Positions 1-44,535 of a stretch of DNA of 44,535 nucleotides are shown piece after piece. The translations under genes were made by a program, and so were the position numbers. Every line of letters begins with the position of its first letter. Positions within the stretch are counted from its first letter, which is position 1. Source of the DNA: an uncultured Clostridia bacterium. GTDB taxonomy: Bacteria > Bacillota > Clostridia > Oscillospirales > Ruminococcaceae. Location: the NCBI GenBank assembly GCA_948465665.1, contig CAOJXI010000001.1, forward strand, positions 1 to 44,535, written 5' to 3'. Under the pieces are notes generated by a model. The model did no database searches and was not told the DNA's origin. It was given only the letters and a program-made list of their open reading frames with translations.

Positions 1-56
1 GTTGTGGACCTTTTTATTCTTTTCTTCCTTAAGTTCCCGTATATGGGACGGCGTCT

Positions 57-244
57 TGGTCGCGCCCGCAGGCGCGAAATACCCCAGCTCGCTTAAGGCA
101 ACCGTAAACCTTACCTGAGAGACTGATAACTAGCCGCTTCGTCCGAGTTCAGCTCTGCTGAACTCAGCCCGCCAGAGTTGGACAAAGCTAAAGGTTTCCT
201 CTTGCAGCCATGATGGCGTACCTAAACCCGGAAACCATAAAATT
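57..244 (-). repeat. Mosaic structured repeat family, copy A (compact form, lacks the 5' AACGTGAG end and the ~110-nt internal module)
   Basis: The reverse complement aligns with copies at 2493-2964, 9040-9158(-) and 40031-40445. Shared blocks: TAGGTACGCCATC, TGGCTGCAAGAG, GTCCAAC...GGACGAAGCGG, TAGTTATCAGT, GGTAAGG, GCTGGGGTATTTCGCGCCTGCGGGCGCGACCA. Confidence 0.75.
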
Positions 245-280
245 AGGAGAAGGTGTCTTCCCAAAACCACATTATGTATA

Positions 281-604
281 TTAATATAAACTGCAATATG
301 TTGAGGGCTGTCCCATATAGCCCTTTCCAATCTGTTCAGCTAGAACTTCCCGCAGTGCAAATGAACTGCTGGTATGGCAGCGGGCTAACCTTGCCCTTTT
401 CCGTTTGGCTTCCTGGGCGGCGCAGACAGCCAGCTTGTGGGAGACTGTCCCTACAAATACTACCACTAAGTCAGGCGAACCAATCTGGCGTTTAAAATTT
501 GCGGGCATTTTTGTAAAGACCTTTGCCTGGCATCCAAAATCCCTACAGATATTTTTATATTGGGTTTCCATACATTCGTTCCCGCCTACAATAACTATGC
601 TCAT
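281..604 (-). CDS. DUF2325-like small protein
   Basis: 107-aa ORF starting MSIVIVGGNE...DLVVVFVGTVSHKL...AK, a pattern I recognise as the DUF2325 family. GGAGAG RBS lies 7-8 nt upstream of the ATG. Confidence 0.55.
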   Translation of the reverse strand: MSIVIVGGNECMETQYKNICRDFGCQAKVFTKMPANFKRQIGSPDLVVVFVGTVSHKLAVCAAQEAKRKRARLARCHTSSSFALREVLAEQIGKGYMGQPSTYCSLY

Positions 605-622
605 TTTTTTCTCTCCTTTTTA

Positions 623-638
623 GTTAGCTTATGCTAAC
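623..638. promoter_or_regulatory. Palindromic operator candidate GTTAGCttatGCTAAC
   Basis: Perfect 6-4-6 palindrome between the predicted -10 and the RBS of the DUF2325 gene. The same motif recurs at 42804-42819, 43402-43417 and 43439-43454, with a compact form at 43479-43486. Confidence 0.5.
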
Positions 639-648
639 TTACAGAAAA

Positions 649-677
649 AGAGTACCATAAAATACGGTTACTGTCAA
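649..677 (-). promoter_or_regulatory. Promoter candidate for the DUF2325 gene
   Basis: Minus strand reads TTGACA-N17-TACTCT, preceded by TGg (extended -10). Confidence 0.4.
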
Positions 678-755
678 CTAACCTTTTCATATTTCTACAT
701 AAAAAACAGCGGGAAGGGCTTCGCCTTCCCGCTGAAAATCAATAGCAGACACACA

Positions 756-1625
756 TTAATCCAAAGTAATCAGTTCATATTCCCTTGTACCAACACCCAA
801 GGCAGCAGCAGATTCCACAGTACGGACACCATTTCTGGACTCAATCCGTTCAATCAAATCCTTTTTTCCGGGATCATCAGACTGGTAAACCAAATCTAAA
901 CAAGCCTGATCCAGCGCCACAGGGTCTAATGAAGATAAAATCCCAATATCCGCCATTTTCGGGTCTTCTGCCACAGAGCAGCAGTCGCAGTCCACAGACA
1001 TATTGCGCATAATATTAATATAGGCAATATTCCCTTTAAAGAAATCCTTAATAGACAGGCAGGCGTCCGCCATAGAATCTAGGAAGGAGTCATGATCAGA
1101 AGACCAGATTTTCTTTTCATCGCCCGCTCCATGGATATAAGCTTTTCCATGGGAAGAAGCGATTCCAATCGAAATATTCTTCAGCGCCCCGCCGAATCCC
1201 CCCATGGGATGGCCTTTAAAGTGGCTCAAAACCAGCAGGGAATCATAGTTTTTCAGATGACTGCCTACATAGTTGGCTTTAATCTGCCTTCCGGTCGGAA
1301 TGGGAAGCTTTATTTCCCCTTCTTCATCCATAATGTCAACCTGCGCAATGCCAGTCCATCCGTGGAGTTTCATAGTGTTCCAATGATCTTTTGACGAAAA
1401 GCGTTTTCCCTCATAGGCAGTGTTACATTCTACAATAGTCCCTTTTACATAATCCAGAATAGGCTTCATGAAATCAGGACGGATAAAGTTCTGGTTTCCC
1501 ACTTCGCCGGAATGTACCTTTGCCGCAACTTTTCCAGGGAGTTCAATATTCAGCGCCTTGTACAGCTTAATAACCGCCTCAGGGGTAAGCTCTTTGGTAA
1601 AATAGACTTTTGCTTTTTCCGCCAT
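756..1625 (-). CDS. DUF362 domain-containing protein
   Basis: 289-aa ORF. It contains VYFTKE...HSGE.GNQNF...VECNTAYEG...LSHFKGHPMGGFGGALKN and a CDCC motif, which resemble DUF362 proteins as I remember them. GGAGAG RBS. Confidence 0.55.
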   Translation of the reverse strand: MAEKAKVYFTKELTPEAVIKLYKALNIELPGKVAAKVHSGEVGNQNFIRPDFMKPILDYVKGTIVECNTAYEGKRFSSKDHWNTMKLHGWTGIAQVDIMDEEGEIKLPIPTGRQIKANYVGSHLKNYDSLLVLSHFKGHPMGGFGGALKNISIGIASSHGKAYIHGAGDEKKIWSSDHDSFLDSMADACLSIKDFFKGNIAYINIMRNMSVDCDCCSVAEDPKMADIGILSSLDPVALDQACLDLVYQSDDPGKKDLIERIESRNGVRTVESAAALGVGTREYELITLD

Positions 1626-1840
1626 TTTGGTCTCTCCTTTTTATAGGTTAAAATGATTTGTTTTTATTATACTCCATAGAGTATACTCTAAGTCAAGAGG
1701 GGGATGAAAACGACTTTTTTAAGGAATATGTTACAGATTTATAATTCTGGTAATTTTCTTTGAAAATATTGAGTGAGCCTAAATCCTATGATAAAATTAA
1801 AAAATAAAATAACACATTGAAACTTGCAGGGGGACTTTTG

Positions 1841-2383
1841 ATGCTGGAACTGACTGAATATATCCATACACAAATGGAAAAGAAACCGTACAGGACAGAT
1901 ATTTCACTAAGCGGGATGCTGGAAGCATTTATTGGAAACTATTATGTATCTGGGGAAGGTTCAGACGATGATTTCCATTGGCTGACCATCTACTATGATC
2001 CTTCCATAGACACATATACCGAGGCGGTTGAAACAATTCCCTCCAATATAGTGGCATACGTTTCTTCCGATTACAGATGGGCTTTTGTATTAACGAGCCA
2101 TATTCATGAATTCAGAAAAGACACATCAGATTATGGAATATCCTATATTACTGTAAAATCTTTTTCGTGCGAACTGCTGCAATGCGCCCATATTGACCTT
2201 CTGCCATGTGAGTTTTCCAATATTCTTTGGATTGACGATGATTTTTTAAATGATGAAAACATCCCTTTTGATTTCAGCAGTTTTGCTTTAATTGATGATG
2301 GAGTCCATTATATAAACCCGAAACATTTTTCTGTTGTGCAGCTTATAACAATTATGGAAAGAAATCTGTTTGCTGGTCGGTAA
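1841..2383 (+). CDS. Hypothetical protein
   Basis: Long ORF. I prefer the ATG at 1841, which follows GGGGGA by 6 nt, over the TTG at 1817. No recognisable family. Confidence 0.45.
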   Translation: MLELTEYIHTQMEKKPYRTDISLSGMLEAFIGNYYVSGEGSDDDFHWLTIYYDPSIDTYTEAVETIPSNIVAYVSSDYRWAFVLTSHIHEFRKDTSDYGISYITVKSFSCELLQCAHIDLLPCEFSNILWIDDDFLNDENIPFDFSSFALIDDGVHYINPKHFSVVQLITIMERNLFAGR

Positions 2384-2492
2384 AGCAATTTTATCAACTG
2401 GCTTGTCATTTTATACGAAAAAGATAAATTCTTTTTGGAAGATGGGAAAATCATATAGGAAAATTCCTTTTTCTGCTGTACAATAATAATAT

Positions 2493-2964
2493 AACGTGAG
2501 TTCGGCGAAATAGTTCCTTAATTGCAAGGTTTTTGGTATTAGGTACGCCATCATCGCAAACCGTTGGTTTGCTGGATGGCTGCAAGAGGGAACTTGGAGG
2601 TTTTGTCCAACGTTGCGACGTTGGACGAAGAGGAAGAAGCCCGCCATAATGGGGCTGCCCCAACGAAGCTGGTTCCAATCCCAATCTTATCCCACCCCCG
2701 AAGCAATTCCAGCGGGCTTTTGATTTTGAATACTGACGAAGTGGTTAGTTATCAGTCTTTTAGGTAAGGTTTGCCTTGGCTTTAAGCCTGCTGGGGTATT
2801 TCGCGCCTGGCGGGTTCAGTTCAGCGCGCTGAACTGGCGACCAGGGGGCTTTTTAGGAGTGCAGCTCCGCTGCACAACCCCCTGGATCTGAAACCTTTTT
2901 AATCCGCCCCAGCTTGTACTCAACTTAGCTTACTCCCGCAAATGAGCTTTATCGAACTTACGTT
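2493..2964 (+). repeat. Mosaic structured repeat family, copy B (full length, candidate large structured RNA or non-autonomous element)
   Basis: The 5' AACGTGAGTTCG can pair with the 3' CGAACTTACGTT. There are many internal perfect hairpins, for example GTCCAACG...CGTTGGAC and CCAGGGGG...CCCCCTGG. The copy is collinear with copy D at 40031-40445. Confidence 0.75.
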
Positions 2965-3016
2965 AAACCACTAAAAAGGATCTGGGAAACCACATCCAAA
3001 GACAGGAGAGATAAAA

Positions 3017-5761
3017 ATGGGAACGAAGCTGCATTGGCTGGCTCCCCGGCAGCAGGCGCAATCCCCAGTGACATTTGGGCATCCCTGGCCAAAACAGATG
3101 TTAAAGCGCGGTCAGGTTACAGCCCTGCGGGATGAAAGTGGAAACTTCATCCCAGTACAGAGCAAAACAACCGCCTACTGGCCTGACGGTTCCATCAAAT
3201 GGACAGCCCATTCTGCGGTTTTGGATACCGTACCAGATAAGACCTATGAAATTGTTTTGTCAGATACCCCTGCGGCGGTTCCTCCAAAGGGAGGGGAAGT
3301 CCAGGCAAAACAGTTAGAGGATGGCTCTGTAACCGTAGAAAGCGGACTGTTGTTCTGCCATATCAAACCAAATACCCATGAGCTGATATCAAGCTTAATC
3401 CGCAAAAACGCCCAACCGGAACTTAGCTGGCGGCCCATGTCTGCAAAGCTAATTGGATACATAGAAAACAGGCAAAAGAAAGAGGGAATGGAGACAAATT
3501 CCCTTTATGAGCTGACAGGCGTTACCCATAAGGTGACATTAGAGGAATCCGGCCCTGTACGAGCAGTAGTCAAAATTGAGGGCTGCCATGAATACGATAT
3601 GAGGAAATCCCAAATTTTCCCCTTTACAGTCCGGCTTTACTTCTATGCAGGAAGCGATGAAATCCGCATGGTTCATAGCTTTGTCTTTAACGCCAATGAG
3701 CAGACAGATTTCTTAAAGGGCCTGGCGGTAGAGCTTACCCTGTCCGCTTCCGGCGAAGGCTATAACCGCCATGTAGGTTTTGCAGGGGAAAAGGGAATGT
3801 GGTATGAGGCCCTCCAGCCCATGTATGTAGGCGGGGGAATCTGGGGGAAAAAGAAAACTGCCCGCCCGGAATCCGGCGACGACGAACGCCTTGTACTGTA
3901 CCGCCGCCAGCAGATTGATGGCCAGTTTGTAACTCTGGACAGGAAGGAATACCCGGAATTTGTGGAGGTTGTTGAGGACAACGCCCTTTTCAACGATTTC
4001 CGCCTCAACCAGTCCTCTTGTGAAAACTATGTTATCACAAAACGTACCTTCCCGGACTGCGCCTATATCACCGCCGCACAGGGGACACGGAGCGGCGGAA
4101 CTGTATTTTTCGGAAGCCGGTCAGGAGTAGTTGCCGCCGGGATCCGGGATTTCTGGCAAAAATCCCCCATGGCCTTGGAAATCAAAAACGGGGCTTCAGA
4201 ACATCCTACAATGACGTTATGGCTGTGGAGCCGTTACGCCGAATCTATGGATTTCCGCGCCTATGACACCGTTTCACATAAGCACTCCTATGGCGGGGTA
4301 ATGAACGTCCCGGAGGGAATCGCCAATACCAATGAACTTTCCTTCAAGCTATTTGACTGTATGCCCGGAAAGGAAGCAATCCTGGACTTTGCCGCCGATG
4401 TACAAACGGATTCCCTTCTGGTGGCAAACCCGGAAGTCTACCAGGATACCGGCGTATTTGGAAGCTACTGGGCTGAACCTAAAGACCCCAAATACAAGGA
4501 TGAAGCCTATGAGAAAGCCCTTCTGGAATATGTCCGTTTCTATATCCGGGAGGTAGAACAGCGGAAATGGTACGGCTTTTGGGATTACGGTGACGTGATG
4601 CACACCTATGACCCGGTTCGCCATTGCTGGCGGTATGATGTGGGCGGATTTGCCTGGCACAATACCGAGCTGTGTAATACTTATGTCAACTGGTTGACCT
4701 TCCTGCGTACCGGAGACTATGAAATTTACCGCTTTGCCCGCGCCATGAGCCGCCACGCAAGCGAGGTGGACACCTACCATCTGGGCAAATTCGCCATGCT
4801 GGGAACCCGGCATAATGTCCGCCACTGGGGATGCGGGGCAAAGGAACCAAGGATTTCCACAGCGGGGCACCACCGTTTTTATTATTACCTGACCGCCGAC
4901 GAACGGATCGGGGACGTGATGGATTTTGTCAAGGATGCAGACAACCGCTGCGACTATAAAGACCCTATGGCGGGATTTTTCGGCAAACATTTGCCGGAAA
5001 ACCGCAATTACGCCCATGTCCGGGTTGGGCCGGACTGGACTTCCTATGCTGCCAACTGGCTCACCCGCTGGGAGCGTTTTGAGGATACAAAGTACCGGGA
5101 TAAGCTGCTTACTGGGATTGAGTCCCTGAAAAATGCCCCTCTGCGCCTTTCTTCCGGTTCTACCTTCCATTATGACCACCGGGATGGTATCCTCCATTAT
5201 ATGGGGGCTGAAAATCCGGCGGGACATACCCATTTAGGGGATGGGAACTATTCCCAGCATATGGTAGTCTGCTTTGGCGGACCGGAAACTTGGATGGAAT
5301 TGTGTGATCTTTTGGACGACCAGGAAATGAGGGAAATGCTCGCCCAATTCGGGGAACTGTACGCTATGGAGCCAGAGGAACGGTTCCAGGCCACCAATGG
5401 TTTGATCTCCGAGAAAAACGACAAAGCATGGGAAGGCCATGGGCCAATCTGGGGGCTGCGCACCTACGCATATGCGGCATGGCTCCACAACCGCCCGGAA
5501 CTGATGGAAAAGGCTGTCCAGAACCTGCGGTATGACGGAGACCTGGACGACGTGGTTCAGGACGGGGTACAGGGCCGTATGCTGTCTGACGGCAGCCTGC
5601 ATATAGTCCCAGTAGAAGACAAAGATGCTCCCCGGCCTATAGAAGAACTGGTTTATTCCAAGACCAACGGCATTTCCCAATGGAGCCTGAACTATATGGA
5701 AACCGTGCGGCTTCGGGAAATGATGGGTGAAAAGGAGCCAAAAGGAGGGAACGGACAATGA
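3017..5761 (+). CDS. PcRGLX/YetA-like protein (PL26-like putative exo-rhamnogalacturonan lyase family), paralog 1
   Basis: 914-aa ORF with GGAGAG RBS and no signal peptide. The N-terminal PVTFGHPWPK...YWPDGSIKWTAHSAV and C-terminal WYGFWDYGDVMH...GGFAWHNTE motifs match my recollection of the B. subtilis YetA / PcRGLX family. This is a family call from memory only. Confidence 0.5.
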   Translation: MGTKLHWLAPRQQAQSPVTFGHPWPKQMLKRGQVTALRDESGNFIPVQSKTTAYWPDGSIKWTAHSAVLDTVPDKTYEIVLSDTPAAVPPKGGEVQAKQLEDGSVTVESGLLFCHIKPNTHELISSLIRKNAQPELSWRPMSAKLIGYIENRQKKEGMETNSLYELTGVTHKVTLEESGPVRAVVKIEGCHEYDMRKSQIFPFTVRLYFYAGSDEIRMVHSFVFNANEQTDFLKGLAVELTLSASGEGYNRHVGFAGEKGMWYEALQPMYVGGGIWGKKKTARPESGDDERLVLYRRQQIDGQFVTLDRKEYPEFVEVVEDNALFNDFRLNQSSCENYVITKRTFPDCAYITAAQGTRSGGTVFFGSRSGVVAAGIRDFWQKSPMALEIKNGASEHPTMTLWLWSRYAESMDFRAYDTVSHKHSYGGVMNVPEGIANTNELSFKLFDCMPGKEAILDFAADVQTDSLLVANPEVYQDTGVFGSYWAEPKDPKYKDEAYEKALLEYVRFYIREVEQRKWYGFWDYGDVMHTYDPVRHCWRYDVGGFAWHNTELCNTYVNWLTFLRTGDYEIYRFARAMSRHASEVDTYHLGKFAMLGTRHNVRHWGCGAKEPRISTAGHHRFYYYLTADERIGDVMDFVKDADNRCDYKDPMAGFFGKHLPENRNYAHVRVGPDWTSYAANWLTRWERFEDTKYRDKLLTGIESLKNAPLRLSSGSTFHYDHRDGILHYMGAENPAGHTHLGDGNYSQHMVVCFGGPETWMELCDLLDDQEMREMLAQFGELYAMEPEERFQATNGLISEKNDKAWEGHGPIWGLRTYAYAAWLHNRPELMEKAVQNLRYDGDLDDVVQDGVQGRMLSDGSLHIVPVEDKDAPRPIEELVYSKTNGISQWSLNYMETVRLREMMGEKEPKGGNGQ

Positions 5762-8388
5762 AACGTGAAATGAAATGGCTTAAAGAGCGCAGCCAAAAAC
5801 AGGTTCCTGTGACCTTTGGGGCGCCGTGGGGCAGGGGTGAGCTTCCAAAGGGGTCATCCCTTGCACTGATTGGCGGAGACGGTAAAGAATTCCCCTGCCA
5901 GGTAAAGCCTACCGCTTTTTGGCCGGATGGTTCTATTAAATGGACAGCCCATTCCGCTGTATTGGATACCTCTCAGAATTATACGATTTCCCTTTCAGAC
6001 GGAAAACCCGCATCCCCGGAACAGCCCGTTTCAGCTTCCGAGGATGAAAACGGCGTGACAATTGAAAGCGGCCTGCTGTCCTGCCGGGTGGAATACGGGG
6101 ATAAACTGATTTCCTCCCTTGTACGGAAGAAAGACGGCTTCCGGCCCATGAGCGGGAAGCTGGTGGCACTGATTCAGAACGAGGAACTCCACGACGACTG
6201 CGAATTCCAGTTTATCCGCCGTTTTGAAGGCGTGACCCAGCAGATTACCCTGGAAGAATCCGGCCCGATGCGGGCGGTTGTCAAGGTGGAGGGGCTTCAC
6301 AGAAGCATCGTCCCGGCAGATTCTGGCAGTGAAATCTTCCCCTTCTCCCTGCGGCTGTATTTCTACGCGGGCAGCCAGGAGATTAAGATTGTCCACTCCT
6401 TTGTATTCGATATTGACGAACATATCGATTTCTTAAAGGGGCTGGCGCTGGAACTGACGATGGAAGCTTCAGGAGAACTCTATAACCGCCATGTTGGATT
6501 TGCAGGGGAAACCGGGATGTTCTATGAAGCGGTACAGCCTGCCTACTTTAAGAATAACTGGAAATACCCTGGAACGCCTGTGCCAGAGGAAACCGCCATT
6601 TATGAACGCCAGCAGCTTGAGGGGCAATTTATTGAAATCCCGGAAGAAGGGGATTTTTCGGAGGTTGTCCATGACAATGCCTGGTGGAACAATTTCCGCC
6701 TAAGCCAAGATTCCTGCGATCATTATATTATCTCCAAAAGCACCCATGAAGAATGTGCCCAAATTACTGCTTTCCAGGGGAACCGAAGCCAGGGGGCCAT
6801 ATTCTTTGGATGTGGGTCAGGAATCATTGCAGCAGCTATCAAAGACTGCTGGCAAAAATCCCCTATGGCGTTGGAAATTCAGAACGCGGCGGAAGATCAC
6901 CCGGTTATGACCCTATGGTTGTGGAGCCGTTACGCGGAACCGATGGATTTCCGCGCCTATGACCGGAAAAGTCATACTTATGCCTATGGCGGCATCAACA
7001 ACCACCCGGAAGGGATTGCCAATACCAATGAAATCTATTTGTCCCTTTTTGGGGAGATGCCCGGAAAACAAGCTGTAATAGATTTTGCCGGCGATGTGCA
7101 GAGTGAAACCCTGCTGGTGGCAGAGCCATCAGTTTACGCTGAAACCAAAGCCCTGGGAAGCTATTGGACTGGAACTGCTGATAAATACCGTGTCCCAGCC
7201 TATGAAAAGGCATTAAAGGAAATGCAGGAGTTTTACATCCATGAAATTAAACAGCGGAGATGGTACGGCTTTTGGGATTATGGCGATGTGATGCACTCTT
7301 ACGACCCTACCCGCCATTGCTGGCGGTACGATGTTGGGGGTTTTGCGTGGCATAATACAGAACTGTGCAACACTTATGCCAACTGGCTGTATTTCCTGCG
7401 GACAGGGGATTATGAGGTATACCGTTTTGCACGCGCCATGAGCCGCCATTGCAGCGAAGTTGACACCTACCACGCCGGAAAATATGCCATGCTGGGTTCA
7501 CGGCACAATGTACGGCATTGGGGCTGCGGGGCAAAGGAAGCCCGTATTTCCATGGCGGGACATTACCGGTTTTTCTACTATCTGACTGCCGATGAACGGA
7601 TCGGGGATATTATGGACTTTGTAAAAGATGCAGACTTTACCACTTTACAGAAAGATCCCATGGGAAGTTATTTCCCGCCCCATCCCCATTTCTCACATTG
7701 CAGAACCGGCCCGGACTGGACTTCATTCCTCAGCAACTGGATGACCCGCTGGGAACGCACTGAAGACCCTAAATATCGCGACAAACTTCTCAGGAGCATA
7801 GAATCCATTAAAAAGGCCCCTCTGGGGCTGTCCTCCGGGTCTACCTTCCATTATGAACCGGAAACTGGGGAAATGCACTATATGGGGGCTGACAATCCCG
7901 CTGGGCACAGGCATCTAGGGGACGGGAATTACCAGCAGCATATGGTAATCATGTTCGGGGGCGCGGAAATCTGGTTTGAACTCTGCGAACTGCTGCAAGA
8001 CCCGGAATTTGAAAAGATGGTAGCTGATTTTGGGGAATATTATGGCATGACCCCGGAGGAGCGGAACCAGAAATCCCATGGGCTGTTTAACCCTGACAAC
8101 GACCGCTGCTGGGGCGGGATTGGCGGCAGGATGACGGCTTTTGCCGGGTATTATCTGGACAATGACCGGTATATGGAAGCAGGAGAGGAGAGCATTACCT
8201 TCCCAGCCCAGAAAATGACGCAAGCCTTTGACGAGGAAGGGAATATGCAGTTATGGGATGTGCCGGAGAAGGATGCACCATATCCCATAAAAGAAGTGTG
8301 GAACCTGACTACAAATACTACTGCGCAGTGGAGCCTAGGATATATGGAAGTGTCTAAACTTCGGGAAATACAGGAGAATAAGAAATAA
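5758..8388 (+). CDS. PcRGLX/YetA-like protein, paralog 2
   Basis: 876-aa ORF, collinear with and clearly homologous to the upstream gene (same motifs). Its start overlaps the upstream stop (ATGA), suggesting translational coupling. Confidence 0.5.
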   Translation: MKREMKWLKERSQKQVPVTFGAPWGRGELPKGSSLALIGGDGKEFPCQVKPTAFWPDGSIKWTAHSAVLDTSQNYTISLSDGKPASPEQPVSASEDENGVTIESGLLSCRVEYGDKLISSLVRKKDGFRPMSGKLVALIQNEELHDDCEFQFIRRFEGVTQQITLEESGPMRAVVKVEGLHRSIVPADSGSEIFPFSLRLYFYAGSQEIKIVHSFVFDIDEHIDFLKGLALELTMEASGELYNRHVGFAGETGMFYEAVQPAYFKNNWKYPGTPVPEETAIYERQQLEGQFIEIPEEGDFSEVVHDNAWWNNFRLSQDSCDHYIISKSTHEECAQITAFQGNRSQGAIFFGCGSGIIAAAIKDCWQKSPMALEIQNAAEDHPVMTLWLWSRYAEPMDFRAYDRKSHTYAYGGINNHPEGIANTNEIYLSLFGEMPGKQAVIDFAGDVQSETLLVAEPSVYAETKALGSYWTGTADKYRVPAYEKALKEMQEFYIHEIKQRRWYGFWDYGDVMHSYDPTRHCWRYDVGGFAWHNTELCNTYANWLYFLRTGDYEVYRFARAMSRHCSEVDTYHAGKYAMLGSRHNVRHWGCGAKEARISMAGHYRFFYYLTADERIGDIMDFVKDADFTTLQKDPMGSYFPPHPHFSHCRTGPDWTSFLSNWMTRWERTEDPKYRDKLLRSIESIKKAPLGLSSGSTFHYEPETGEMHYMGADNPAGHRHLGDGNYQQHMVIMFGGAEIWFELCELLQDPEFEKMVADFGEYYGMTPEERNQKSHGLFNPDNDRCWGGIGGRMTAFAGYYLDNDRYMEAGEESITFPAQKMTQAFDEEGNMQLWDVPEKDAPYPIKEVWNLTTNTTAQWSLGYMEVSKLREIQENKK

Positions 8389-8411
8389 GCAGGGTATCTG
8401 TAATACATGAA

Positions 8412-8458
8412 AAGCGGTTAAAAAGACTTTATTAGAAGACCTTTTAACCGCTTCTTAT
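8412..8458. terminator. Bidirectional intrinsic terminator between convergent genes
   Basis: 12-bp stem AAGCGGTTAAAA/TTTTAACCGCTT followed by a T-rich tract. It sits between the stop at 8388 (+) and the stop at 8474 (-). Confidence 0.6.
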
Positions 8459-8473
8459 TGGATACGTTCATTT

Positions 8474-8746
8474 TCATTGTTCTTCCAAAAGATCATGTTC
8501 AGCCAGCCTAAGTTGTCCAGACTTATAGTCCGCCATCTTTTTCTCTAAATAATGAATATTATTCTCATCATAAAAAGGGTCTGGCTCTGTGGTGATTTCA
8601 AAGGGGATACGTCTTTCCTGCTCTAATTTTTTGCAGAAAATAGTTATCGCTGTTGTAAGGTTCATGCCAATCTTGGCGTATATTTCCTCAACATTTTTCT
8701 TGAGCTGTTCATCCATACGAAAATTTACGTTTACACTTTGTGCCAT
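8474..8746 (-). CDS. RelB/DinJ family antitoxin (orphan)
   Basis: MAQSVNVNFRMDEQLKKNVEEIYAKIGMNLTTAITIFCKK...IPFE is a typical ribbon-helix-helix RelB/DinJ N-terminus. AAGGAGG lies 8 nt upstream of the ATG at 8746. Confidence 0.7.
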   Translation of the reverse strand: MAQSVNVNFRMDEQLKKNVEEIYAKIGMNLTTAITIFCKKLEQERRIPFEITTEPDPFYDENNIHYLEKKMADYKSGQLRLAEHDLLEEQ

Positions 8747-9039
8747 ATGCGTTGCCTCCTTCATTGTTTCAAGTATAGCATTATCGTAAAGAAATAAAAA
8801 GTAATTTCTTTATATTTCTTTGCAAACCAGAATTTAATAAAATAGTCATATAACCAGAAGCTTTTTATTTTGGAAAAAGGCTGACTGGAAAACCGCCTGC
8901 CGCAGAATTTTGCATTTGCGGCAGGATTCTTTCTACCATAGGTTGAATTTCCACACAAAACTCTCCTATCCTGTTATTGTACTAAAATCCTGATTCTGTT
9001 ACGATAAAGTTATCCCATTTGATTCAGATGCTTCGTCCA

Positions 9040-9158
9040 ACGTCGTCAACGTTGGACAAAACCTCCAAGTTTCCTCTTACAGCCATTAAGCAAACCAACG
9101 GTTTGCCATGATAACGTACCTGATACCGAAAACCATAAAATTTCATTGAACTCACGTT
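9040..9158 (-). repeat. Mosaic structured repeat family, copy C (5' module only)
   Basis: The reverse complement begins AACGTGAGTTC and stays collinear with copies B and D up to GTTGGACGAAGC, where similarity stops. Confidence 0.7.
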
Positions 9159-9164
9159 ATATTA

Positions 9165-9207
9165 AAAGCGGTAAAAGGAATTCCAGGGGAATTTCCTCTA
9201 CCGCTTT
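9165..9207 (-). terminator. Intrinsic terminator of the XRE gene
   Basis: Hairpin AAAGCGGTA...TACCGCTTT with further inner pairing, followed by TTTT on the minus strand, 40 nt after the stop at 9247. Confidence 0.65.
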
Positions 9208-9246
9208 CATCATTTATAAAACAAATCAGAATGGGTAAACACTATC

Positions 9247-9576
9247 TCATGGTTCTTTACAAGCCTTTGCATACAAAGTAAGAATTTTTACGGCGTCTCC
9301 GCGTTGTTCGGAAGAAAGTCTGTGTAAAATATCAGCAATAGGATTTCCAGGCGAACACAGCAAATCCCCAAACAGAAGATAATCTACACTAATCGTCAAT
9401 GCCTGGCTTAATTTGATAAGAGTATCAAGGGAGACACTTTTTTCGCCCCGTTCTATCATTTGATAGTACCGCAGCGAAACATCAATCTGCTCTGATACAT
9501 ATTCCTGTGCAAAGCCAAGCTTATTTCGTTTGCTCCGCAGACGCTCACCAAATAAAAGCCGATCATTATGATTCAA
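9247..9576 (-). CDS. XRE family helix-turn-helix transcriptional regulator
   Basis: LRSKRNKLGFAQEYVSEQIDVSLRYYQMIERGEKSVSLDTLIKLSQAL is a classic HTH_3 motif. There is no ATG. I favour the TTG at 9576, 7 nt after AAGGAGG; the ORF could extend to the TTG at 9609. Confidence 0.75.
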   Translation of the reverse strand: MNHNDRLLFGERLRSKRNKLGFAQEYVSEQIDVSLRYYQMIERGEKSVSLDTLIKLSQALTISVDYLLFGDLLCSPGNPIADILHRLSSEQRGDAVKILTLYAKACKEP

Positions 9577-9640
9577 AGGCAATCCCTCCTTATAGTTCGC
9601 ATTGTACAATTCTTAATTGGTATTTTTTACGAATTATAAA

Positions 9641-9669
9641 TTGCTTATACGAACTTATAGATGTATAAT
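9641..9669 (+). promoter_or_regulatory. Promoter candidate reading toward 9992 (+), divergent from the XRE gene
   Basis: TTGCTT-N17-TATAAT. It is flanked by direct repeats TACGAATTATAAAT / TACGAACTTATAGAT that could be XRE operators. Confidence 0.45.
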
Positions 9670-9702
9670 AAGATTGAAAATATATCAGAAATATCGACAT
9701 TT

Positions 9703-9976
9703 AGAACCTGTATTCATAACCAAAGATGCTGGATGGGCAGGGATTTTTCCCGCCAGACAAGAGGATTTTCCGCAGTAATCCTTGATGGATTGTAAGAGCC
9801 TGTTTAGGATCTCAACGTGTGCGGATTAGCGAGCGGATTTTTAACGCAGTCTGGGCGGAAAATCTGCCGCTAAGACGTGCGCGGGGAGATTCTAAACAGG
9901 CTCTAAGGGAAAACGACGCGGTACGGCGGGAAAAAGACCGTTCAGACCGTGCAGGGCGGTTGTGAATACAGGTTCT
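9703..9976. mobile_element. MITE-like palindromic element M1 (long copy carrying nested inserts)
   Basis: Terminal inverted repeats AGAACCTGTATTCATAACC / GGTTGTGAATACAGGTTCT. A second copy at 25934-26096 is collinear except for a 100-bp insert. Confidence 0.75.
9805..9904. mobile_element. Nested palindromic element M2 (100-bp form) inside M1
   Basis: AGAGCCTGTTTAGGATCTCAACGTGTGCGG...GGGGAGATTCTAAACAGGCTCT. It is absent from the M1 copy at 25934-26096. A 50-bp form lies at 43123-43172. The extra ~48 bp (9835-9882) is itself an inverted repeat (GCGGATTTT...AAAATCTGCCGC). Confidence 0.7.
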
Positions 9977-9991
9977 TAAGGGGGGTTAAAA

Positions 9992-10483
9992 ATGGATCGA
10001 CTAAAATCTTCTAAGGAATCCTTTTCTCCACTTGTTTGTAGTATTTTTTCATTAGGCAAAGCTACTTGTGAATCTATTTCTGCATTTGAACAGACTATTA
10101 CATCTTTAGTGGAGGACTGCCTTGTACAAAATTTTTTTATTACATTAGAAAGTTGTTATCCTGAATACTGTGAAAAGCTGAAAAAACTTCAGTCTACATA
10201 TGATAAAAACATTAAAATTACAGTCATTACCCATTATCCAGAAAATATAGATCAAACTAACTCAAATTTTTTTGATGCTTTCCTTTTTGGTGATAATATT
10301 GAGAATATAGATACAAAAGCAAAAAATTTTAGGACACAAAATTTAAGGGTAATAAAGGCGTTAATTGACCGGTCTGACTTTTGTATTTGCAATTTAGATG
10401 TAACAATTTTTTCTGATAAAATTAGAAAATATGTGGGCCAGAAACCAAAGGTAACACTGCTGGATTTAAGCGTGTCACTATAA
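9992..10483 (+). CDS. Hypothetical protein, possibly a degenerate SLOG/DUF1273 (YoqJ-like) homolog
   Basis: 163-aa ORF in AT-rich DNA with GGGGGG RBS. The C-terminal RVIKALIDRSDFCICNLD resembles the ...RNRYMVDxSDxLIAVYD motif of DUF1273, but the N-terminal glycine motifs are not evident. Confidence 0.35.
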   Translation: MDRLKSSKESFSPLVCSIFSLGKATCESISAFEQTITSLVEDCLVQNFFITLESCYPEYCEKLKKLQSTYDKNIKITVITHYPENIDQTNSNFFDAFLFGDNIENIDTKAKNFRTQNLRVIKALIDRSDFCICNLDVTIFSDKIRKYVGQKPKVTLLDLSVSL

Positions 10484-10670
10484 AAAAGCAGGCAGTTACA
10501 CAAACAGAACCAAAATACCAGGGAACCTCTGCCGGGGCATCCCAGAGGGATTGGAGTATTTTTATTACATCAGTCAAAGGGGTTTTATGAGGATTCCTTT
10601 GACCGTCTTTTTCTTACAGCTTTGGGAGAAAACAGAGAATTTATAAAGAAAAAAATGCTGTACCTATAAA

Positions 10671-10712
10671 TGCAGCCAGGAGGAACTTTTAAGCAAAGTT
10701 CTCCTGGCTGCA
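10671..10712. terminator. Long perfect hairpin, terminator downstream of the giant surface-protein gene
   Basis: TGCAGCCAGGAGGAACTTT-loop-AAAGTTCTCCTGGCTGCA (19-bp stem), 33 nt after the stop at 10745. T-tracts lie on both sides. Confidence 0.6.
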
Positions 10713-10744
10713 TTTTACAAATCCCTTTCGGCTGTTTCAAGAGG

Positions 10745-13700
10745 TTATTTCCTGCGCAGGAACATTTTAAGCGCAAACACTACACCAAGGCAAACGGCCA
10801 ATACTCCAGCCAACACAAGGGGAACAAAAGATTTTTTCTCCTGTATTTCGACATCGCCGCTTGCAGCCGGGAGAGAATCCTGATTCTGGACAGGATTTTC
10901 TATAGTGGAGCTAACCGTTTCAGGGGAGGGAACGCCCTCCTCTTTGGCAGTCATATTTTTATCAGTCAGCGTTATATTTGCCTCATCCGGGGCAGAAACA
11001 GTCCAAATATTCCCGGAAGCCAGATCAGAAAGCCCAATCTGCGAGATTTCAGAATCCATCCCCTGGCCCCGAGAGAATTTTTCTTCCAATAGGGAAAGAG
11101 GGAAAAACGCCCTGTCCGGTTCAGGGGAAAGGGAATCCCCGGCAGCAATGAAAATAGGTTCCCCGCCATTCCACTGGATTAAAATGGAAGCCTGCTGGTT
11201 TTCTTCCAAAACATCCATAAAGGAAACAGGCATCCTGTCATAACCTTTTGCATTAATCCGAACCAAATCGCCTTCGGAGGAACTCTGGACGACAGCGGCA
11301 GCAGAATCCCAGAAATCCGCCTGGGCAGAGGGCAAATCCAGATCGTCAGCCTTTTGGGGTGCGGAATCAATGAAAGCTGTCTGTCCATTGCCCCCTCCAA
11401 CCAAGACATGGATTTTTGATAGGGAATCAAGTTTTAAAAGGATGTTCTGCCCATCTTTCTGGAAGGGGATGGGAACCCAGTCAGATGCTTTTTCCCCTTT
11501 TGCTTGATGGATTTCCCCAACAATATCAGCTGAGATATTATCAGGCAAGGTAAACTGAAGGAAAAAGGCCCCGATTGATTCCTGCTCCAGCGGTTCCTTA
11601 TTTTTAACCAAGCTCGGCTTTAACTCCATAGCGGAACCAGCGGTAGGCTGGAGCGGGGTAAGGGTAAGGGTGACAGAGTCGTTTATTTCAGCACTGGCAG
11701 CAGTCCCAATCCCCCAGGCAGAGGCTGAGGTTGGGGCGGGAAGGCCGGGCACAGATTCTATGGAAGTTTCCAGGGTAATATTAAGCCCGTTCTGCTGGAA
11801 CTGATCCAGGAGCTTAGCCTGTTCCAAAGTCAGGGAGCCTTTCTCACTGCCCTGAACCTTGGAAACCCCCTGGATAATGGCTTGTAAGAATTCCCGATCT
11901 TCATCTTCTAAGGTTTGGCTACTGTCACCCAGCAGTTGGCCAATATCCCCGGCAATTTCCATAATATCGGACATAGAATTTTTAGATGGGGAACCGCTGT
12001 TAATTTCGAGCAGCAAACAGGATACCGGGACAGAGGTACCTTCATACCGCAGCTCCAATAAGCCAACGCCATCCCCCATAGGAGTAGCATAAGCATCTTC
12101 AACACGGACAAGGCTGTTCCGGGAGAACCAGTAGAAATTATCAGCGGTGGGCGTTTGCCCAGGGAGGGACGCACCAAGCACCGAAACAGATATCCGAGGC
12201 AGGCGCTGCGGTTCCCCAAGGGTGTCCAGCTTGAGAAGCTGAACTTCGCCGCCATCCACATTGGCTGAGACAGTGGTGACAGGAACGCGGATTTCTTCTG
12301 TCACATCAGAATAATTCGGATCGGAAGATGTGTAATGGAAGGAAAAAGTCTGGTATGCAGATTGGTTGCTCCCCTGTAGCTTTTCAGAAGGGTCTCCTGT
12401 AAAGCTCCATCCTTTGGGAAGTTTTACATCCTCCATTGCCGGGGTACGGTTTGTAATAATATGGAGGTTGTCCATCAGGGCGCGGGTAGACTGGTACGAG
12501 GGGTTGGAAGAACCTTCCCCAGCGGTAATTTCGCCTACTGCTTGGAACGTATCATCCAAAGTATAATTAGAGGTCAGCCGCGACAAATTCAGGACAAGGC
12601 TTCCTTTGGCGCTTTTAGAAGAACCTGTTTGAGCATTGTCAAAGGATACAGAGGAAACATCAAAATCCCTGCCGAAAACAAGTTCTTCATCATTTTTAAG
12701 CCCATCCAAAGTAATAGAGGAAACCGACCCGCTTGTCAAACCGTCATAGGGCTTGGAGGGAAGATCTGCAGAAGCTACTGTCAAAGGTGCAGGCTTTATA
12801 TACAAGGGAGCAGAAACTGAACCCGCCTGTTCCGAATCCTGGTAAACAGCCCTGACCATATAAACACCTGCTTTTTCAGGTGAATCGGAAGCGTTTTCTA
12901 TAACAGAGCCATCCAGCGCAGTACCGCTGTAAGTATAGGAAAAAGCGGTGAGATTCAGGGAAATTCCCGGTTCAGCCTTGACAACAGGCTCCTCTGGAGC
13001 GTCCCCGTATACCCGGCTTTGGGAGGGAAGGGTTAAAAACGGGCTGATATCTTTCTGTCCCACTACGGAAACAGTCAGTGAAACTTTATTGCTGCCAGAA
13101 GCCCATTCCGGCAGTTCCACCTCCCCGGTAAATGTAACATCTCCCTCATAAGTGCCAAAATTATCCGGGAGGGCAGTGCGTTCCCATTGAATTTCAAGTT
13201 CTTCCTCATTTCCCGAAGAATAAACTGCCTTAGCGGTTTCAGGAAGGGAAATACCCGCTAAAGAATATCCTTCTGCTTCAACAGGAAGCAGGATATCCCC
13301 GCCAGCGCTGACAGCGGCAGCGGCAGGATGCACAACAACCCGAACCGTACAGGATACTTCATCATCATCCAGAGAGGTTTTTGCAGAAAACAGGAATTCG
13401 CCGCCCTGCGGCTCCCAATCGTCAGAATCTTCTGAAAGGGTGTATTGGACTGAAATTTCCTCCCAGGAACCATTATTATAGGAAGCGCGGACAGGGGCGT
13501 TTTGTTCCAGGTAATCCTGAATTGTATTTACGCTTTCATTCGCATCATCGTCTGCGGAAAGGGAAACAGAGTCAACAATAGGGGCTAGGGAAACCAGTTC
13601 CCTTTCCTGGAAATCTACAATCCCCTCTATTTCACGGTCACTTTCGGAAACAGTATAACGCCAAATCCAGGTATCCCCTTCACGGAAAGCAGCAGAGGCT

Positions 13701-16700
13701 TCCCCGCTGACCCCTGAAACAGAAAGGACAGGCATGTATTCACCGCTTGCTGACGCCCTCCATTCCAGAGTATCCCCAGGTTCGGCGGCAGAAAGGGGAG
13801 AACCGTTGACAAGTACCATGACAGTTCCATCCCTTTCCCCTGGGCCATCCCCCTGGGCTGTAACAGATGTAAGCGTCCTTACCCTCGCCTGGCTTGTTTC
13901 TGAACAGAAGCGTCCCTCATCGGCTGCAATGCGGGCATAAAGGACATATTCAGTTCCCGCATCCAGATTTCGGAAACTGCCTGATTCCCTCCAGCGCACC
14001 TCATCCCAATCAATGTCCTCTGTATCCTCGGCAGCGGATAAAAAGAATTCCTGGTCGTCCTCGTAGACAGCCATAATATTGTACAAACCTGCTGCTGTTT
14101 TAATAGAGGGCGGGTCTGGACGCGCCGGGATGGAAAAGGGTTCCCCATCGCTGGCAGGAGTGTCCCGGTCGCCTTTGGCGCGCATATACAAAACACCATC
14201 TGAACTTCCCGCTGCAGGAATGTATTCAGAAATGGAATCGCCATCCTCAATAATCGTTTTAAAGGCATCATCTGGGCTGACTTCATATCTTTGACCGTCA
14301 TATGTAATGGTTTCATCCTCAAAGCTGATAGCTGCTTCATCCCCCTCCGGCAGAGAAAACAAGGTGGAGAATGTACTTGGCTGGCTTTCCCCCGATGAAA
14401 AGTTTTGCTCTGTTGCAGAGACGCAGGTTTCAAAGGTATAGGAAGAAGAAGGCTCCAAGCCCTTAAAGACAGGGCTTCTCTGCCAGTTCCCGCCATTGCA
14501 GCGGTAAAGGATGTTTTCACCAGCCTCATCCAAAGTGATGGAATCCTTGCCCTTGTCCTTCAGGGCAGGGGCAGGAGGCGAATCGGGCCTTGCCGGAATG
14601 TGGAGGCCGCCTGCGGTACTGGCAAACCGGTCTTCCCCTGCGGCAACCCGATAGGACAGCGTAACCTGTTCCCCATTCTCCGGTATGCGGCCGGAAATGG
14701 ATACAGGGCCATCAGCTTCCTGGTAGTTCTCCCCATCAAAGGAATACAGAACCCCCTCCTCCAATGTAACTGTTTCCGCATAATAATCTATTTCCGCAGC
14801 CCCGGAATTATCCGGCCTTGGCGGGATGGAAACCTCAATGGGATCGCTGGCAGGCGTATCGCCGTCGGCTTTGGCGCGAAGGTACAGAGTGCGGGAGGAT
14901 TCTCCAGCTTCCGGGATATACGCGCTGATGGATCCACTGGAAATATCCCCGTCCTCTGAAAAGTCAGGGCTGGCATTTAACTCATATTGGGAAGAAAACT
15001 GAATGGTTTCCTGCTGGTAGTCTATTTCGGTCAGCACCCCTTCGGGCAGGGGCGGCTTTGTCACAAAGGTCAGCCGGGCAGGATTTGAAAGGTTTCCTGC
15101 CTTATCCTTAACCACTAAGGAAACAGTGTATTCCTCGCTGGAATCCAAATCCATAAGCGGGAAGCTGGCGGTTTCATCAATTTTGCCCAGGGAAATCCCC
15201 TCAGCAACTTCTTCTGCATCCGGCCCGTCTTCAGAGGTATCCCCGGTTTCCAGCAAATAATAAAGTTCCCCAGCCTCCCCGCTTTCAAGGGAAATAACAG
15301 CGGCATTTTCGGTAATATCCGCAACTGTTTCCCGACGGACAGAGGGTGCAGTCCGGTCAATCTGTATATGGAGGGGGTCAGAACTTGTCTCGCTGCGGCT
15401 GCCGCACAAGGAAACAGCGCGGAACCAGAAATAAGCGTCCATTTCCCGGTAAACATTAAAATCACTTTGGACGGTATCCCATTCCACATCTTTGGAGGGT
15501 TTTTCTGCTGTCTCAGTGACGCAATATTCATAACTTCCCAGCTGTTCCTCCGGGAGCCCGCCGGAAAGCTTAACAGCTACCTGTTCCCGGCTCCAGCCAT
15601 TAGCGGCGCTTATTGCCTTAACAGGAGTAAAAGCCGGGCTGTAAAGATATACCTGTATGGATTGTTCCTCGCTTTCAGCCCCAGCCCCGCTAACTGCCTT
15701 AAAGGTATAGGAAACCTGCTGGGTGGCACTGGCAGGATGGATCATTAACTGCCTGCCTGTCAGGGGAGTCCATTGCGTTCCATCGTCAATACTATAAAAA
15801 TAGGTAATATCAGAGGGAATTTCCCCTTCATCCTCTGGGGTAATGGTAAAGGTAACAGGCTGTTCCGAAGGTTCCCCTTCCTCATAAGGCTCCCCATCCA
15901 TAACAGCAGATACGGTAAACTCTGGTTTAAGGCTATCCAGTTTTACCGTATAGGGATCGCTTTCGCCCTCGCTGCCCACATTGGTTACAATCCGCACTAA
16001 GATAGAGTCCGTATAGTCCCCATCCTCATCAATCGTAAAACGGTTTTCACTGTCAGATTCCCATTCAATAGGATCGCTCCAGTGCTTTCCACCGTCAACA
16101 GAATAAGAAAATTCCTTCACGCCGCTTTCCGGCATGGGGGAGGGGGCTTTCACTGTAAGGATAACTTCCTCTGACGCCCAGCCTGACGGCACACCCTCCA
16201 GGGAAGGCTTTCCCGCTCCGGCTTTGTCAATTTTCACATCATATTCCTGGGAAGGGAGGCTTTCCAATCCGCTTTCCGATATTGCCTTGAATTCCACCTT
16301 CCGGGTACTGGATGCAGTATAAACATCCCCCTCAATAGGCACCCATTCCCCTTCGTTTATCCGAACATAATAAGTTACAGGGGAGGCAGGGGAATTTTCA
16401 CAGGAAAGGGTAAAGGTGACATCTTCATCTGTCCATTCCTCTTTATAATCTGTTTTAACCCGGCTAAGCTCTGGGTTCTGGGTATCCAGCTTATAAGAAA
16501 ATGCTGGTGCCTCTGTGGATACTCCATCCCTATCTGTGCCAGTAGCCATTAAAATAGAAAGTTCCTTTTCCCCGTCTTCTGTAATCGTTACAGAGTCGTC
16601 CCATGACCTTCCGCCATTGGCGCTGATAAACTGGAACCGTCCAGCGGAATCATTGGGCGTAAGCGTAATTTCATCGGTATACCAGCCGTTCTCCCCTTCC

Positions 16701-18508
16701 TGTCCTTCAACGTCATAGGGAAGCCCTTCAAAAACCTTTTCTTCAATAATAAGTTCGCCAGGTTCATAAATAATGGTGTAATTCTCTGTTTCCAGGCCCT
16801 CCGGCGTAATTTTCCCTGTCGCAGCTTCCCGGCTGTTATCAGGGCTGCATGAGGTAGAAAGTTCATCAAAATCAATTTCAGATTTATCCTCGCCGGGAAC
16901 CAGCCCAAGGATAGAAATATCATCCTCAGACAATTCCGGCATAGGATCCCCCATTGTAATGGTGATAGGTTCATTAACGGAAATTGTCAGTTTGGCAGGG
17001 GAAATTTCAATTGCTTTTTCCAACGGCACATCCTCCAAAGAAGATATCCCGTCCAAAGTATAATTTCCAGCGTCTTTGCCGGACAGTGAGAGGTTTTCCA
17101 AGTCAACAGAGGTATAACGCCCGACGTTTCCCGATCTTCCGCCGGAAAGGGAGCCGAGAGCTGCCTCCCCCATAATAATAACGCTGTCATCCGGCGCAGT
17201 TTCCGGCTTGCCCTCAAAGGAAATCGTATACCGCATCAAACGGCGGGAGCCATCATAAACACGGCCATAGGCGGACACTTCAGAAACGGCCAGGGGGGCA
17301 GGGCGGACTCCCACCTGTACCTGAAACTCCATTGTACCGCCGGACTTGTTATCCTCTGGAACAAAGACCATCGGATAGACCCCGGACGGGCCTGCCTTGG
17401 GCACCAGGTCAGGTTCTTTCCATTGGAATTCCCCCTTTACAGAGGCTCCAAGGCTGTCCACTACAATACCAGGCGTGATTTCCGAATTCTCTAATGTCTG
17501 CCCATAAGTAAGGTTTGCAGCAGAGGGCATTGTCTGGATTGAAAATGCACCGCCTTTGATTTCCAGTTCTGCGGCAGTTTCAGCGGCAAGGGTTCGTTCT
17601 CCAGCAGGTGTATATTCTGCCCGGAGGATATGTTTTCCCGGAAGGAGTTCCTGAACCTTTACTGAAAACGGGTATGAGCCTTCAGATGTCACCGTTTTTC
17701 GCTCTATTTCCTGGTTATCCAAATATAAAACCATTGTCCCTGCAAGGGAAGGGCGGGAACCGCCGGAAATTTCGACGGCAGCTGTTAAGCTGGAAACGCC
17801 TTTCATTGCCTCATATGTACCCTTTTCAAACCGGAAGGAAAGGGGGGAAACGGCTGGTTCCGGCTGAACTGCCTGGCTGCTGCTTTGGGAAGAGGGAACT
17901 TCAGAGGAAGCCGGCGCGCTTTGGGAAGAACTGCTGGAAGACATGGAAGGTTCCGAAGCAGTTTTTAAAGATGCAGTCTGCCGGGCATTTCCAACCAAAA
18001 CCGTAATTTGGGGGAGTTCCATTCCGCCAGGGACGGAATAGCGGTTGGGGATAACTGGTATAAAACGGTACTCCCCCTCTGCATCCCCGTTAAATTCCGA
18101 CGCGCTGCCAGCAGGATCCAAATCCCATACAACAGCAATCATTACAGATTCCCTTTCGCCCTCGTCATTGCGGATATCTGCCCGCAGCGAAACAGGGAAA
18201 CGCAGGGAACTGATATCAGTCCCCACATCAGCCCTCTGAAGCCGGATGTCTTCGGAAAGGCTGTCAAAGGAGCGAATGACAAGCCCCTCCTGTACGGATT
18301 CCTCCGGCATATCATCGCCGGTACAATTCAGATAATTTTCACGGCATACAGGACAGCTCCCATCAATACTGTCATCTGTACAATGTTTTGTGCAAATACA
18401 TGTCTGCGCCTGTATGCTTGGCGTGTCAACTGCATTGACTGTCAGAACCAGGCCAGCAGTTGTAACTGCAAGCGCCAACAGGAACGAAAGTTTCCTAAAT
18501 TTATTCAT
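10745..18508 (-). CDS. Giant cell-surface protein (2587 aa) with signal peptide, Ig/FN3-like and MBG/YDG-type repeat modules, and a C-terminal membrane anchor
   Basis: N-terminal MNKFRKLSFLLALAVTTAGLVLTVNA signal, followed by the Cys-rich CICTKHC...CPVC motif. Recurrent modules are present: IPARPD/IPPRPD linkers, (S/E)YIP(E/A)AG...LY(L/M)RAK(A/G)D.DTPASD, and YDG...GNYTL units. C-terminal hydrophobic helix FVPLVLAGVLAVCLGVVFAL followed by KMFLRRK. Confidence 0.85.
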   Translation of the reverse strand: MNKFRKLSFLLALAVTTAGLVLTVNAVDTPSIQAQTCICTKHCTDDSIDGSCPVCRENYLNCTGDDMPEESVQEGLVIRSFDSLSEDIRLQRADVGTDISSLRFPVSLRADIRNDEGERESVMIAVVWDLDPAGSASEFNGDAEGEYRFIPVIPNRYSVPGGMELPQITVLVGNARQTASLKTASEPSMSSSSSSQSAPASSEVPSSQSSSQAVQPEPAVSPLSFRFEKGTYEAMKGVSSLTAAVEISGGSRPSLAGTMVLYLDNQEIERKTVTSEGSYPFSVKVQELLPGKHILRAEYTPAGERTLAAETAAELEIKGGAFSIQTMPSAANLTYGQTLENSEITPGIVVDSLGASVKGEFQWKEPDLVPKAGPSGVYPMVFVPEDNKSGGTMEFQVQVGVRPAPLAVSEVSAYGRVYDGSRRLMRYTISFEGKPETAPDDSVIIMGEAALGSLSGGRSGNVGRYTSVDLENLSLSGKDAGNYTLDGISSLEDVPLEKAIEISPAKLTISVNEPITITMGDPMPELSEDDISILGLVPGEDKSEIDFDELSTSCSPDNSREAATGKITPEGLETENYTIIYEPGELIIEEKVFEGLPYDVEGQEGENGWYTDEITLTPNDSAGRFQFISANGGRSWDDSVTITEDGEKELSILMATGTDRDGVSTEAPAFSYKLDTQNPELSRVKTDYKEEWTDEDVTFTLSCENSPASPVTYYVRINEGEWVPIEGDVYTASSTRKVEFKAISESGLESLPSQEYDVKIDKAGAGKPSLEGVPSGWASEEVILTVKAPSPMPESGVKEFSYSVDGGKHWSDPIEWESDSENRFTIDEDGDYTDSILVRIVTNVGSEGESDPYTVKLDSLKPEFTVSAVMDGEPYEEGEPSEQPVTFTITPEDEGEIPSDITYFYSIDDGTQWTPLTGRQLMIHPASATQQVSYTFKAVSGAGAESEEQSIQVYLYSPAFTPVKAISAANGWSREQVAVKLSGGLPEEQLGSYEYCVTETAEKPSKDVEWDTVQSDFNVYREMDAYFWFRAVSLCGSRSETSSDPLHIQIDRTAPSVRRETVADITENAAVISLESGEAGELYYLLETGDTSEDGPDAEEVAEGISLGKIDETASFPLMDLDSSEEYTVSLVVKDKAGNLSNPARLTFVTKPPLPEGVLTEIDYQQETIQFSSQYELNASPDFSEDGDISSGSISAYIPEAGESSRTLYLRAKADGDTPASDPIEVSIPPRPDNSGAAEIDYYAETVTLEEGVLYSFDGENYQEADGPVSISGRIPENGEQVTLSYRVAAGEDRFASTAGGLHIPARPDSPPAPALKDKGKDSITLDEAGENILYRCNGGNWQRSPVFKGLEPSSSYTFETCVSATEQNFSSGESQPSTFSTLFSLPEGDEAAISFEDETITYDGQRYEVSPDDAFKTIIEDGDSISEYIPAAGSSDGVLYMRAKGDRDTPASDGEPFSIPARPDPPSIKTAAGLYNIMAVYEDDQEFFLSAAEDTEDIDWDEVRWRESGSFRNLDAGTEYVLYARIAADEGRFCSETSQARVRTLTSVTAQGDGPGERDGTVMVLVNGSPLSAAEPGDTLEWRASASGEYMPVLSVSGVSGEASAAFREGDTWIWRYTVSESDREIEGIVDFQERELVSLAPIVDSVSLSADDDANESVNTIQDYLEQNAPVRASYNNGSWEEISVQYTLSEDSDDWEPQGGEFLFSAKTSLDDDEVSCTVRVVVHPAAAAVSAGGDILLPVEAEGYSLAGISLPETAKAVYSSGNEEELEIQWERTALPDNFGTYEGDVTFTGEVELPEWASGSNKVSLTVSVVGQKDISPFLTLPSQSRVYGDAPEEPVVKAEPGISLNLTAFSYTYSGTALDGSVIENASDSPEKAGVYMVRAVYQDSEQAGSVSAPLYIKPAPLTVASADLPSKPYDGLTSGSVSSITLDGLKNDEELVFGRDFDVSSVSFDNAQTGSSKSAKGSLVLNLSRLTSNYTLDDTFQAVGEITAGEGSSNPSYQSTRALMDNLHIITNRTPAMEDVKLPKGWSFTGDPSEKLQGSNQSAYQTFSFHYTSSDPNYSDVTEEIRVPVTTVSANVDGGEVQLLKLDTLGEPQRLPRISVSVLGASLPGQTPTADNFYWFSRNSLVRVEDAYATPMGDGVGLLELRYEGTSVPVSCLLLEINSGSPSKNSMSDIMEIAGDIGQLLGDSSQTLEDEDREFLQAIIQGVSKVQGSEKGSLTLEQAKLLDQFQQNGLNITLETSIESVPGLPAPTSASAWGIGTAASAEINDSVTLTLTPLQPTAGSAMELKPSLVKNKEPLEQESIGAFFLQFTLPDNISADIVGEIHQAKGEKASDWVPIPFQKDGQNILLKLDSLSKIHVLVGGGNGQTAFIDSAPQKADDLDLPSAQADFWDSAAAVVQSSSEGDLVRINAKGYDRMPVSFMDVLEENQQASILIQWNGGEPIFIAAGDSLSPEPDRAFFPLSLLEEKFSRGQGMDSEISQIGLSDLASGNIWTVSAPDEANITLTDKNMTAKEEGVPSPETVSSTIENPVQNQDSLPAASGDVEIQEKKSFVPLVLAGVLAVCLGVVFALKMFLRRK

Positions 18509-18760
18509 TTGTCTGTATCCCTTCTGTTATCCCAGCCCCTCAAAGGTCTGGAAGCGTTTGCCGCATTTTTTCACTATCTCCTAGTTTATACGTTTGAGGG
18601 ATTCTTTTCAAGAGGGAAATCCATTCCAAAAGGCTGTTTTCTGCTAATTTCAGCAAAGATTGGCGGGACAGTCCCAACTGCCAGTTCAGCCTTACTGGAT
18701 TAGCAACTGGAAAATGTAAAATCCCCCTAAATTCGACCAACTCTTCTACATATAGAAAAA

Positions 18761-18793
18761 CCATAAATCCCAGCGGTTATTCCACTGGGATTT
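18761..18793 (-). terminator. Intrinsic terminator after the sortase gene
   Basis: 13-bp stem CCATAAATCCCAG/CTGGGATTTATGG followed on the minus strand by TTTTTCT. It lies 24 nt after the stop at 18817. Confidence 0.65.
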
Positions 18794-18816
18794 ATGGCCT
18801 TTATTATAAATTATCC

Positions 18817-20013
18817 TTAATAATCCTTACGTGTACCCATACCAGTAGGGGTTTTAGCATCTGTATTCGTTGTAACAGTTACATTTTTTGCAGCATCGTT
18901 GCCTTTAACCAATTTACCCATAACTACAAGCCTTTGATTTGTCTGGCGGACGCCGTTTATATAATATGCGTCAATACAGGTAGAAAGGGAAATTAACTTG
19001 TCATCAGTAGTCACAGGTATATCATAGTCAAAGAAAGAAAGGGAGCGGGCCTCTGCAATCAGATTGGAAAATTGTTTTGCTGTAAACGTAGAAGAAACAT
19101 AGTCCAGATCATTGGCATTACAAATAAAAACTGCAAAAATCTGGAAAGTCATATCCTCATATTCGGTAGAATAATAAATTTTTTGGTTCTGTTGGGCAAA
19201 ATCAAGGCGTTTAAACGGAACTAGCTGGGCAAACATAACATCTTTTGCACGGTTGGCATACGCATATCGCCAGGAATTTGTCCAATTGTGGCCAAAAATG
19301 CAGTTGTTTTGGGTCAGTGTAGAGGAATCTCCAAAATTTACAGAAGAGGAAGCCCAAATAACACCATTCTTGCTGTATTTTTTATCAATTCCCAAAGCTT
19401 CATAATAGGTATTGTTCCCATTAGGGCTTTGGAGAACAGGGTAATCTATATTTGTGCCGGAAACTTTCAGCCAAGCTTTTACATCAGAATTTTTTGCCTG
19501 CCAGGATTTAATGGTAGGCGATAAGGCAGAAACTGTTGTAGGGGTTTTTGGAGTTGAAACGGTTGGGGTATTAGATTTGGGGCTAACTGTAATGGAATTG
19601 GAACCTCCCCCAATAGAGATGGCTCCAGCTTTATTAGACGAAGACGTTCCAACAACCCTAATGCCTGTTGAACTTTCTTGGGAGTTATTATTGCTAGCGG
19701 AAGAACCACTACGCAGGGAACTGACCCTTGGGGCATATTCTTCATCGGCTTCCAGATCCCAATCCTCACCGTTTTCCAGGTCTGCAAAATAATCCCGGCC
19801 TTCTTCTTCAGCCTGCTGGCGGGCTTCCACGCTTCCTGCGAGGGCTTCTGAGCGGGTATATTCTTCATCTTCTTCGTCGTCGCGAGGACGAAGCTGAATG
19901 GCAAAAACATTCGTTGTAGCAGACATCATCATTGTTGCTGCCAGCAGCAGTGTAACGGTGCGTTTATAAAGGCTGGAATCATTTTTCAGGCTCATTTTAT
20001 AGTTCAGCTCCAT
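18817..20013 (-). CDS. srtB: Class B sortase with an extended disordered N-terminal linker
   Basis: The catalytic region NSDVKAWLKVSGTNIDYPVLQ...NNCIFGHNW...LISLSTC...RLVVMGKLV matches class B sortase signatures. N-terminal membrane anchor RTVTLLLAATMMMSATTNVFA, then an acidic/Ser-rich spacer. The start is uncertain (ATG 20013 or 19995; the ORF is open to 20067). Confidence 0.8.
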   Translation of the reverse strand: MELNYKMSLKNDSSLYKRTVTLLLAATMMMSATTNVFAIQLRPRDDEEDEEYTRSEALAGSVEARQQAEEEGRDYFADLENGEDWDLEADEEYAPRVSSLRSGSSASNNNSQESSTGIRVVGTSSSNKAGAISIGGGSNSITVSPKSNTPTVSTPKTPTTVSALSPTIKSWQAKNSDVKAWLKVSGTNIDYPVLQSPNGNNTYYEALGIDKKYSKNGVIWASSSVNFGDSSTLTQNNCIFGHNWTNSWRYAYANRAKDVMFAQLVPFKRLDFAQQNQKIYYSTEYEDMTFQIFAVFICNANDLDYVSSTFTAKQFSNLIAEARSLSFFDYDIPVTTDDKLISLSTCIDAYYINGVRQTNQRLVVMGKLVKGNDAAKNVTVTTNTDAKTPTGMGTRKDY

Positions 20014-20114
20014 TTCTGCCGTATAGAAATTACGGCTGATTTTATAATTCTTATGTGGGTTGGGCAATTACCCCATCCCCGTCTTGAAAATGTAGTGATA
20101 AAACGACTATTCAT

Positions 20115-20144
20115 ATTATAACATAAGTTTTTTCAAAATTTCAA
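20115..20144 (-). promoter_or_regulatory. Promoter candidate for the sortase gene
   Basis: Minus strand reads TTGAAA-N18-TATAAT, with TGt immediately upstream of the -10. Confidence 0.45.
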
Positions 20145-20269
20145 TGCCTTTTAAGCAAAAACTTCATCTTTTTGAAATGATTTTGTCTCCAATTTTTTAC
20201 TAATTCCGCTTTTAATTTTATTTAAAATTTAACTTGACAGATTAGGCGTTATTTATTACAATAAAAATA

Positions 20270-20359
20270 GAAAATGACGCTGCCCGGTAAACGGTCAGCC
20301 CCTAAAAGTTGGAGAAATAATCGCCGAACTTTGCGAGGGCCCGGCGATTATTTCTTTTT
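20270..20359 (+). ncRNA. Candidate antisense (antitoxin) small RNA, unit 1
   Basis: TTGACA(20234-20239)-N17-TACAAT(20257-20262). About 90 nt downstream is a 12-bp stem AAATAATCGCCG/CGGCGATTATTT followed by TTTCTTTTTGTT. The RNA would be fully complementary to the 3' end and 3' UTR of the toxin transcript. Confidence 0.5.
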
Positions 20360-20428
20360 GTTCTGTATAAACAGGTTACAAATACCAATAATTACTAAGC
20401 AAAACTGTAACAGTTCTGACAAAGTCAT
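20348..20428 (-). CDS. 26-aa hydrophobic lysine-tailed peptide, type I toxin candidate (holin-like toxin/BsrG/TxpA-like), unit 1
   Basis: MTLSELLQFCLVIIGICNLFIQNKKK. GGGGGG SD lies 7 nt upstream of the ATG. The stop codon is embedded in the terminator stem. Confidence 0.65.
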   Translation of the reverse strand: MTLSELLQFCLVIIGICNLFIQNKKK

Positions 20429-20551
20429 TAGGCATCCCCCCTTTCGCTATGTACGATCAGGGGGCAAGAAACGTTTTGGAAACTTCCCGTTCCCAAAGCG
20501 GCCCCCTGATGGGGGCTAACCGCCTACCGTTTATGGCAGCGTCACAGCTTT

Positions 20552-20580
20552 ATATTACCATATTTTTCGACATTTAGCAA
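20552..20580 (-). promoter_or_regulatory. Toxin-mRNA promoter, unit 1 (equivalents at 20910-20938 and 21271-21299)
   Basis: Minus strand reads TTGCTA-N17-TAATAT with TGg extended -10. The predicted transcript starts GUGACGCUGCC near 20545. This promoter is back-to-back with the next unit's antisense promoter. Confidence 0.5.
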
Positions 20581-20627
20581 CAATATTTTTCTTGACTGTT
20601 CTAGCGTTATCTATTATAATAAAGATA

Positions 20628-20717
20628 CAAAATGACGCTGCCCGGTAAACGGTCAGCCCCTAAAAGTTGGAGAAATAATCGCCGAACTTTGCGAGGGCCC
20701 GGCGATTATTTCTTTTT
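20628..20717 (+). ncRNA. Candidate antisense small RNA, unit 2
   Basis: TTGACT(20592-20597)-N17-TATAAT(20615-20620), with the same terminator. Confidence 0.5.
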
Positions 20718-20786
20718 GTTCTGTATAAACAGGTTACAAATACCAATAATTACTAAGCAAAACTGTAACAGTTCTGACAAAGTCAT
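20706..20786 (-). CDS. Type I toxin candidate peptide, unit 2
   Basis: Peptide and SD identical to unit 1. Confidence 0.65.
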   Translation of the reverse strand: MTLSELLQFCLVIIGICNLFIQNKKK

Positions 20787-20985
20787 TAGGCATCCCCCCT
20801 TTCGCTATGTACGATCAGGGGGCAAGAAACGTTTTGGAAACTTCCCGTTCCCAAAGCGGCCCCCTGATGGGGGCTAACCGCCTACCGTTTATGGCAGCGT
20901 CACAGCTTTATATTACCATATTTTTCGACATTTAGCAACAATATTTTCCTTGACAGTTCTAACATTATCTATTATAATAAAGACA

Positions 20986-21077
20986 GAAAATGACGCTGCC
21001 CGGTAAACGGTCAGCCCCTAAAGGTCTTTGAAACAATCGCCGATCTTTTGTGAGGAGTCCGGCGATTATTTCTTTTT
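20986..21077 (+). ncRNA. Candidate antisense small RNA, unit 3
   Basis: TTGACA(20950-20955)-N17-TATAAT(20973-20978), with a terminator whose loop has diverged but whose stem is conserved. Confidence 0.5.
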
Positions 21078-21146
21078 GTTCTGTATAAACAGGTTACAAA
21101 TACCGATGATAACTAAGCAAAACTGTAACAGTTCTGACAGAGTCAT
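21066..21146 (-). CDS. Type I toxin candidate peptide, unit 3
   Basis: The peptide is identical despite at least 4 synonymous nucleotide differences from unit 1 (ttg>ctg, gta>gtt, att>atc twice). Confidence 0.65.
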   Translation of the reverse strand: MTLSELLQFCLVIIGICNLFIQNKKK

Positions 21147-21346
21147 TAGGCATCCCCCCTTTCGCTATGTACGATCAGGGGGCAAGAAACATTCTGGAAA
21201 CTTTCTGTTCCCAAAGTGGCCCCCTGATGGGGGCTAACCGCCTACCGTTTATGGCAGCGTCACAGCTTTTATATTACCATATTTTTCGACATTTAGCAAC
21301 AATATTTTCCTTGACTGTTCTAACATTATCTATTATAATAAAGATA

Positions 21347-21436
21347 GAAAATGACGCTGCCCGGTAAACGGTCAGCCCCTAAAGGTCTTTGAAATAATCG
21401 CCGAACTTTCGAGGGGCCCGGCGATTATTTCTTTTT
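21347..21436 (+). ncRNA. Candidate antisense small RNA, unit 4
   Basis: TTGACT(21311-21316)-N17-TATAAT(21334-21339), with the terminator. Confidence 0.45.
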
Positions 21437-21505
21437 GTTCTGTATAAACAGGTTACAAACGCCAATAATAACTAAACAAAACTGTAACAGTTCTGACAGA
21501 GTCAT
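21425..21505 (-). CDS. Type I toxin candidate peptide, unit 4 (leader truncated)
   Basis: MTLSELLQFCLVIIGVCNLFIQNKKK. The SD is AGGGGGA. The upstream structured leader and promoter seen in units 1-3 are replaced by unrelated AT-rich sequence. Confidence 0.5.
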   Translation of the reverse strand: MTLSELLQFCLVIIGVCNLFIQNKKK

Positions 21506-21595
21506 TAGACATCCCCCTTGGACTTTTCTTAGAAAAAGGATACAGTTATTGAAAATGTAAGGTTTTTGAATGATAACCATAAAACAAGTATAATA

Positions 21596-21636
21596 AATGA
21601 CAGGTCAGTGAAAAAATTCACACTGCCTGTCATTTA
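21596..21636 (-). terminator. Terminator after the 176-aa gene
   Basis: 10-bp stem AAATGACAGG/CCTGTCATTT with further inner pairing, 6 nt after the stop at 21642. Confidence 0.55.
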
Positions 21637-21641
21637 TTATA

Positions 21642-22172
21642 TTATTTTTTTCTAAATAAAGTATTTATTCCATCCCATCTCATTTGTGTTCTACGGGTTT
21701 GCTCTTTATACTTTGAAACTTCTCTTATTGTTTTTCCAAGTTCTCCTGAAACTTTTCTTCCTAAAAAAGTAGCAGTAACTCCTAAAATCACCGGCACACC
21801 CAGACTTACAATTGGCTGAAGAACCTCTTTTATTTCTTTTCGGGATCCCTCAAGCATTTGGGAAACTATTGCTTTCTTTTCTTCTAGGGTTCCGTCATAT
21901 TGCAATACTATTTGTATTATCTTTTCGTATTTTTGGGAGGAAAGTCCTAGTGCAATTTGAATGGTATCCCCTAATGTCGAACAAAACGTTTCAGCTACTG
22001 AAGCTAACGCAGGAACGGCATTTATCAAAGCTGCTTGGTCTCTATATCCATATTGTACAACAGCTTGTATAATTTCTTTGCATGAACCTGAAAGATTTGG
22101 TGCTACTGCGGCGATGATTTTAGGAACTGTTTGTTTTGCCATTCTTTCTGTAATTACAATTTGTTCACTCAT
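21642..22172 (-). CDS. Hypothetical protein with one predicted transmembrane segment
   Basis: 176-aa ORF in the low-GC islet with AGGGGGGGA RBS. Hydrophobic stretch PIVSLGVPVILGVTATFLG. No family recognised. Confidence 0.5.
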   Translation of the reverse strand: MSEQIVITERMAKQTVPKIIAAVAPNLSGSCKEIIQAVVQYGYRDQAALINAVPALASVAETFCSTLGDTIQIALGLSSQKYEKIIQIVLQYDGTLEEKKAIVSQMLEGSRKEIKEVLQPIVSLGVPVILGVTATFLGRKVSGELGKTIREVSKYKEQTRRTQMRWDGINTLFRKK

Positions 22173-22202
22173 ATTTGATCCCCCCCCTATTGAATATCAT
22201 TC

Positions 22203-22631
22203 CTATTCTTCTTTCCAATTTCTATATCTATCCAAATCAAGATGAAATGCTTTCATAACAAGTGTAAAGATTGCTGCATCATCTATATAACCTAAAACTG
22301 GGATAACATCAGGAATTAAATCAATAGGACTTACAAAATAAATAAGTGCAGCAGCAAAAGCTAACATAGTAGGCAGTGGAACCTTTTTATAATTTCCATG
22401 TGCATAATCCAAAACCATATTAGTAATATCCTTAATCTCAAAAATAAGGCTCCCAATAAGGGGAATTGAGGATAGAAGATTACTTTTTTGAAATACTTGT
22501 TCACCTAAAATTTTTGCTTTACTCTTATCTTTTAGAACTTTACTTGCCTTGCTCTTGTTTTTGTTTAATGCTTCCCAAAGATTATTCTCGCTGATATTTT
22601 TTCTCTTTAAAAACCCCCACATATCTATCAT
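22203..22631 (-). CDS. DUF1232 (YkvA-like) membrane protein
   Basis: ALIYFVSPIDLIPDVIPVLGYIDDAAI is the hallmark DUF1232 motif. GGAG RBS. Confidence 0.65.
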   Translation of the reverse strand: MIDMWGFLKRKNISENNLWEALNKNKSKASKVLKDKSKAKILGEQVFQKSNLLSSIPLIGSLIFEIKDITNMVLDYAHGNYKKVPLPTMLAFAAALIYFVSPIDLIPDVIPVLGYIDDAAIFTLVMKAFHLDLDRYRNWKEE

Positions 22632-22733
22632 TTGTTATTTCTCCTTATGTCCTTATCTAAATTTTGTTAGAGCTGAACAATATAACCACAGCAACTATAT
22701 CAATAAATTCAAATTTTTCTATATGTAGTTATA

Positions 22734-22886
22734 TTATTTCTTGGAAGATGGTATACTGGTTTGGCTTTTGGATTTTTTATCACCAATAAAATCGCAGATA
22801 ACAGAAACAACCGTAAATAATGTTACGACTTTTCCAACTATATCAGTAACATTATTTATATTACTTGATACTTTTTTTAAATCCAT
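22734..22886 (-). CDS. Small hypothetical membrane-associated protein (50 aa)
   Basis: MDLKKVSSNINNVTDIVGKVVTLFTVVSVICDFIGDKKSK... GGGAGGAAG lies 8 nt upstream of the ATG at 22886. The track ORF extends to a TTG at 22919 inside the recombination-site-like palindrome. Confidence 0.45.
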   Translation of the reverse strand: MDLKKVSSNINNVTDIVGKVVTLFTVVSVICDFIGDKKSKSQTSIPSSKK

Positions 22887-22912
22887 TTTGTTTTCTTCCT
22901 CCCAACAAATCG

Positions 22913-22938
22913 TTCTCAAAAAGTGTACCTTTTGAGAA
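22913..22938. promoter_or_regulatory. hix-like 26-bp recombinase site L (12-2-12, core GT)
   Basis: TTCTCAAAAAGT GT ACCTTTTGAGAA. The half-sites are 9/12 identical to the Hin hixC half-site TTATCAAAAACC as I remember it. Confidence 0.5.
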
Positions 22939-22949
22939 CATAGAAAAAT

Positions 22950-22964
22950 ATCTCAAATTGAGAT
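22950..22964. promoter_or_regulatory. Third palindrome with the same arms (ATCTCAA-A-TTGAGAT), possible accessory recombinase site
   Basis: It shares the TCTCAA/TTGAGA arms with sites L and R but has no central spacer. Confidence 0.3.
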
Positions 22965-22995
22965 TATAAGTGCGAAAATTTTTATAAAATTAATA

Positions 22996-23024
22996 TTGCA
23001 ATTCTATTTTTAATGTGGTAATAT
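22996..23024 (+). promoter_or_regulatory. Promoter inside the candidate invertible segment
   Basis: TTGCAA-N17-TAATAT with TGg extended -10. It currently points away from the 50-aa/DUF1232/176-aa operon and toward the 3' end of the recombinase gene. Confidence 0.45.
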
Positions 23025-23037
23025 TAAAAAAATAGAA

Positions 23038-23063
23038 GTCTCAAAAGGTACACCTTTTGAGAC
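23038..23063. promoter_or_regulatory. hix-like 26-bp recombinase site R (12-2-12, core AC), which may also serve as the recombinase gene terminator
   Basis: GTCTCAAAAGGT AC ACCTTTTGAGAC. Its reverse complement matches site L at 23/24 central positions including the GT core. On the minus strand the hairpin is followed by CTATTTTTTT. Confidence 0.5.
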
Positions 23064-23068
23064 TTCCG

Positions 23069-23701
<633 letters not shown>

Positions 23702-23842
23702 CTATATTTTAAATGAATTTTTTCGGAAAAATCGGAAAATTTCGACTTATTTCTTGATTCTACCATTTCCTCCCGTTCTGTGGTATAATAAATTTACCAG
23801 GGGATTTTCCGCCCTGATTACCAAAAAGTGAGGTCTTCTATA

Positions 23843-24421
23843 ATGCTGAAAGAAATTGTGAAAAAGAACCGCAGCTACCGCAGTTTTGACGGGAACCACG
23901 CAATCGGCCGGGAAACCTTATTAGACCTGGTGGACTGTGCCAGGTATACCCCTTCTTCCGTCAACCTCCAGCCCTTCCAATACTTTATTTCCTGTACCCC
24001 TGAAACCAATGAAACCATCTTCCCGCTGACCGCCTGGGCGCGGCTGCTTCCCAATTACGACGGCCCCGCCGAAGGCCATCATCCAACAGGGTACATTGTG
24101 GTATGTACCGACAAAAACATCGGCCCTAATACAGACCGTTTCCGTACTGATGTAGGCATTGTGTCCCAGACAATTATGCTGGCTGCCACAGAAAAAGGGC
24201 TTGGCGGCTGTATGATCGGCAACTTTGACAAAGAGAAAATGGCGGCTGCCCTCAAACTCCCGGAAAACCTAGTTCCGTCCCTGGTTCTGGCTCTGGGGAA
24301 GCCCGACGAGGAAATTACCTTGCTGGATTTGGAAAAAGGCGGGGATTCCAAGTATTTCCGTAAAGACGGCAGGCATTTTGTCCCAAAACGTAAGCTTGAA
24401 GATATTATCCTAGGCGATTAA
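23843..24421 (+). CDS. Nitroreductase family protein
   Basis: RSYRSF...LLDLVDCARYTPSSVNLQP...GIVSQTIMLAATEKGLGGCMIG...LALGKP are typical nitroreductase-fold motifs. The ATG at 23843 follows GAGG. Confidence 0.75.
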   Translation: MLKEIVKKNRSYRSFDGNHAIGRETLLDLVDCARYTPSSVNLQPFQYFISCTPETNETIFPLTAWARLLPNYDGPAEGHHPTGYIVVCTDKNIGPNTDRFRTDVGIVSQTIMLAATEKGLGGCMIGNFDKEKMAAALKLPENLVPSLVLALGKPDEEITLLDLEKGGDSKYFRKDGRHFVPKRKLEDIILGD

Positions 24422-24482
24422 TAATGTATAATAAATACATTTTACTGTATATATAAACATTTATAAATGAATTAAAGTTAAA

Positions 24483-24521
24483 ATGCACAGTCTGTACAAC
24501 ATAGACAGATTGTGCATTTTG
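24483..24521 (+). terminator. Intrinsic terminator after the nitroreductase gene
   Basis: 13-bp stem ATGCACAGTCTGT/ACAGATTGTGCAT (one G-U pair) followed by TTTTGTATT. Confidence 0.6.
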
Positions 24522-24603
24522 TATTGCTTTTCAGCTAAAAATCCTTGTTATCTGTGGAGAAACACAAAATTAAAAGGAGCATATGAATATTTTAGAAAAG
24601 GGC

Positions 24604-24631
24604 TTGATTTTATTCGTTGATTGTGTATAAT
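24604..24631 (+). promoter_or_regulatory. Promoter candidate for argG
   Basis: TTGATT-N16-TATAAT, about 60 nt upstream of the argG start. Confidence 0.4.
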
Positions 24632-24693
24632 TATAAATATCTCACGGGACAGGTAATACCCCCGTTACCCAAACAATATTGGAGGATGAAATC

Positions 24694-25926
24694 ATGAGTA
24701 AAAAATATAATAAAGTTGTCCTGGCCTATTCCGGCGGCCTGGATACTTCCATTATTATCCCATGGCTGAAGGAAAATTATGGCTGCGAGGTCATCGCTGT
24801 TGCCGCTGACGTAGGGCAGGAAAGCGAATTGGAAGGGCTCCAGGAAAAAGCCATTAAAACTGGCGCGTCCAAGCTGTATATTGAGGATTTGAAAAAGGAA
24901 TTTGTAGAGGACTGCATCTGGCCCACCCTAAAAGCAGGGGCTATTTATGAAAATAAATACCTGTTGGGGACTTCTTTCGCCCGTCCCATTATTGCAAAAC
25001 GGTTAGTGGAAATTGCAAAAAAAGAGGGGGCGGACGCAATTGCCCACGGCTGTACCGGCAAGGGCAACGACCAGGTCCGTTTTGAGCTGACCATCAAAGC
25101 TTTTGCCCCTGATATGCCCATTATCGCCCCCTGGCGTATTTGGGATATCAAATCCCGCGACGAGGAAATCGACTACGCCGAAGCCCACCAAATCCCCCTG
25201 AAAATCACCCGCAAAACCAACTATTCCAAGGATAAAAACCTTTGGCACCTCTCCCATGAAGGGCTGGATTTGGAAGACCCGGCAAACGAACCAAAATACA
25301 ACGAAATCCTGGAAATGGGCGTTTCCCCTGAAAAGGCTCCCGACGCCCCCACATATATCACCCTGCATTTTGAAAAGGGCGTACCCACTGCCCTTGACGG
25401 CGTGGAGATGGACGGTGTTTCCCTGATTCAGAAGCTGAACAAAATCGGCGGGGCCAACGGCGTGGGATTAGCTGACCTGGTGGAAAACCGTCTGGTAGGC
25501 ATGAAGAGCCGCGGCGTTTACGAAACCCCCGGCGGAAGCATCCTCTACCATGCCCATGATGTTCTGGAGACCATCTGCCTGGATAAAGAAACCCAGCACT
25601 ATAAACAGCAGGTTGCGTTGAAGTTTGCCGACCTGGTTTATAACGGGCAATGGTATACCCCTCTGCGGGAAGCGTTGAGCGCCTTTGTGGATTCCACCCA
25701 GCAGACTGTCACCGGTGACGTTAAACTGAAACTGTACAAAGGCAACATTATTAATGCAGGCGTTACCAGCGATTACACCCTGTATGATGAAGAAGTAGCC
25801 ACCTTTGACGCAGACGAGGTTTACAACCAGATGGATTCCCAGGGATTTATTAACCTGTTCGGCCTGCCCATCAAGGTAAAGGCTGTACTGGACCAGAAGC
25901 GCGCCGCCAAAAAAGAAGGCAAATAA
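24694..25926 (+). CDS. argG: Argininosuccinate synthase
   Basis: [13 protein letters not shown] (ATP pyrophosphatase motif), [15 protein letters not shown] and [22 protein letters not shown]. GGAGG RBS upstream of the ATG at 24694. Confidence 0.95.
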
Positions 25927-25933
25927 TTCTGTC

Positions 25934-26096
25934 AGAACCTGTATTCATAACCGGGGGATGCTGGATGGGCGAGGATTTTTCCAGCCAGACAAGGAGGTTT
26001 TCCGCAGCAATCCTGACGGATTGCAAGGGAAAGCGACGCAGTATGGCGGGAAAAAGACCGTTCAGACAGCGTGGGGCGGTTGTGAATACAGGTTCT
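25934..26096. mobile_element. MITE-like palindromic element M1 (short copy)
   Basis: It has the same terminal inverted repeats as 9703-9976 and is collinear with that copy minus the 100-bp nested element. Confidence 0.75.
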
Positions 26097-26114
26097 CAAT
26101 AAAGCGCCATATAT

Positions 26115-26152
26115 AATGGGAACCTTCCCGAAAGGTTCCCATTCCTTCTTTT
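26115..26152 (+). terminator. Strong hairpin plus T-tract between argG and argH (terminator or attenuator)
   Basis: 12-bp perfect stem AATGGGAACCTT/AAGGTTCCCATT with a 5-nt loop, followed by CCTTCTTTTG. It ends only 27 nt before the argH start. Confidence 0.55.
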
Positions 26153-26179
26153 GAAATAAAACAGATAGGAGCAGAGCAG

Positions 26180-27556
26180 ATGAAACTTTGGGCAGGCAGA
26201 TTTTCCAAGGAGGTTGACGGACGGGTAAACGACTTTAATTCGTCAATATCCTTTGATTCCCGTATGTACCGGCAGGATATTGCCGGAAGTATCGCCCATG
26301 CAACCATGTTAGGGGAACAGAACATCATCGCCCCCTCGGAGAGCGAAACAATTATAAAAGGTTTAAAGTCTATCTTGTCTGACCTGGACAGCGGCAAACT
26401 TGCCTTTGACCCAGAAGCAGAAGATATCCATATGTTTATAGAGGCAGAGCTGACTACCCGCATTGGGGATGCAGGAAAGCGCCTGCACACCGCCCGGAGC
26501 CGGAACGACCAGGTTGCGCTGGATATCCGCCTTTACCTGCGGGAAGCAGCTGAGGGACTTATTTCCCAGGTAAAGGAACTGATCCATTCCCTCTGCAATC
26601 AGGCTGAACAGCACACCGAAACGGTTATGCCTGGTTATACCCATTTGCAGCGGGCCCAGCCCATTACCTTTGGGCACCATCTGATGGCATACTGCCAAAT
26701 GCTCCTGCGGGATATTAGCCGACTGGAAGATGCAAAGAACCGAATGAATGTTATGCCTTTGGGAAGCTGCGCTTTGGCAGGGACTACTTATCCCCTGAAC
26801 CGGGAACGTGTGGCGGAACTGCTGGGGTTTTCCTCTGTTACAATGAACAGCCTGGATGGTGTTTCTGACAGGGATTTCTGCATTGAACTGGCTGGTGCTA
26901 TTTCCATTTTGATGATGCACCTTTCCCGTTTGTCGGAGGAGATTATTCTCTGGTGTTCCTGGGAATTTAAATTTATAGAACTGGACGACGCTTTTGCTAC
27001 TGGCTCCAGCATCATGCCCCAGAAGAAAAACCCCGATATTACCGAGCTTGTCCGCGGGAAAACCGGGCGTGTCTACGGGGATTTGAATACCCTCTTAACT
27101 ATGATGAAGGGTCTCCCCCTTGCCTATAACAAGGATATGCAGGAAGATAAGGAAGCTGTTTTCGACGCAGTGGATACAGCGTCTCTATGTCTGAAAACCA
27201 TGATCCCCATGATCGACACCATGAAACCCATCCCCGCCAATATGCGGTGGGCGGCAGCAAAAGGGTTTATCAACGCTACCGACGCGGCGGATTACCTGGC
27301 AAGGAAAGGCGTACCCTTCCGGGATGCTTACAAGATAACAGGTACCCTTGTTGCACAATGTATTGAAAAGGATACAACCTTAGAAGAACTTCCCTTGGAG
27401 GATTACAAAGCCCTCTGTGTGGAATTTGAGGAAGACATTTACCAGGCAATCAGCCTGGAAACCTGTGTAAAGGGCAGGACGGTTGTAGGCGGCCCTGCGC
27501 CGGAACGGGTAAAGGAGCAGATCGCGGCAGTCCGGGCGGCGATATCGGAGGAATAA
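26180..27556 (+). CDS. argH: Argininosuccinate lyase
   Basis: [10 protein letters not shown]..., the fumarate-lyase signature region [12 protein letters not shown], and a length of 458 aa. Confidence 0.95.
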
Positions 27557-27571
27557 CAGGAGGAATGACCA

Positions 27572-28516
27572 ATGGCATATAAAATCTTTATTGATGGCAA
27601 AGAGGGCACAACAGGGCTGCAAATATACCAAAGGTTTGAGGGGCGGAAAGACCTGGAGCTTCTCCTTTTAGACGATGACAAACGGAAGGATGCCAACGCC
27701 CGCCGGGAAATGATAAACGCTTCTGACATTACCTTCCTCTGCCTGCCCGATGCGGCGGCAAAAGAGGCGGTTTCCCTGGTGGATAACGACCATGTGCGGA
27801 TTATTGACGCATCCACCGCCCACCGTACCGCCTCTGGCTGGGCTTATGGGTTCCCGGAGCTTTCCAAGGGGCACAGAGAAGCAGTTATTTCTTCTAAAAG
27901 GGTTGCAAATCCCGGCTGTTATGCGTCGGGGTTCCTGTCCATTGTGTACCCGCTGGTGGCAATGGGGATTATGCAGAAGGATTACCCGGTTGTCTGCCAT
28001 GCGGTCAGCGGCTACTCCGGCGGCGGCAAAAAGATGATTGCTAAATATGAAGCAGAGCAAAAGCCCAAAGGATACGACAGCCCCCGGCAGTATGGTTTAA
28101 CTATGAGCCATAAGCACCTGCCGGAAATGCAGAAGGTTCCAGGGCTGGAATACCCGCCGATTTTCAACCCATTGGTAGATGATTTCTACTGCGGTATGGA
28201 AGTAACAGTCCCCTTGCATACCCGGCTCCTGCCAAAGAAAATTACCCCCGCAGAGCTGCACAAATGCCTTTCTGATTACTACACTGGACAGCGTTTTGTA
28301 AAGGTTCTCCCCTTTATGGGGGAAGGGGTGATTGACGACGGGTTCATTGCTGCCAGCGCCCTAGCTGGGACAAACGACATGGAAATTTTCGTTGGTGGAA
28401 ACGATGAACAGATTCTCCTGGTCTCTAGGCTGGACAATCTGGGAAAAGGCGCATCCGGCGCAGCGGTTCAAAATATGAACCTGATGCTGGGATTGGATGA
28501 AGGGACGGGATTATAA
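27572..28516 (+). CDS. argC: N-acetyl-gamma-glutamyl-phosphate reductase (short form)
   Basis: IFIDGKEGTTGLQI..., the active-site region NPGCYASG, and 314 aa. GGAGG RBS. Confidence 0.9.
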   Translation: MAYKIFIDGKEGTTGLQIYQRFEGRKDLELLLLDDDKRKDANARREMINASDITFLCLPDAAAKEAVSLVDNDHVRIIDASTAHRTASGWAYGFPELSKGHREAVISSKRVANPGCYASGFLSIVYPLVAMGIMQKDYPVVCHAVSGYSGGGKKMIAKYEAEQKPKGYDSPRQYGLTMSHKHLPEMQKVPGLEYPPIFNPLVDDFYCGMEVTVPLHTRLLPKKITPAELHKCLSDYYTGQRFVKVLPFMGEGVIDDGFIAASALAGTNDMEIFVGGNDEQILLVSRLDNLGKGASGAAVQNMNLMLGLDEGTGL

Positions 28517-28518
28517 AT

Positions 28519-28866
28519 ATGTCTGGTTTATCTAAGGAAAAGGATATACAGGAATTCATGACGCCGCCAAACCATAAGAGATTTTCCGCGAAAAAACTTT
28601 TTGACGAAAGTGGGAAAATTAAATGGGGAGCCATCGCCTATATTGAAAAGGGCGGCGGAGGCCCGCAGGGAAACCACACCCACAGTGACAACCATATTTT
28701 TATTGTAACTGACGGCGAGGTAAAAGTCGTAATGGGGGACAAGGAGTTTATTGTCAGAAAAAACGAGTCGTTCTTTGTTGACGGGATGATACCCCATTCC
28801 ATCTGGAACAATGGCGGACAAACCGCTGTTGTCATTAAGATTTCTGTGGAAAGGGAAGGGGTATGA
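28519..28866 (+). CDS. Cupin domain protein embedded in the arg operon
   Basis: GNHTHSDNHIFIVTDGEVKV...FFVDGMIPHSIWN is a two-motif cupin signature (H.H...E ... H). It is tightly packed between argC and argJ. Confidence 0.65.
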   Translation: MSGLSKEKDIQEFMTPPNHKRFSAKKLFDESGKIKWGAIAYIEKGGGGPQGNHTHSDNHIFIVTDGEVKVVMGDKEFIVRKNESFFVDGMIPHSIWNNGGQTAVVIKISVEREGV

Positions 28867-28919
28867 AAGCAATCCCCTTCCTTCAAAAACCAATACTTAC
28901 AAACAGGAGGAAAAGCACT

Positions 28920-30143
28920 ATGTCCAGCTTAACGCCAATTCCCGGCGGCGTATGCGCGCCAAAGGGCTTTAAAGCAGCGGGAATCTGCTGCGGGATACGC
29001 TCCAATAAAACCAAAAACGACCTTTCCCTGATTGTCAGCGACGTTCCCTGCTCTGCCGCCGCTGTCTATACCCAAAACAAGGTGAAGGGCGCACCCATTA
29101 CTGTTACCAAAAAGAACATTGCCGACGGCAAGGCTCAGGCTGTTGTCTGCAACAGCGGCAACGCCAACACCTGCAACGCCGACGGCATTGAAATAGCCGA
29201 AAAAATGTGTCGGATTGCCGCCGAAGCTACAGGGTTAAAGGCAGAGGATTTTGTCATTGGCTCCACTGGCGTTATCGGCCAGCCCCTTCCCATCCAGCCT
29301 ATTGCCGACGGGATGCCCAAGCTGGCTGCTGCGCTTTCTTATGAAGGTTCTGACAGCGCAGCATGGGGTATTATGACAACTGATACTGTTAAAAAAGAAT
29401 ATGGCGTTTCCTTTACCGTTGGCGGGAAAACCTGCTCTATGGGCGCGATTGCCAAAGGCTCCGGCATGATTCACCCCAATATGGCTACTATGCTGGCGTT
29501 TATCACCACCGACGCGGCCATCAGCCCTGCAATGCTCCAGAAAGCACTTTCCGAAGATATTGTAGATACCTTTAATATGGTCAGTGTGGATGGGGACACC
29601 TCCACCAATGATACGGTCGCCATCCTTGCCAACGGCATGGCTGGGAATGAAGAAATCACTGGTACGGGCGCGGATTATGACGCTTTCGCGGAAGCCCTCC
29701 ACTACATCACCGTTTCCCTTTCAAGAGGAATCGCCGGGGACGGCGAAGGGGCTACCAAATTGTTAGAGTGCCGCGTTACCGGTGCACCCGATAAGCAAAC
29801 CGCCCGTATTGTGGCTAAGTCGGTGATTACTTCCAGCCTGTTTAAAGCCGCCATGTTTGGCGAAGACGCTAACTGGGGACGGGTGCTGTGCGCCATCGGA
29901 TATGCTCCCGCCGATTTTGATATTAACAAGGTTGCCGTTTCCCTCAGCTCGGAAAAGGGTGAAATCGCGGTCTGCAAAGACGGCTCCGGCGTGGAGTTTT
30001 CCGAGGAAAAAGCCGCGGAGGTTTTAAGCGCAAAGGAAATTATTATCTCGGTTACATTGGGCGAGGGAACCGGCGAAGCGGTTGCCTGGGGCTGTGACCT
30101 GACCTATGATTATGTGAAAATCAACGGGGATTACCGGACTTGA
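28920..30143 (+). CDS. argJ: Bifunctional glutamate N-acetyltransferase / amino-acid acetyltransferase
   Basis: PKGFKAAG..CGIR, the autoprocessing region ATMLAFITTDA and DGDTSTND. GGAGG lies 10 nt upstream of the ATG at 28920. The track ORF start at 28863 is an upstream extension. Confidence 0.9.
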   Translation: MSSLTPIPGGVCAPKGFKAAGICCGIRSNKTKNDLSLIVSDVPCSAAAVYTQNKVKGAPITVTKKNIADGKAQAVVCNSGNANTCNADGIEIAEKMCRIAAEATGLKAEDFVIGSTGVIGQPLPIQPIADGMPKLAAALSYEGSDSAAWGIMTTDTVKKEYGVSFTVGGKTCSMGAIAKGSGMIHPNMATMLAFITTDAAISPAMLQKALSEDIVDTFNMVSVDGDTSTNDTVAILANGMAGNEEITGTGADYDAFAEALHYITVSLSRGIAGDGEGATKLLECRVTGAPDKQTARIVAKSVITSSLFKAAMFGEDANWGRVLCAIGYAPADFDINKVAVSLSSEKGEIAVCKDGSGVEFSEEKAAEVLSAKEIIISVTLGEGTGEAVAWGCDLTYDYVKINGDYRT

Positions 30144-30164
30144 TATAAATTGGGGGAATTGACG

Positions 30165-31022
30165 ATGGAGATTTCCAACGAAATCAAAACGCAGGTGCTT
30201 GTCCAAGCCCTGCCCTATATCCAGAAATACTATAATAAGGTTGTCGTCATTAAATACGGCGGCAATGCCATGATTAACGAAGACCTGAAAAACGCGGTTA
30301 TGAGCGACCTTGTACTGCTCTCCCTGGTGGGGATCAAGGTGGTTCTGGTTCACGGCGGCGGCCCGGAAATTACCGAAATGCTCAAACGTGTAGGCAAAGA
30401 GTCAAAATTCGTCAACGGCTTGCGGTACACCGACGAAGAAACCGCTGAAATTGTCCAAATGGTTCTTGCAGGAAAGATCAACAAAAACCTAGTTTCCCTG
30501 CTCCATCAGCATCAGGGAAAAGCTATGGGGCTTTGCGGCATTGACGGAGCCATGTTCCAGGTGGAAAAACACAAAGGCGACGCAGATTTAGGATTTGTGG
30601 GGGATGTAACAGCGGTTGATACTGCTCCCATCCAGGTGGCTTTGCAAAATGGTTATATTCCGGTTATTTCCACCGTTGGGGCTGACGATCAGGGCAATAT
30701 TTACAACATCAACGCCGACACTGCCGCTGCGCAGATTGCCGCTTCCCTCCACGCGGAAAATCTGATTTTAATGACCGATATTAAAGGGCTTTTGCGGGAT
30801 AAGGACGATGAAAACACTTTAATCCCCTTTGTGCAGGTCAGCGAGGTTCCTTCCCTGATCCGGCAGGGGATTATTTCCGGGGGCATGATCCCCAAAATCG
30901 AGTGCTGCGTGGAATCTGTCCGGCGGGGCGTGAAAAAAGCCGTTATTCTCGACGGGAGAATTGCCCATTCCATCTTAATTGAAATCTTTTCCGATGAAGG
31001 CATTGGAACGATGTTCTATTAA
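30165..31022 (+). CDS. argB: Acetylglutamate kinase
   Basis: VVIKYGGNAM, VLVHGGGPEI and NINADTAA motifs. The ATG at 30165 follows GGGGGA. Confidence 0.9.
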   Translation: MEISNEIKTQVLVQALPYIQKYYNKVVVIKYGGNAMINEDLKNAVMSDLVLLSLVGIKVVLVHGGGPEITEMLKRVGKESKFVNGLRYTDEETAEIVQMVLAGKINKNLVSLLHQHQGKAMGLCGIDGAMFQVEKHKGDADLGFVGDVTAVDTAPIQVALQNGYIPVISTVGADDQGNIYNINADTAAAQIAASLHAENLILMTDIKGLLRDKDDENTLIPFVQVSEVPSLIRQGIISGGMIPKIECCVESVRRGVKKAVILDGRIAHSILIEIFSDEGIGTMFY

Positions 31023-31051
31023 ATTCAAATGATGAAGGGATAATTGCAATT

Positions 31052-32233
31052 ATGGACTTTCAGCAGATTAAAGAAATGGACGCACAATATATAGAAGGCA
31101 CTTATGGCAGGGCTGATGTGTGCATTGCCAAAGGCAAAAACGCCACTGGCTGGGATTTGGACGGCAAAAGTTATATTGATTTTTCCAGCGGCATTGGGGT
31201 CAACTCCCTGGGCTTCTGCGACAATGAATGGTCAAAGGCCGTCGCGGAGCAGGCGCAGACCATGCAGCATATTTCAAACCTGTACTATACCATTCCCGGC
31301 CCCAACGCCGCGAAAAAAATCTGTGAAAAGACCGGCTTTAAAAAGGTCTTTTTCGGAAACTCCGGCGCGGAGGCCAATGAAGGGGCTATTAAAGCGGCCC
31401 GGAAATACAGCTTTGACAAATACGGCGCAGAAGCCGGGCGGAATGAAATTGTCACCCTTATGAATTCCTTCCACGGGCGGACGATTGCAACATTGACCGC
31501 CACCGGGCAGGATGTTTTCCATAATTATTTCTTCCCCTTTGTGGGCGGCTTCCAGTATGCAAAGGCTGGGGATATTGACGATGTGAAACAAAAGGTTTCT
31601 GATAAAACCTGCGCGGTCATGCTGGAGTTTATCCAGGGGGAAGGCGGGGTAATCCCCCAGGATAAAAGCTTTATCCAAAAGCTTTTTGCCTTCTGCCAGT
31701 CAAGGGACATCCTTGTCATTGCCGATGAGGTACAGACGGGCGTAGGACGCACCGGGGAATTCCTCTGCTGTGAAAACTTCGATGTAAAGCCTGATTTGGT
31801 TACGCTGGCAAAGGGGCTTGGCGGCGGCCTGCCGATTGGGGCTGTGCTGTTCGGCGAAAAGGTGGAAAACGTTATGGGGCCCGGCTCCCATGGGACTACT
31901 TTTGGAGCCAACCCGGTTTCCTGCGCTGGGGCTAATGTGGTTCTTGACCGGCTCGACCGGGCGTTTTTGGATTCGGTCAAGGAAAAAGGTGAGTACCTCA
32001 AAGGGAAAATTGAAAAAATGCCCAATGTGAAAAGCGTCACCGGCATGGGCATGATGCTGGGGATTGCACTGGAAAAAAACGATTCTAAAACGGTTGTAGG
32101 CAAGTGTATTGAAAACGGCCTGATCATCCTCACCGCCAAAGAAAAAGTTCGCCTGCTGCCGCCCTTAACCATCACCTATGAGGAAATGGACAAAGGGCTT
32201 GCTGTACTGGAAAAGGTTCTTTCCAACCTATAA
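31052..32233 (+). CDS. argD: Acetylornithine aminotransferase
   Basis: Class III aminotransferase motifs: FGNSGAEANEGAIK, DEVQTGVGRTG, and TLAKGLGGGLPIGA (PLP lysine region). Confidence 0.9.
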   Translation: MDFQQIKEMDAQYIEGTYGRADVCIAKGKNATGWDLDGKSYIDFSSGIGVNSLGFCDNEWSKAVAEQAQTMQHISNLYYTIPGPNAAKKICEKTGFKKVFFGNSGAEANEGAIKAARKYSFDKYGAEAGRNEIVTLMNSFHGRTIATLTATGQDVFHNYFFPFVGGFQYAKAGDIDDVKQKVSDKTCAVMLEFIQGEGGVIPQDKSFIQKLFAFCQSRDILVIADEVQTGVGRTGEFLCCENFDVKPDLVTLAKGLGGGLPIGAVLFGEKVENVMGPGSHGTTFGANPVSCAGANVVLDRLDRAFLDSVKEKGEYLKGKIEKMPNVKSVTGMGMMLGIALEKNDSKTVVGKCIENGLIILTAKEKVRLLPPLTITYEEMDKGLAVLEKVLSNL

Positions 32234-32318
32234 ATTGATAAACATATTGCCAATAGGGAAAAGGCCTCCCGAAAGCCGGGGGACTTTTCTCTATCCAAAA
32301 TTAAGGAGGATATTTATT

Positions 32319-33224
32319 ATGAAACATCTTTTAAAGCTGCTTGACCTCTCCTCTGAGGAGATTATTGAAATCCTGAACCTTGCCGACCAGCTTAAATATG
32401 AACAGAAACACGGCATCCCCCACGAACATTTGAAAGGTATGACCTTGGGGATGATCTTCCAGAAGTCCTCTACCCGTACAAGGGTTTCTTTTGAAGTGGG
32501 AATGTCCCAGTTAGGCGGTTCCGCCCTGTTTTTAAGCTCCCGCGACCTGCAAATCGGCCGCGGCGAACCGGTACAGGATACGGCGCGGGTGCTTTCCCGG
32601 TATCTGGATGGGATCATGATCCGCACCTTTGCGCAAAAAGAGGTGGAGGATTTGGCCGAGTACGGCTCTATCCCCATTATTAACGGTTTGACCGACTTCT
32701 GCCACCCCTGCCAGGTTCTGGCTGATCTTATGACCATCCGGGAGCACAAGGGAAGCCTGCCGGGTTTGAAACTCTGCTTTATCGGGGATGGGAACAACAT
32801 GGCCAATTCCCTGATTGTAGGATGCCTAAAAACCGGGATGAAGGTTTCCATTGCCTGCCCGAAGGATTACCAGCCCGATCCCATTGTGCTGGAATTCGCC
32901 AAGGATAACCCCGATTTCCAACTGACCGATAATGTTTTGGAAGCCGCAAAGGACGCCGACGTTCTGTATACCGACGTTTGGGCTTCCATGGGCCAGGAAG
33001 GTGAATTTGAAACCAGGAAGAAAGCCTTTGAAGGGTTCCAGATTAACGACGCGGTTATGGCTGCGGCGAAATCTGACGCCATGGTTCAGCACTGCCTGCC
33101 CGCTCACCGGGAGGAGGAGATCACCGCCAAGGTGTTCGAGGAACACGCAAACGAAATCTTTGATGAAGCGGAGAACCGGCTCCATGCACAAAAGGCAGTC
33201 ATGGTTAAGCTGATGAAAAAATAA
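32319..33224 (+). CDS. argF: Ornithine carbamoyltransferase
   Basis: FQKSSTRTRVSFE (carbamoyl-phosphate motif), HPCQVLAD and HCLPAHREEE. AAGGAGG lies upstream of the ATG at 32319. The track ORF start at 32178 overlaps argD and is rejected. Confidence 0.9.
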   Translation: MKHLLKLLDLSSEEIIEILNLADQLKYEQKHGIPHEHLKGMTLGMIFQKSSTRTRVSFEVGMSQLGGSALFLSSRDLQIGRGEPVQDTARVLSRYLDGIMIRTFAQKEVEDLAEYGSIPIINGLTDFCHPCQVLADLMTIREHKGSLPGLKLCFIGDGNNMANSLIVGCLKTGMKVSIACPKDYQPDPIVLEFAKDNPDFQLTDNVLEAAKDADVLYTDVWASMGQEGEFETRKKAFEGFQINDAVMAAAKSDAMVQHCLPAHREEEITAKVFEEHANEIFDEAENRLHAQKAVMVKLMKK

Positions 33225-33261
33225 GTTTTTTATAGAGCATTATAAAAAGGATATCGCCCAT

Positions 33262-33312
33262 GGGAGAGGCAACATAAGGAAGTTACCTCTCCCTTCCTAT
33301 TTGCAGGCGAAT
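33262..33312 (+). terminator. Terminator candidate after argF
   Basis: 8-bp GC-rich stem GGGAGAGG/CCTCTCCC followed by TTCCTATTT. Confidence 0.45.
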
Positions 33313-33385
33313 GTGATTGCTTTTGATGTGAAGACGTGCTATATTTTTAAGTAAACAAAGACAATGGAAGTACGGGGGTATTATT

Positions 33386-33940
33386 ATGTTTTGGAAATTA
33401 CGGATAAGACCCGGAGAAGACGAAAGAAACGTATACGCTGAAGCAGATGAATACGGAATTATTTGTAAGCCGCAGGACTTACAGGGCATTACCGAGCGCC
33501 TGGATAAATATATAAAAAAGACAAAAGTGCGTGGAGCAGGTCTGCCAAAATACATTGGACGCAGCCATCTTCTCTCAGGTACCAGTGAAAAATGGTATGA
33601 ATGGGGCATGGGTCTTTCATGCTCAAAGGAAGGACGTTTGAGCAATGAGCAGGGACGATTGTGGTATTTTGAGCTGCTGCCGAATCGGCATTACTATTTG
33701 GAACAAAATACAGCAGAAGAAGTTTATGAATTTCCCGAAAGGAAAGACATCCTGTATTATTTTGTCTTGGTGAAATATTACTGGTATTATGAAGAAGATG
33801 GGAAAATCGTGTACACTGATTCTGATGAAGCCCGAAAAAAGCGGGAAATATTTTTTCAGGGATTATTTGATTGTATTGGATTTCCTGTAGAAACCTTGTA
33901 TACTTATCCTAAAAACTCTAAAGCTCTTTTCGATAAATAG
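33386..33940 (+). CDS. Hypothetical protein
   Basis: 184-aa ORF with GGGGG upstream. No family recognised. Confidence 0.4.
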   Translation: MFWKLRIRPGEDERNVYAEADEYGIICKPQDLQGITERLDKYIKKTKVRGAGLPKYIGRSHLLSGTSEKWYEWGMGLSCSKEGRLSNEQGRLWYFELLPNRHYYLEQNTAEEVYEFPERKDILYYFVLVKYYWYYEEDGKIVYTDSDEARKKREIFFQGLFDCIGFPVETLYTYPKNSKALFDK

Positions 33941-34078
33941 GAAAATTTTAGTTTTTGACAGGGTCGGCTTCCTTATGGGGGTTGCCCGTCAGTATCCTTT
34001 TTCTTTTTTATCAGGAATCTGGAATAAAAAAGCTGGAAAACTGTTTTGTTTGTCTCTGTACAGAAGGAGAGAGGTTTT

Positions 34079-34435
34079 ATGACTGAAATGGAACTGGAAA
34101 AAAAGCTTCTCGAACTGTCGATGCAGCAGGCTCCTGCATCAAAGACGCAAAGAAAAACCGGACGGGAATACCGCCGCCTTCAGTTTATCAGGAAAAACGA
34201 CCGCCTGATGCGGATTGTTGCCAACCGGTACATTCCCCATGCCGGTTATATAACCGGACGCTTTGAGGGAAAAACACTCCTGCACACTGGTAAGTATATT
34301 AAATATCCCAAAAACAGCCGAGCGCAACAGTGGCTCAAGCGCAAGGCTGCAAGAAGTGTGCGAAGGTGCGGCTGCCTTCCAGTAAAGGGAAACCATTACC
34401 GACGGCTGTTTGACTATTGGTGGATGCTGTATTAA
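34079..34435 (+). CDS. Hypothetical basic protein
   Basis: GGAGAGAGG RBS upstream of the ATG at 34079. Arg/Lys-rich 118-aa product ending YRRLFDYWWMLY. No family recognised. Confidence 0.4.
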   Translation: MTEMELEKKLLELSMQQAPASKTQRKTGREYRRLQFIRKNDRLMRIVANRYIPHAGYITGRFEGKTLLHTGKYIKYPKNSRAQQWLKRKAARSVRRCGCLPVKGNHYRRLFDYWWMLY

Positions 34436-34555
34436 GGATTACCCTAATTTTCCAAATCCCACAGTATATAGAACAGTAAACAAAGTGATAGAATCAGAGG
34501 AGGTGCCGGCAGTGGCTGGAGAATTGCTGATGAGCATTAGCCAAAACGAACGTGA

Positions 34556-34590
34556 AAGGACGCTGCCAGCCAGCGTCCTTTTTCTGCTTT
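34556..34590 (+). terminator. Intrinsic terminator
   Basis: AAGGACGCTG-CCAGC-CAGCGTCCTT followed by TTTCTGCTTTT. Confidence 0.6.
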
Positions 34591-34720
34591 TACAAGAGAA
34601 CTCAAGAGATAATTGAACAGCAAAAGGGCAGACTCAAAAACAGGTTGATGGCGTGAAAACGGAAAGTATGCTATACTTTGGCTGTAAGCATGAAGCAGCA
34701 CCAAAAGGGAGGCAACGAGA

Positions 34721-35287
34721 ATGTTTAATATGGCAGAATCCGCAAGCCGGATTAAAAACGCAAGGATCGCCAAAAACCTAACGCAGACAAACATAGCGGA
34801 CGCACTAGGGGTAAGCTATCAGGCTGTTTCTAACTGGGAGCGTGGGAATTCCATGCCGGATATTGGGAAACTGGGGGAACTAAGCGATCTGCTGGAAGTC
34901 AGCATTGAAGATTTACTGGGACATACAAGGGCTTCAAAAACCATTGAAAAGGTAATGCAAAAGGAAAATATGGAAATCAGCCTGCCGGAGCTTTCAGAAA
35001 TATCTCCGGTACTGCCGCCAGATGTTACAGAGCAGTTAGCCGGAGGGCTGAAGGCAAAGGATATAGAAGAACTGGCCATGATCGCTCCATTTGTAAGCAA
35101 AGAAAGGTTGGAGCAGATGGGCGAGGGTCTGAAGGCAGGCAGTATGGAAGATTTGGTCGTGATCGCCCCATTTGTAAGCAAAGAAAGGTTGGAGCAGATG
35201 GGCGAGGGTCTGAAAGTGGGCAGTATAGAAGAACTGTCTATGATTGCCCCGTTTGTAAGCAGGGGATTTCTGGACAAGCTGTTTTGA
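34721..35287 (+). CDS. XRE family HTH protein with a C-terminal tandem-repeat domain
   Basis: IKNARIAKNLTQTNIADALGVSYQAVSNWERGNSMPDIGKL is an HTH_3 motif. The C-terminus carries about 2.6 copies of a 27-aa repeat (IAPFVSKERLEQMGEGLK.GS.E.L). GGGAGG RBS. Confidence 0.75.
   Translation: MFNMAESASRIKNARIAKNLTQTNIADALGVSYQAVSNWERGNSMPDIGKLGELSDLLEVSIEDLLGHTRASKTIEKVMQKENMEISLPELSEISPVLPPDVTEQLAGGLKAKDIEELAMIAPFVSKERLEQMGEGLKAGSMEDLVVIAPFVSKERLEQMGEGLKVGSIEELSMIAPFVSRGFLDKLF
35081..35287 (+). repeat. In-frame 81-nt tandem repeat (about 2.6 copies) inside the XRE gene
   Basis: ATCGC(T/C)CCATTTGTAAGCAAAGAAAGGTTGGAGCAGATGGGCGAGGGTCTGAA recurs at 35081 and 35162, and partially at 35243. Confidence 0.85.
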
Positions 35288-35436
35288 AGCCAGGGCTGTT
35301 TACGGCAAACTGCACAAAAATCCATGTGGCATAATATGCGCACAATTCATAAAATTAGGTAAAAGCAGCAATTTTCATTTGAAAAGCCGCCTAAAAAATG
35401 ATATAATAGCAATATAGAAAAGGAGGCGGCTTTCCA

Positions 35437-35676
35437 ATGAAACGTATCCAATACGCCTGTATTGAAAAAACAATTCACTTCCAGCTTAAGGAGGACATTG
35501 CCCATGACGCGGCAGTCAGCGCAGTAAAACATGAAGTAGATGCTTATAAAAACTCCCTGATTCAAAAGCGCATCAAGCATAAAATCTGCGAGGAAATCCC
35601 CCAGCCGGACGGCTCTGTTGTTATGAAGGTAAAAACACAGTACAATTCCCATCCTACGGGGGATTATCTGGACTGA
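35437..35676 (+). CDS. Hypothetical small protein
   Basis: 79-aa ORF. AGGAGG lies 9 nt upstream of the ATG. Confidence 0.45.
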   Translation: MKRIQYACIEKTIHFQLKEDIAHDAAVSAVKHEVDAYKNSLIQKRIKHKICEEIPQPDGSVVMKVKTQYNSHPTGDYLD

Positions 35677-36049
35677 GCCCAGATAACTGTCCATAAAGTA
35701 CGCTAAAGAGCAAAAGTGTGACATACTCCCGCCTCCTAAGAAGCGGGGGCTTCTCGTTCAAGCACTCTAATGAGTACAGTATCAACGAGCTAACCCCGTG
35801 TGCCCTACGGTTCTCACGAATGACCTTCCATTCGTACCTTGGATATTTTATGCACAGAAGGAAGCTTGGTTTTCGCATTTTATTTCTCTGCGCAACCCCA
35901 TATATCCAGTTGTCAATGTACTTATCATTGTACTTAATATAACAGAAATTTAGGGAAACCGCAATAGGAACGCAATTCATCCCCCCACTTTAGAAGTGGG
36001 GGACTTCTTGCTGGTTTTTGTTAAACGCTTTCGCTCTTATGATTTTCTA

Positions 36050-36931
36050 TTATTCTAAAGATTTCAGGGAACTGCGGTATTGTTCCATTTGGGCTTCGTC
36101 TGTTGAGTCTATAACAGCCTGTAATTGACGTACTGCAAAATCCCGCTCCTTTGGAAGATATGCCGTTATCGGGTAGAAGTTTGATTTGGAATCAGCAAAC
36201 AGATGTGTACGTATTTGGAGGTTTTCAATCAATATCTGTAATTCCCGGATACGTTCTTTTTCCCCGGCAGGAATAAATTCCCCCCGCCTTTCCATTTCAA
36301 AAAGTTCCGTTCCGGGAAACAGGGTAAGGGAATCTACGGATATAAAGTATGGGTTCAGCCGGCTGAATAATTCCGCGCTGTTTTCCGCGTTCCGGCTGCC
36401 CCCTCCCTTTCCCGCCAGCCCTGTCATATAGACAAAATAATATTCAATCCCCGCCTCGTCCAATTTACTGCATTGTTCTAAAATATCCTGTGAAGCATAC
36501 CCCTTGTTTGCCAGTAAAAGCGTTTCGTCGTCCCCGCTTTCTGTGCCGATACTCAAGCCGTTTACTCCCATCGCCTTTAATTTACGCAACTGCCATACTT
36601 CCTTATTTTTAATATCCCGTATGCTGGCAAACATGGAGATATTCTGGCACTTAATCAAATAATCCCGGACAGTCAAAATATACGGTTTTAGCCGTTCATA
36701 GCTTAATGCAAAGGGATTAGCCCCTGTCAGGAAAACCCTCCTTGCATTGGGCTGGTAGTTTTTGATTTCCTTTAGATCTTCTTCAAACTCCGATATCGGC
36801 GATAACCGGAACGGCTCGTTTTGATAGAGATTACAGAACCGGCATTTCCGGTAAGTACAGCCGGAAGTGATTTGAAGGATACAGGAAACGGATTCATAAT
36901 TAGGCCGCCATGTCCTCCCTGTAAAGTGCAT
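36050..36931 (-). CDS. Radical SAM protein, paralog 2 of a tandem pair (CX4CX2C cluster motif)
   Basis: MHFTGRTWRPNYES...ITSGCTYRKCRFCNLY plus glycine-rich and TIM-barrel-like downstream motifs (FLTGANPF, GLSIGTESGDD). AGGGAGGG RBS. Confidence 0.7.
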   Translation of the reverse strand: MHFTGRTWRPNYESVSCILQITSGCTYRKCRFCNLYQNEPFRLSPISEFEEDLKEIKNYQPNARRVFLTGANPFALSYERLKPYILTVRDYLIKCQNISMFASIRDIKNKEVWQLRKLKAMGVNGLSIGTESGDDETLLLANKGYASQDILEQCSKLDEAGIEYYFVYMTGLAGKGGGSRNAENSAELFSRLNPYFISVDSLTLFPGTELFEMERRGEFIPAGEKERIRELQILIENLQIRTHLFADSKSNFYPITAYLPKERDFAVRQLQAVIDSTDEAQMEQYRSSLKSLE

Positions 36932-36945
36932 CCGATTTTCCCTCC

Positions 36946-37839
36946 CTATAAGTGGCGCAGGTTTTTGCGGTAGCTGCGCAGTTCGTTTTCGCTGATCGTC
37001 CCAATAATTCCATCCAGTACAGATAAAACTTTATCTTTATCCCTTGGCAGCATCCCCTGGATTTGTATTGGATTGGACGCTCCCATCGCGCCGAACCAAA
37101 CGGGGATATCCAGGTTTTCAATCAAGGTTTTTAATTCCTGGTATTTTTCAATTTCCGCTTCTTCCTGCCAGTTTCCTTTTTGGATTTCGGCATATAATTC
37201 TGAATTTGGATATATTGTCAGCATATTTGCCCCAATAATCTGTGGGTGAAGCTGGTTGAATACCTCAGCGGTTATTTCCGCGCCCTTCTTCCCTTTGCCC
37301 GCGCCGGAAATACCCGTCAGGTAAAAGAAATAATAATCAATCCCCGCCTTGTCCAATCGGCTGCATTGGGTAAGGATATCTTTTGAAAGATACCCCTTTT
37401 TCATAAACTCCAGCGCTTCGTTGTCTCCCGTTTCAACGCCAATCGTCAAACCGGTATACCCGGCGGCCTTTAATTCGCAAAGTTCTTTATCGTTTTTTAA
37501 GGCGATATCCGTTATTCTGGAAAAGCAGCCGATGGTCTTACACGACGGGAAATATTTTTGAACCAGCCCGGCGATTTCCAACAGGCGAGACGTTTTCAGT
37601 ACGAAGGGGTTCGCCCCGGTTAAAAAGGTTCGGGAGATCCAATTGCTTTTCCAAATTTCCGAACTGGCTTCTTTTAAATCAGCCTCAATATCCTCCAGGG
37701 GAGACTTTTTAAAATGGAAGGGCAGGTCTTCATATAAAGTACAGAATTTACACTTGTGATGGGTGCATCCGGCGGTAACTTCCAAAAGCAGGGAGGACGC
37801 TTCATAAGGCGGCCTCCATATTGTTCCTGTATAGTGCAT
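36946..37839 (-). CDS. Radical SAM protein, paralog 1 of a tandem pair (CX4CX2C cluster motif)
   Basis: MHYTGTIWRPPYEA...VTAGCTHHKCKFCTLY, collinear with the downstream paralog. The ATG at 37839 is chosen by alignment with the paralog and by AAGGGG 8 nt upstream. Confidence 0.7.
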   Translation of the reverse strand: MHYTGTIWRPPYEASSLLLEVTAGCTHHKCKFCTLYEDLPFHFKKSPLEDIEADLKEASSEIWKSNWISRTFLTGANPFVLKTSRLLEIAGLVQKYFPSCKTIGCFSRITDIALKNDKELCELKAAGYTGLTIGVETGDNEALEFMKKGYLSKDILTQCSRLDKAGIDYYFFYLTGISGAGKGKKGAEITAEVFNQLHPQIIGANMLTIYPNSELYAEIQKGNWQEEAEIEKYQELKTLIENLDIPVWFGAMGASNPIQIQGMLPRDKDKVLSVLDGIIGTISENELRSYRKNLRHL

Positions 37840-38014
37840 ATACAACGCCCCTTTTTTAAATTTGGAACTATCATTAAAATACACCGATGCTTTATCTCTT
37901 TCAAGTACGGTCTTTTTTTAGTAATAGTATCTTTTTTCCTACCTGGAACAATAAAAAACAGTATCTTGTTTTTTATTTTGGATAGGAATATACTTTTGGA
38001 AAGGGGTGTTTATC

Positions 38015-38386
38015 ATGGCTGAAAATAAATTTACAGATGAAAAACAGCTTGCCCAGTGCGTTCCAATGGGCAAGCTGCAATCTGTCATAGGCGGCAAATG
38101 GAAAATATTAATCCTATGGTATGTTACATTTTACAAAGTCCAGCGTTTTGGGGAATTAATGCGCCGCCTTGACGGAATTACACAGTCCACTTTGACAAAG
38201 CAGCTCCGGGAGCTGGAAAAGGACGGGTTCCTTCACCGGGAAATCTACAAAGAAATCCCTCCGAAAGTAGAATATACTCTTACAGAGTTAGGGGAAAGCT
38301 TTGTTCCCGTCCTCCAAACCATGATGGCATGGAGTGAAAAATACTTATGCCCGGATTATATAAACCCATATCGGGAACAGGCATAA
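38015..38386 (+). CDS. HxlR family transcriptional regulator
   Basis: GGKWKILILWYV...RFGELMRRLDGITQSTLTKQLRELEKDGFLHREIY.EIPPKVEYTLTELG is a canonical HxlR winged-helix sequence. The gene is divergent from the radical SAM pair. Confidence 0.85.
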   Translation: MAENKFTDEKQLAQCVPMGKLQSVIGGKWKILILWYVTFYKVQRFGELMRRLDGITQSTLTKQLRELEKDGFLHREIYKEIPPKVEYTLTELGESFVPVLQTMMAWSEKYLCPDYINPYREQA

Positions 38387-38402
38387 AAAGCGGGCGGCGG
38401 AT

Positions 38403-39266
38403 TCAGCTTTCGGCGCTGCCCAAACCGGAAAGCTTTTCATAAAGCCATTCTGGGGATATTCCTTTGGTACTTATCTCTACCAGGATATCCCCATAGAGAA
38501 CACCGAAATTCATACGCTTCCCAGCAGTATCTCCCATATCCCTGACAGAATAGGCTCTGCGTTTGACTGCATCCAATGTTAATTCATTTCCCCGAAAAAT
38601 AGGGTGATCCACAATTTGAAAAAGCTCAATCGGGACAGAATCTGCAAGTGGGATGGAATACAGCCCCAAATCATAGTTTTTAGTGTCTTCAATGGATGTC
38701 ACCCTGTCAGCGTCCCCTTCGCTGTAAAAGGAAACCCGCCAGCTAATTTCATCAAACGAGCCTGTCCCCTTTGTCCAAAGCCCGGAAAGAAAATAGCTGT
38801 TTTCATCCTGATACAAACGGATATTTTCTACCTGGAAACCCGCCGGGGCTTCCGACAGCATATAGGCGCCAAAGGGTTCATTTGCCAGGGCTTTCGGCAG
38901 GGTAAGGGCTTTGTCTATAAAGGTATCCGATTTCTTAGCGGAGTCAGCCTGGCTGGATGATTTTGGAATTCTATTATCCGAAGTTTCCGGGTGGCTTTGA
39001 GGGACAGAACTGGATGGATGTTCTGATTCCATAACCGCGCTGACAGAAGGGATTTCACTGGATGTACTTCCTTCCAAGCCGGAAATACCCGGATTCAACA
39101 ACCCCGGCAGGGCCGCCGCCCCTGCTATTGCCAGACAAATGCAGGCTGCCAGCGTTCCCCATCTTTTCCAGCTTATAATCCTTCCCCTTGCTGCATCCTG
39201 CTCACTCTGATACAGGATATTTTCTTCAATGCTGTTAAAACCTTCATATAACGCGAATTTTTTCAT
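38403..39266 (-). CDS. Putative anti-sigma factor / membrane protein
   Basis: Its start overlaps the sigma gene stop (ATGA). It has a short cytoplasmic N-terminus, one TM segment (WGTLAACICLAIAGAAALPGLL), a Ser-rich linker and an extracytoplasmic domain. Confidence 0.5.
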   Translation of the reverse strand: MKKFALYEGFNSIEENILYQSEQDAARGRIISWKRWGTLAACICLAIAGAAALPGLLNPGISGLEGSTSSEIPSVSAVMESEHPSSSVPQSHPETSDNRIPKSSSQADSAKKSDTFIDKALTLPKALANEPFGAYMLSEAPAGFQVENIRLYQDENSYFLSGLWTKGTGSFDEISWRVSFYSEGDADRVTSIEDTKNYDLGLYSIPLADSVPIELFQIVDHPIFRGNELTLDAVKRRAYSVRDMGDTAGKRMNFGVLYGDILVEISTKGISPEWLYEKLSGLGSAES

Positions 39267-39823
39267 TCTATCAGCCCTTCCTTTTGCAAATACTGTTTTA
39301 ATTTCCGGCGGGTTCGGGAAAGTATTACCGTTATATGGTGGGCAGTAAGCCTGTATCTGTTGGCAATCTCCGAAATGGATTCGGAAAAGAAATACCGGCG
39401 GACAAAGATATTACATTCCCTTTGGGAAAGGGTTTTTACAAAAAAATTAATCTTTCCGCCAATCTCCCTGGAAAAGTATTCTGATTCCACGCTGTCAGGG
39501 TCGCTTAAACATTCGGCAAGCTCGTCTAAAATTACCGCTGTCTCTCCCCTACCCCGTTTTAATGTCATTTTGGCTTTGTACCTGTTCAGGGAGATGCTCC
39601 TGGTAATTTTGGCAAAAAAGTATTTCAGTTTGGCAGGACGCTGTGGCGGGATAGCAAGCCACGCCTGGAGCCAGGTATCATTGACACATTCCTCTGAATC
39701 TTCCCGGTTTTGCAGGATGTTTTGGGCAATGGCAAAACAGTAGCTGCCATACCTGGCATTGGATTCCCCGATTGCCCGCTCGTCCCGCTGCCAATAGGTT
39801 TCTATAATTTGTTCGTCAGTCAT
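39263..39823 (-). CDS. RNA polymerase sigma-70 family (ECF-like) factor
   Basis: Region 2-like YCFAIAQNILQNREDSEECVNDTWLQAW and region 4-like LSQRECNIFVRRYFFSESISEIANRYRLTAHHITVILSRTRRKL. The ATG at 39823 follows AAAGGAG. The upstream ORF extension to 39970 is rejected. Confidence 0.8.
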   Translation of the reverse strand: MTDEQIIETYWQRDERAIGESNARYGSYCFAIAQNILQNREDSEECVNDTWLQAWLAIPPQRPAKLKYFFAKITRSISLNRYKAKMTLKRGRGETAVILDELAECLSDPDSVESEYFSREIGGKINFFVKTLSQRECNIFVRRYFFSESISEIANRYRLTAHHITVILSRTRRKLKQYLQKEGLIE

Positions 39824-40030
39824 AATTTCTCCTTTCTCCCTGTTATGAAAGGGCCTTTCACTGGAATAAGACAACTTTTTTCCGCCAAAATCACAGGAAA
39901 AATTTTTCTCCTTGAAAAAGTTTGCATAATAAAGGAATGGCATAGCTGTAACAATTCTAAGGAAAAGCAAGGCTGTGGAGGTATAAGTCTTAGCATACTC
40001 CCACAGCTTTGTTTTTATCTCATATTATTT

Positions 40031-40445
40031 AACGTGAGTTCGGTAAAATTTTTTGCTTTTCGGCATTAGGTACGCCATCCAGCAAACCGTTGGTTTGCTG
40101 GATGGCTGCAAGAGAAAACTTTTAGCTCTGTCCAACTCTGCGGAGTTGGACGAAGCGGAAGAAGCCCGCCAAATGGGGCTGCCCGCCCTAAGCTGGTACC
40201 AATCCCAATCTTATCTCACCCTCTGAGCAATTCCAGCGGGCTTTTGATTTTGAATACTGACGAAGCGGTTAGTTATCAGTTTCTTAGGTAAGGCTTGCCT
40301 TGGCTTTAAGCCTGCTGGGGTATTTCGCGCCTGCGGGCGCGACCAGGGGGCTTTTGAGGAAAGCCCCCTGGTCCCGAAACCTTTTTAATCCGCCCCAGCC
40401 TGTACTCGTCTTAGGTTGTGCCCGCAAATATGCTTTACCGAACCC
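40031..40445 (+). repeat. Mosaic structured repeat family, copy D (full length)
   Basis: Collinear with copy B. It contains a perfect 15-bp hairpin GCCATCCAGCAAACC/GGTTTGCTGGATGGC, then GTCCAACTC/GAGTTGGAC, CGCGCC/GGCGCG and CCAGGGGGCT/AGCCCCCTGG. Confidence 0.75.
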
Positions 40446-40446
40446 A

Positions 40447-40602
40447 TTATTTACTATGGCACATACCTTTACTTGGGCAATTCTCACAGCCGCACCCACA
40501 GCCTCCACCTTTATGATGGATTCGGTTATAAATCCCCTTGCCAATAACAGCCGCAAAAGGAACAAATATAATAACCGCGCCAATAAATGTAGGTAAATTC
40601 AT
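40447..40602 (-). CDS. FeoB-associated Cys-rich membrane protein
   Basis: 51 aa: MNLPTFIGAVIIFVPFAAVIGKGIYNRIHHKGGGCGCGCENCPSKGMCHSK (a TM helix plus a Cys-rich tail), immediately downstream of feoB. Confidence 0.7.
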   Translation of the reverse strand: MNLPTFIGAVIIFVPFAAVIGKGIYNRIHHKGGGCGCGCENCPSKGMCHSK

Positions 40603-40612
40603 ATTATCACAC

Positions 40613-42775
40613 TCACTTTCCCATTCCAACAGCAGACCCAGTGGGAACCCGCAGGCGGTTGTCATCATACTTATTAGGCCGAACCACCATATAAATGAGC
40701 CCTGCCAGCACCAAAAATGCTGCAATCGTTCCAATTCCGAACCCATTCCCGGCAAAAAGCCCTCCGATCTGGTACACAATCAGGGAAACGGCATAAGCAA
40801 ACCCGCACATATACCCAATAGCGCCCCAAGTCCATTTAGCGTTGTTCATCTCTCTTTTGATAGCCCCCATAGCAGCAAAGCAGGGAGCGCAGAGCAGGTT
40901 AAACACCATAAAGGCATATGCAGAAAGCATGGTATAATCAGCGGCAATGTTGGCCCATATTTCCTGACCATCCTCGGCAACCTCGGCAAAGCCGTATAAC
41001 ACACCAAAGGTAGTAACAACATTTTCTTTAGCAATCAGCCCGGTAAAGGTAGCAACAGCGGCTTTCCAGTTTCCGAAACCCAAAGGGGTAAAAAGGAAAG
41101 CAATAGATGAACCGACAGCAGCCAGCAGGGAGTTGTTGTTATCCTCCACCATTCCGAAAGCCCCATCTATAAAGCCAAATCCCTGGAGGAACCATAGAAT
41201 AATGGAGGAAGCAAGGATAACTGTTCCAGCCCGTTTGATAAAAGACCAGCCCCGCTCCCAGGTAGCCCGGAGAACGTTCCCGGCAGAGGGCGCATGATAA
41301 GAAGGCAGCTCCATAACAAAGGGAGCGGGATCACCTGCAAATGCTTTTGTTTTCTTTAACATCACGCCGGAAACAATAACGGCTGCAACTCCCAGGAAGT
41401 AGGCAGAAACAGCAACCAGCCCGGAACCTCCAAACAGTGCGCCCGCAAATAAGCCGATAATGGGCATTTTCGCACCACAGGGAATAAAGCCGGTAGTCAT
41501 AATGGTCATGCGGCGATCCCTCTCGCTTTCAATGGTGCGGCTGGCCATAATGCCGGGCACGCCGCAGCCGGAAGCTATCAGCATGGGGATAAAGCTCTTG
41601 CCAGACAGACCGAATTTGCGGAAAATGCGATCCATAATAAAGGCCACCCTAGCCATATACCCCACATCTTCTAAAATAGAGAGAAGCAGGAACAGCACCA
41701 GCATTTGAGGTACAAATCCCAGAACAGAACCCACCCCGGCAACAATGCCGTCTGCCACCAGCCCGGTAAGCCAGCCGGCGCAGCCAATAGATTCCATCCA
41801 CCCGCCCAGAGAACCACATAACGTCTCGGCAGTATCATTCGTCCAGTCCGTAGCGGCTGCACCAACAGTAGACATGGAAATCCAGTAAACCGCAAACATG
41901 ACAGCCGCAAAAATAGGAAGGGCAAATATCCTGTTCGTGACAATCCGGTCAATTTTGTCGGAAACAGTCAGGCCATGTTTCGACAGCTTTTTATGGACAG
42001 CCTTTTCTGCAATACTGTTAATATAAATGTATCTCTGGTTTGTAATAATGCTTTCCGCATCATCATCCAGCTCGGCTTCACACTCCTTGATGTGTTCTTC
42101 CAGATGGGCGGTGGTTTCCTGGCTGAAATGCAGTTCCTCCATAACTTTTTCATCCCGTTCAAATACCTTGATGGCATACCAGCGGAGATATTTCCCATCT
42201 ACCCTCTCAGCAATGGTTTCTTCAATATGGGCAATGGCATGTTCCACGCTTCCGGTGAATACATGGGGCAGTTCCCTGTTTTGCTGTGCCCTTGCCGCTG
42301 CAACTGCCTTCTGTGCCGCCTCCAGGCCGCCTTCGCCTTTCAGGGCGCTTATCTCCAACACTTGACATCCCAGGGCTTCCCCTAGTTTTTTCAAGTCTAT
42401 TTTATCACCGTTTTTCCTCACCAGGTCAATCATGTTTACCGCTACAACAACTGGCAGGCCCAGCTCGATGAGCTGCGTTGTCAGGTAAAGGTTGCGTTCA
42501 ATATTGGTGCCGTCTACAATATTCAGGATTGCGTCTGGCTTCTCGCTGACAAGGTAATTTCTCGCAACCACTTCTTCCAGGGTATAGGGGGACAGGGAAT
42601 AGATCCCTGGAAGGTCTTGAATCATAATCTCTTTATTTCCTCTTAACTGCCCTTCCTTTTTTTCTACGGTTACACCGGGCCAGTTTCCCACATACTGGCT
42701 GGAACCGGTCAAGGCATTGAATAAGGTGGTTTTGCCGCAGTTGGGATTGCCCGCCAGGGCTATTTTGATCTCCAT
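40613..42775 (-). CDS. feoB: Ferrous iron transporter FeoB
   Basis: N-terminal G-domain IALAGNPNCGKTTLFNALTG...DLPGIYSL, followed by a polytopic membrane domain. The ATG at 42775 follows AGGGAG. Confidence 0.95.
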   Translation of the reverse strand: MEIKIALAGNPNCGKTTLFNALTGSSQYVGNWPGVTVEKKEGQLRGNKEIMIQDLPGIYSLSPYTLEEVVARNYLVSEKPDAILNIVDGTNIERNLYLTTQLIELGLPVVVAVNMIDLVRKNGDKIDLKKLGEALGCQVLEISALKGEGGLEAAQKAVAAARAQQNRELPHVFTGSVEHAIAHIEETIAERVDGKYLRWYAIKVFERDEKVMEELHFSQETTAHLEEHIKECEAELDDDAESIITNQRYIYINSIAEKAVHKKLSKHGLTVSDKIDRIVTNRIFALPIFAAVMFAVYWISMSTVGAAATDWTNDTAETLCGSLGGWMESIGCAGWLTGLVADGIVAGVGSVLGFVPQMLVLFLLLSILEDVGYMARVAFIMDRIFRKFGLSGKSFIPMLIASGCGVPGIMASRTIESERDRRMTIMTTGFIPCGAKMPIIGLFAGALFGGSGLVAVSAYFLGVAAVIVSGVMLKKTKAFAGDPAPFVMELPSYHAPSAGNVLRATWERGWSFIKRAGTVILASSIILWFLQGFGFIDGAFGMVEDNNNSLLAAVGSSIAFLFTPLGFGNWKAAVATFTGLIAKENVVTTFGVLYGFAEVAEDGQEIWANIAADYTMLSAYAFMVFNLLCAPCFAAMGAIKREMNNAKWTWGAIGYMCGFAYAVSLIVYQIGGLFAGNGFGIGTIAAFLVLAGLIYMVVRPNKYDDNRLRVPTGSAVGMGK

Positions 42776-42803
42776 GATGTAGCTCCCTTCTCGCTCTTTT
42801 TTA

Positions 42804-42819
42804 ATTAGCATACGCTAAC
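42804..42819. promoter_or_regulatory. Operator candidate ATTAGCatacGCTAAC upstream of feoB
   Basis: It has the same TTAGC-N4-GCTAA core as 623-638 and the sites at 43402-43454. Confidence 0.45.
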
Positions 42820-42884
42820 CTTGCTATACAAGGCCGCGGTTGATCAAAGCTCCCATAGAAGGATTTGACCATTGAAACACCTTC

Positions 42885-43106
42885 TTAATAGATTTCTATC
42901 ATTTCTGCGTCAGCTTTGCGCACCGAAAGTTCATAGCCACGGACATTCAGCTCCATAGGGTCTCCCAGAGGGGCCACCTTACGGATATGGAGGTCAACAC
43001 CCCTGGTAATACCCATATCCATAATCCGCCGCTTGACTGCCCCTTCGCCGTGGAGCCTGACCACTGTAACAGTGTCGCCGACCTTTGCATCTTTCAAAGT
43101 TTTCAT
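42885..43106 (-). CDS. feoA: FeoA family protein
   Basis: 73 aa. The SH3-like FeoA pattern is present: L.DAKVGDTVTVVRL.GEGAVKRRIMDMGITRG. Confidence 0.85.
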   Translation of the reverse strand: MKTLKDAKVGDTVTVVRLHGEGAVKRRIMDMGITRGVDLHIRKVAPLGDPMELNVRGYELSVRKADAEMIEIY

Positions 43107-43122
43107 ACTGCTGTCCTCCCTT

Positions 43123-43172
43123 AGAGCCTGTTTAGGATCTCAACGTGTGCGGGGAGATTCTAAACAGGCTCT
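43123..43172. repeat. Palindromic element M2 (50-bp form) between the two feoA genes
   Basis: AGAGCCTGTTTAGGATCTCAACGTGTGCGGGGAGATTCTAAACAGGCTCT. It is identical to the arms of the 100-bp copy at 9805-9904. Confidence 0.8.
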
Positions 43173-43384
43173 TAAATTATAATCCGGTTTGCCAAGGTTT
43201 TATCCAGTGCAACCCGGCTGTCCTTTACCTGAAGGATCAGACTGCCCGCCAATTCGTTGATGACAGTAGCCTGACCATCTGCCACAAAGCCCAGCTCCGC
43301 CAGATGCTGGCGTACTTCGTCCTTTCCCGTGATCTTTTGGATCGTTACTGTTTCTCCTGCTTTCGCCATGGACAGAGGCATCAT
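43172..43384 (-). CDS. feoA: FeoA family protein
   Basis: 70 aa. LSMAKAGETVTIQKITGKDEVRQHLAELGFV. GGAG RBS. Confidence 0.85.
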   Translation of the reverse strand: MMPLSMAKAGETVTIQKITGKDEVRQHLAELGFVADGQATVINELAGSLILQVKDSRVALDKTLANRIII

Positions 43385-43401
43385 ATTCTGTCACTCCTTT
43401 T

Positions 43402-43486
43402 GTTAGCAACAGCTAACCATTTCTCATTTAAATAAGGACTTAGCTTGTGCTAACTCCTTTAACGACTATTAGTTTACCTTAGCTAA
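43402..43486. promoter_or_regulatory. Cluster of three operator candidates in the feo promoter/leader
   Basis: GTTAGCaacaGCTAAC (43402-43417) and CTTAGCttgtGCTAAC (43439-43454), plus a compact CTTAGCTAAC (43478-43487) that lies inside the promoter spacer. Confidence 0.5.
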
Positions 43487-43499
43487 CTCAATTTGTCAA
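43471..43499 (-). promoter_or_regulatory. feo operon promoter candidate
   Basis: Minus strand reads TTGACA-N17-TAAACT. Confidence 0.45.
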
Positions 43500-43543
43500 T
43501 AGGTTTTTAAAGATTTTCCCAAGCGGTTCACAGTTTCGGCGGT

Positions 43544-44110
43544 TTAGACAAAATGGTTGAAGGGAGAGGCCCTTTTTGGGGAAATTTCTGTTTTGCCAAA
43601 GAGTTTGATTGTATGGACAGTTATTTGGAATACATACGGTTCTGTAAAATGCAGAATTTGAAGCTTCCCGATAAAACAAATATATTGCCTGCCGTTCCTG
43701 TAGAAATAAACATTCATTTCCTTGCCGCAGTTTGCAAATACCTTGTCAATAACCAATTCAGGCTTTACAGAGGAAAACTCAAGCGTTTCCAGTCCCTTAT
43801 GCCGCTGGATTGTTGTAATAAACGCAAAATTGGGAACTTCCCTGTCATCTTTGGGATTATCAAAATACGCAATACAGGCTTCTTCCCCTGTCTGAACCAG
43901 CCTGTCAAGGCGCTTTTCCGCCGTATAATGTGGAGCTAACCGGGCTGTAAGGCAGCACGCTGTAAGCAGCATTACTATTGTACAGACAAAAGCCCCTATT
44001 ATCACAGCGATATAGGGAAAGAAATAGATAAACCTCGCAATAAGCATAACAGCCAGAATAATCGAAATTATTCCAAAAGAAACTATAACATATGGTTTGA
44101 ACTTATTCAT
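43544..44110 (-). CDS. Hypothetical membrane protein
   Basis: 188-aa ORF with two N-terminal hydrophobic helices (VIVSFGIISIILAVMLIARFIYF, IAVIIGAFVCTIVMLLTACCL). No family recognised. Confidence 0.5.
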   Translation of the reverse strand: MNKFKPYVIVSFGIISIILAVMLIARFIYFFPYIAVIIGAFVCTIVMLLTACCLTARLAPHYTAEKRLDRLVQTGEEACIAYFDNPKDDREVPNFAFITTIQRHKGLETLEFSSVKPELVIDKVFANCGKEMNVYFYRNGRQYICFIGKLQILHFTEPYVFQITVHTIKLFGKTEISPKRASPFNHFV

Positions 44111-44130
44111 TTCATATTTCCTGTTTTTCG

Positions 44131-44159
44131 TTGTAAAAAGTCGAATTTTGTGTTATACT
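44131..44159 (+). promoter_or_regulatory. Toxin-mRNA promoter, unit 5
   Basis: TTGTAA-N17-TATACT with TGt extended -10. It shares AA(A/T)GTCGAA spacer sequence with the promoters of units 1-3. Confidence 0.45.
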
Positions 44160-44268
44160 TCTGATGTGGCGCTGCCAAAAACGGTAGGCGGTTGGCTCCC
44201 GGCAGGGGGCCGTTCCCCCCATTGGGAATATTTCTTGGCCCCCTTACATATGAAAGGGGGGCTGCCTT

Positions 44269-44352
44269 ATGACAACAAGTGAAGTTTTACAGCTTTGCCT
44301 GGTAATCATTGGTATCTGTAATCTGTTCATTCAGATTTACAAAAAGAAATAA
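44269..44352 (+). CDS. 27-aa type I toxin candidate peptide, unit 5 (inverted relative to the array)
   Basis: MTTSEVLQLCLVIIGICNLFIQIYKKK. AGGGGGG SD lies 7 nt upstream. The stop is embedded in the terminator stem AAATAATCGCCG...CGGCGATTTATTT. Confidence 0.6.
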   Translation: MTTSEVLQLCLVIIGICNLFIQIYKKK

Positions 44353-44440
44353 TCGCCGGCTCTCCTCGCAAAAGAACGGCGATTTATTTCTTTAATTCTT
44401 TTAGCAGGGAGCCAACCGTCTGCTGGCAGCGCCCTTTTAT
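44338..44440 (-). ncRNA. Candidate antisense small RNA, unit 5
   Basis: The minus strand carries a consensus TTGACA(44470-44475)-N17-TATAAT(44447-44452). The shared hairpin is followed on the minus strand by TTTCTTTTTGT. Confidence 0.45.
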
Positions 44441-44496
44441 GTTTTTATTATATCCAAATTTACCTTTCCTGTCAACTGCTTTTCCCTTGTAAAATG

Positions 44497-44525
44497 TCGA
44501 ATCCTGCGGTATAATACATTATGGA
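44497..44525 (+). promoter_or_regulatory. Promoter reading out of the window
   Basis: TTGTAA-N17-TATAAT. Its -35/spacer is similar to the toxin promoters, and it lies back-to-back with the unit 5 antisense promoter. GGAGG follows at 44533. Confidence 0.4.
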
Positions 44526-44535
44526 GGTAAGCGCC

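Follow-up and report, generated by a model that had tools for sequence, protein, structure and literature searches.

What is the hairpin-dense repeat that recurs at this locus: a large structured RNA, or a mobile element assembled from palindromic modules? The original prediction offered both alternatives for a sequence seen four times in the 44,535-nt stretch of DNA analysed here (the window). We determined the limits of the repeat, its distribution in related genomes, the pairing of its interior and the state of one of its sites in a close relative. With a probability of roughly 0.7, we read it as a non-autonomous, non-coding, MITE-like transposable element. It is lineage-restricted, occurring in a few mouse-gut Oscillospiraceae, and represents a new family of the MITE/BOX/bcr1 kind, not a new class of large RNA.

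All four copies first proposed are present, with slightly shifted limits, as determined with a repeat finder and profile searches (E = 1e-18 to 1e-179). The window holds two full copies (B and D) and two partial ones (A and C), full length being about 420-474 nt. An nhmmer profile built from the two long copies matched four places: copy B at 2494-2962 (+, E = 2e-132), copy D at 40032-40447 (+, E = 2e-134), copy C at 9155-9030 (-, E = 3e-25), and copy A in two pieces, 261-159 and 150-55 (-). Copy B measures 474 nt (2493-2966, +), its limits being set by an empty site, with a 1-nt (A) ambiguity at the boundary. Copy D measures about 420 nt (40030-40449, +). According to the profile search, copy C consists of the 5' 130 nt only (9029-9159, -), from the terminal inverted repeat to GACGAAGC. 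Copy A (55-263, -; profile search and alignment) is degenerate, with an internal deletion and a missing 3' end. Its 5' module is fused to the 3' domain, a hairpin (GAGTTCAGC AGA GCTGAACTC) replaces the P6 domain, the inner P3/P4 hairpin is missing, and the copy ends after GCGACCAAG.

The two full copies sit in different settings. Copy B is a discrete insertion in the leader/promoter region of a PL26-type operon, and the spacing originally given, about 50 nt upstream of a PL26-like gene pair in the sense orientation, agrees with a gap of 50-53 nt to the start codon. The two tandem genes that follow encode products with the three PcRGLX domains of exo-rhamnogalacturonan lyases, family PL26. These genes (3017-8388) are tandem paralogues of 914 and 876 aa with about 70-79% DNA identity over long stretches, and the tandem pair is also kept in relatives. 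Another assembly of the same strain (L013:2447-2997, compared with window 2440-3020) has copy B with identical flanks; its middle of about 190 nt carries about 25 substitutions and is missing the 27-nt inserted hairpin, a difference due either to gene conversion, with another copy as donor, or to an assembly path that became chimeric within the repeat at low coverage. Copy D is antisense to both neighbours. It lies between the stop codon of a small Cys-rich gene, which comes after feoB in its operon, and the operon's terminator-like hairpin (about 39975-40012) beyond the element's far side. By sequence reading and the ORF list, this stop codon (40447-40449) overlaps the TA at the right end of copy D. 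Such a layout would be expected if the element had inserted behind the stop codon and ahead of the terminator.

The ends of the element are inverted repeats. In copy B these are 13 nt long and match at 12 of 13 bases (one mismatch), with the left end TAACGTGAGTTCG at 2492-2504 (+) and the right end TAACGTAAGTTCG on the minus strand at 2953-2965. The left end TAACGTGAGTTCG is also found on copies C and D, in L004, L007, L009 and L010, and on a short element in L001; in all, the terminal inverted repeat ends occur on at least ten other copies and on this 198-nt relative. The original prediction had taken the complementary ends for a closing helix. The complementarity stands, but terminal inverted repeats describe it better than an RNA helix does: mismatches in the terminal helix number about eight G·T and seven A·C, with no strand bias, unlike the internal helices, and this fits DNA inverted repeats rather than a helix of RNA. 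The ends are the least conserved part of the element (65-85%), and several copies lack them.

Non-autonomous transposons typically form families that are defined by their ends and have variable interiors. The 198-nt element at L001:1617-1814 has the ends of the main family (TAACGTGAATTCG ... GAACTCACGTTA) and an interior with only GGTAC...ATGGCTGCAA in common with it. At L006:5751, the left end of the family is followed by other sequence, and a member of a second repeat family splits that sequence. Nearly all copies have TA at both ends (TA-ACGTGAG...CTTACGT-TA), a pattern that suggests, from sequence, an enzyme of the IS630/Tc1-mariner type. The left flanks differ among copies (ATAT, ATTT, AATT, GTGT, ACAT, CGAT). 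Direct repeats of 7-8 nt flank two of six copies (D and L2b), barely above a control with mismatched flanks in which 7 nt occurred in 1 of 30 pairs, and these duplications were set aside as probably chance.

We next turn to the empty site. A relative was located through its 93%-identical PL26 protein in two independent Logan assemblies, L028 and L029; it has about 88% nucleotide identity to the window and is largely syntenic with positions 668-14404. Upstream of its PL26 gene the site reads ...AATAATAT|ACCACTAAAAAGG... (also ...GTACAATAATAATAT|ACCACTAAAAAGG...), or in a longer reading ...GCGGTACAATAATAATAT|ACCACTAAAAAGGAT..., and the filled site of the window reads ...GCTGTACAATAATAATAT, then the element (AACGTGAG ... 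CGAACTTACGTTAA), then ACCACTAAAAAGGAT.... The difference between filled and empty site is exactly 474 nt, window 2493-2966 with one ambiguous A, and its boundaries fall at the inverted ends. The empty site has a single TA at the junction, and the window has two extra A on the right. As it stands, this junction carries a duplication of 1 nt at most; to accommodate a TA duplication, a further 2-nt difference (AA) has to be assumed.

Across 22.7 kb of largely syntenic DNA the relative is free of the element, compared with three copies in the window. At the position of copy C, L028 has a 1.7-kb segment with methyltransferase and SAICAR synthase genes (L028:15443-17320, versus window 8456-9159 with a RelB antitoxin gene and the truncated copy). 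Since copy C is broken inside the element at GACGAAGC and the relative differs there, we regard it as a remnant at a rearrangement point. Searches for further empty sites around the DUF362 and ECF sigma factor genes recognised none, synteny being broken there.

The PL26 site also bears on whether the element could be a cis-regulatory leader, such as a riboswitch or antitermination RNA, for polysaccharide-degradation genes. Copy B, lying in sense just before the PL26-type pair and containing a GC-rich helix followed by a T run, has the layout of such a leader. The orthologous PL26 operon of the close relative, however, lacks the element, other copies stand beside unrelated genes (RelB, Glu/Gln-tRNA synthetase, SecDF, phosphofructokinase, DUF362, ECF sigma factor), and some are antisense to both neighbours. 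A leader function of this kind is thus already contradicted and retains almost no probability.

Occurrence beyond the window was determined by an exact-pattern scan of one genome per GTDB species. Matches came from only two genomes, MGBC165041 and iMGMC-155, both uncultured mouse-gut Oscillospiraceae MAGs. The 8-kb loci around these matches held more copies, and the total stands at 11 full-length and about ten partial copies with 75-90% mutual identity; together, the window and about 190 kb of retrieved sequence contain more than 20 complete or fragmentary copies. Within one genome the copies are 77-90% identical. A third, more distant species, with 80-85% nucleotide identity in shared genes, has a diverged copy directly upstream of a DUF362 gene. 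In several assemblies, contigs begin or end within the element, as would be anticipated for a repeat present in many copies. No similar sequence was found in viral contigs (IMG/VR, pattern scans) or in PLSDB plasmids and GenBank phages (BLAST), and the single match to the 3' pattern in a JGI metagenome scan, inside a high-GC transporter gene, was rejected as chance. A literature search found no description of the repeat family.

All copies are intergenic and lie at unrelated sites in either orientation. Their neighbours are ordinary housekeeping genes and include those for Glu/Gln-tRNA synthetase, SecDF, phosphofructokinase, sigma factors (ECF sigma factors among them), AraC regulators, DUF362 proteins and RelB, as well as the feoB operon, and no downstream gene is common to the copies, as had been observed for those in the window. 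Orientation matches that of the upstream gene in eight or nine copies. The four exceptions are L2a, which is divergent from the gene upstream of it and faces the one downstream, and D, L4a and L6, each antisense to its two neighbours. Some copies are found between convergent genes and others in 3' untranslated regions. Modules also occur on their own, the 5' module in copy C and the 3' module at L002:584-661, L010:18-107 and L010:7505-7609. The element is modular in the manner of BOX and BIME repeats, with modules present in different combinations and hairpins gained or lost as units. Together, the empty site, the dispersed positions in both orientations, the fragments and the short relative with shared ends bear out the MITE-like alternative of the original prediction.

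In the mechanism that we favour, the element would insert at T|A junctions in AT-rich intergenic DNA within a small clade of mouse-gut Oscillospiraceae, presumably moved by a transposase encoded elsewhere in the genome and probably acting in trans as a TA-target DDE enzyme. The earlier statement that no transposase lies nearby holds: there is none, nor a reverse transcriptase or TnpB/IscB gene, in the window ORFs scanned. Likewise, no transposase was found among ten ORFs scanned next to the MGBC165041 copies or beside any match to the terminal inverted repeat in about 190 kb of fetched loci. With no candidate among these ORFs and loci, the partner enzyme is hypothetical.

The interior of the element is a mosaic of separable hairpin modules whose pairing is maintained by compensatory changes. 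P4, P5, P12 and P13 are local hairpins, and P6 and P11 are long-range helices. In the coordinates of copy B, all on the plus strand, the P3/P4 hairpin (GCCATC..GCAAACC GTT GGTTTGC..GATGGC) spans 2547-2580, is paired in 94-99% of cells with two covarying pairs, and is flanked by the most conserved blocks, TTAGGTACGCCATC and GATGGCTG. P5 (GTCCAACGT TGCG ACGTTGGAC, with a UGCG loop; 2605-2626) is 100% paired and has three pairs changed on both sides. This is the helix in which compensatory differences between copies were first noticed, and the comparison of GTCCAACGT/ACGTTGGAC in B with GTCCAACTC/GAGTTGGAC in D was confirmed; further copies carry GTCAAACTC/GAGTTTGAC and GTCCAACGC/GCGTTGGAC. In the P6 region (2637-2727), AAGCCCGC at 2637-2644 pairs with GCGGGCTT at 2712-2719. 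Across copies this helix encloses 70-90 nt, including a C-rich conserved stretch (2675-2699 in B), and TTTTGATTTT then follows. P6 has undergone two independent compensatory changes, G-C to U-A in L2b and G-C to A-U in L021/L023.

The 3' domain (2790-2913) comprises P11, P12 and P13. P11 joins GCTGGGG (2790-2796) to CCCCAGC (2907-2913) and varies only by C to T, which keeps G·U pairs on the sense strand. The P12 hairpin (2802-2842) has two covarying pairs and carries an inserted hairpin specific to copy B, and the P13 hairpin (2843-2883) has three to four and carries an inserted hairpin that L10 also has. The domain also contains the conserved blocks GGGGTATTTCGCG and AAACCTTTTT (2891-2900). 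Over the whole element, the best-conserved internal blocks (95-99%) are TTAGGTACGCCATC, GATGGCTG, GGAAGAAGCCC, GGGGTATTTCGCG, GCGACCA and AAACCTTTTT.

Pairing statistics were obtained from the 11 full copies with a hand-curated structure. Standard pairs fill 91.6% of cells, against 37-48% when partners are slid by 1-3 columns, and 14 pairs are changed on both sides, a number reached by none of 500 shuffles. The internal helices hold 44 G·T and 11 A·C cells, at about 20 versus 10 positions. Folding energy is lower for the sense strand in 10 of 11 copies, with Z-scores similar for both strands; for both strands of the copies, B and D among them, the predicted folds are much more stable than those of shuffled sequence (z = -4.4 to -8.9). 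In L8 and L6, 29-30 G·U pairs form in the sense strand versus five in the antisense strand. This strand bias is suggestive only, as it represents few independent events and a strand-biased C-to-T mutation could produce the same. P5 and P12 are capped by UGCG loops on a C-G closing pair. Loops of the UNCG type are especially stable in RNA, and we take their presence as no more than a hint of an RNA function.

A separate feature was observed in P5. Copies in L010 and L004 (e.g. L010:4540-4971) belong to a P5 subfamily, GTCAAAC/GTTTGAC, in which the 3' arm makes TTGACA, with CATAAT 17 nt on. The resulting TTGACA-N17-CATAAT, an internal promoter close to the consensus and directed towards the C-rich domain, is limited to some copies. 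We considered it as the element's own promoter in MGBC165041 copies and rejected it; it is not general, and a transcript from it would exclude the 5' arm of P6.

These properties of the interior raise the question of whether the copies are paralogous, independently expressed genes for a large structured RNA of about 430 nt, dispersed in the genome and closed by a helix of their ends. Internal blocks that stay 95-99% conserved while stems covary, the long-range P6 with its two compensatory changes, the two C-G-closed UGCG loops, the sense-strand excess of G·U with the lower sense folding energy, and a -10-like TAnnAT that often occurs just before the 5' end would all suit such genes. Against this, the element has neither a conserved sigma-70 promoter (-35/-10) upstream nor an intrinsic terminator after it, and for this reason it does not qualify as an independent RNA gene. 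Promoters and terminators of textbook quality do occur elsewhere in the window, in the tandem units at 20224-21600. In front of the PL26 gene, copy B takes up the space that a promoter would need; one or both ends, or entire domains, are missing from many copies; and the strand bias of the internal helices is not seen in the terminal helix. Precise presence and absence at the PL26 site, and a 198-nt relative with nothing but the ends in common, are likewise transposon-like. We therefore consider a set of RNA genes unlikely. The structured-RNA alternative of the original prediction accordingly divides in two: an independent RNA gene finds no promoter or terminator to go with it, and folding as RNA when co-transcribed is probable.

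The repeat had been matched to none of the RNA families named in the original prediction, and at Rfam 15 gathering thresholds the whole window gave 0 matches; an Rfam match had been named beforehand as grounds for refutation, and this search was negative. In a permissive Rfam mode, copy B produced chance-level matches only (E >= 0.5, far below thresholds). ROOL, GOLLD, OLE, raiA, HEARO/omega RNA, group I and II introns, T-box and every other Rfam 15 model were rejected, none reaching its gathering threshold, and a tRNA origin was rejected as ARAGORN found none. A group I or II intron or an IStron, considered in view of the element's precise, duplication-free insertion, was rejected for want of an Rfam intron signal and canonical boundary nucleotides. 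On the coding side, no reading frame is kept across copies, in agreement with the original prediction. In several copies one frame has no stop across the strongly conserved 5' half but is then shifted by 1-nt indels; a small peptide was rejected, there being no conserved ORF in the element.

The covariation may instead have arisen in DNA. The repeat could be a purely DNA-level palindrome, shaped by template switching or recognised as a single-stranded hairpin by an HUH-type enzyme (REP/RAYT-like or IS200/IS605-derived), with no role as RNA. Most covarying helices (P4, P5, P12, P13) are indeed short local palindromes, and template switching can carry a change in one arm over to its partner. As with HUH transposons, no clear duplication is seen at the one empty site, and the gain in folding over shuffled sequence is about equal for the two strands. 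IS200/IS605 elements, however, have a fixed target tetranucleotide and no terminal inverted repeats, and the present element has variable left flanks and inverted ends. P6, whose arms lie about 70-90 nt apart, is kept by compensatory changes, which goes beyond local palindrome mechanics, and no Y1/HUH gene was found in the window ORFs or in the ten copy-adjacent ORFs scanned. We judge a purely DNA-level palindrome to be quite unlikely. A derivative of IS200/IS605 in the form of a PATE or omega RNA carrier was rejected on the same flanks and ends; in addition, TnpA and TnpB are absent from the window ORFs scanned, and there is no Rfam match to IS605 or HEARO.

Returning to the MITE-like element, its interior most likely matters as folded RNA during read-through from neighbouring genes, given compensatory pairing and an excess of G·U over A·C on the sense strand. 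Such a role when co-transcribed is plausible from the sequence. In the PL26 leader (copy B) or in 3' untranslated regions, the element could serve as a stabiliser, a processing site or an attenuator.

One pattern runs counter to a decaying MITE: the ends are least conserved and some interior blocks are 95-99% conserved. As copies within a genome are only 77-90% identical, either their spread is old or the interior is selected for something else. With interior conservation exceeding that of the ends at this level of identity, the cause is either a selected function or gene conversion that keeps the interior uniform. There is a small chance that the conserved interior is a functional structured RNA of about 430 nt that spreads in a transposon shell. 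Such an RNA may be a portable leader or UTR module for common control of operons (e.g. PL26), or it may be required by the mobilising enzyme. The conservation of the interior over the ends, the compensatory changes in P6 and the sense-strand excess of G·U fit this possibility.

As a MITE-like element, the present family behaves like BOX, bcr1, Correia and BIME repeats, exceeds most such elements in size and mosaicism, and has no apparent sequence relationship to any described family. In Streptococcus pneumoniae, BOX elements are modular, 67-637 bp long and transcribed with their neighbours, and their movement is attributed to an IS element acting in trans (PMC3184786). BOX and the present element are both non-coding, intergenic and multi-copy, with optional modules, overlapping sizes, complementary ends and stable predicted folds. 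They differ in that BOX has a Streptococcus host and a repeated boxB unit, whereas the present element belongs to Oscillospiraceae and is built from unique hairpins. Judged by host lineage and sequence composition, homology to boxA/B/C or to the REP consensus is unlikely.

The bcr1 repeats of the Bacillus cereus group are mobile and transcribed, and compensatory changes maintain their fold at the RNA level (PMC3184786). Like the present element, they are non-autonomous mobile repeats whose placement is not conserved between relatives. However, bcr1 is about 155 bp long with clear 5-bp direct repeats, whereas the present element is three times larger and mosaic, with at most a possible TA duplication. 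Correia/NEMIS elements of Neisseria and other TA-target MITEs resemble it in their inverted ends, the TA at both junctions and their intergenic positions near gene starts or ends, and Correia-type MITEs can become part of mRNAs by co-transcription and may include promoter-like sequences (cf. PMC3184786). Correia elements are 100-155 bp long and bind IHF; the present element is far longer, has an interior more conserved than its ends, and needs the extra 2-nt difference at its empty site to yield a TA duplication. REP/BIME repeats of enterobacteria and pseudomonads share a mosaic of palindromic units, an extragenic location and a frequent position near 3' ends or between convergent genes, and BIMEs influence mRNA stability and take part in recombination (PMC3184786). 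The REP unit measures 20-40 bp and is linked to RAYT transposases, whereas the present element combines inverted ends and a defined full-length form with extended conserved stretches that are non-palindromic.

For annotation, hairpin-dense intergenic blocks of 0.1-0.5 kb in murine Oscillospiraceae MAGs are mobile repeats that break assemblies and mark rearrangement points, and they should be masked before RNA-gene searches in these genomes. One copy in the leader of a rhamnogalacturonan-lyase operon and another between a stop codon and a terminator provide a natural experiment on inserted structured sequence versus expression in an uncultured gut lineage. The unusually well-conserved interior, with its modest chance of being a functional RNA, is the one part worth follow-up.

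The window also contains other repeats. The tandem array at 20224-21600 consists of four units of about 359 nt, and one inverted, diverged unit lies at 44130-44460. Each unit has a near-perfect promoter (TTGACA/TTGACT, 17 nt, TACAAT/TATAAT) for a short RNA ending in a hairpin and a T run, and on the opposite strand it encodes a hydrophobic peptide of 26-27 aa with a KKK tail. The peptide is MTLSELLQFCLVIIGICNLFIQNKKK at 20348-20428, 20706-20786 and 21066-21146, with a variant within 21425-21580, and MTTSEVLQLCLVIIGICNLFIQIYKKK at 44269-44352. The units look like type I toxin-antitoxin modules, judging by this arrangement, and have no real Rfam match.

A second, unrelated MITE-like family with inverted ends of about 21 nt (TTAGAACCTGTATTCAyAACC) occurs at 9705-9985 and 25934-26099 in the window and at L006:5165-5245 and 5848-6013; in L006 it is inserted next to the fragment with the left end of the studied element. 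A small palindromic unit, AGAGCCTGTTTAGGATCTC...GAGATTCTAAACAGGCTCT, was found at 9795-9904, nested in this second family, and at 43123-43172, where it stands alone between genes as a 50-nt perfect hairpin. Finally, the ORF at 34721-35287 contains three tandem 81-nt repeats (35030-35272; 68-79% identity to the first unit), which thus form a coding repeat of 27 residues.

Follow-up and report, generated by a model that had tools for sequence, protein, structure and literature searches.

A tandem array of candidate type I toxin-antitoxin modules with a predicted bsrG/SR4-like RNA switch, from a family abundant in human-gut Clostridia

Organisation of the locus

The window considered here is the whole 44,535-nucleotide stretch of DNA, which comes from an uncultured Clostridia bacterium. 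Positions 20232–21519 on its minus strand hold a tandem array of 3.6 head-to-tail units of 358 bp, delimited by Tandem Repeats Finder (period 358, 3.5 copies and 94% matches over 20249–21517), by nhmmer with a family profile and by alignment of the units. The profile and the alignment place unit 1 at 20232–20582, unit 2 at 20590–20940, unit 3 at 20948–21301 and unit 4 at 21309–21519, all on the minus strand. Each unit combines an ORF for a 26-aa peptide with a convergent near-consensus promoter and a hairpin. Both conserved motifs occur 4–5 times in the window, where 0.00–0.02 occurrences would be expected, so that the repeated layout is not a product of chance.

A preliminary description of this DNA had counted four tandem units. 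The head-to-tail repeat stands, but there are three complete units and a truncated one: unit 4 ends immediately 5' of its Shine-Dalgarno sequence and has no leader, and in the unit alignment the sequence upstream of it is unrelated. A further unit, inverted and diverged, had been described at 44131–44475 and was recovered there with the family profile, the motifs and the alignment as a single copy at 44129–44479 (+). It has the same layout, with a toxin promoter at 44131–44159, element A (see below) at 44168–44200, a Shine-Dalgarno sequence at 44256–44261, an ORF encoding MTTSEVLQLCLVIIGICNLFIQIYKKK at 44269–44352 and element A' at 44407–44433, all on the plus strand, and an sRNA promoter on the minus strand with its -10 box at 44447–44452 and its -35 box at 44470–44475.

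Local amplification of the module, an ordinary event, accounts for the array. Its fourfold repetition had been thought unusual, yet tandem duplication is well known as a characteristic of type I loci and served as a search criterion for them in Fozo et al. 2010 (PMC2887945).

The 26-aa peptide

The minus-strand ORFs encode peptides that read MTLSELLQFCLVIIG(I/V)CNLFIQNKKK. In unit 1, the ORF lies at 20348–20428 (−) and encodes MTLSELLQFCLVIIGICNLFIQNKKK, in a frame that is kept across the family. Unit 2 (20706–20786, −) and unit 3 (21066–21146, −) encode an identical peptide, while that of unit 4 (21425–21505, −) carries the substitution I16V. As noticed earlier, four synonymous changes (TTG>CTG, GTA>GTT and two of ATT>ATC) separate units 1 and 3, with no change of amino acid. 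The Shine-Dalgarno sequence GGGGGG, read from the sequence at 20436–20441 (−) in unit 1, is found 7 nt upstream of the ATG in units 1–3 as first reported, but unit 4 has GGGGG.

Peptides across the family are 26–30 aa long, with a hydrophobic core, a lysine tail and an invariant cysteine in a CLVIIGIC motif that corresponds to Cys10 of the window peptide. Among related units, and outside the pattern used for searching, the entropy at codon positions 1, 2 and 3 is 2.00, 1.19 and 6.12, pairwise codon differences number 6442 synonymous versus 2586 non-synonymous, and changes in ORF length keep the frame. This dominance of third-position variation, together with the in-frame indels, argues that the small ORF is the conserved product, as was originally proposed. 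An 81-aa ORF on the plus strand was also considered as the product and rejected, its frame being free of stops in only three of 82 units, each of them a unit of the window.

Promoters, predicted antisense RNA and the shared hairpin

The plus-strand promoters had been called near-consensus, and they match at 11–12 of 12 positions in units 1–4. That of unit 1 (TTGACA-17-TACAAT) is at 20234–20262, and those of units 2, 3 and 4 are at 20592–20620, 20950–20978 and 21311–21339, all on the plus strand. Among 53 non-redundant units of the family, 48 have at least 10 of 12 consensus positions at this promoter. Toxin promoters are weaker in the family (7–8 of 12 matches), with a TG extension in 44 of the 53 units. 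The unit 1 toxin promoter, read from the sequence at 20552–20580 (−), has TTGCTA, a 17-nt spacer and a TG-extended TAATAT; equivalent minus-strand sites lie about 358 and 718 nt beyond it in units 2 and 3. Upstream of unit 4, there is a weak promoter-like site at 21587–21614 (−).

The putative antitoxin sRNA gene of unit 1 occupies 20234–20362 (+), with a predicted transcript of about 95 nt, roughly 20269–20362. It has its own promoter and terminator at the sequence level, and its predicted fold is the expected one. A hairpin shared by both strands lies at 20311–20356, where RNAfold gives a 16-bp stem. The earlier observation of a terminator overlapping the end of the peptide gene is borne out, since the hairpin and its U-run extend into the lysine and stop codons; the U-run of the sRNA terminator is the complement of the lysine codons of the toxin. 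At least five U residues in the 8-nt tail are found in the sRNA direction in 21 of 50 units and in the mRNA direction in one of 50, and the hairpin of unit 1 has no U-tail toward the toxin direction. Judged by these tails, the shared hairpin would be a terminator for the plus-strand sRNA only.

A predicted helix closing the toxin mRNA

Two further elements flank the toxin gene on the predicted mRNA. Element A, the 5' arm, reads GACGCUGCC-AUAAAC-GGUAGG-CGGUUAGCCCC in unit 1 (20512–20543, −) and recurs at 20870–20901 (−) in unit 2 and at 21230–21261 (−) in unit 3. Element A', the 3' arm, is located past the shared hairpin, and its sequence is complementary to the 5' region of the sRNA. It is identified by covariation, by an excess of G.U pairs and by folding at 20276–20302 in unit 1, and is found at 20634–20660 in unit 2, 20992–21018 in unit 3 and, without a partner A in cis, 21353–21379 in unit 4 (all −).

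In the family alignment, the 26 pairs of the A:A' helix are paired in 92.7% of cells, compared with 30–51% for slid controls. Changes on both sides affect 23 of the 26 pairs in 82 cells, a level reached by none of 500 shuffles, although these cell counts overstate the number of independent events since the sequences used are related. Covariation was assessed by counting pairs on the alignment, the background of RNAduplex on whole 80-nt flanks being too high. G.U or U.G combinations fill 146 cells and A.C or C.A combinations 39, with the bias in the same direction in 44 of 52 sequences. This excess of G.U over A.C places the pairing on the toxin-mRNA strand.

A conserved dedicated terminator after A' was not found, a separate hairpin with a U-tail being present in only 23 of 52 units. 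There is a conserved U-rich tract directly 3' of A'. Since the 3' arm lies beyond a hairpin predicted to act on the opposite strand only and is directly followed by a U-rich tract, A:A' could conceivably, though improbably, itself be the terminator of the toxin mRNA.

The leader and its predicted switch

The leader of unit 1 contains a switch region at 20442–20511 (−), delimited by folds with and without A' and by co-variation of its tracts. Within it lie the tracts C1 (CCCCC), G1 (CAGGGGGC) and C2 (GCCCCCUG) on the minus strand. An extra minus-strand hairpin, UUUGGGAAC...GUUUCCAAA, is inserted between G1 and C2 and is peculiar to the tandem units of the window. Four C/G tracts co-vary across the family, and the helices that they form near the ribosome-binding site are alternatives to one another. 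The co-variation was tested without an alignment, MAFFT having lost the register of the four tracts. In all four combinations, the cognate duplexes are stronger than those with permuted partners, and none of 2000 permutations equalled them.

The predicted fold of unit 1 with A' present includes both A:A' and G1:C2 and has a free energy of -134.9 kcal/mol (z = -10.4). Without A', the predicted fold contains C1:G1 and a helix between C2 and the Shine-Dalgarno sequence. Across the family, the median unpaired probability of the Shine-Dalgarno sequence is 0.16 in the full transcript and 0.03 in the truncated or sRNA-blocked form, and the ribosome-binding site is more open in the full form in 27 sequences and in the truncated form in two. 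Even with A' present, C2 is the main partner of the ribosome-binding site in the MFE structures of 28 of 51 sequences, and the accessibility predicted for this site is at most about 0.36. Both the direction and the size of the translational effect are uncertain, given these mixed MFE partners across 51 sequences and an accessibility that is low throughout.

The leader had been taken for an undescribed RNA motif. It is better described as a 5'-3' closing helix with anti-Shine-Dalgarno hairpins, as has been probed in the bsrG mRNA (PMC3834814).

A family in gut Clostridia and their phages

The pattern of the peptide-coding sequence is found in at least 120 metagenome contigs, mostly from the human gut, and in 17 viral contigs of IMG/VR. 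These yield 112 complete units, of which 86 are unique; at 90% identity they fall into 53 clusters, to all of which the layout is common. The relatives found include Faecousia and Clostridiales MAGs, and tandem pairs also occur in L008, L040, L080 and L135. A scan of genome contigs added three more distant homologues; L002 from the same scan was discarded as a chance match. Together, these units define an abundant, undescribed family, probably of type I toxin-antitoxin modules, among the Clostridia of the human gut and the phages of these bacteria.

Genes for phage repressors, serine recombinases and integrases, as well as a capsid gene, are among the neighbours of family members, and the array in the window is accompanied by a sortase, a CD1107-like surface protein and a resolvase. 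The array lies near the edge of a segment that resembles a mobile element, where it would most likely serve as a stabilising or addiction module. The family could also be used to mark the boundaries of mobile elements in gut genomes.

A blastn search of plasmid and phage collections with one unit gave no match. Neither did Rfam over the whole window at gathering thresholds; at E ≤ 10, positions 20000–21700 matched no antitoxin family such as RatA, Sok, Sib or RNA II, only noise such as miRNA models. The peptide had been likened to holin-like toxins, but the window's own peptides match none of the toxin models of Pfam and NCBIfam, Hol_Tox giving nothing at E ≤ 10. No Pfam, NCBIfam, PHROG or Rfam model was found for the family, and a full-text search for the peptide motif returned no paper.

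Relationship to known type I systems

The closest studied layout is that of bsrG/SR4 from the SPbeta prophage of B. subtilis, together with bsrE/SR5 and bsrH, which form the BsrE-G-H group of T1TAdb. Like these, the present modules encode a short hydrophobic peptide ending in KKK, reside on a prophage or mobile element, and have a convergent sRNA gene whose transcript would overlap the last part of the ORF and the 3' end of the toxin mRNA. In bsrG, nucleotides 1–35 of the mRNA pair with nucleotides 232–262 (PMC3834814), and in the predicted toxin mRNA, too, a long helix joins the 5' end to a 3' segment and closes the molecule, with the ribosome-binding site inside a G-C helix. In both systems, the 3' arm of this helix is part of the sRNA target. 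Binding of SR4 frees the 5' arm and lets the helix that masks the Shine-Dalgarno sequence grow from 4 to 8 bp (PMC3834814); the sRNA described here would likewise free the 5' arm and may let the leader refold.

There are also differences. No RNA sequence homology to bsrG/SR4 is detectable, and there is no Rfam match. The window peptide has 26 residues and BsrG 38, and the invariant cysteine in CLVIIGIC belongs to the present family. Here, the sRNA terminator hairpin precedes the 3' arm of the closing helix on the mRNA; the 3' arm in bsrG is instead followed by the terminator of the mRNA itself. Finally, the leader has four co-varying C/G tracts and two anti-Shine-Dalgarno partners, unlike that of bsrG.

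The antisense overlap at the 3' end is also seen in txpA/RatA and sprG/SprF, and TxpA-like genes have already been noted in Clostridiales (PMC2887945). At their N-terminus the peptides have a motif, M-[ST]-x-[YS]-E-x-L, similar to that of the TxpA family (Pfam Hol_Tox PF16935; NCBIfam PepG1). Two distant relatives, L003 and L001, match Hol_Tox with E = 6e-4 and 0.03 (20.0 and 14.6 bits, below the cut-off of 23.3) and type I toxin PepG1 with E = 0.0076 and 3e-4 (score 20.4, below the cut-off of 70). A remote homology to the Hol_Tox/TxpA-BsrG-SprG peptides is possible. TxpA has 59 residues, and the peptides described here are much shorter.

Long-distance 5'-3' pairing in the toxin mRNA, backed by covariation, and a metastable leader are features shared with hok/Sok, through its fbi-tac fold-back, and with aapA1/IsoA1. 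In both of these, the antisense RNA overlaps the 5' translation-initiation region rather than the 3' end, and hok/Sok has an overlapping leader ORF, mok; no conserved upstream overlapping ORF was found here. In hok and aapA1, the 5'-3' helix is a lock, whereas the modelled folds suggest that here it slightly opens the ribosome-binding site. The par locus of pAD1 (Fst/RNA II) also consists of convergent RNAs with a common bidirectional hairpin and a second interaction element near their 5' ends. In par, direct DNA repeats give the two RNAs mutually complementary 5' ends; here the repeat is inverted, so that both 5' ends are of the same sense and that of the sRNA would compete with that of the mRNA for A'.

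Proposed mechanism and alternatives

We consider it likely that each unit is a type I toxin-antitoxin module with bsrG/SR4-like logic. The reading proposed in the preliminary description is supported at the sequence level by the conserved ORF, the near-consensus antisense promoter, the directional hairpin and the sub-threshold toxin matches of distant relatives. The existence of a new family is well supported; its RNA appears to work like that of bsrG/SR4, and no new principle need be invoked.

According to this model, the weak TG-extended promoter would drive a minus-strand toxin mRNA of about 280 nt encoding the 26-aa peptide, a presumed membrane toxin, while the strong convergent promoter would drive the plus-strand sRNA of about 95 nt. 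The sRNA would be fully complementary to the 3' part of the mRNA, comprising the last codons, the shared hairpin and A', of which it is the exact complement. The hairpin would stop the sRNA only and the toxin mRNA would continue through it into A', which could then pair back onto A at the 5' end of the same transcript, closing it with a helix of about 26 bp. This closed state would keep C1 within the helix, leave G1 paired with C2 and mask the ribosome-binding site only weakly. Binding of the sRNA to A' would free the 5' arm, after which C1 could pair with G1 and C2 (or C1) would clamp the ribosome-binding site. The long sRNA-mRNA duplex would probably also be cut by RNase III. A switch based on a closing helix has hitherto rested mainly on one probed example, bsrG/SR4, and the 52 non-redundant natural variants of this family give unusually clear comparative support for such a helix and for the proposed four-tract switch around the ribosome-binding site. 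Being compact, the modules could also be used to test how an antisense RNA drives the refolding of an mRNA.

The A:A' helix may do more. It could act as an intrinsic terminator for the toxin transcript and enclose the entire message in its loop; the antitoxin, whose 5' end copies that of the mRNA, would by competing for A' control both translation and the choice between termination and read-through, in tandem arrays into the next unit, while hypervariable hairpin loops would insulate paralogous units from one another. We regard this elaboration as distinctly unlikely.

Locks made by 5'-3' pairing are established for hok and aapA1, and the units could be type I modules of that kind, in which the pairing keeps the full-length mRNA untranslatable until 3' trimming removes A' and activates it, the sRNA serving mainly to trigger degradation. 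The ribosome-binding site is indeed predicted to be mostly paired in every state, including the full-length one, and a helix that buries both ends would shield the mRNA from exonucleases. Removing or blocking A', however, lowers the modelled accessibility of the ribosome-binding site instead of raising it (0.03 versus 0.16; 27 sequences versus 2). The sRNA is moreover complementary to A' itself and would thus compete with such a lock rather than await its processing, and bsrG/SR4, the closest studied layout, works in the opposite way. An hok-like lock is consequently unlikely, though it deserves some weight beside the bsrG/SR4-like module. That the peptide is no toxin at all, but a conserved small membrane protein under antisense control, acting in phage lysis timing, superinfection exclusion or signalling, seems very improbable to us. 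A PHROG family with the annotation holin, matched below threshold (E = 0.002), points in this direction, as does the frequent location in prophage-like contigs beside repressor genes and an Ltp gene, and the toxicity of the peptide is a prediction only. Against it, no lysis gene is a fixed neighbour among the family contigs, and the masked ribosome-binding site, weak toxin promoter, strong antisense promoter and tandem copies are together the signature of a product that must be kept off (PMC2887945). Least credible, with next to no probability, is a miniature mobile or repeat element in which A and A' are terminal inverted repeats and the ORF and promoters are incidental. A unit of about 350 bp with an imperfect inverted repeat of about 30 bp, scattered in many genomes and sometimes in tandem, has that appearance, but no transposase accompanies it, conservation reaches beyond the repeats into both promoters, and the ORF bears the mark of codon-position selection. 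The bias of repeat mismatches to G.U on one strand (146 versus 39) is an RNA-level signature, and on this account a MITE-like element is rejected.

Annotation of the small ORF

Protein databases were searched with a concatenation of five peptide variants as the query. The database ORF calls recovered have only their last 26–30 residues in common, and their N-terminal extensions are not conserved. Gene callers either overlook the small ORF or extend it wrongly.

The array and its units

The repeats form a single array at 20249-21517 (Tandem Repeats Finder: period 358, 3.5 copies, 94% identity), which an nhmmer search with the family profile divides on the minus strand into unit 1 (20232-20582), unit 2 (20590-20940), unit 3 (20948-21301) and a truncated unit 4 (21309-21519). 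The same profile finds a separate, diverged fifth unit on the other (plus) strand at 44129-44479. Each array unit contains a minus-strand 26-aa ORF, MTLSELLQFCLVIIG(I/V)CNLFIQNKKK, with GGGGGG (GGGGG in unit 4) placed 7 nt 5' of the ATG. On the plus strand, a near-consensus promoter (11-12 of 12 positions) is followed by a predicted sRNA of ~95 nt, the fold of which has a small 5' hairpin and then a 16-bp terminator whose U-run is the complement of the peptide's lysine codons. Four synonymous changes separate the ORFs of units 1 and 3, which encode the same peptide. The preliminary description had reported the repeat period, ORFs, Shine-Dalgarno (SD) sequences, promoters, terminators and these synonymous changes, all of which were recovered. 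It also counted four units; units 1-3 are as described, but unit 4 has no leader and stops just 5' of the SD.

The truncated unit 4 (21309-21640 region) retains the ORF, the SD, the hairpin shared by both RNAs, the sRNA promoter and A', the 3' arm of a helix that is predicted to close the toxin mRNA. Element A, the 5' arm of that helix, is lost together with the leader. The region 5' of the unit is unrelated, with a weak promoter-like site at 21587-21614 on the minus strand and a strong bidirectional hairpin at about 21589-21641. This leaderless toxin copy with its orphan A' might be regulated differently, or might be decaying.

In type I modules, the antitoxin promoter is expected to be strong and the toxin promoter weak. 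Both promoters are conserved in the family, though unequally. For the sRNA promoter, 48 of 53 units agree with the consensus at 10 or more of the 12 positions; the -35 is TTGACA in 42 units and the -10 is TATACT or TATAAT in 45. The toxin promoter typically matches 7-8 of 12 positions and is predicted to rely on a TG extension, present in 44 of the 53 units. At the level of sequence, the type I toxin-antitoxin interpretation put forward earlier is supported by the conserved ORF, the unequal promoters and a hairpin that reads as a terminator in the sRNA direction. The transcripts, toxicity, a part for RNase III and the biological role of the units are inferred.

The peptide as the selected product

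Variability was measured only at codons that the search pattern left free. For codons 2-7, the entropy summed at positions 1/2/3 was 2.00/1.19/6.12, and for codons 19-22 it was 1.76/0/2.64; pairwise codon differences were 6442 synonymous versus 2586 non-synonymous. The peptide changes length by whole codons only, most variants having 26-32 aa. Third-position entropy, synonymous excess and in-frame length changes all argue that the small ORF is the selected product, as had been proposed from units 1 and 3. The competing candidate, a plus-strand 81-aa frame, is interrupted by stop codons in all but 3 of 82 units, and those 3 are the window's own.

A resemblance to holin-like toxins had also been suggested. 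Pfam and NCBIfam gave zero matches for the window's own peptides, but peptides from two related loci, L003 and L001, gave sub-threshold matches to Pfam Hol_Tox (E = 6e-4, 20.0 bits and E = 0.03, 14.6 bits, respectively; cut-off 23.3) and to NCBIfam PepG1 (E = 0.0076 and 3e-4). Another variant matched a PHROG holin family, also below threshold (E = 0.002). The peptide may thus be a remote relative of the TxpA/BsrG/SprG group.

Cys10 (window peptide numbering) is invariant in the peptide alignment (A4). A second cysteine, widely conserved, comes seven residues later (CLVIIGIC), which places both on one face of a helix. A Gly is conserved as well, and these residues together suggest a disulphide-linked or metal-bridged oligomer.

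A predicted closing helix in the toxin mRNA

Element A makes up the first ~32 nt of the predicted toxin mRNA (in unit 1, GACGCUGCC-AUAAAC-GGUAGG-CGGUUAGCCCC). It is complementary to A', which is located beyond the shared hairpin and is itself the exact complement of the sRNA 5' region. When the 26 A:A' pairs were counted in a plain MAFFT alignment (A2) that holds 52 non-redundant units, 92.7% of the cells were paired; registers slid as controls gave just 30-51%. Two-sided changes are found in 23 of the 26 pairs (82 cells), against 10.3 +/- 1.8 pairs and 24.9 +/- 4.6 cells in shuffles, 0 of 500 of which equalled the observed values.

Inverted repeats can also be maintained at the DNA level, as in a MITE, but such an origin is opposed by the non-Watson-Crick cells, which comprise 146 G.U/U.G and 39 A.C/C.A, with the same lean in 44 of 52 sequences. 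Because this bias has no other source, A:A' pairing appears to be selected in RNA of the toxin-mRNA sense, and the toxin mRNA must then include A'. The shared hairpin is consistent with this, since its tail is directional: at least five of eight nt are U in 21 of 50 units in the sRNA direction, and in 1 of 50 in the toxin direction. A U-rich tract directly follows A' (mean 7.1 U per 12 nt), and no more than 23 of the 52 units have a separate terminator hairpin downstream of A'.

Within the unit, variation is greatest in the loop of the shared hairpin (e.g., window 20327-20340 versus 21045-21060) and in the hairpin-A' spacer, both among the window copies and family-wide (A2 columns 365-385), while the stems are conserved. 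The variable loop may serve in recognition and keep paralogous modules insulated from each other. A subfamily of many loci (e.g., L006, L008, L009 and L024) has an extra 5' hairpin, GGAAAGAAUNAUCUUUC, immediately before A. Its GGAAAG could pair instead with CUUUCU after A', extending the closing helix by 6 bp, and the same AGAAAG is found at the sRNA 5' end. Other loci break the pattern: L023 (591-936) is an orphan toxin without A' and sRNA promoter, L087 (1972-2317) has unrelated sequence in place of A, L124 (9832-10180) has an insertion within A, and in L130 (6112-6560) the first hairpin and A' are followed by a second, partial copy of them. These variants could act as natural mutants for the model.

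A proposed switch at the ribosome-binding site

Four tracts lie between A and the start codon: C1 (the end of A), G1, C2 and the SD. They change together; one subfamily, for example, has CUCC/GGAG in all four. The cognate duplexes C1:G1, G1:C2, C2:SD and C1:SD are more stable than those with permuted partners; for each of the four, 0 of 2000 permutations equalled the cognate pairing. For unit 1, the predicted fold of the full transcript (-134.9 kcal/mol; z = -10.4) contains A:A' and G1:C2, and that of the transcript without A' contains C1:G1 and C2:SD instead. Family-wide, the SD is predicted to be unpaired with a median probability of 0.16 in the full transcript, and of 0.03 if the RNA stops at the hairpin or if its sRNA-complementary region is blocked. 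Compared sequence by sequence, the SD is more open in the full form in 27 cases and in the blocked form in 5. The folds are not uniform: even with A' present, the SD pairs mainly with C2 in 28 of 51 minimum-free-energy structures. The predicted co-varying alternative helices around the SD are well supported, whereas the direction and size of a translational effect are only suggested by the modelling.

Comparison with known systems

The leader was at first not recognised as a described RNA motif, and Rfam searches found no family at gathering thresholds across the whole window and noise only at E<=10 in 20000-21700. Its design, a 5'-3' closing helix with anti-SD tracts, is nevertheless known. 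Structure probing of the bsrG mRNA showed that nt 1-35 pair with nt 232-262 in a long helix and that the SD lies within a 4-bp G-C helix; when the 3'-overlapping SR4 is bound, nt 1-33 become single-stranded and the SD helix is lengthened to 8 bp (PMC3834814). The family described here is predicted from sequence to share this design, including the 3'-overlapping sRNA, without detectable sequence homology. It differs in the position of the closing helix's 3' arm, which is beyond the sRNA-terminating hairpin, and in having two anti-SD tracts and a decoy. Unlike par/Fst, its DNA repeat is inverted, so that the two RNA 5' ends are alike rather than complementary. Unlike hok/Sok, it lacks a mok-like frame and has an antisense RNA that overlaps the 3' end.

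Tandem amplification, previously considered unusual, is a recognised hallmark of type I loci that has been used as a search criterion (PMC2887945). Most loci in the sample are single units, tandem pairs occur in four, and the window array is the largest among the matches listed, a comparison biased by the tendency of short-read assemblies to collapse tandem repeats. The features thought unusual are thus explained by known principles, to which the present analysis adds a widespread gut family, a strongly co-varying closing helix and a proposed four-tract switch.

Distribution and genomic context

A scan of one genome per species with the conserved leader element found three single-copy homologues of the same layout, in a Clostridiales MAG, a Bacillota MAG and a Faecousia MAG. 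Concatenated peptide variants used as a protein query matched 29 unnamed database ORFs, nearly all over-extended at the N-terminus, the conserved part being only the peptide's 26-30 residues. A degenerate DNA pattern for ten peptide codons (QLCLVIIGIC, with F permitted at the second position) matched 17 IMG/VR viral contigs and at least 120 metagenome contigs, mostly from human gut. The matches listed gave 112 complete units (86 unique), which fall into 53 clusters at 90% identity. A blastn search of one unit against plasmid and phage records gave no match, and a full-text literature search for the peptide motif found no paper. The family is therefore widespread in the gut, with no database model or paper found.

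Among 125 neighbouring ORFs, no protein gene accompanies the unit. The commonest neighbours are phage-type HTH repressors (5), large serine recombinases (3), resolvases (2) and phage integrases (2); a capsid gene and an Ltp lipoprotein gene also occur. In the window, the array is flanked on one side by a sortase and a 2587-aa CD1107-like surface protein and on the other by a resolvase, which arginine-biosynthesis genes adjoin. This arrangement fits an array at the edge of an integrated mobile element, where it would have a stabilising role.

The surface protein (10745-20067) has a CD1107-like mobile-element N-terminus and YDG, MBG, fn3 and Big_4 domains, and with the sortase gene that follows it is typical conjugative-element cargo, directly beside the array. 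A 96-aa ORF at 8474-8764 with a RelB antitoxin domain match (E = 1.6e-7) may be part of a type II toxin-antitoxin module within this mobile-element-like segment. Two adjacent paralogous genes at 3017-8388 (914 and 876 aa), each with all three PcRGLX-like domains, appear to encode rhamnogalacturonan-lyase-like enzymes. A second tandem repeat at 35043-35261 (period 81, or 27 codons; 2.7 copies; 84% identity) lies inside an ORF at 34721-35287 and is probably a protein-level repeat.

Follow-up and report, generated by a model that had tools for sequence, protein, structure and literature searches.

Two nearly identical palindromes of 26 bp lie at the end of a small serine recombinase gene in the genome of an uncultured Clostridia bacterium, and the question is what this arrangement does. 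In the following, the window denotes the whole stretch of DNA analysed (44,535 nt). We consider it likely, with a probability of roughly 0.8, that the locus is a miniature invertible promoter (inverton) which is run by the adjacent recombinase. This reading is inferred from sequence and is supported by comparison with related loci, not directly for the locus itself: active flipping at the locus is inferred, as are binding of the recombinase, cleavage at the core and an effect on expression. The elements concerned are:

21642-22172, minus strand: cargo gene 3, coding for a 176-aa protein of unknown family
22203-22631, minus strand: cargo gene 2, coding for a 142-aa DUF1232 protein (PF06803, E 1.6e-15)
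22734-22886, minus strand: cargo gene 1, coding for a 50-aa protein with one hydrophobic stretch; RBS GGGAGG at 22898-22903
22913-22938, no strand: distal recombination site L (putative), a 12-2-12 palindrome, TTCTCAAAAAGT-GT-ACCTTTTGAGAA
22925-22926: core of site L, GT on the plus strand and AC on the recombinase strand
22927-23049, no strand: putative invertible segment between the cores; core-to-core spacing 125 bp, ~12 helical turns
22950-22964, no strand: third palindrome, ATCTCAA-A-TTGAGAT (ATCTCAAATTGAGAT), with arms like the outer arms of sites L and R
22996-23024, plus strand: predicted promoter of the sigma-70/SigA type with extended -10 (TTGCAA, N17 ending in TGg, TAATAT)
23038-23063, no strand: proximal recombination site R (putative), a 12-2-12 palindrome, GTCTCAAAAGGT-AC-ACCTTTTGAGAC
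23050-23051: core of site R, AC on the plus strand and GT on the recombinase strand
23069-23671, minus strand: gene for a small serine recombinase of 200 aa (Pfam PF00239, E 1.8e-29)

Three features expected of an inverton are present, namely inverted sites flanking a short segment, a predicted promoter inside the segment which points outwards, and an adjacent recombinase gene. A repeat search finds the arms of the two sites (22914-22937 and 23039-23062, 24 nt each) as an inverted repeat with 96% complementarity (23/24). Read as a direct repeat, the same arms are 88% identical (21/24), and the two readings differ only at the 2-bp core. Sites L and R are the only matches of a degenerate site pattern in the 44.5 kb. 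The pattern had no match in 100 dinucleotide-preserving shuffles, and the chance expectation for such a pair is 0. Two inverted 12-2-12 sites of 26 bp with matching cores had been reported in the first-pass annotation, and this description holds. The first cargo start codon follows site L after 26 nt, and the recombinase gene ends 5 nt from site R.

Such a pair of sites is known from the Hin system, where two palindromic 26-bp hix sites flank invertible DNA (PMC2427008). The locus has the Hin/Gin type of site (26 bp, 12-2-12, asymmetric core, inverted orientation), while cleavage at the core is inferred. In the Hin/Gin family, the asymmetry of the 2-bp crossover core of these 12-2-12 sites fixes the polarity. 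The outer arm of the locus sites (TATCAAAA / TCTCAAAA) resembles what we take to be the hix half-site, TTATCAAAAACC; on the same assumption, the inner three half-site bases (GGT vs ACC) are unlike hix. As in Hin/hix, Gin/gix, Cin and Pin, a serine recombinase of ~190-200 aa is encoded at the switch, and as in Hin a promoter within the segment could be turned toward or away from a gene. However, the Hin segment has ~1 kb and contains hin, whereas the segments of the locus family have only 122-223 bp and do not include the recombinase gene. Hin and Gin depend on Fis and an enhancer. No Fis-type recombinational enhancer could be recognised at the switch, and to our knowledge there is no Fis homologue in Firmicutes. 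We infer that the family segments do not have room for both a promoter and a Hin-type enhancer (~70 bp).

The same module is found downstream of recombinases which are 62-75% identical to that of the window. These relatives come from MAGs of Oscillospiraceae, Lachnospiraceae and Acutalibacteraceae (GTDB genomes) and from metagenomes; the metagenome scan was independent of the GTDB set, and site pairs were picked automatically. The module has the order recombinase, site, promoter, second site, cargo, and the consensus of the family site is T.TCAAAAGGT-NN-ACCTTTTGA.A. The central dinucleotides are reverse complements of each other in all 80 related site pairs (44/44 and 36/36 in two sets), which include nine core pair types (GT/AC, AC/GT, CT/AG, AG/CT, TT/AA, AA/TT, CC/GG, AT/AT, and GC/GC). 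In L002 and L007, two strains of the source species whose switch is diverged, the cores are CT/AG, not GT/AC. It was considered if AC/GT loci are GT/AC loci after flipping. This was rejected, since the cores stay where they are when inversion occurs by crossover at the core, and the two are alternative arrangements instead. The idea that differing cores stop cross-reaction of paralogous switches was also not upheld, as two loci are found in only three genomes, which is not significant.

The position of the promoter is a further common feature. The -10 end of the best promoter is 16-21 nt away from one of the sites in 59 of 78 related loci. The promoter points toward the recombinase (OFF) in 50 of the 78 and toward the cargo in nine, with 19 ambiguous cases, i.e. 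85% of the classifiable related loci are OFF. In most of the related loci, the distal site is followed, 16-80 nt further on, by the start of a co-oriented gene which has an RBS. For two pairs of loci, both orientations of a segment were encountered. The segments of L096 and L097 are identical at 112 of 127 positions when one is taken as reverse complement, compared to 74 in the same orientation, and their flanks are collinear. For L156 and L158, the corresponding values are 116 and 86 of 136 positions. Judging from these alignments, each pair represents the same segment which has been naturally flipped exactly between the sites. In relatives with the symmetric AT core, single-site deletion forms exist too, and none were found where the core is asymmetric; in AT-core loci of the L125 type, the junction to unrelated DNA occurs exactly after the core. 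Such a pattern would be expected if the crossover point is the core and polarity is determined by core asymmetry. The first-pass annotation had proposed a recombinase-driven promoter switch caught in the OFF state, and this proposal gains support from the cores, from the fixed distance of a promoter that may face either way, and from the two natural flips. As far as can be judged from comparison alone, the approximately 80 related loci show a widespread on/off switch of gut Clostridia.

The recombinase itself has an N-terminal catalytic domain, where the motif YVRVSS puts the nucleophilic serine at residue 11, and a C-terminal tail with GRPKK which is HTH-like. Its closest solved structure is Sin/Bin3 (2r0q, E 7e-27), compared to E 1e-19 for gamma-delta resolvase and E 3e-17 for Gin, while the C-terminal domain alone has no sequence match in the PDB. 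By these comparisons, the enzyme is nearer to the Sin/Bin3 resolvases than to the Gin-type invertases, and membership in the invertase subfamily, which would require invertases as closest relatives, is not met. The earlier designation "Hin/Gin-type" is thus adequate for the site architecture but not for the enzyme lineage. Sin and beta are small serine recombinases of Gram-positive bacteria for which DNA bending by HU/Hbsu-type proteins replaces Fis, and beta recombinase is capable of inversion as well as resolution. The substrate of the Sin/beta enzymes is a res upstream of the gene, consisting of site I and an accessory site II, and directly repeated plasmid copies are used for dimer resolution. 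In contrast, the locus has two equivalent inverted palindromic sites downstream of the gene and around a promoter.

With a Sin-like enzyme and three palindromes with related arms, it must be asked if the recombinase resolves, excises or swaps the cargo block without flipping a promoter. The cargo is extremely diverse across the family, and segments have been deleted in the AT-core relatives with the junction at the core. In addition, some strains of the source species have a nucleotide-identical recombinase gene but differ in switch and cargo, their sequences diverging from the first base past the recombinase stop codon. The whole switch is 79% identical between these strains. However, the replacement boundary is outside of the proximal site and the replacement takes in both sites, so that crossover at the cores was not its cause. 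The mutually inverted cores disfavour deletion, deletion forms are limited to symmetric cores, and the locus is chromosomal: its neighbours are argG/argH and genes for a nitroreductase and a sortase, and neither a transposase nor plasmid genes are found around it. We consider resolution or cassette exchange in place of promoter inversion very unlikely. It is quite possible that cargo is turned over at these loci, but besides the switch and not in its place.

The third palindrome, which is indeed found at 22950-22964 upon direct reading, had led to the caveat that the locus might be res-like. This is contradicted by the inverted cores and by the inversions observed in relatives. A res of the Sin/beta/Tn3 type is not matched either, since the sites are equivalent and inverted, the location is chromosomal, and the third palindrome is clade-specific: it is partly kept only in the closest clade (ATCTCGTTTTGAGAT in L002, ATCCCGTTTTGAGAT in L101) and is not in the family consensus of related switches. 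It could be an accessory binding site of the recombinase or an operator.

Core-to-core spacing is far from random in the family. It clusters at 124-128, 135-139, 145-148, 156-159, 166-169, 174-177, and 188-190 bp (n=78), classes that are one helical turn apart, with a best period of 10.45 bp and a phase near zero (R=0.71, Rayleigh p ~1e-17). The 125 bp of the window belong to the smallest class, at ~12 turns. A/T tracts within the family segments are phased at 10.5 bp (z ~19). Those in the segment of the window are phased at 10.5 bp as well, and equally strong phasing occurred in 5 of 1000 shuffles. The objection that 125 bp is short for a serine invertase is answered, given that this length is the smallest of the helical-turn classes and that the A/T tracts are phased.

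The predicted promoter consists of TTGCAA (22996-23001), a 17-nt spacer that includes TG at 23016-23017, and TAATAT (23019-23024). Direct reading gave the same sequence and coordinates as had been assigned initially. Its score against the consensus is only 8/12, plus TGn, and it is unlisted by a generic consensus promoter scan, which has a threshold of 9/12. It is located where the related loci keep their promoter, and the -35 and -10 regions are kept in the diverged switches of L002 and L101. As assembled, the switch is in the OFF orientation, with the promoter directed at site R and at the 3′ end of the recombinase gene.

Site R folds into a strong hairpin (stem 23035-23066) with a T-run on both strands, at about -21.5 and -22.7 kcal/mol. 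Located at the stop codon of the recombinase gene, it is predicted to serve as a bidirectional terminator as well. The terminator-like look of site R had been raised as a caveat; the look is real, but it is clade-specific. In some relatives, among them the P0055 group, a separate terminator precedes the proximal site and, on this comparison, the terminator role of site R appears to be peculiar to the source clade. The hairpin of site L is weaker (-15.2 kcal/mol on the minus strand). Site L was flagged as terminator-like in a scan, with GATTTGTT after the site, and therefore read-through in the ON state may be partial.

As both sites fold, they might be nothing but transcriptional hairpins: a terminator at site R and a leader or insulator at site L which are alike by duplication, with a fixed promoter for a short antisense RNA. 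An Rfam scan of 19900-23900 gave nothing above the gathering score, and a sub-threshold match to ctRNA_pGA1 on the site R hairpin (39.2 bits vs a gathering score of 45) would fit such an RNA. However, there is no reason for the loop dinucleotides of independent terminators to remain reverse complementary over nine core pair types, and the site arms (T.TCAAAAGGT) are conserved as DNA sequence, not as covarying stems. The separate terminator in relatives and the occurrence of the segment in both orientations also argue against this, and whole-turn spacing pertains to the looping of DNA and not to RNA. We give hardly any credence to hairpins as the whole explanation.

For the invertible promoter, the following mechanism is proposed. 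Recombinase dimers would bind the two palindromic sites, and the ~100 bp between the sites, being AT-rich with phased A/T tracts, would loop so that the sites can synapse; the sites are separated by a whole number of helical turns (125 bp, ~12). Both duplexes would be cut at the central 2 bp, one half of the tetramer would rotate by 180 degrees, and the ends would be rejoined. The GT/AC cores are reverse complements and therefore only the inverted alignment could be ligated, resulting in inversion, not deletion. In the OFF state, the promoter, at ~13-16 nt from one site, would fire into the terminator at site R, which leaves the cargo operon (50-aa protein, DUF1232 protein, 176-aa protein) without a promoter directly upstream. 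In the ON state, it would be just upstream of site L and transcription would proceed through the weaker hairpin into the cargo, with a leader of ~58 nt. A -10-like TATAAT on the cargo strand adjoins the third palindrome and could be a source of basal expression in the OFF state.

The first-pass annotation had suggested a search for both orientations. While relatives show both, only OFF was found at the locus: the species is represented by at least 16 independent assemblies, every one of them OFF, including ten contigs with an identical recombinase and ten with an identical DUF1232 protein, and an exact search of JGI metagenome contigs for the predicted ON junction had no hit. Two relatives with 94% and 88% identity (P0003 and P0004) are also OFF, or their contigs are truncated. 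Assemblies show the majority orientation only, and a minority of flipped molecules would be invisible.

It may thus be that the locus descends from an invertible promoter and no longer flips to a meaningful extent, the cargo being silent or weakly driven. Besides the uniform OFF state, a 3-bp deletion in ten source-species assemblies leads to a spacing of 122 bp, which is the commonest allele in the species and is outside every family spacing class and thus out of helical register. There is also one low-coverage contig (L111) with substitutions in both promoter hexamers. On the other hand, the recombinase has an intact ORF with 100% conservation among 23 contigs, both sites are near-perfect with cores that still match, and the allele in the window keeps the in-register spacing of 125 bp. 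Dominance of OFF is normal among the relatives and is no sign of decay. A frozen switch cannot be excluded but we consider it unlikely.

Several known systems share features with a switch of this kind. Mpi of Bacteroides fragilis is described as a serine recombinase which inverts short polysaccharide promoter segments and so phase-varies surface structures in a gut commensal, and small inversions are reportedly common in Clostridia (PMC5903667). Mpi differs in being one master enzyme that acts in trans on at least 13 scattered sites, whereas each switch of the locus family has its own adjacent recombinase, and promoter type and repeats are different. The enzyme of the locus reaches only 42.7 bits against the Mpi equivalog model NF009949 of NCBIfam, which has a cutoff of 272 bits. 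Promoter segments of Mpi have ~0.2 kb. The RecV switches of Clostridioides difficile (flagellar, cwpV) are similar as they occur in Clostridia and have short invertible segments upstream of surface, motility or toxin genes. However, RecV is a tyrosine recombinase which acts in trans on several switches, and its repeats are not 12-2-12 palindromes. The hCom2 inverton study linked its Clostridia inverton group 139 to tyrosine recombinases; the site motif of the locus was not present in those supplements of the study that were included here.

Small serine recombinases have been linked to antiphage defence genes by the RADS pipeline, with EF_B0058 from Enterococcus faecalis pTEF2 as bait; the role of the recombinase was left unknown there and inversion was only speculated on (PMC13552941). 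In the locus family, too, a small serine recombinase adjoins highly variable cargo which includes defence genes. We take the pTEF2 recombinase that adjoins a DUF262 gene to be EF_B0058, from its position and annotation. It is 34% identical to the enzyme of the locus over 136 aa, and no palindromic sites or switch were found in the 54 nt between it and the DUF262 gene. No description of the present recombinase-switch family was found in the literature searched.

More than 8000 database proteins match the recombinase at E <= 1e-20, while only about 80 loci were checked for the switch itself. We tentatively propose, at slightly less than even odds, that there is a very large unrecognised family of Sin-like recombinases in gut Clostridia, each of which would run its own intrinsically curved promoter switch of 12-18 turns that gates a hypervariable cargo slot for surface, wall-modifying and phage-defence genes. 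If true, this would provide a mechanistic role for the small serine recombinases whose presence as markers of defence loci has recently been reported without an explanation. Such switches would also represent the smallest class of serine-recombinase inversion substrates, with polarity coming from the 2-bp core alone and looping from DNA phasing, not from a Fis-bound enhancer.

Phase-variable promoters are well studied in Bacteroides and a few pathogens, while their enzymes and rules are largely uncharted in the gut Clostridia, which are abundant and mostly uncultured. With a recognisable module, switch-controlled genes and the state of an assembly may be predicted from the genome sequence, and there is a testable reason why small serine recombinases are found beside variable surface and defence genes. 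Whole-turn spacing and phased A/T tracts are informative, as natural examples, on the geometric limits of synapsis by serine recombinases, which could aid the design of compact recombinase switches.

The cargo varies widely in the family and includes surface proteins, wall-modifying enzymes and defence genes. PD-T4-6-type kinase, HEPN, nuclease and ResIII proteins are found in the family cargo, and some of the family's cargo genes match defence models. None of the three cargo genes of the window has a PADLOC match, and no function is obtained from PADLOC or PHROGs. Cargo gene 1 has no Pfam, PADLOC or PHROG family, and cargo gene 2 additionally matches phrog_14750, which is of unknown function. 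Cargo gene 3 is preceded by a poly-G tract (22180-22187), which varies from G7 to G10 among 12 assemblies.

The sequence of the region is as stated in the first-pass annotation, and its description of the two sites and the promoter is borne out. The switch and the genes next to it consist of the following elements.

22913-22938: site L, the distal, cargo-side 26-bp site, TTCTCAAAAAGT-GT-ACCTTTTGAGAA
23038-23063: site R, the proximal, recombinase-side 26-bp site, GTCTCAAAAGGT-AC-ACCTTTTGAGAC
22996-23024, + strand: promoter, with TTGCAA (22996-23001), a 17-nt spacer with TGg at its end, and TAATAT (23019-23024)
23069-23671, - strand: serine recombinase gene (200 aa, PF00239), its end 5 nt from site R
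Starting 26 nt beyond site L, - strand like the recombinase: cargo operon coding for a 50-aa protein, a DUF1232 protein and a 176-aa protein

In a repeat search, the 24-nt arms of sites L and R match at 96% (23/24) as an inverted repeat and at 88% as a direct repeat. As each site is itself palindromic, the orientation of the pair is given by the 2-bp core alone. A degenerate site pattern has just two matches in the 44.5-kb window, which are sites L and R, and was matched in none of 100 shuffles. The promoter scores 8/12, to which an extended -10 is added, and so was missing from a generic consensus scan. Site R forms a strong hairpin, followed on each strand by a T-run (about -21.5 and -22.7 kcal/mol), while that of site L is weaker (-15.2 kcal/mol on the - strand). 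A sub-threshold match to Rfam family ctRNA_pGA1 (23021-23108, - strand; 39.2 bits vs a gathering score of 45) lies on the site R hairpin and most likely reflects just its terminator-like stem-loop. On the cargo strand (-), a consensus -10 hexamer, TATAAT (22963-22968), abuts a third palindrome (22950-22964); no -35 is visible for it, and TAAAAAT is found at the equivalent position in L002, a contig of the same species, and in the related locus L101. While the switch is OFF, with the promoter facing the recombinase gene, this hexamer might allow some basal transcription of the cargo, which could be repressible.

The recombinase has thousands of relatives at about 65-75% identity. We scanned species-representative genomes (80 loci from Oscillospiraceae, Lachnospiraceae, Acutalibacteraceae and other Clostridia MAGs) and metagenome contigs (a further 80 recombinase loci). 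In the 500 nt downstream of every recombinase, matches to the 9-2-9 site core were scored with the central dinucleotide ignored. Many of these loci have paired sites, 122-223 bp apart. Pairs were chosen by hand from the match list for 44 loci (genome scan and close-relative look-ups) and picked automatically for 36 loci of the metagenome set. In all 80 site pairs, the central dinucleotides are reverse complements of each other. Such a match is expected in 1 of 16 cases for two independent dimer-binding palindromes, and identical cores are expected for direct repeats.

Core dinucleotides of the 80 site pairs (core pair: number of loci)
GT/AC: 49
AC/GT: 10
AT/AT: 7
CT/AG: 4
AG/CT: 4
TT/AA: 3
AA/TT: 1
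CC/GG: 1
GC/GC: 1

The arms are conserved as DNA sequence, with the consensus T.TCAAAAGGT-NN-ACtTTTTGA.A. Three MAGs carry two recombinase-switch loci each (L012/L045, L057/L058, L042/L077), with cores that differ within each MAG. This might keep paralogous switches from recombining together, but with n=3 it is not significant.

The core-to-core distances of 78 non-redundant loci group into narrow classes (124-128, 135-139, 145-148, 156-159, 166-169, 174-177 and 188-190 bp) which are separated by empty gaps. When periods from 5 to 20 bp were scanned, the best was 10.45 bp (R=0.71, Rayleigh p about 1e-17) with a phase near zero, a periodicity that was reached by none of 2000 random sets; site spacing thus equals a whole number of helical turns, most often 13. 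The window switch, with about 12 turns, belongs to the smallest class. The shortness of its 125 bp for a serine invertase, a caveat of the first-pass annotation, is addressed by the spacing of the related loci. Across related loci, the segments contain A or T runs in phase at 10.5 bp (z about 19 vs shuffles), and the phasing within the window segment was equalled in only 5 of 1000 shuffles. Two limits weigh on these statistics: the p-values overstate independence, as the loci are phylogenetically related, and the shuffles for the A/T runs were mononucleotide ones. Spacing and phasing point to a tight, torsionally constrained DNA loop, a putative structure that is inferred from sequence alone.

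The best sigma-70-type promoter of each related locus, in most cases with TGn, faces outward through one of the two sites, from which the end of its -10 is 16-21 nt away (mode 19-20). Orientation was called when the -10 was found 14-24 nt from a site with a clear margin over the opposite strand. The promoter points toward the recombinase, as in the window, in 50 of 78 loci and toward the cargo (ON) in 9, while 19 are ambiguous; OFF thus accounts for 85% of the classifiable loci. In most loci a co-oriented gene with an RBS begins 16-80 nt past the distal site. With promoters facing either the recombinase or the cargo, one module has been sampled in two states across genomes.

Natural inversions are found among related loci. 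Among contigs that code for one identical recombinase (P0055, 74% identical to the window enzyme), the segment has one orientation in six and is inverted in one (L096). The L096 segment matches at 112/127 positions as reverse complement and at 74/127 in the same orientation. The sequence on either side of it is collinear, and the bases next to each site on its inner side are swapped, as predicted for crossover within the sites. Similarly, L156 and L158, with 88% nucleotide identity between their recombinase genes, have segments that match at 116/136 positions as reverse complement and at 86/136 in the same orientation. That the sites are purely terminator hairpins cannot explain the data, as this would account neither for core covariation and arm-sequence conservation nor for helical spacing and the two segment orientations.

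The P0055 group has a symmetric AT core, and segment-deleted forms with a single site are common. In four AT-core contigs (L125, L126, L132, L134), unrelated DNA is joined exactly after the core. Serine recombinases cross over at the central dinucleotide, and the asymmetry of the core determines the polarity. Single-site deletions and after-core junctions fit this rule, although its application here is an inference. In the P0055/P0104/P0057 species complex (AT-core relatives L091, L092, L095, L115-L122, L125, L126, L132, L134), four forms of the switch occur: two-site OFF, two-site ON (L096), single-site deleted, and a half-site with unrelated DNA. The complex also has a fixed TTATAAT element just upstream of the proximal site.

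Within the species of the window (contigs encoding an identical recombinase or an identical DUF1232 protein, from at least 16 independent assemblies), the switch is OFF in all contigs. A 3-bp indel just upstream of the -35 is polymorphic, leading to a core-to-core spacing of 125 bp in the window and 5 contigs and of 122 bp in 10 contigs. The indel is inside the invertible segment (23002-23004 region, TTGCAATATTAATTT vs TTGCAATAATTT). As 122 bp is outside every helical-turn class of the related loci, the commoner allele may flip poorly. A locked relic, which no longer flips, fits in part, given the uniform OFF state and the 122-bp allele, but it agrees poorly with a recombinase and sites that are intact and perfectly conserved.

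Two same-species contigs, L002 and L007, show 6 mismatches to the others in the 4.6 kb that end at the recombinase stop codon (99.9% identity). From the first base past it, their switch is only about 79% identical to that of the window, and their cargo, a 300-aa protein with a hydrophobic stretch, is unrelated. The diverged switch has kept its architecture, -35 and -10. With CT and AG in place of GT and AC, its two cores have changed together. Switch and cargo have been replaced as a block with a razor-sharp boundary (window 23068/23069; L002 from 4604; also L007) by an unknown mechanism; the far boundary is outside view, as both contigs end about 25-28 nt past the cargo gene. L101 and L102 have CT/AG cores, an 88%-identical recombinase at the equivalent chromosomal position and an Acyl_transf_3 acyltransferase as cargo. 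Such cargo turnover, together with the similarity of the recombinase to Sin, would suit a res-like or cassette-exchange role, which is contradicted by the inverted cores and by a strain-level replacement boundary that is outside the sites. Exchange of cargo probably takes place in addition to the switch.

For an invertible promoter at the window locus, we propose the following mechanism. In the OFF state, which is the one seen in the window, the promoter would fire into site R, which also serves as a bidirectional terminator where the recombinase gene ends, and the distance from site L to the cargo RBS leaves no room for a cargo promoter. With the segment inverted between 22925/22926 and 23050/23051, the -10 would come to lie about 13 nt upstream of site L, and transcription would then begin shortly ahead of this site and pass its weaker hairpin into the cargo, with a leader of about 58 nt. 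It is speculation that OFF-state transcription running convergently into the recombinase gene could reduce its expression, which would help to explain why OFF dominates.

Invertible promoters run by serine recombinases are already known (Hin, Mpi). For the window recombinase, the closest solved structure is that of Sin/Bin3 (E 7e-27), ahead of gamma-delta resolvase (1e-19) and Gin (3e-17), and its score is far below the cutoff of the Mpi model. The system thus resembles Hin/hix in its working but by sequence is outside the Hin/Gin lineage. The closest plasmid-borne relatives are "recombinase family proteins" from staphylococcal and enterococcal plasmids (about 55% identical). The pTEF2 recombinase that adjoins a DUF262 gene, which we take to be EF_B0058, shares only 34% identity with the window enzyme and has no switch downstream. 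A 2026 study with EF_B0058 as bait described small serine recombinases as defence-locus markers of unknown role (PMC13552941), and small inversions are frequent in Clostridia (PMC5903667). A literature search found no description of this recombinase-switch family, its site or its geometry; individual members may already be catalogued in read-based inverton surveys.

The first genes past the switch are extremely diverse in related loci. They code for surface proteins (BspA-type LRR, collagen-like, Listeria-Bacteroides repeat, cohesin and fn3 domains), for envelope-modifying enzymes (GtrII, MBOAT, Acyl_transf_3) and for defence-like proteins (a kinase matching PADLOC PD-T4-6, HEPN, nuclease, ResIII). 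The window cargo has no PADLOC match, its sole PHROG family is of unknown function, and all three proteins have hydrophobic stretches. Ahead of the 176-aa gene, 7 nt from its start, the RBS region consists of a homopolymer at 22180-22187 (C8 on the + strand, G8 on the gene strand), which varies from G7 to G10 among 12 same-species assemblies. The tract might add slipped-strand variation, as a second layer, to the switch-controlled operon.

A tandem array (20249-21517; 358-bp unit, 3.5 copies, 94% identity) with strong promoter-like sites on the + strand separates the switch cargo from a sortase gene. Each unit codes for a 26-aa peptide, MTLSELLQFCLVIIG(I/V)CNLFIQNKKK, without a Pfam match.

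20348-20428, - strand: 26-aa peptide
20706-20786, - strand: 26-aa peptide
21066-21146, - strand: 26-aa peptide
21425-21505, - strand: 26-aa peptide

The array looks like a set of type-I-toxin-like small hydrophobic peptides.
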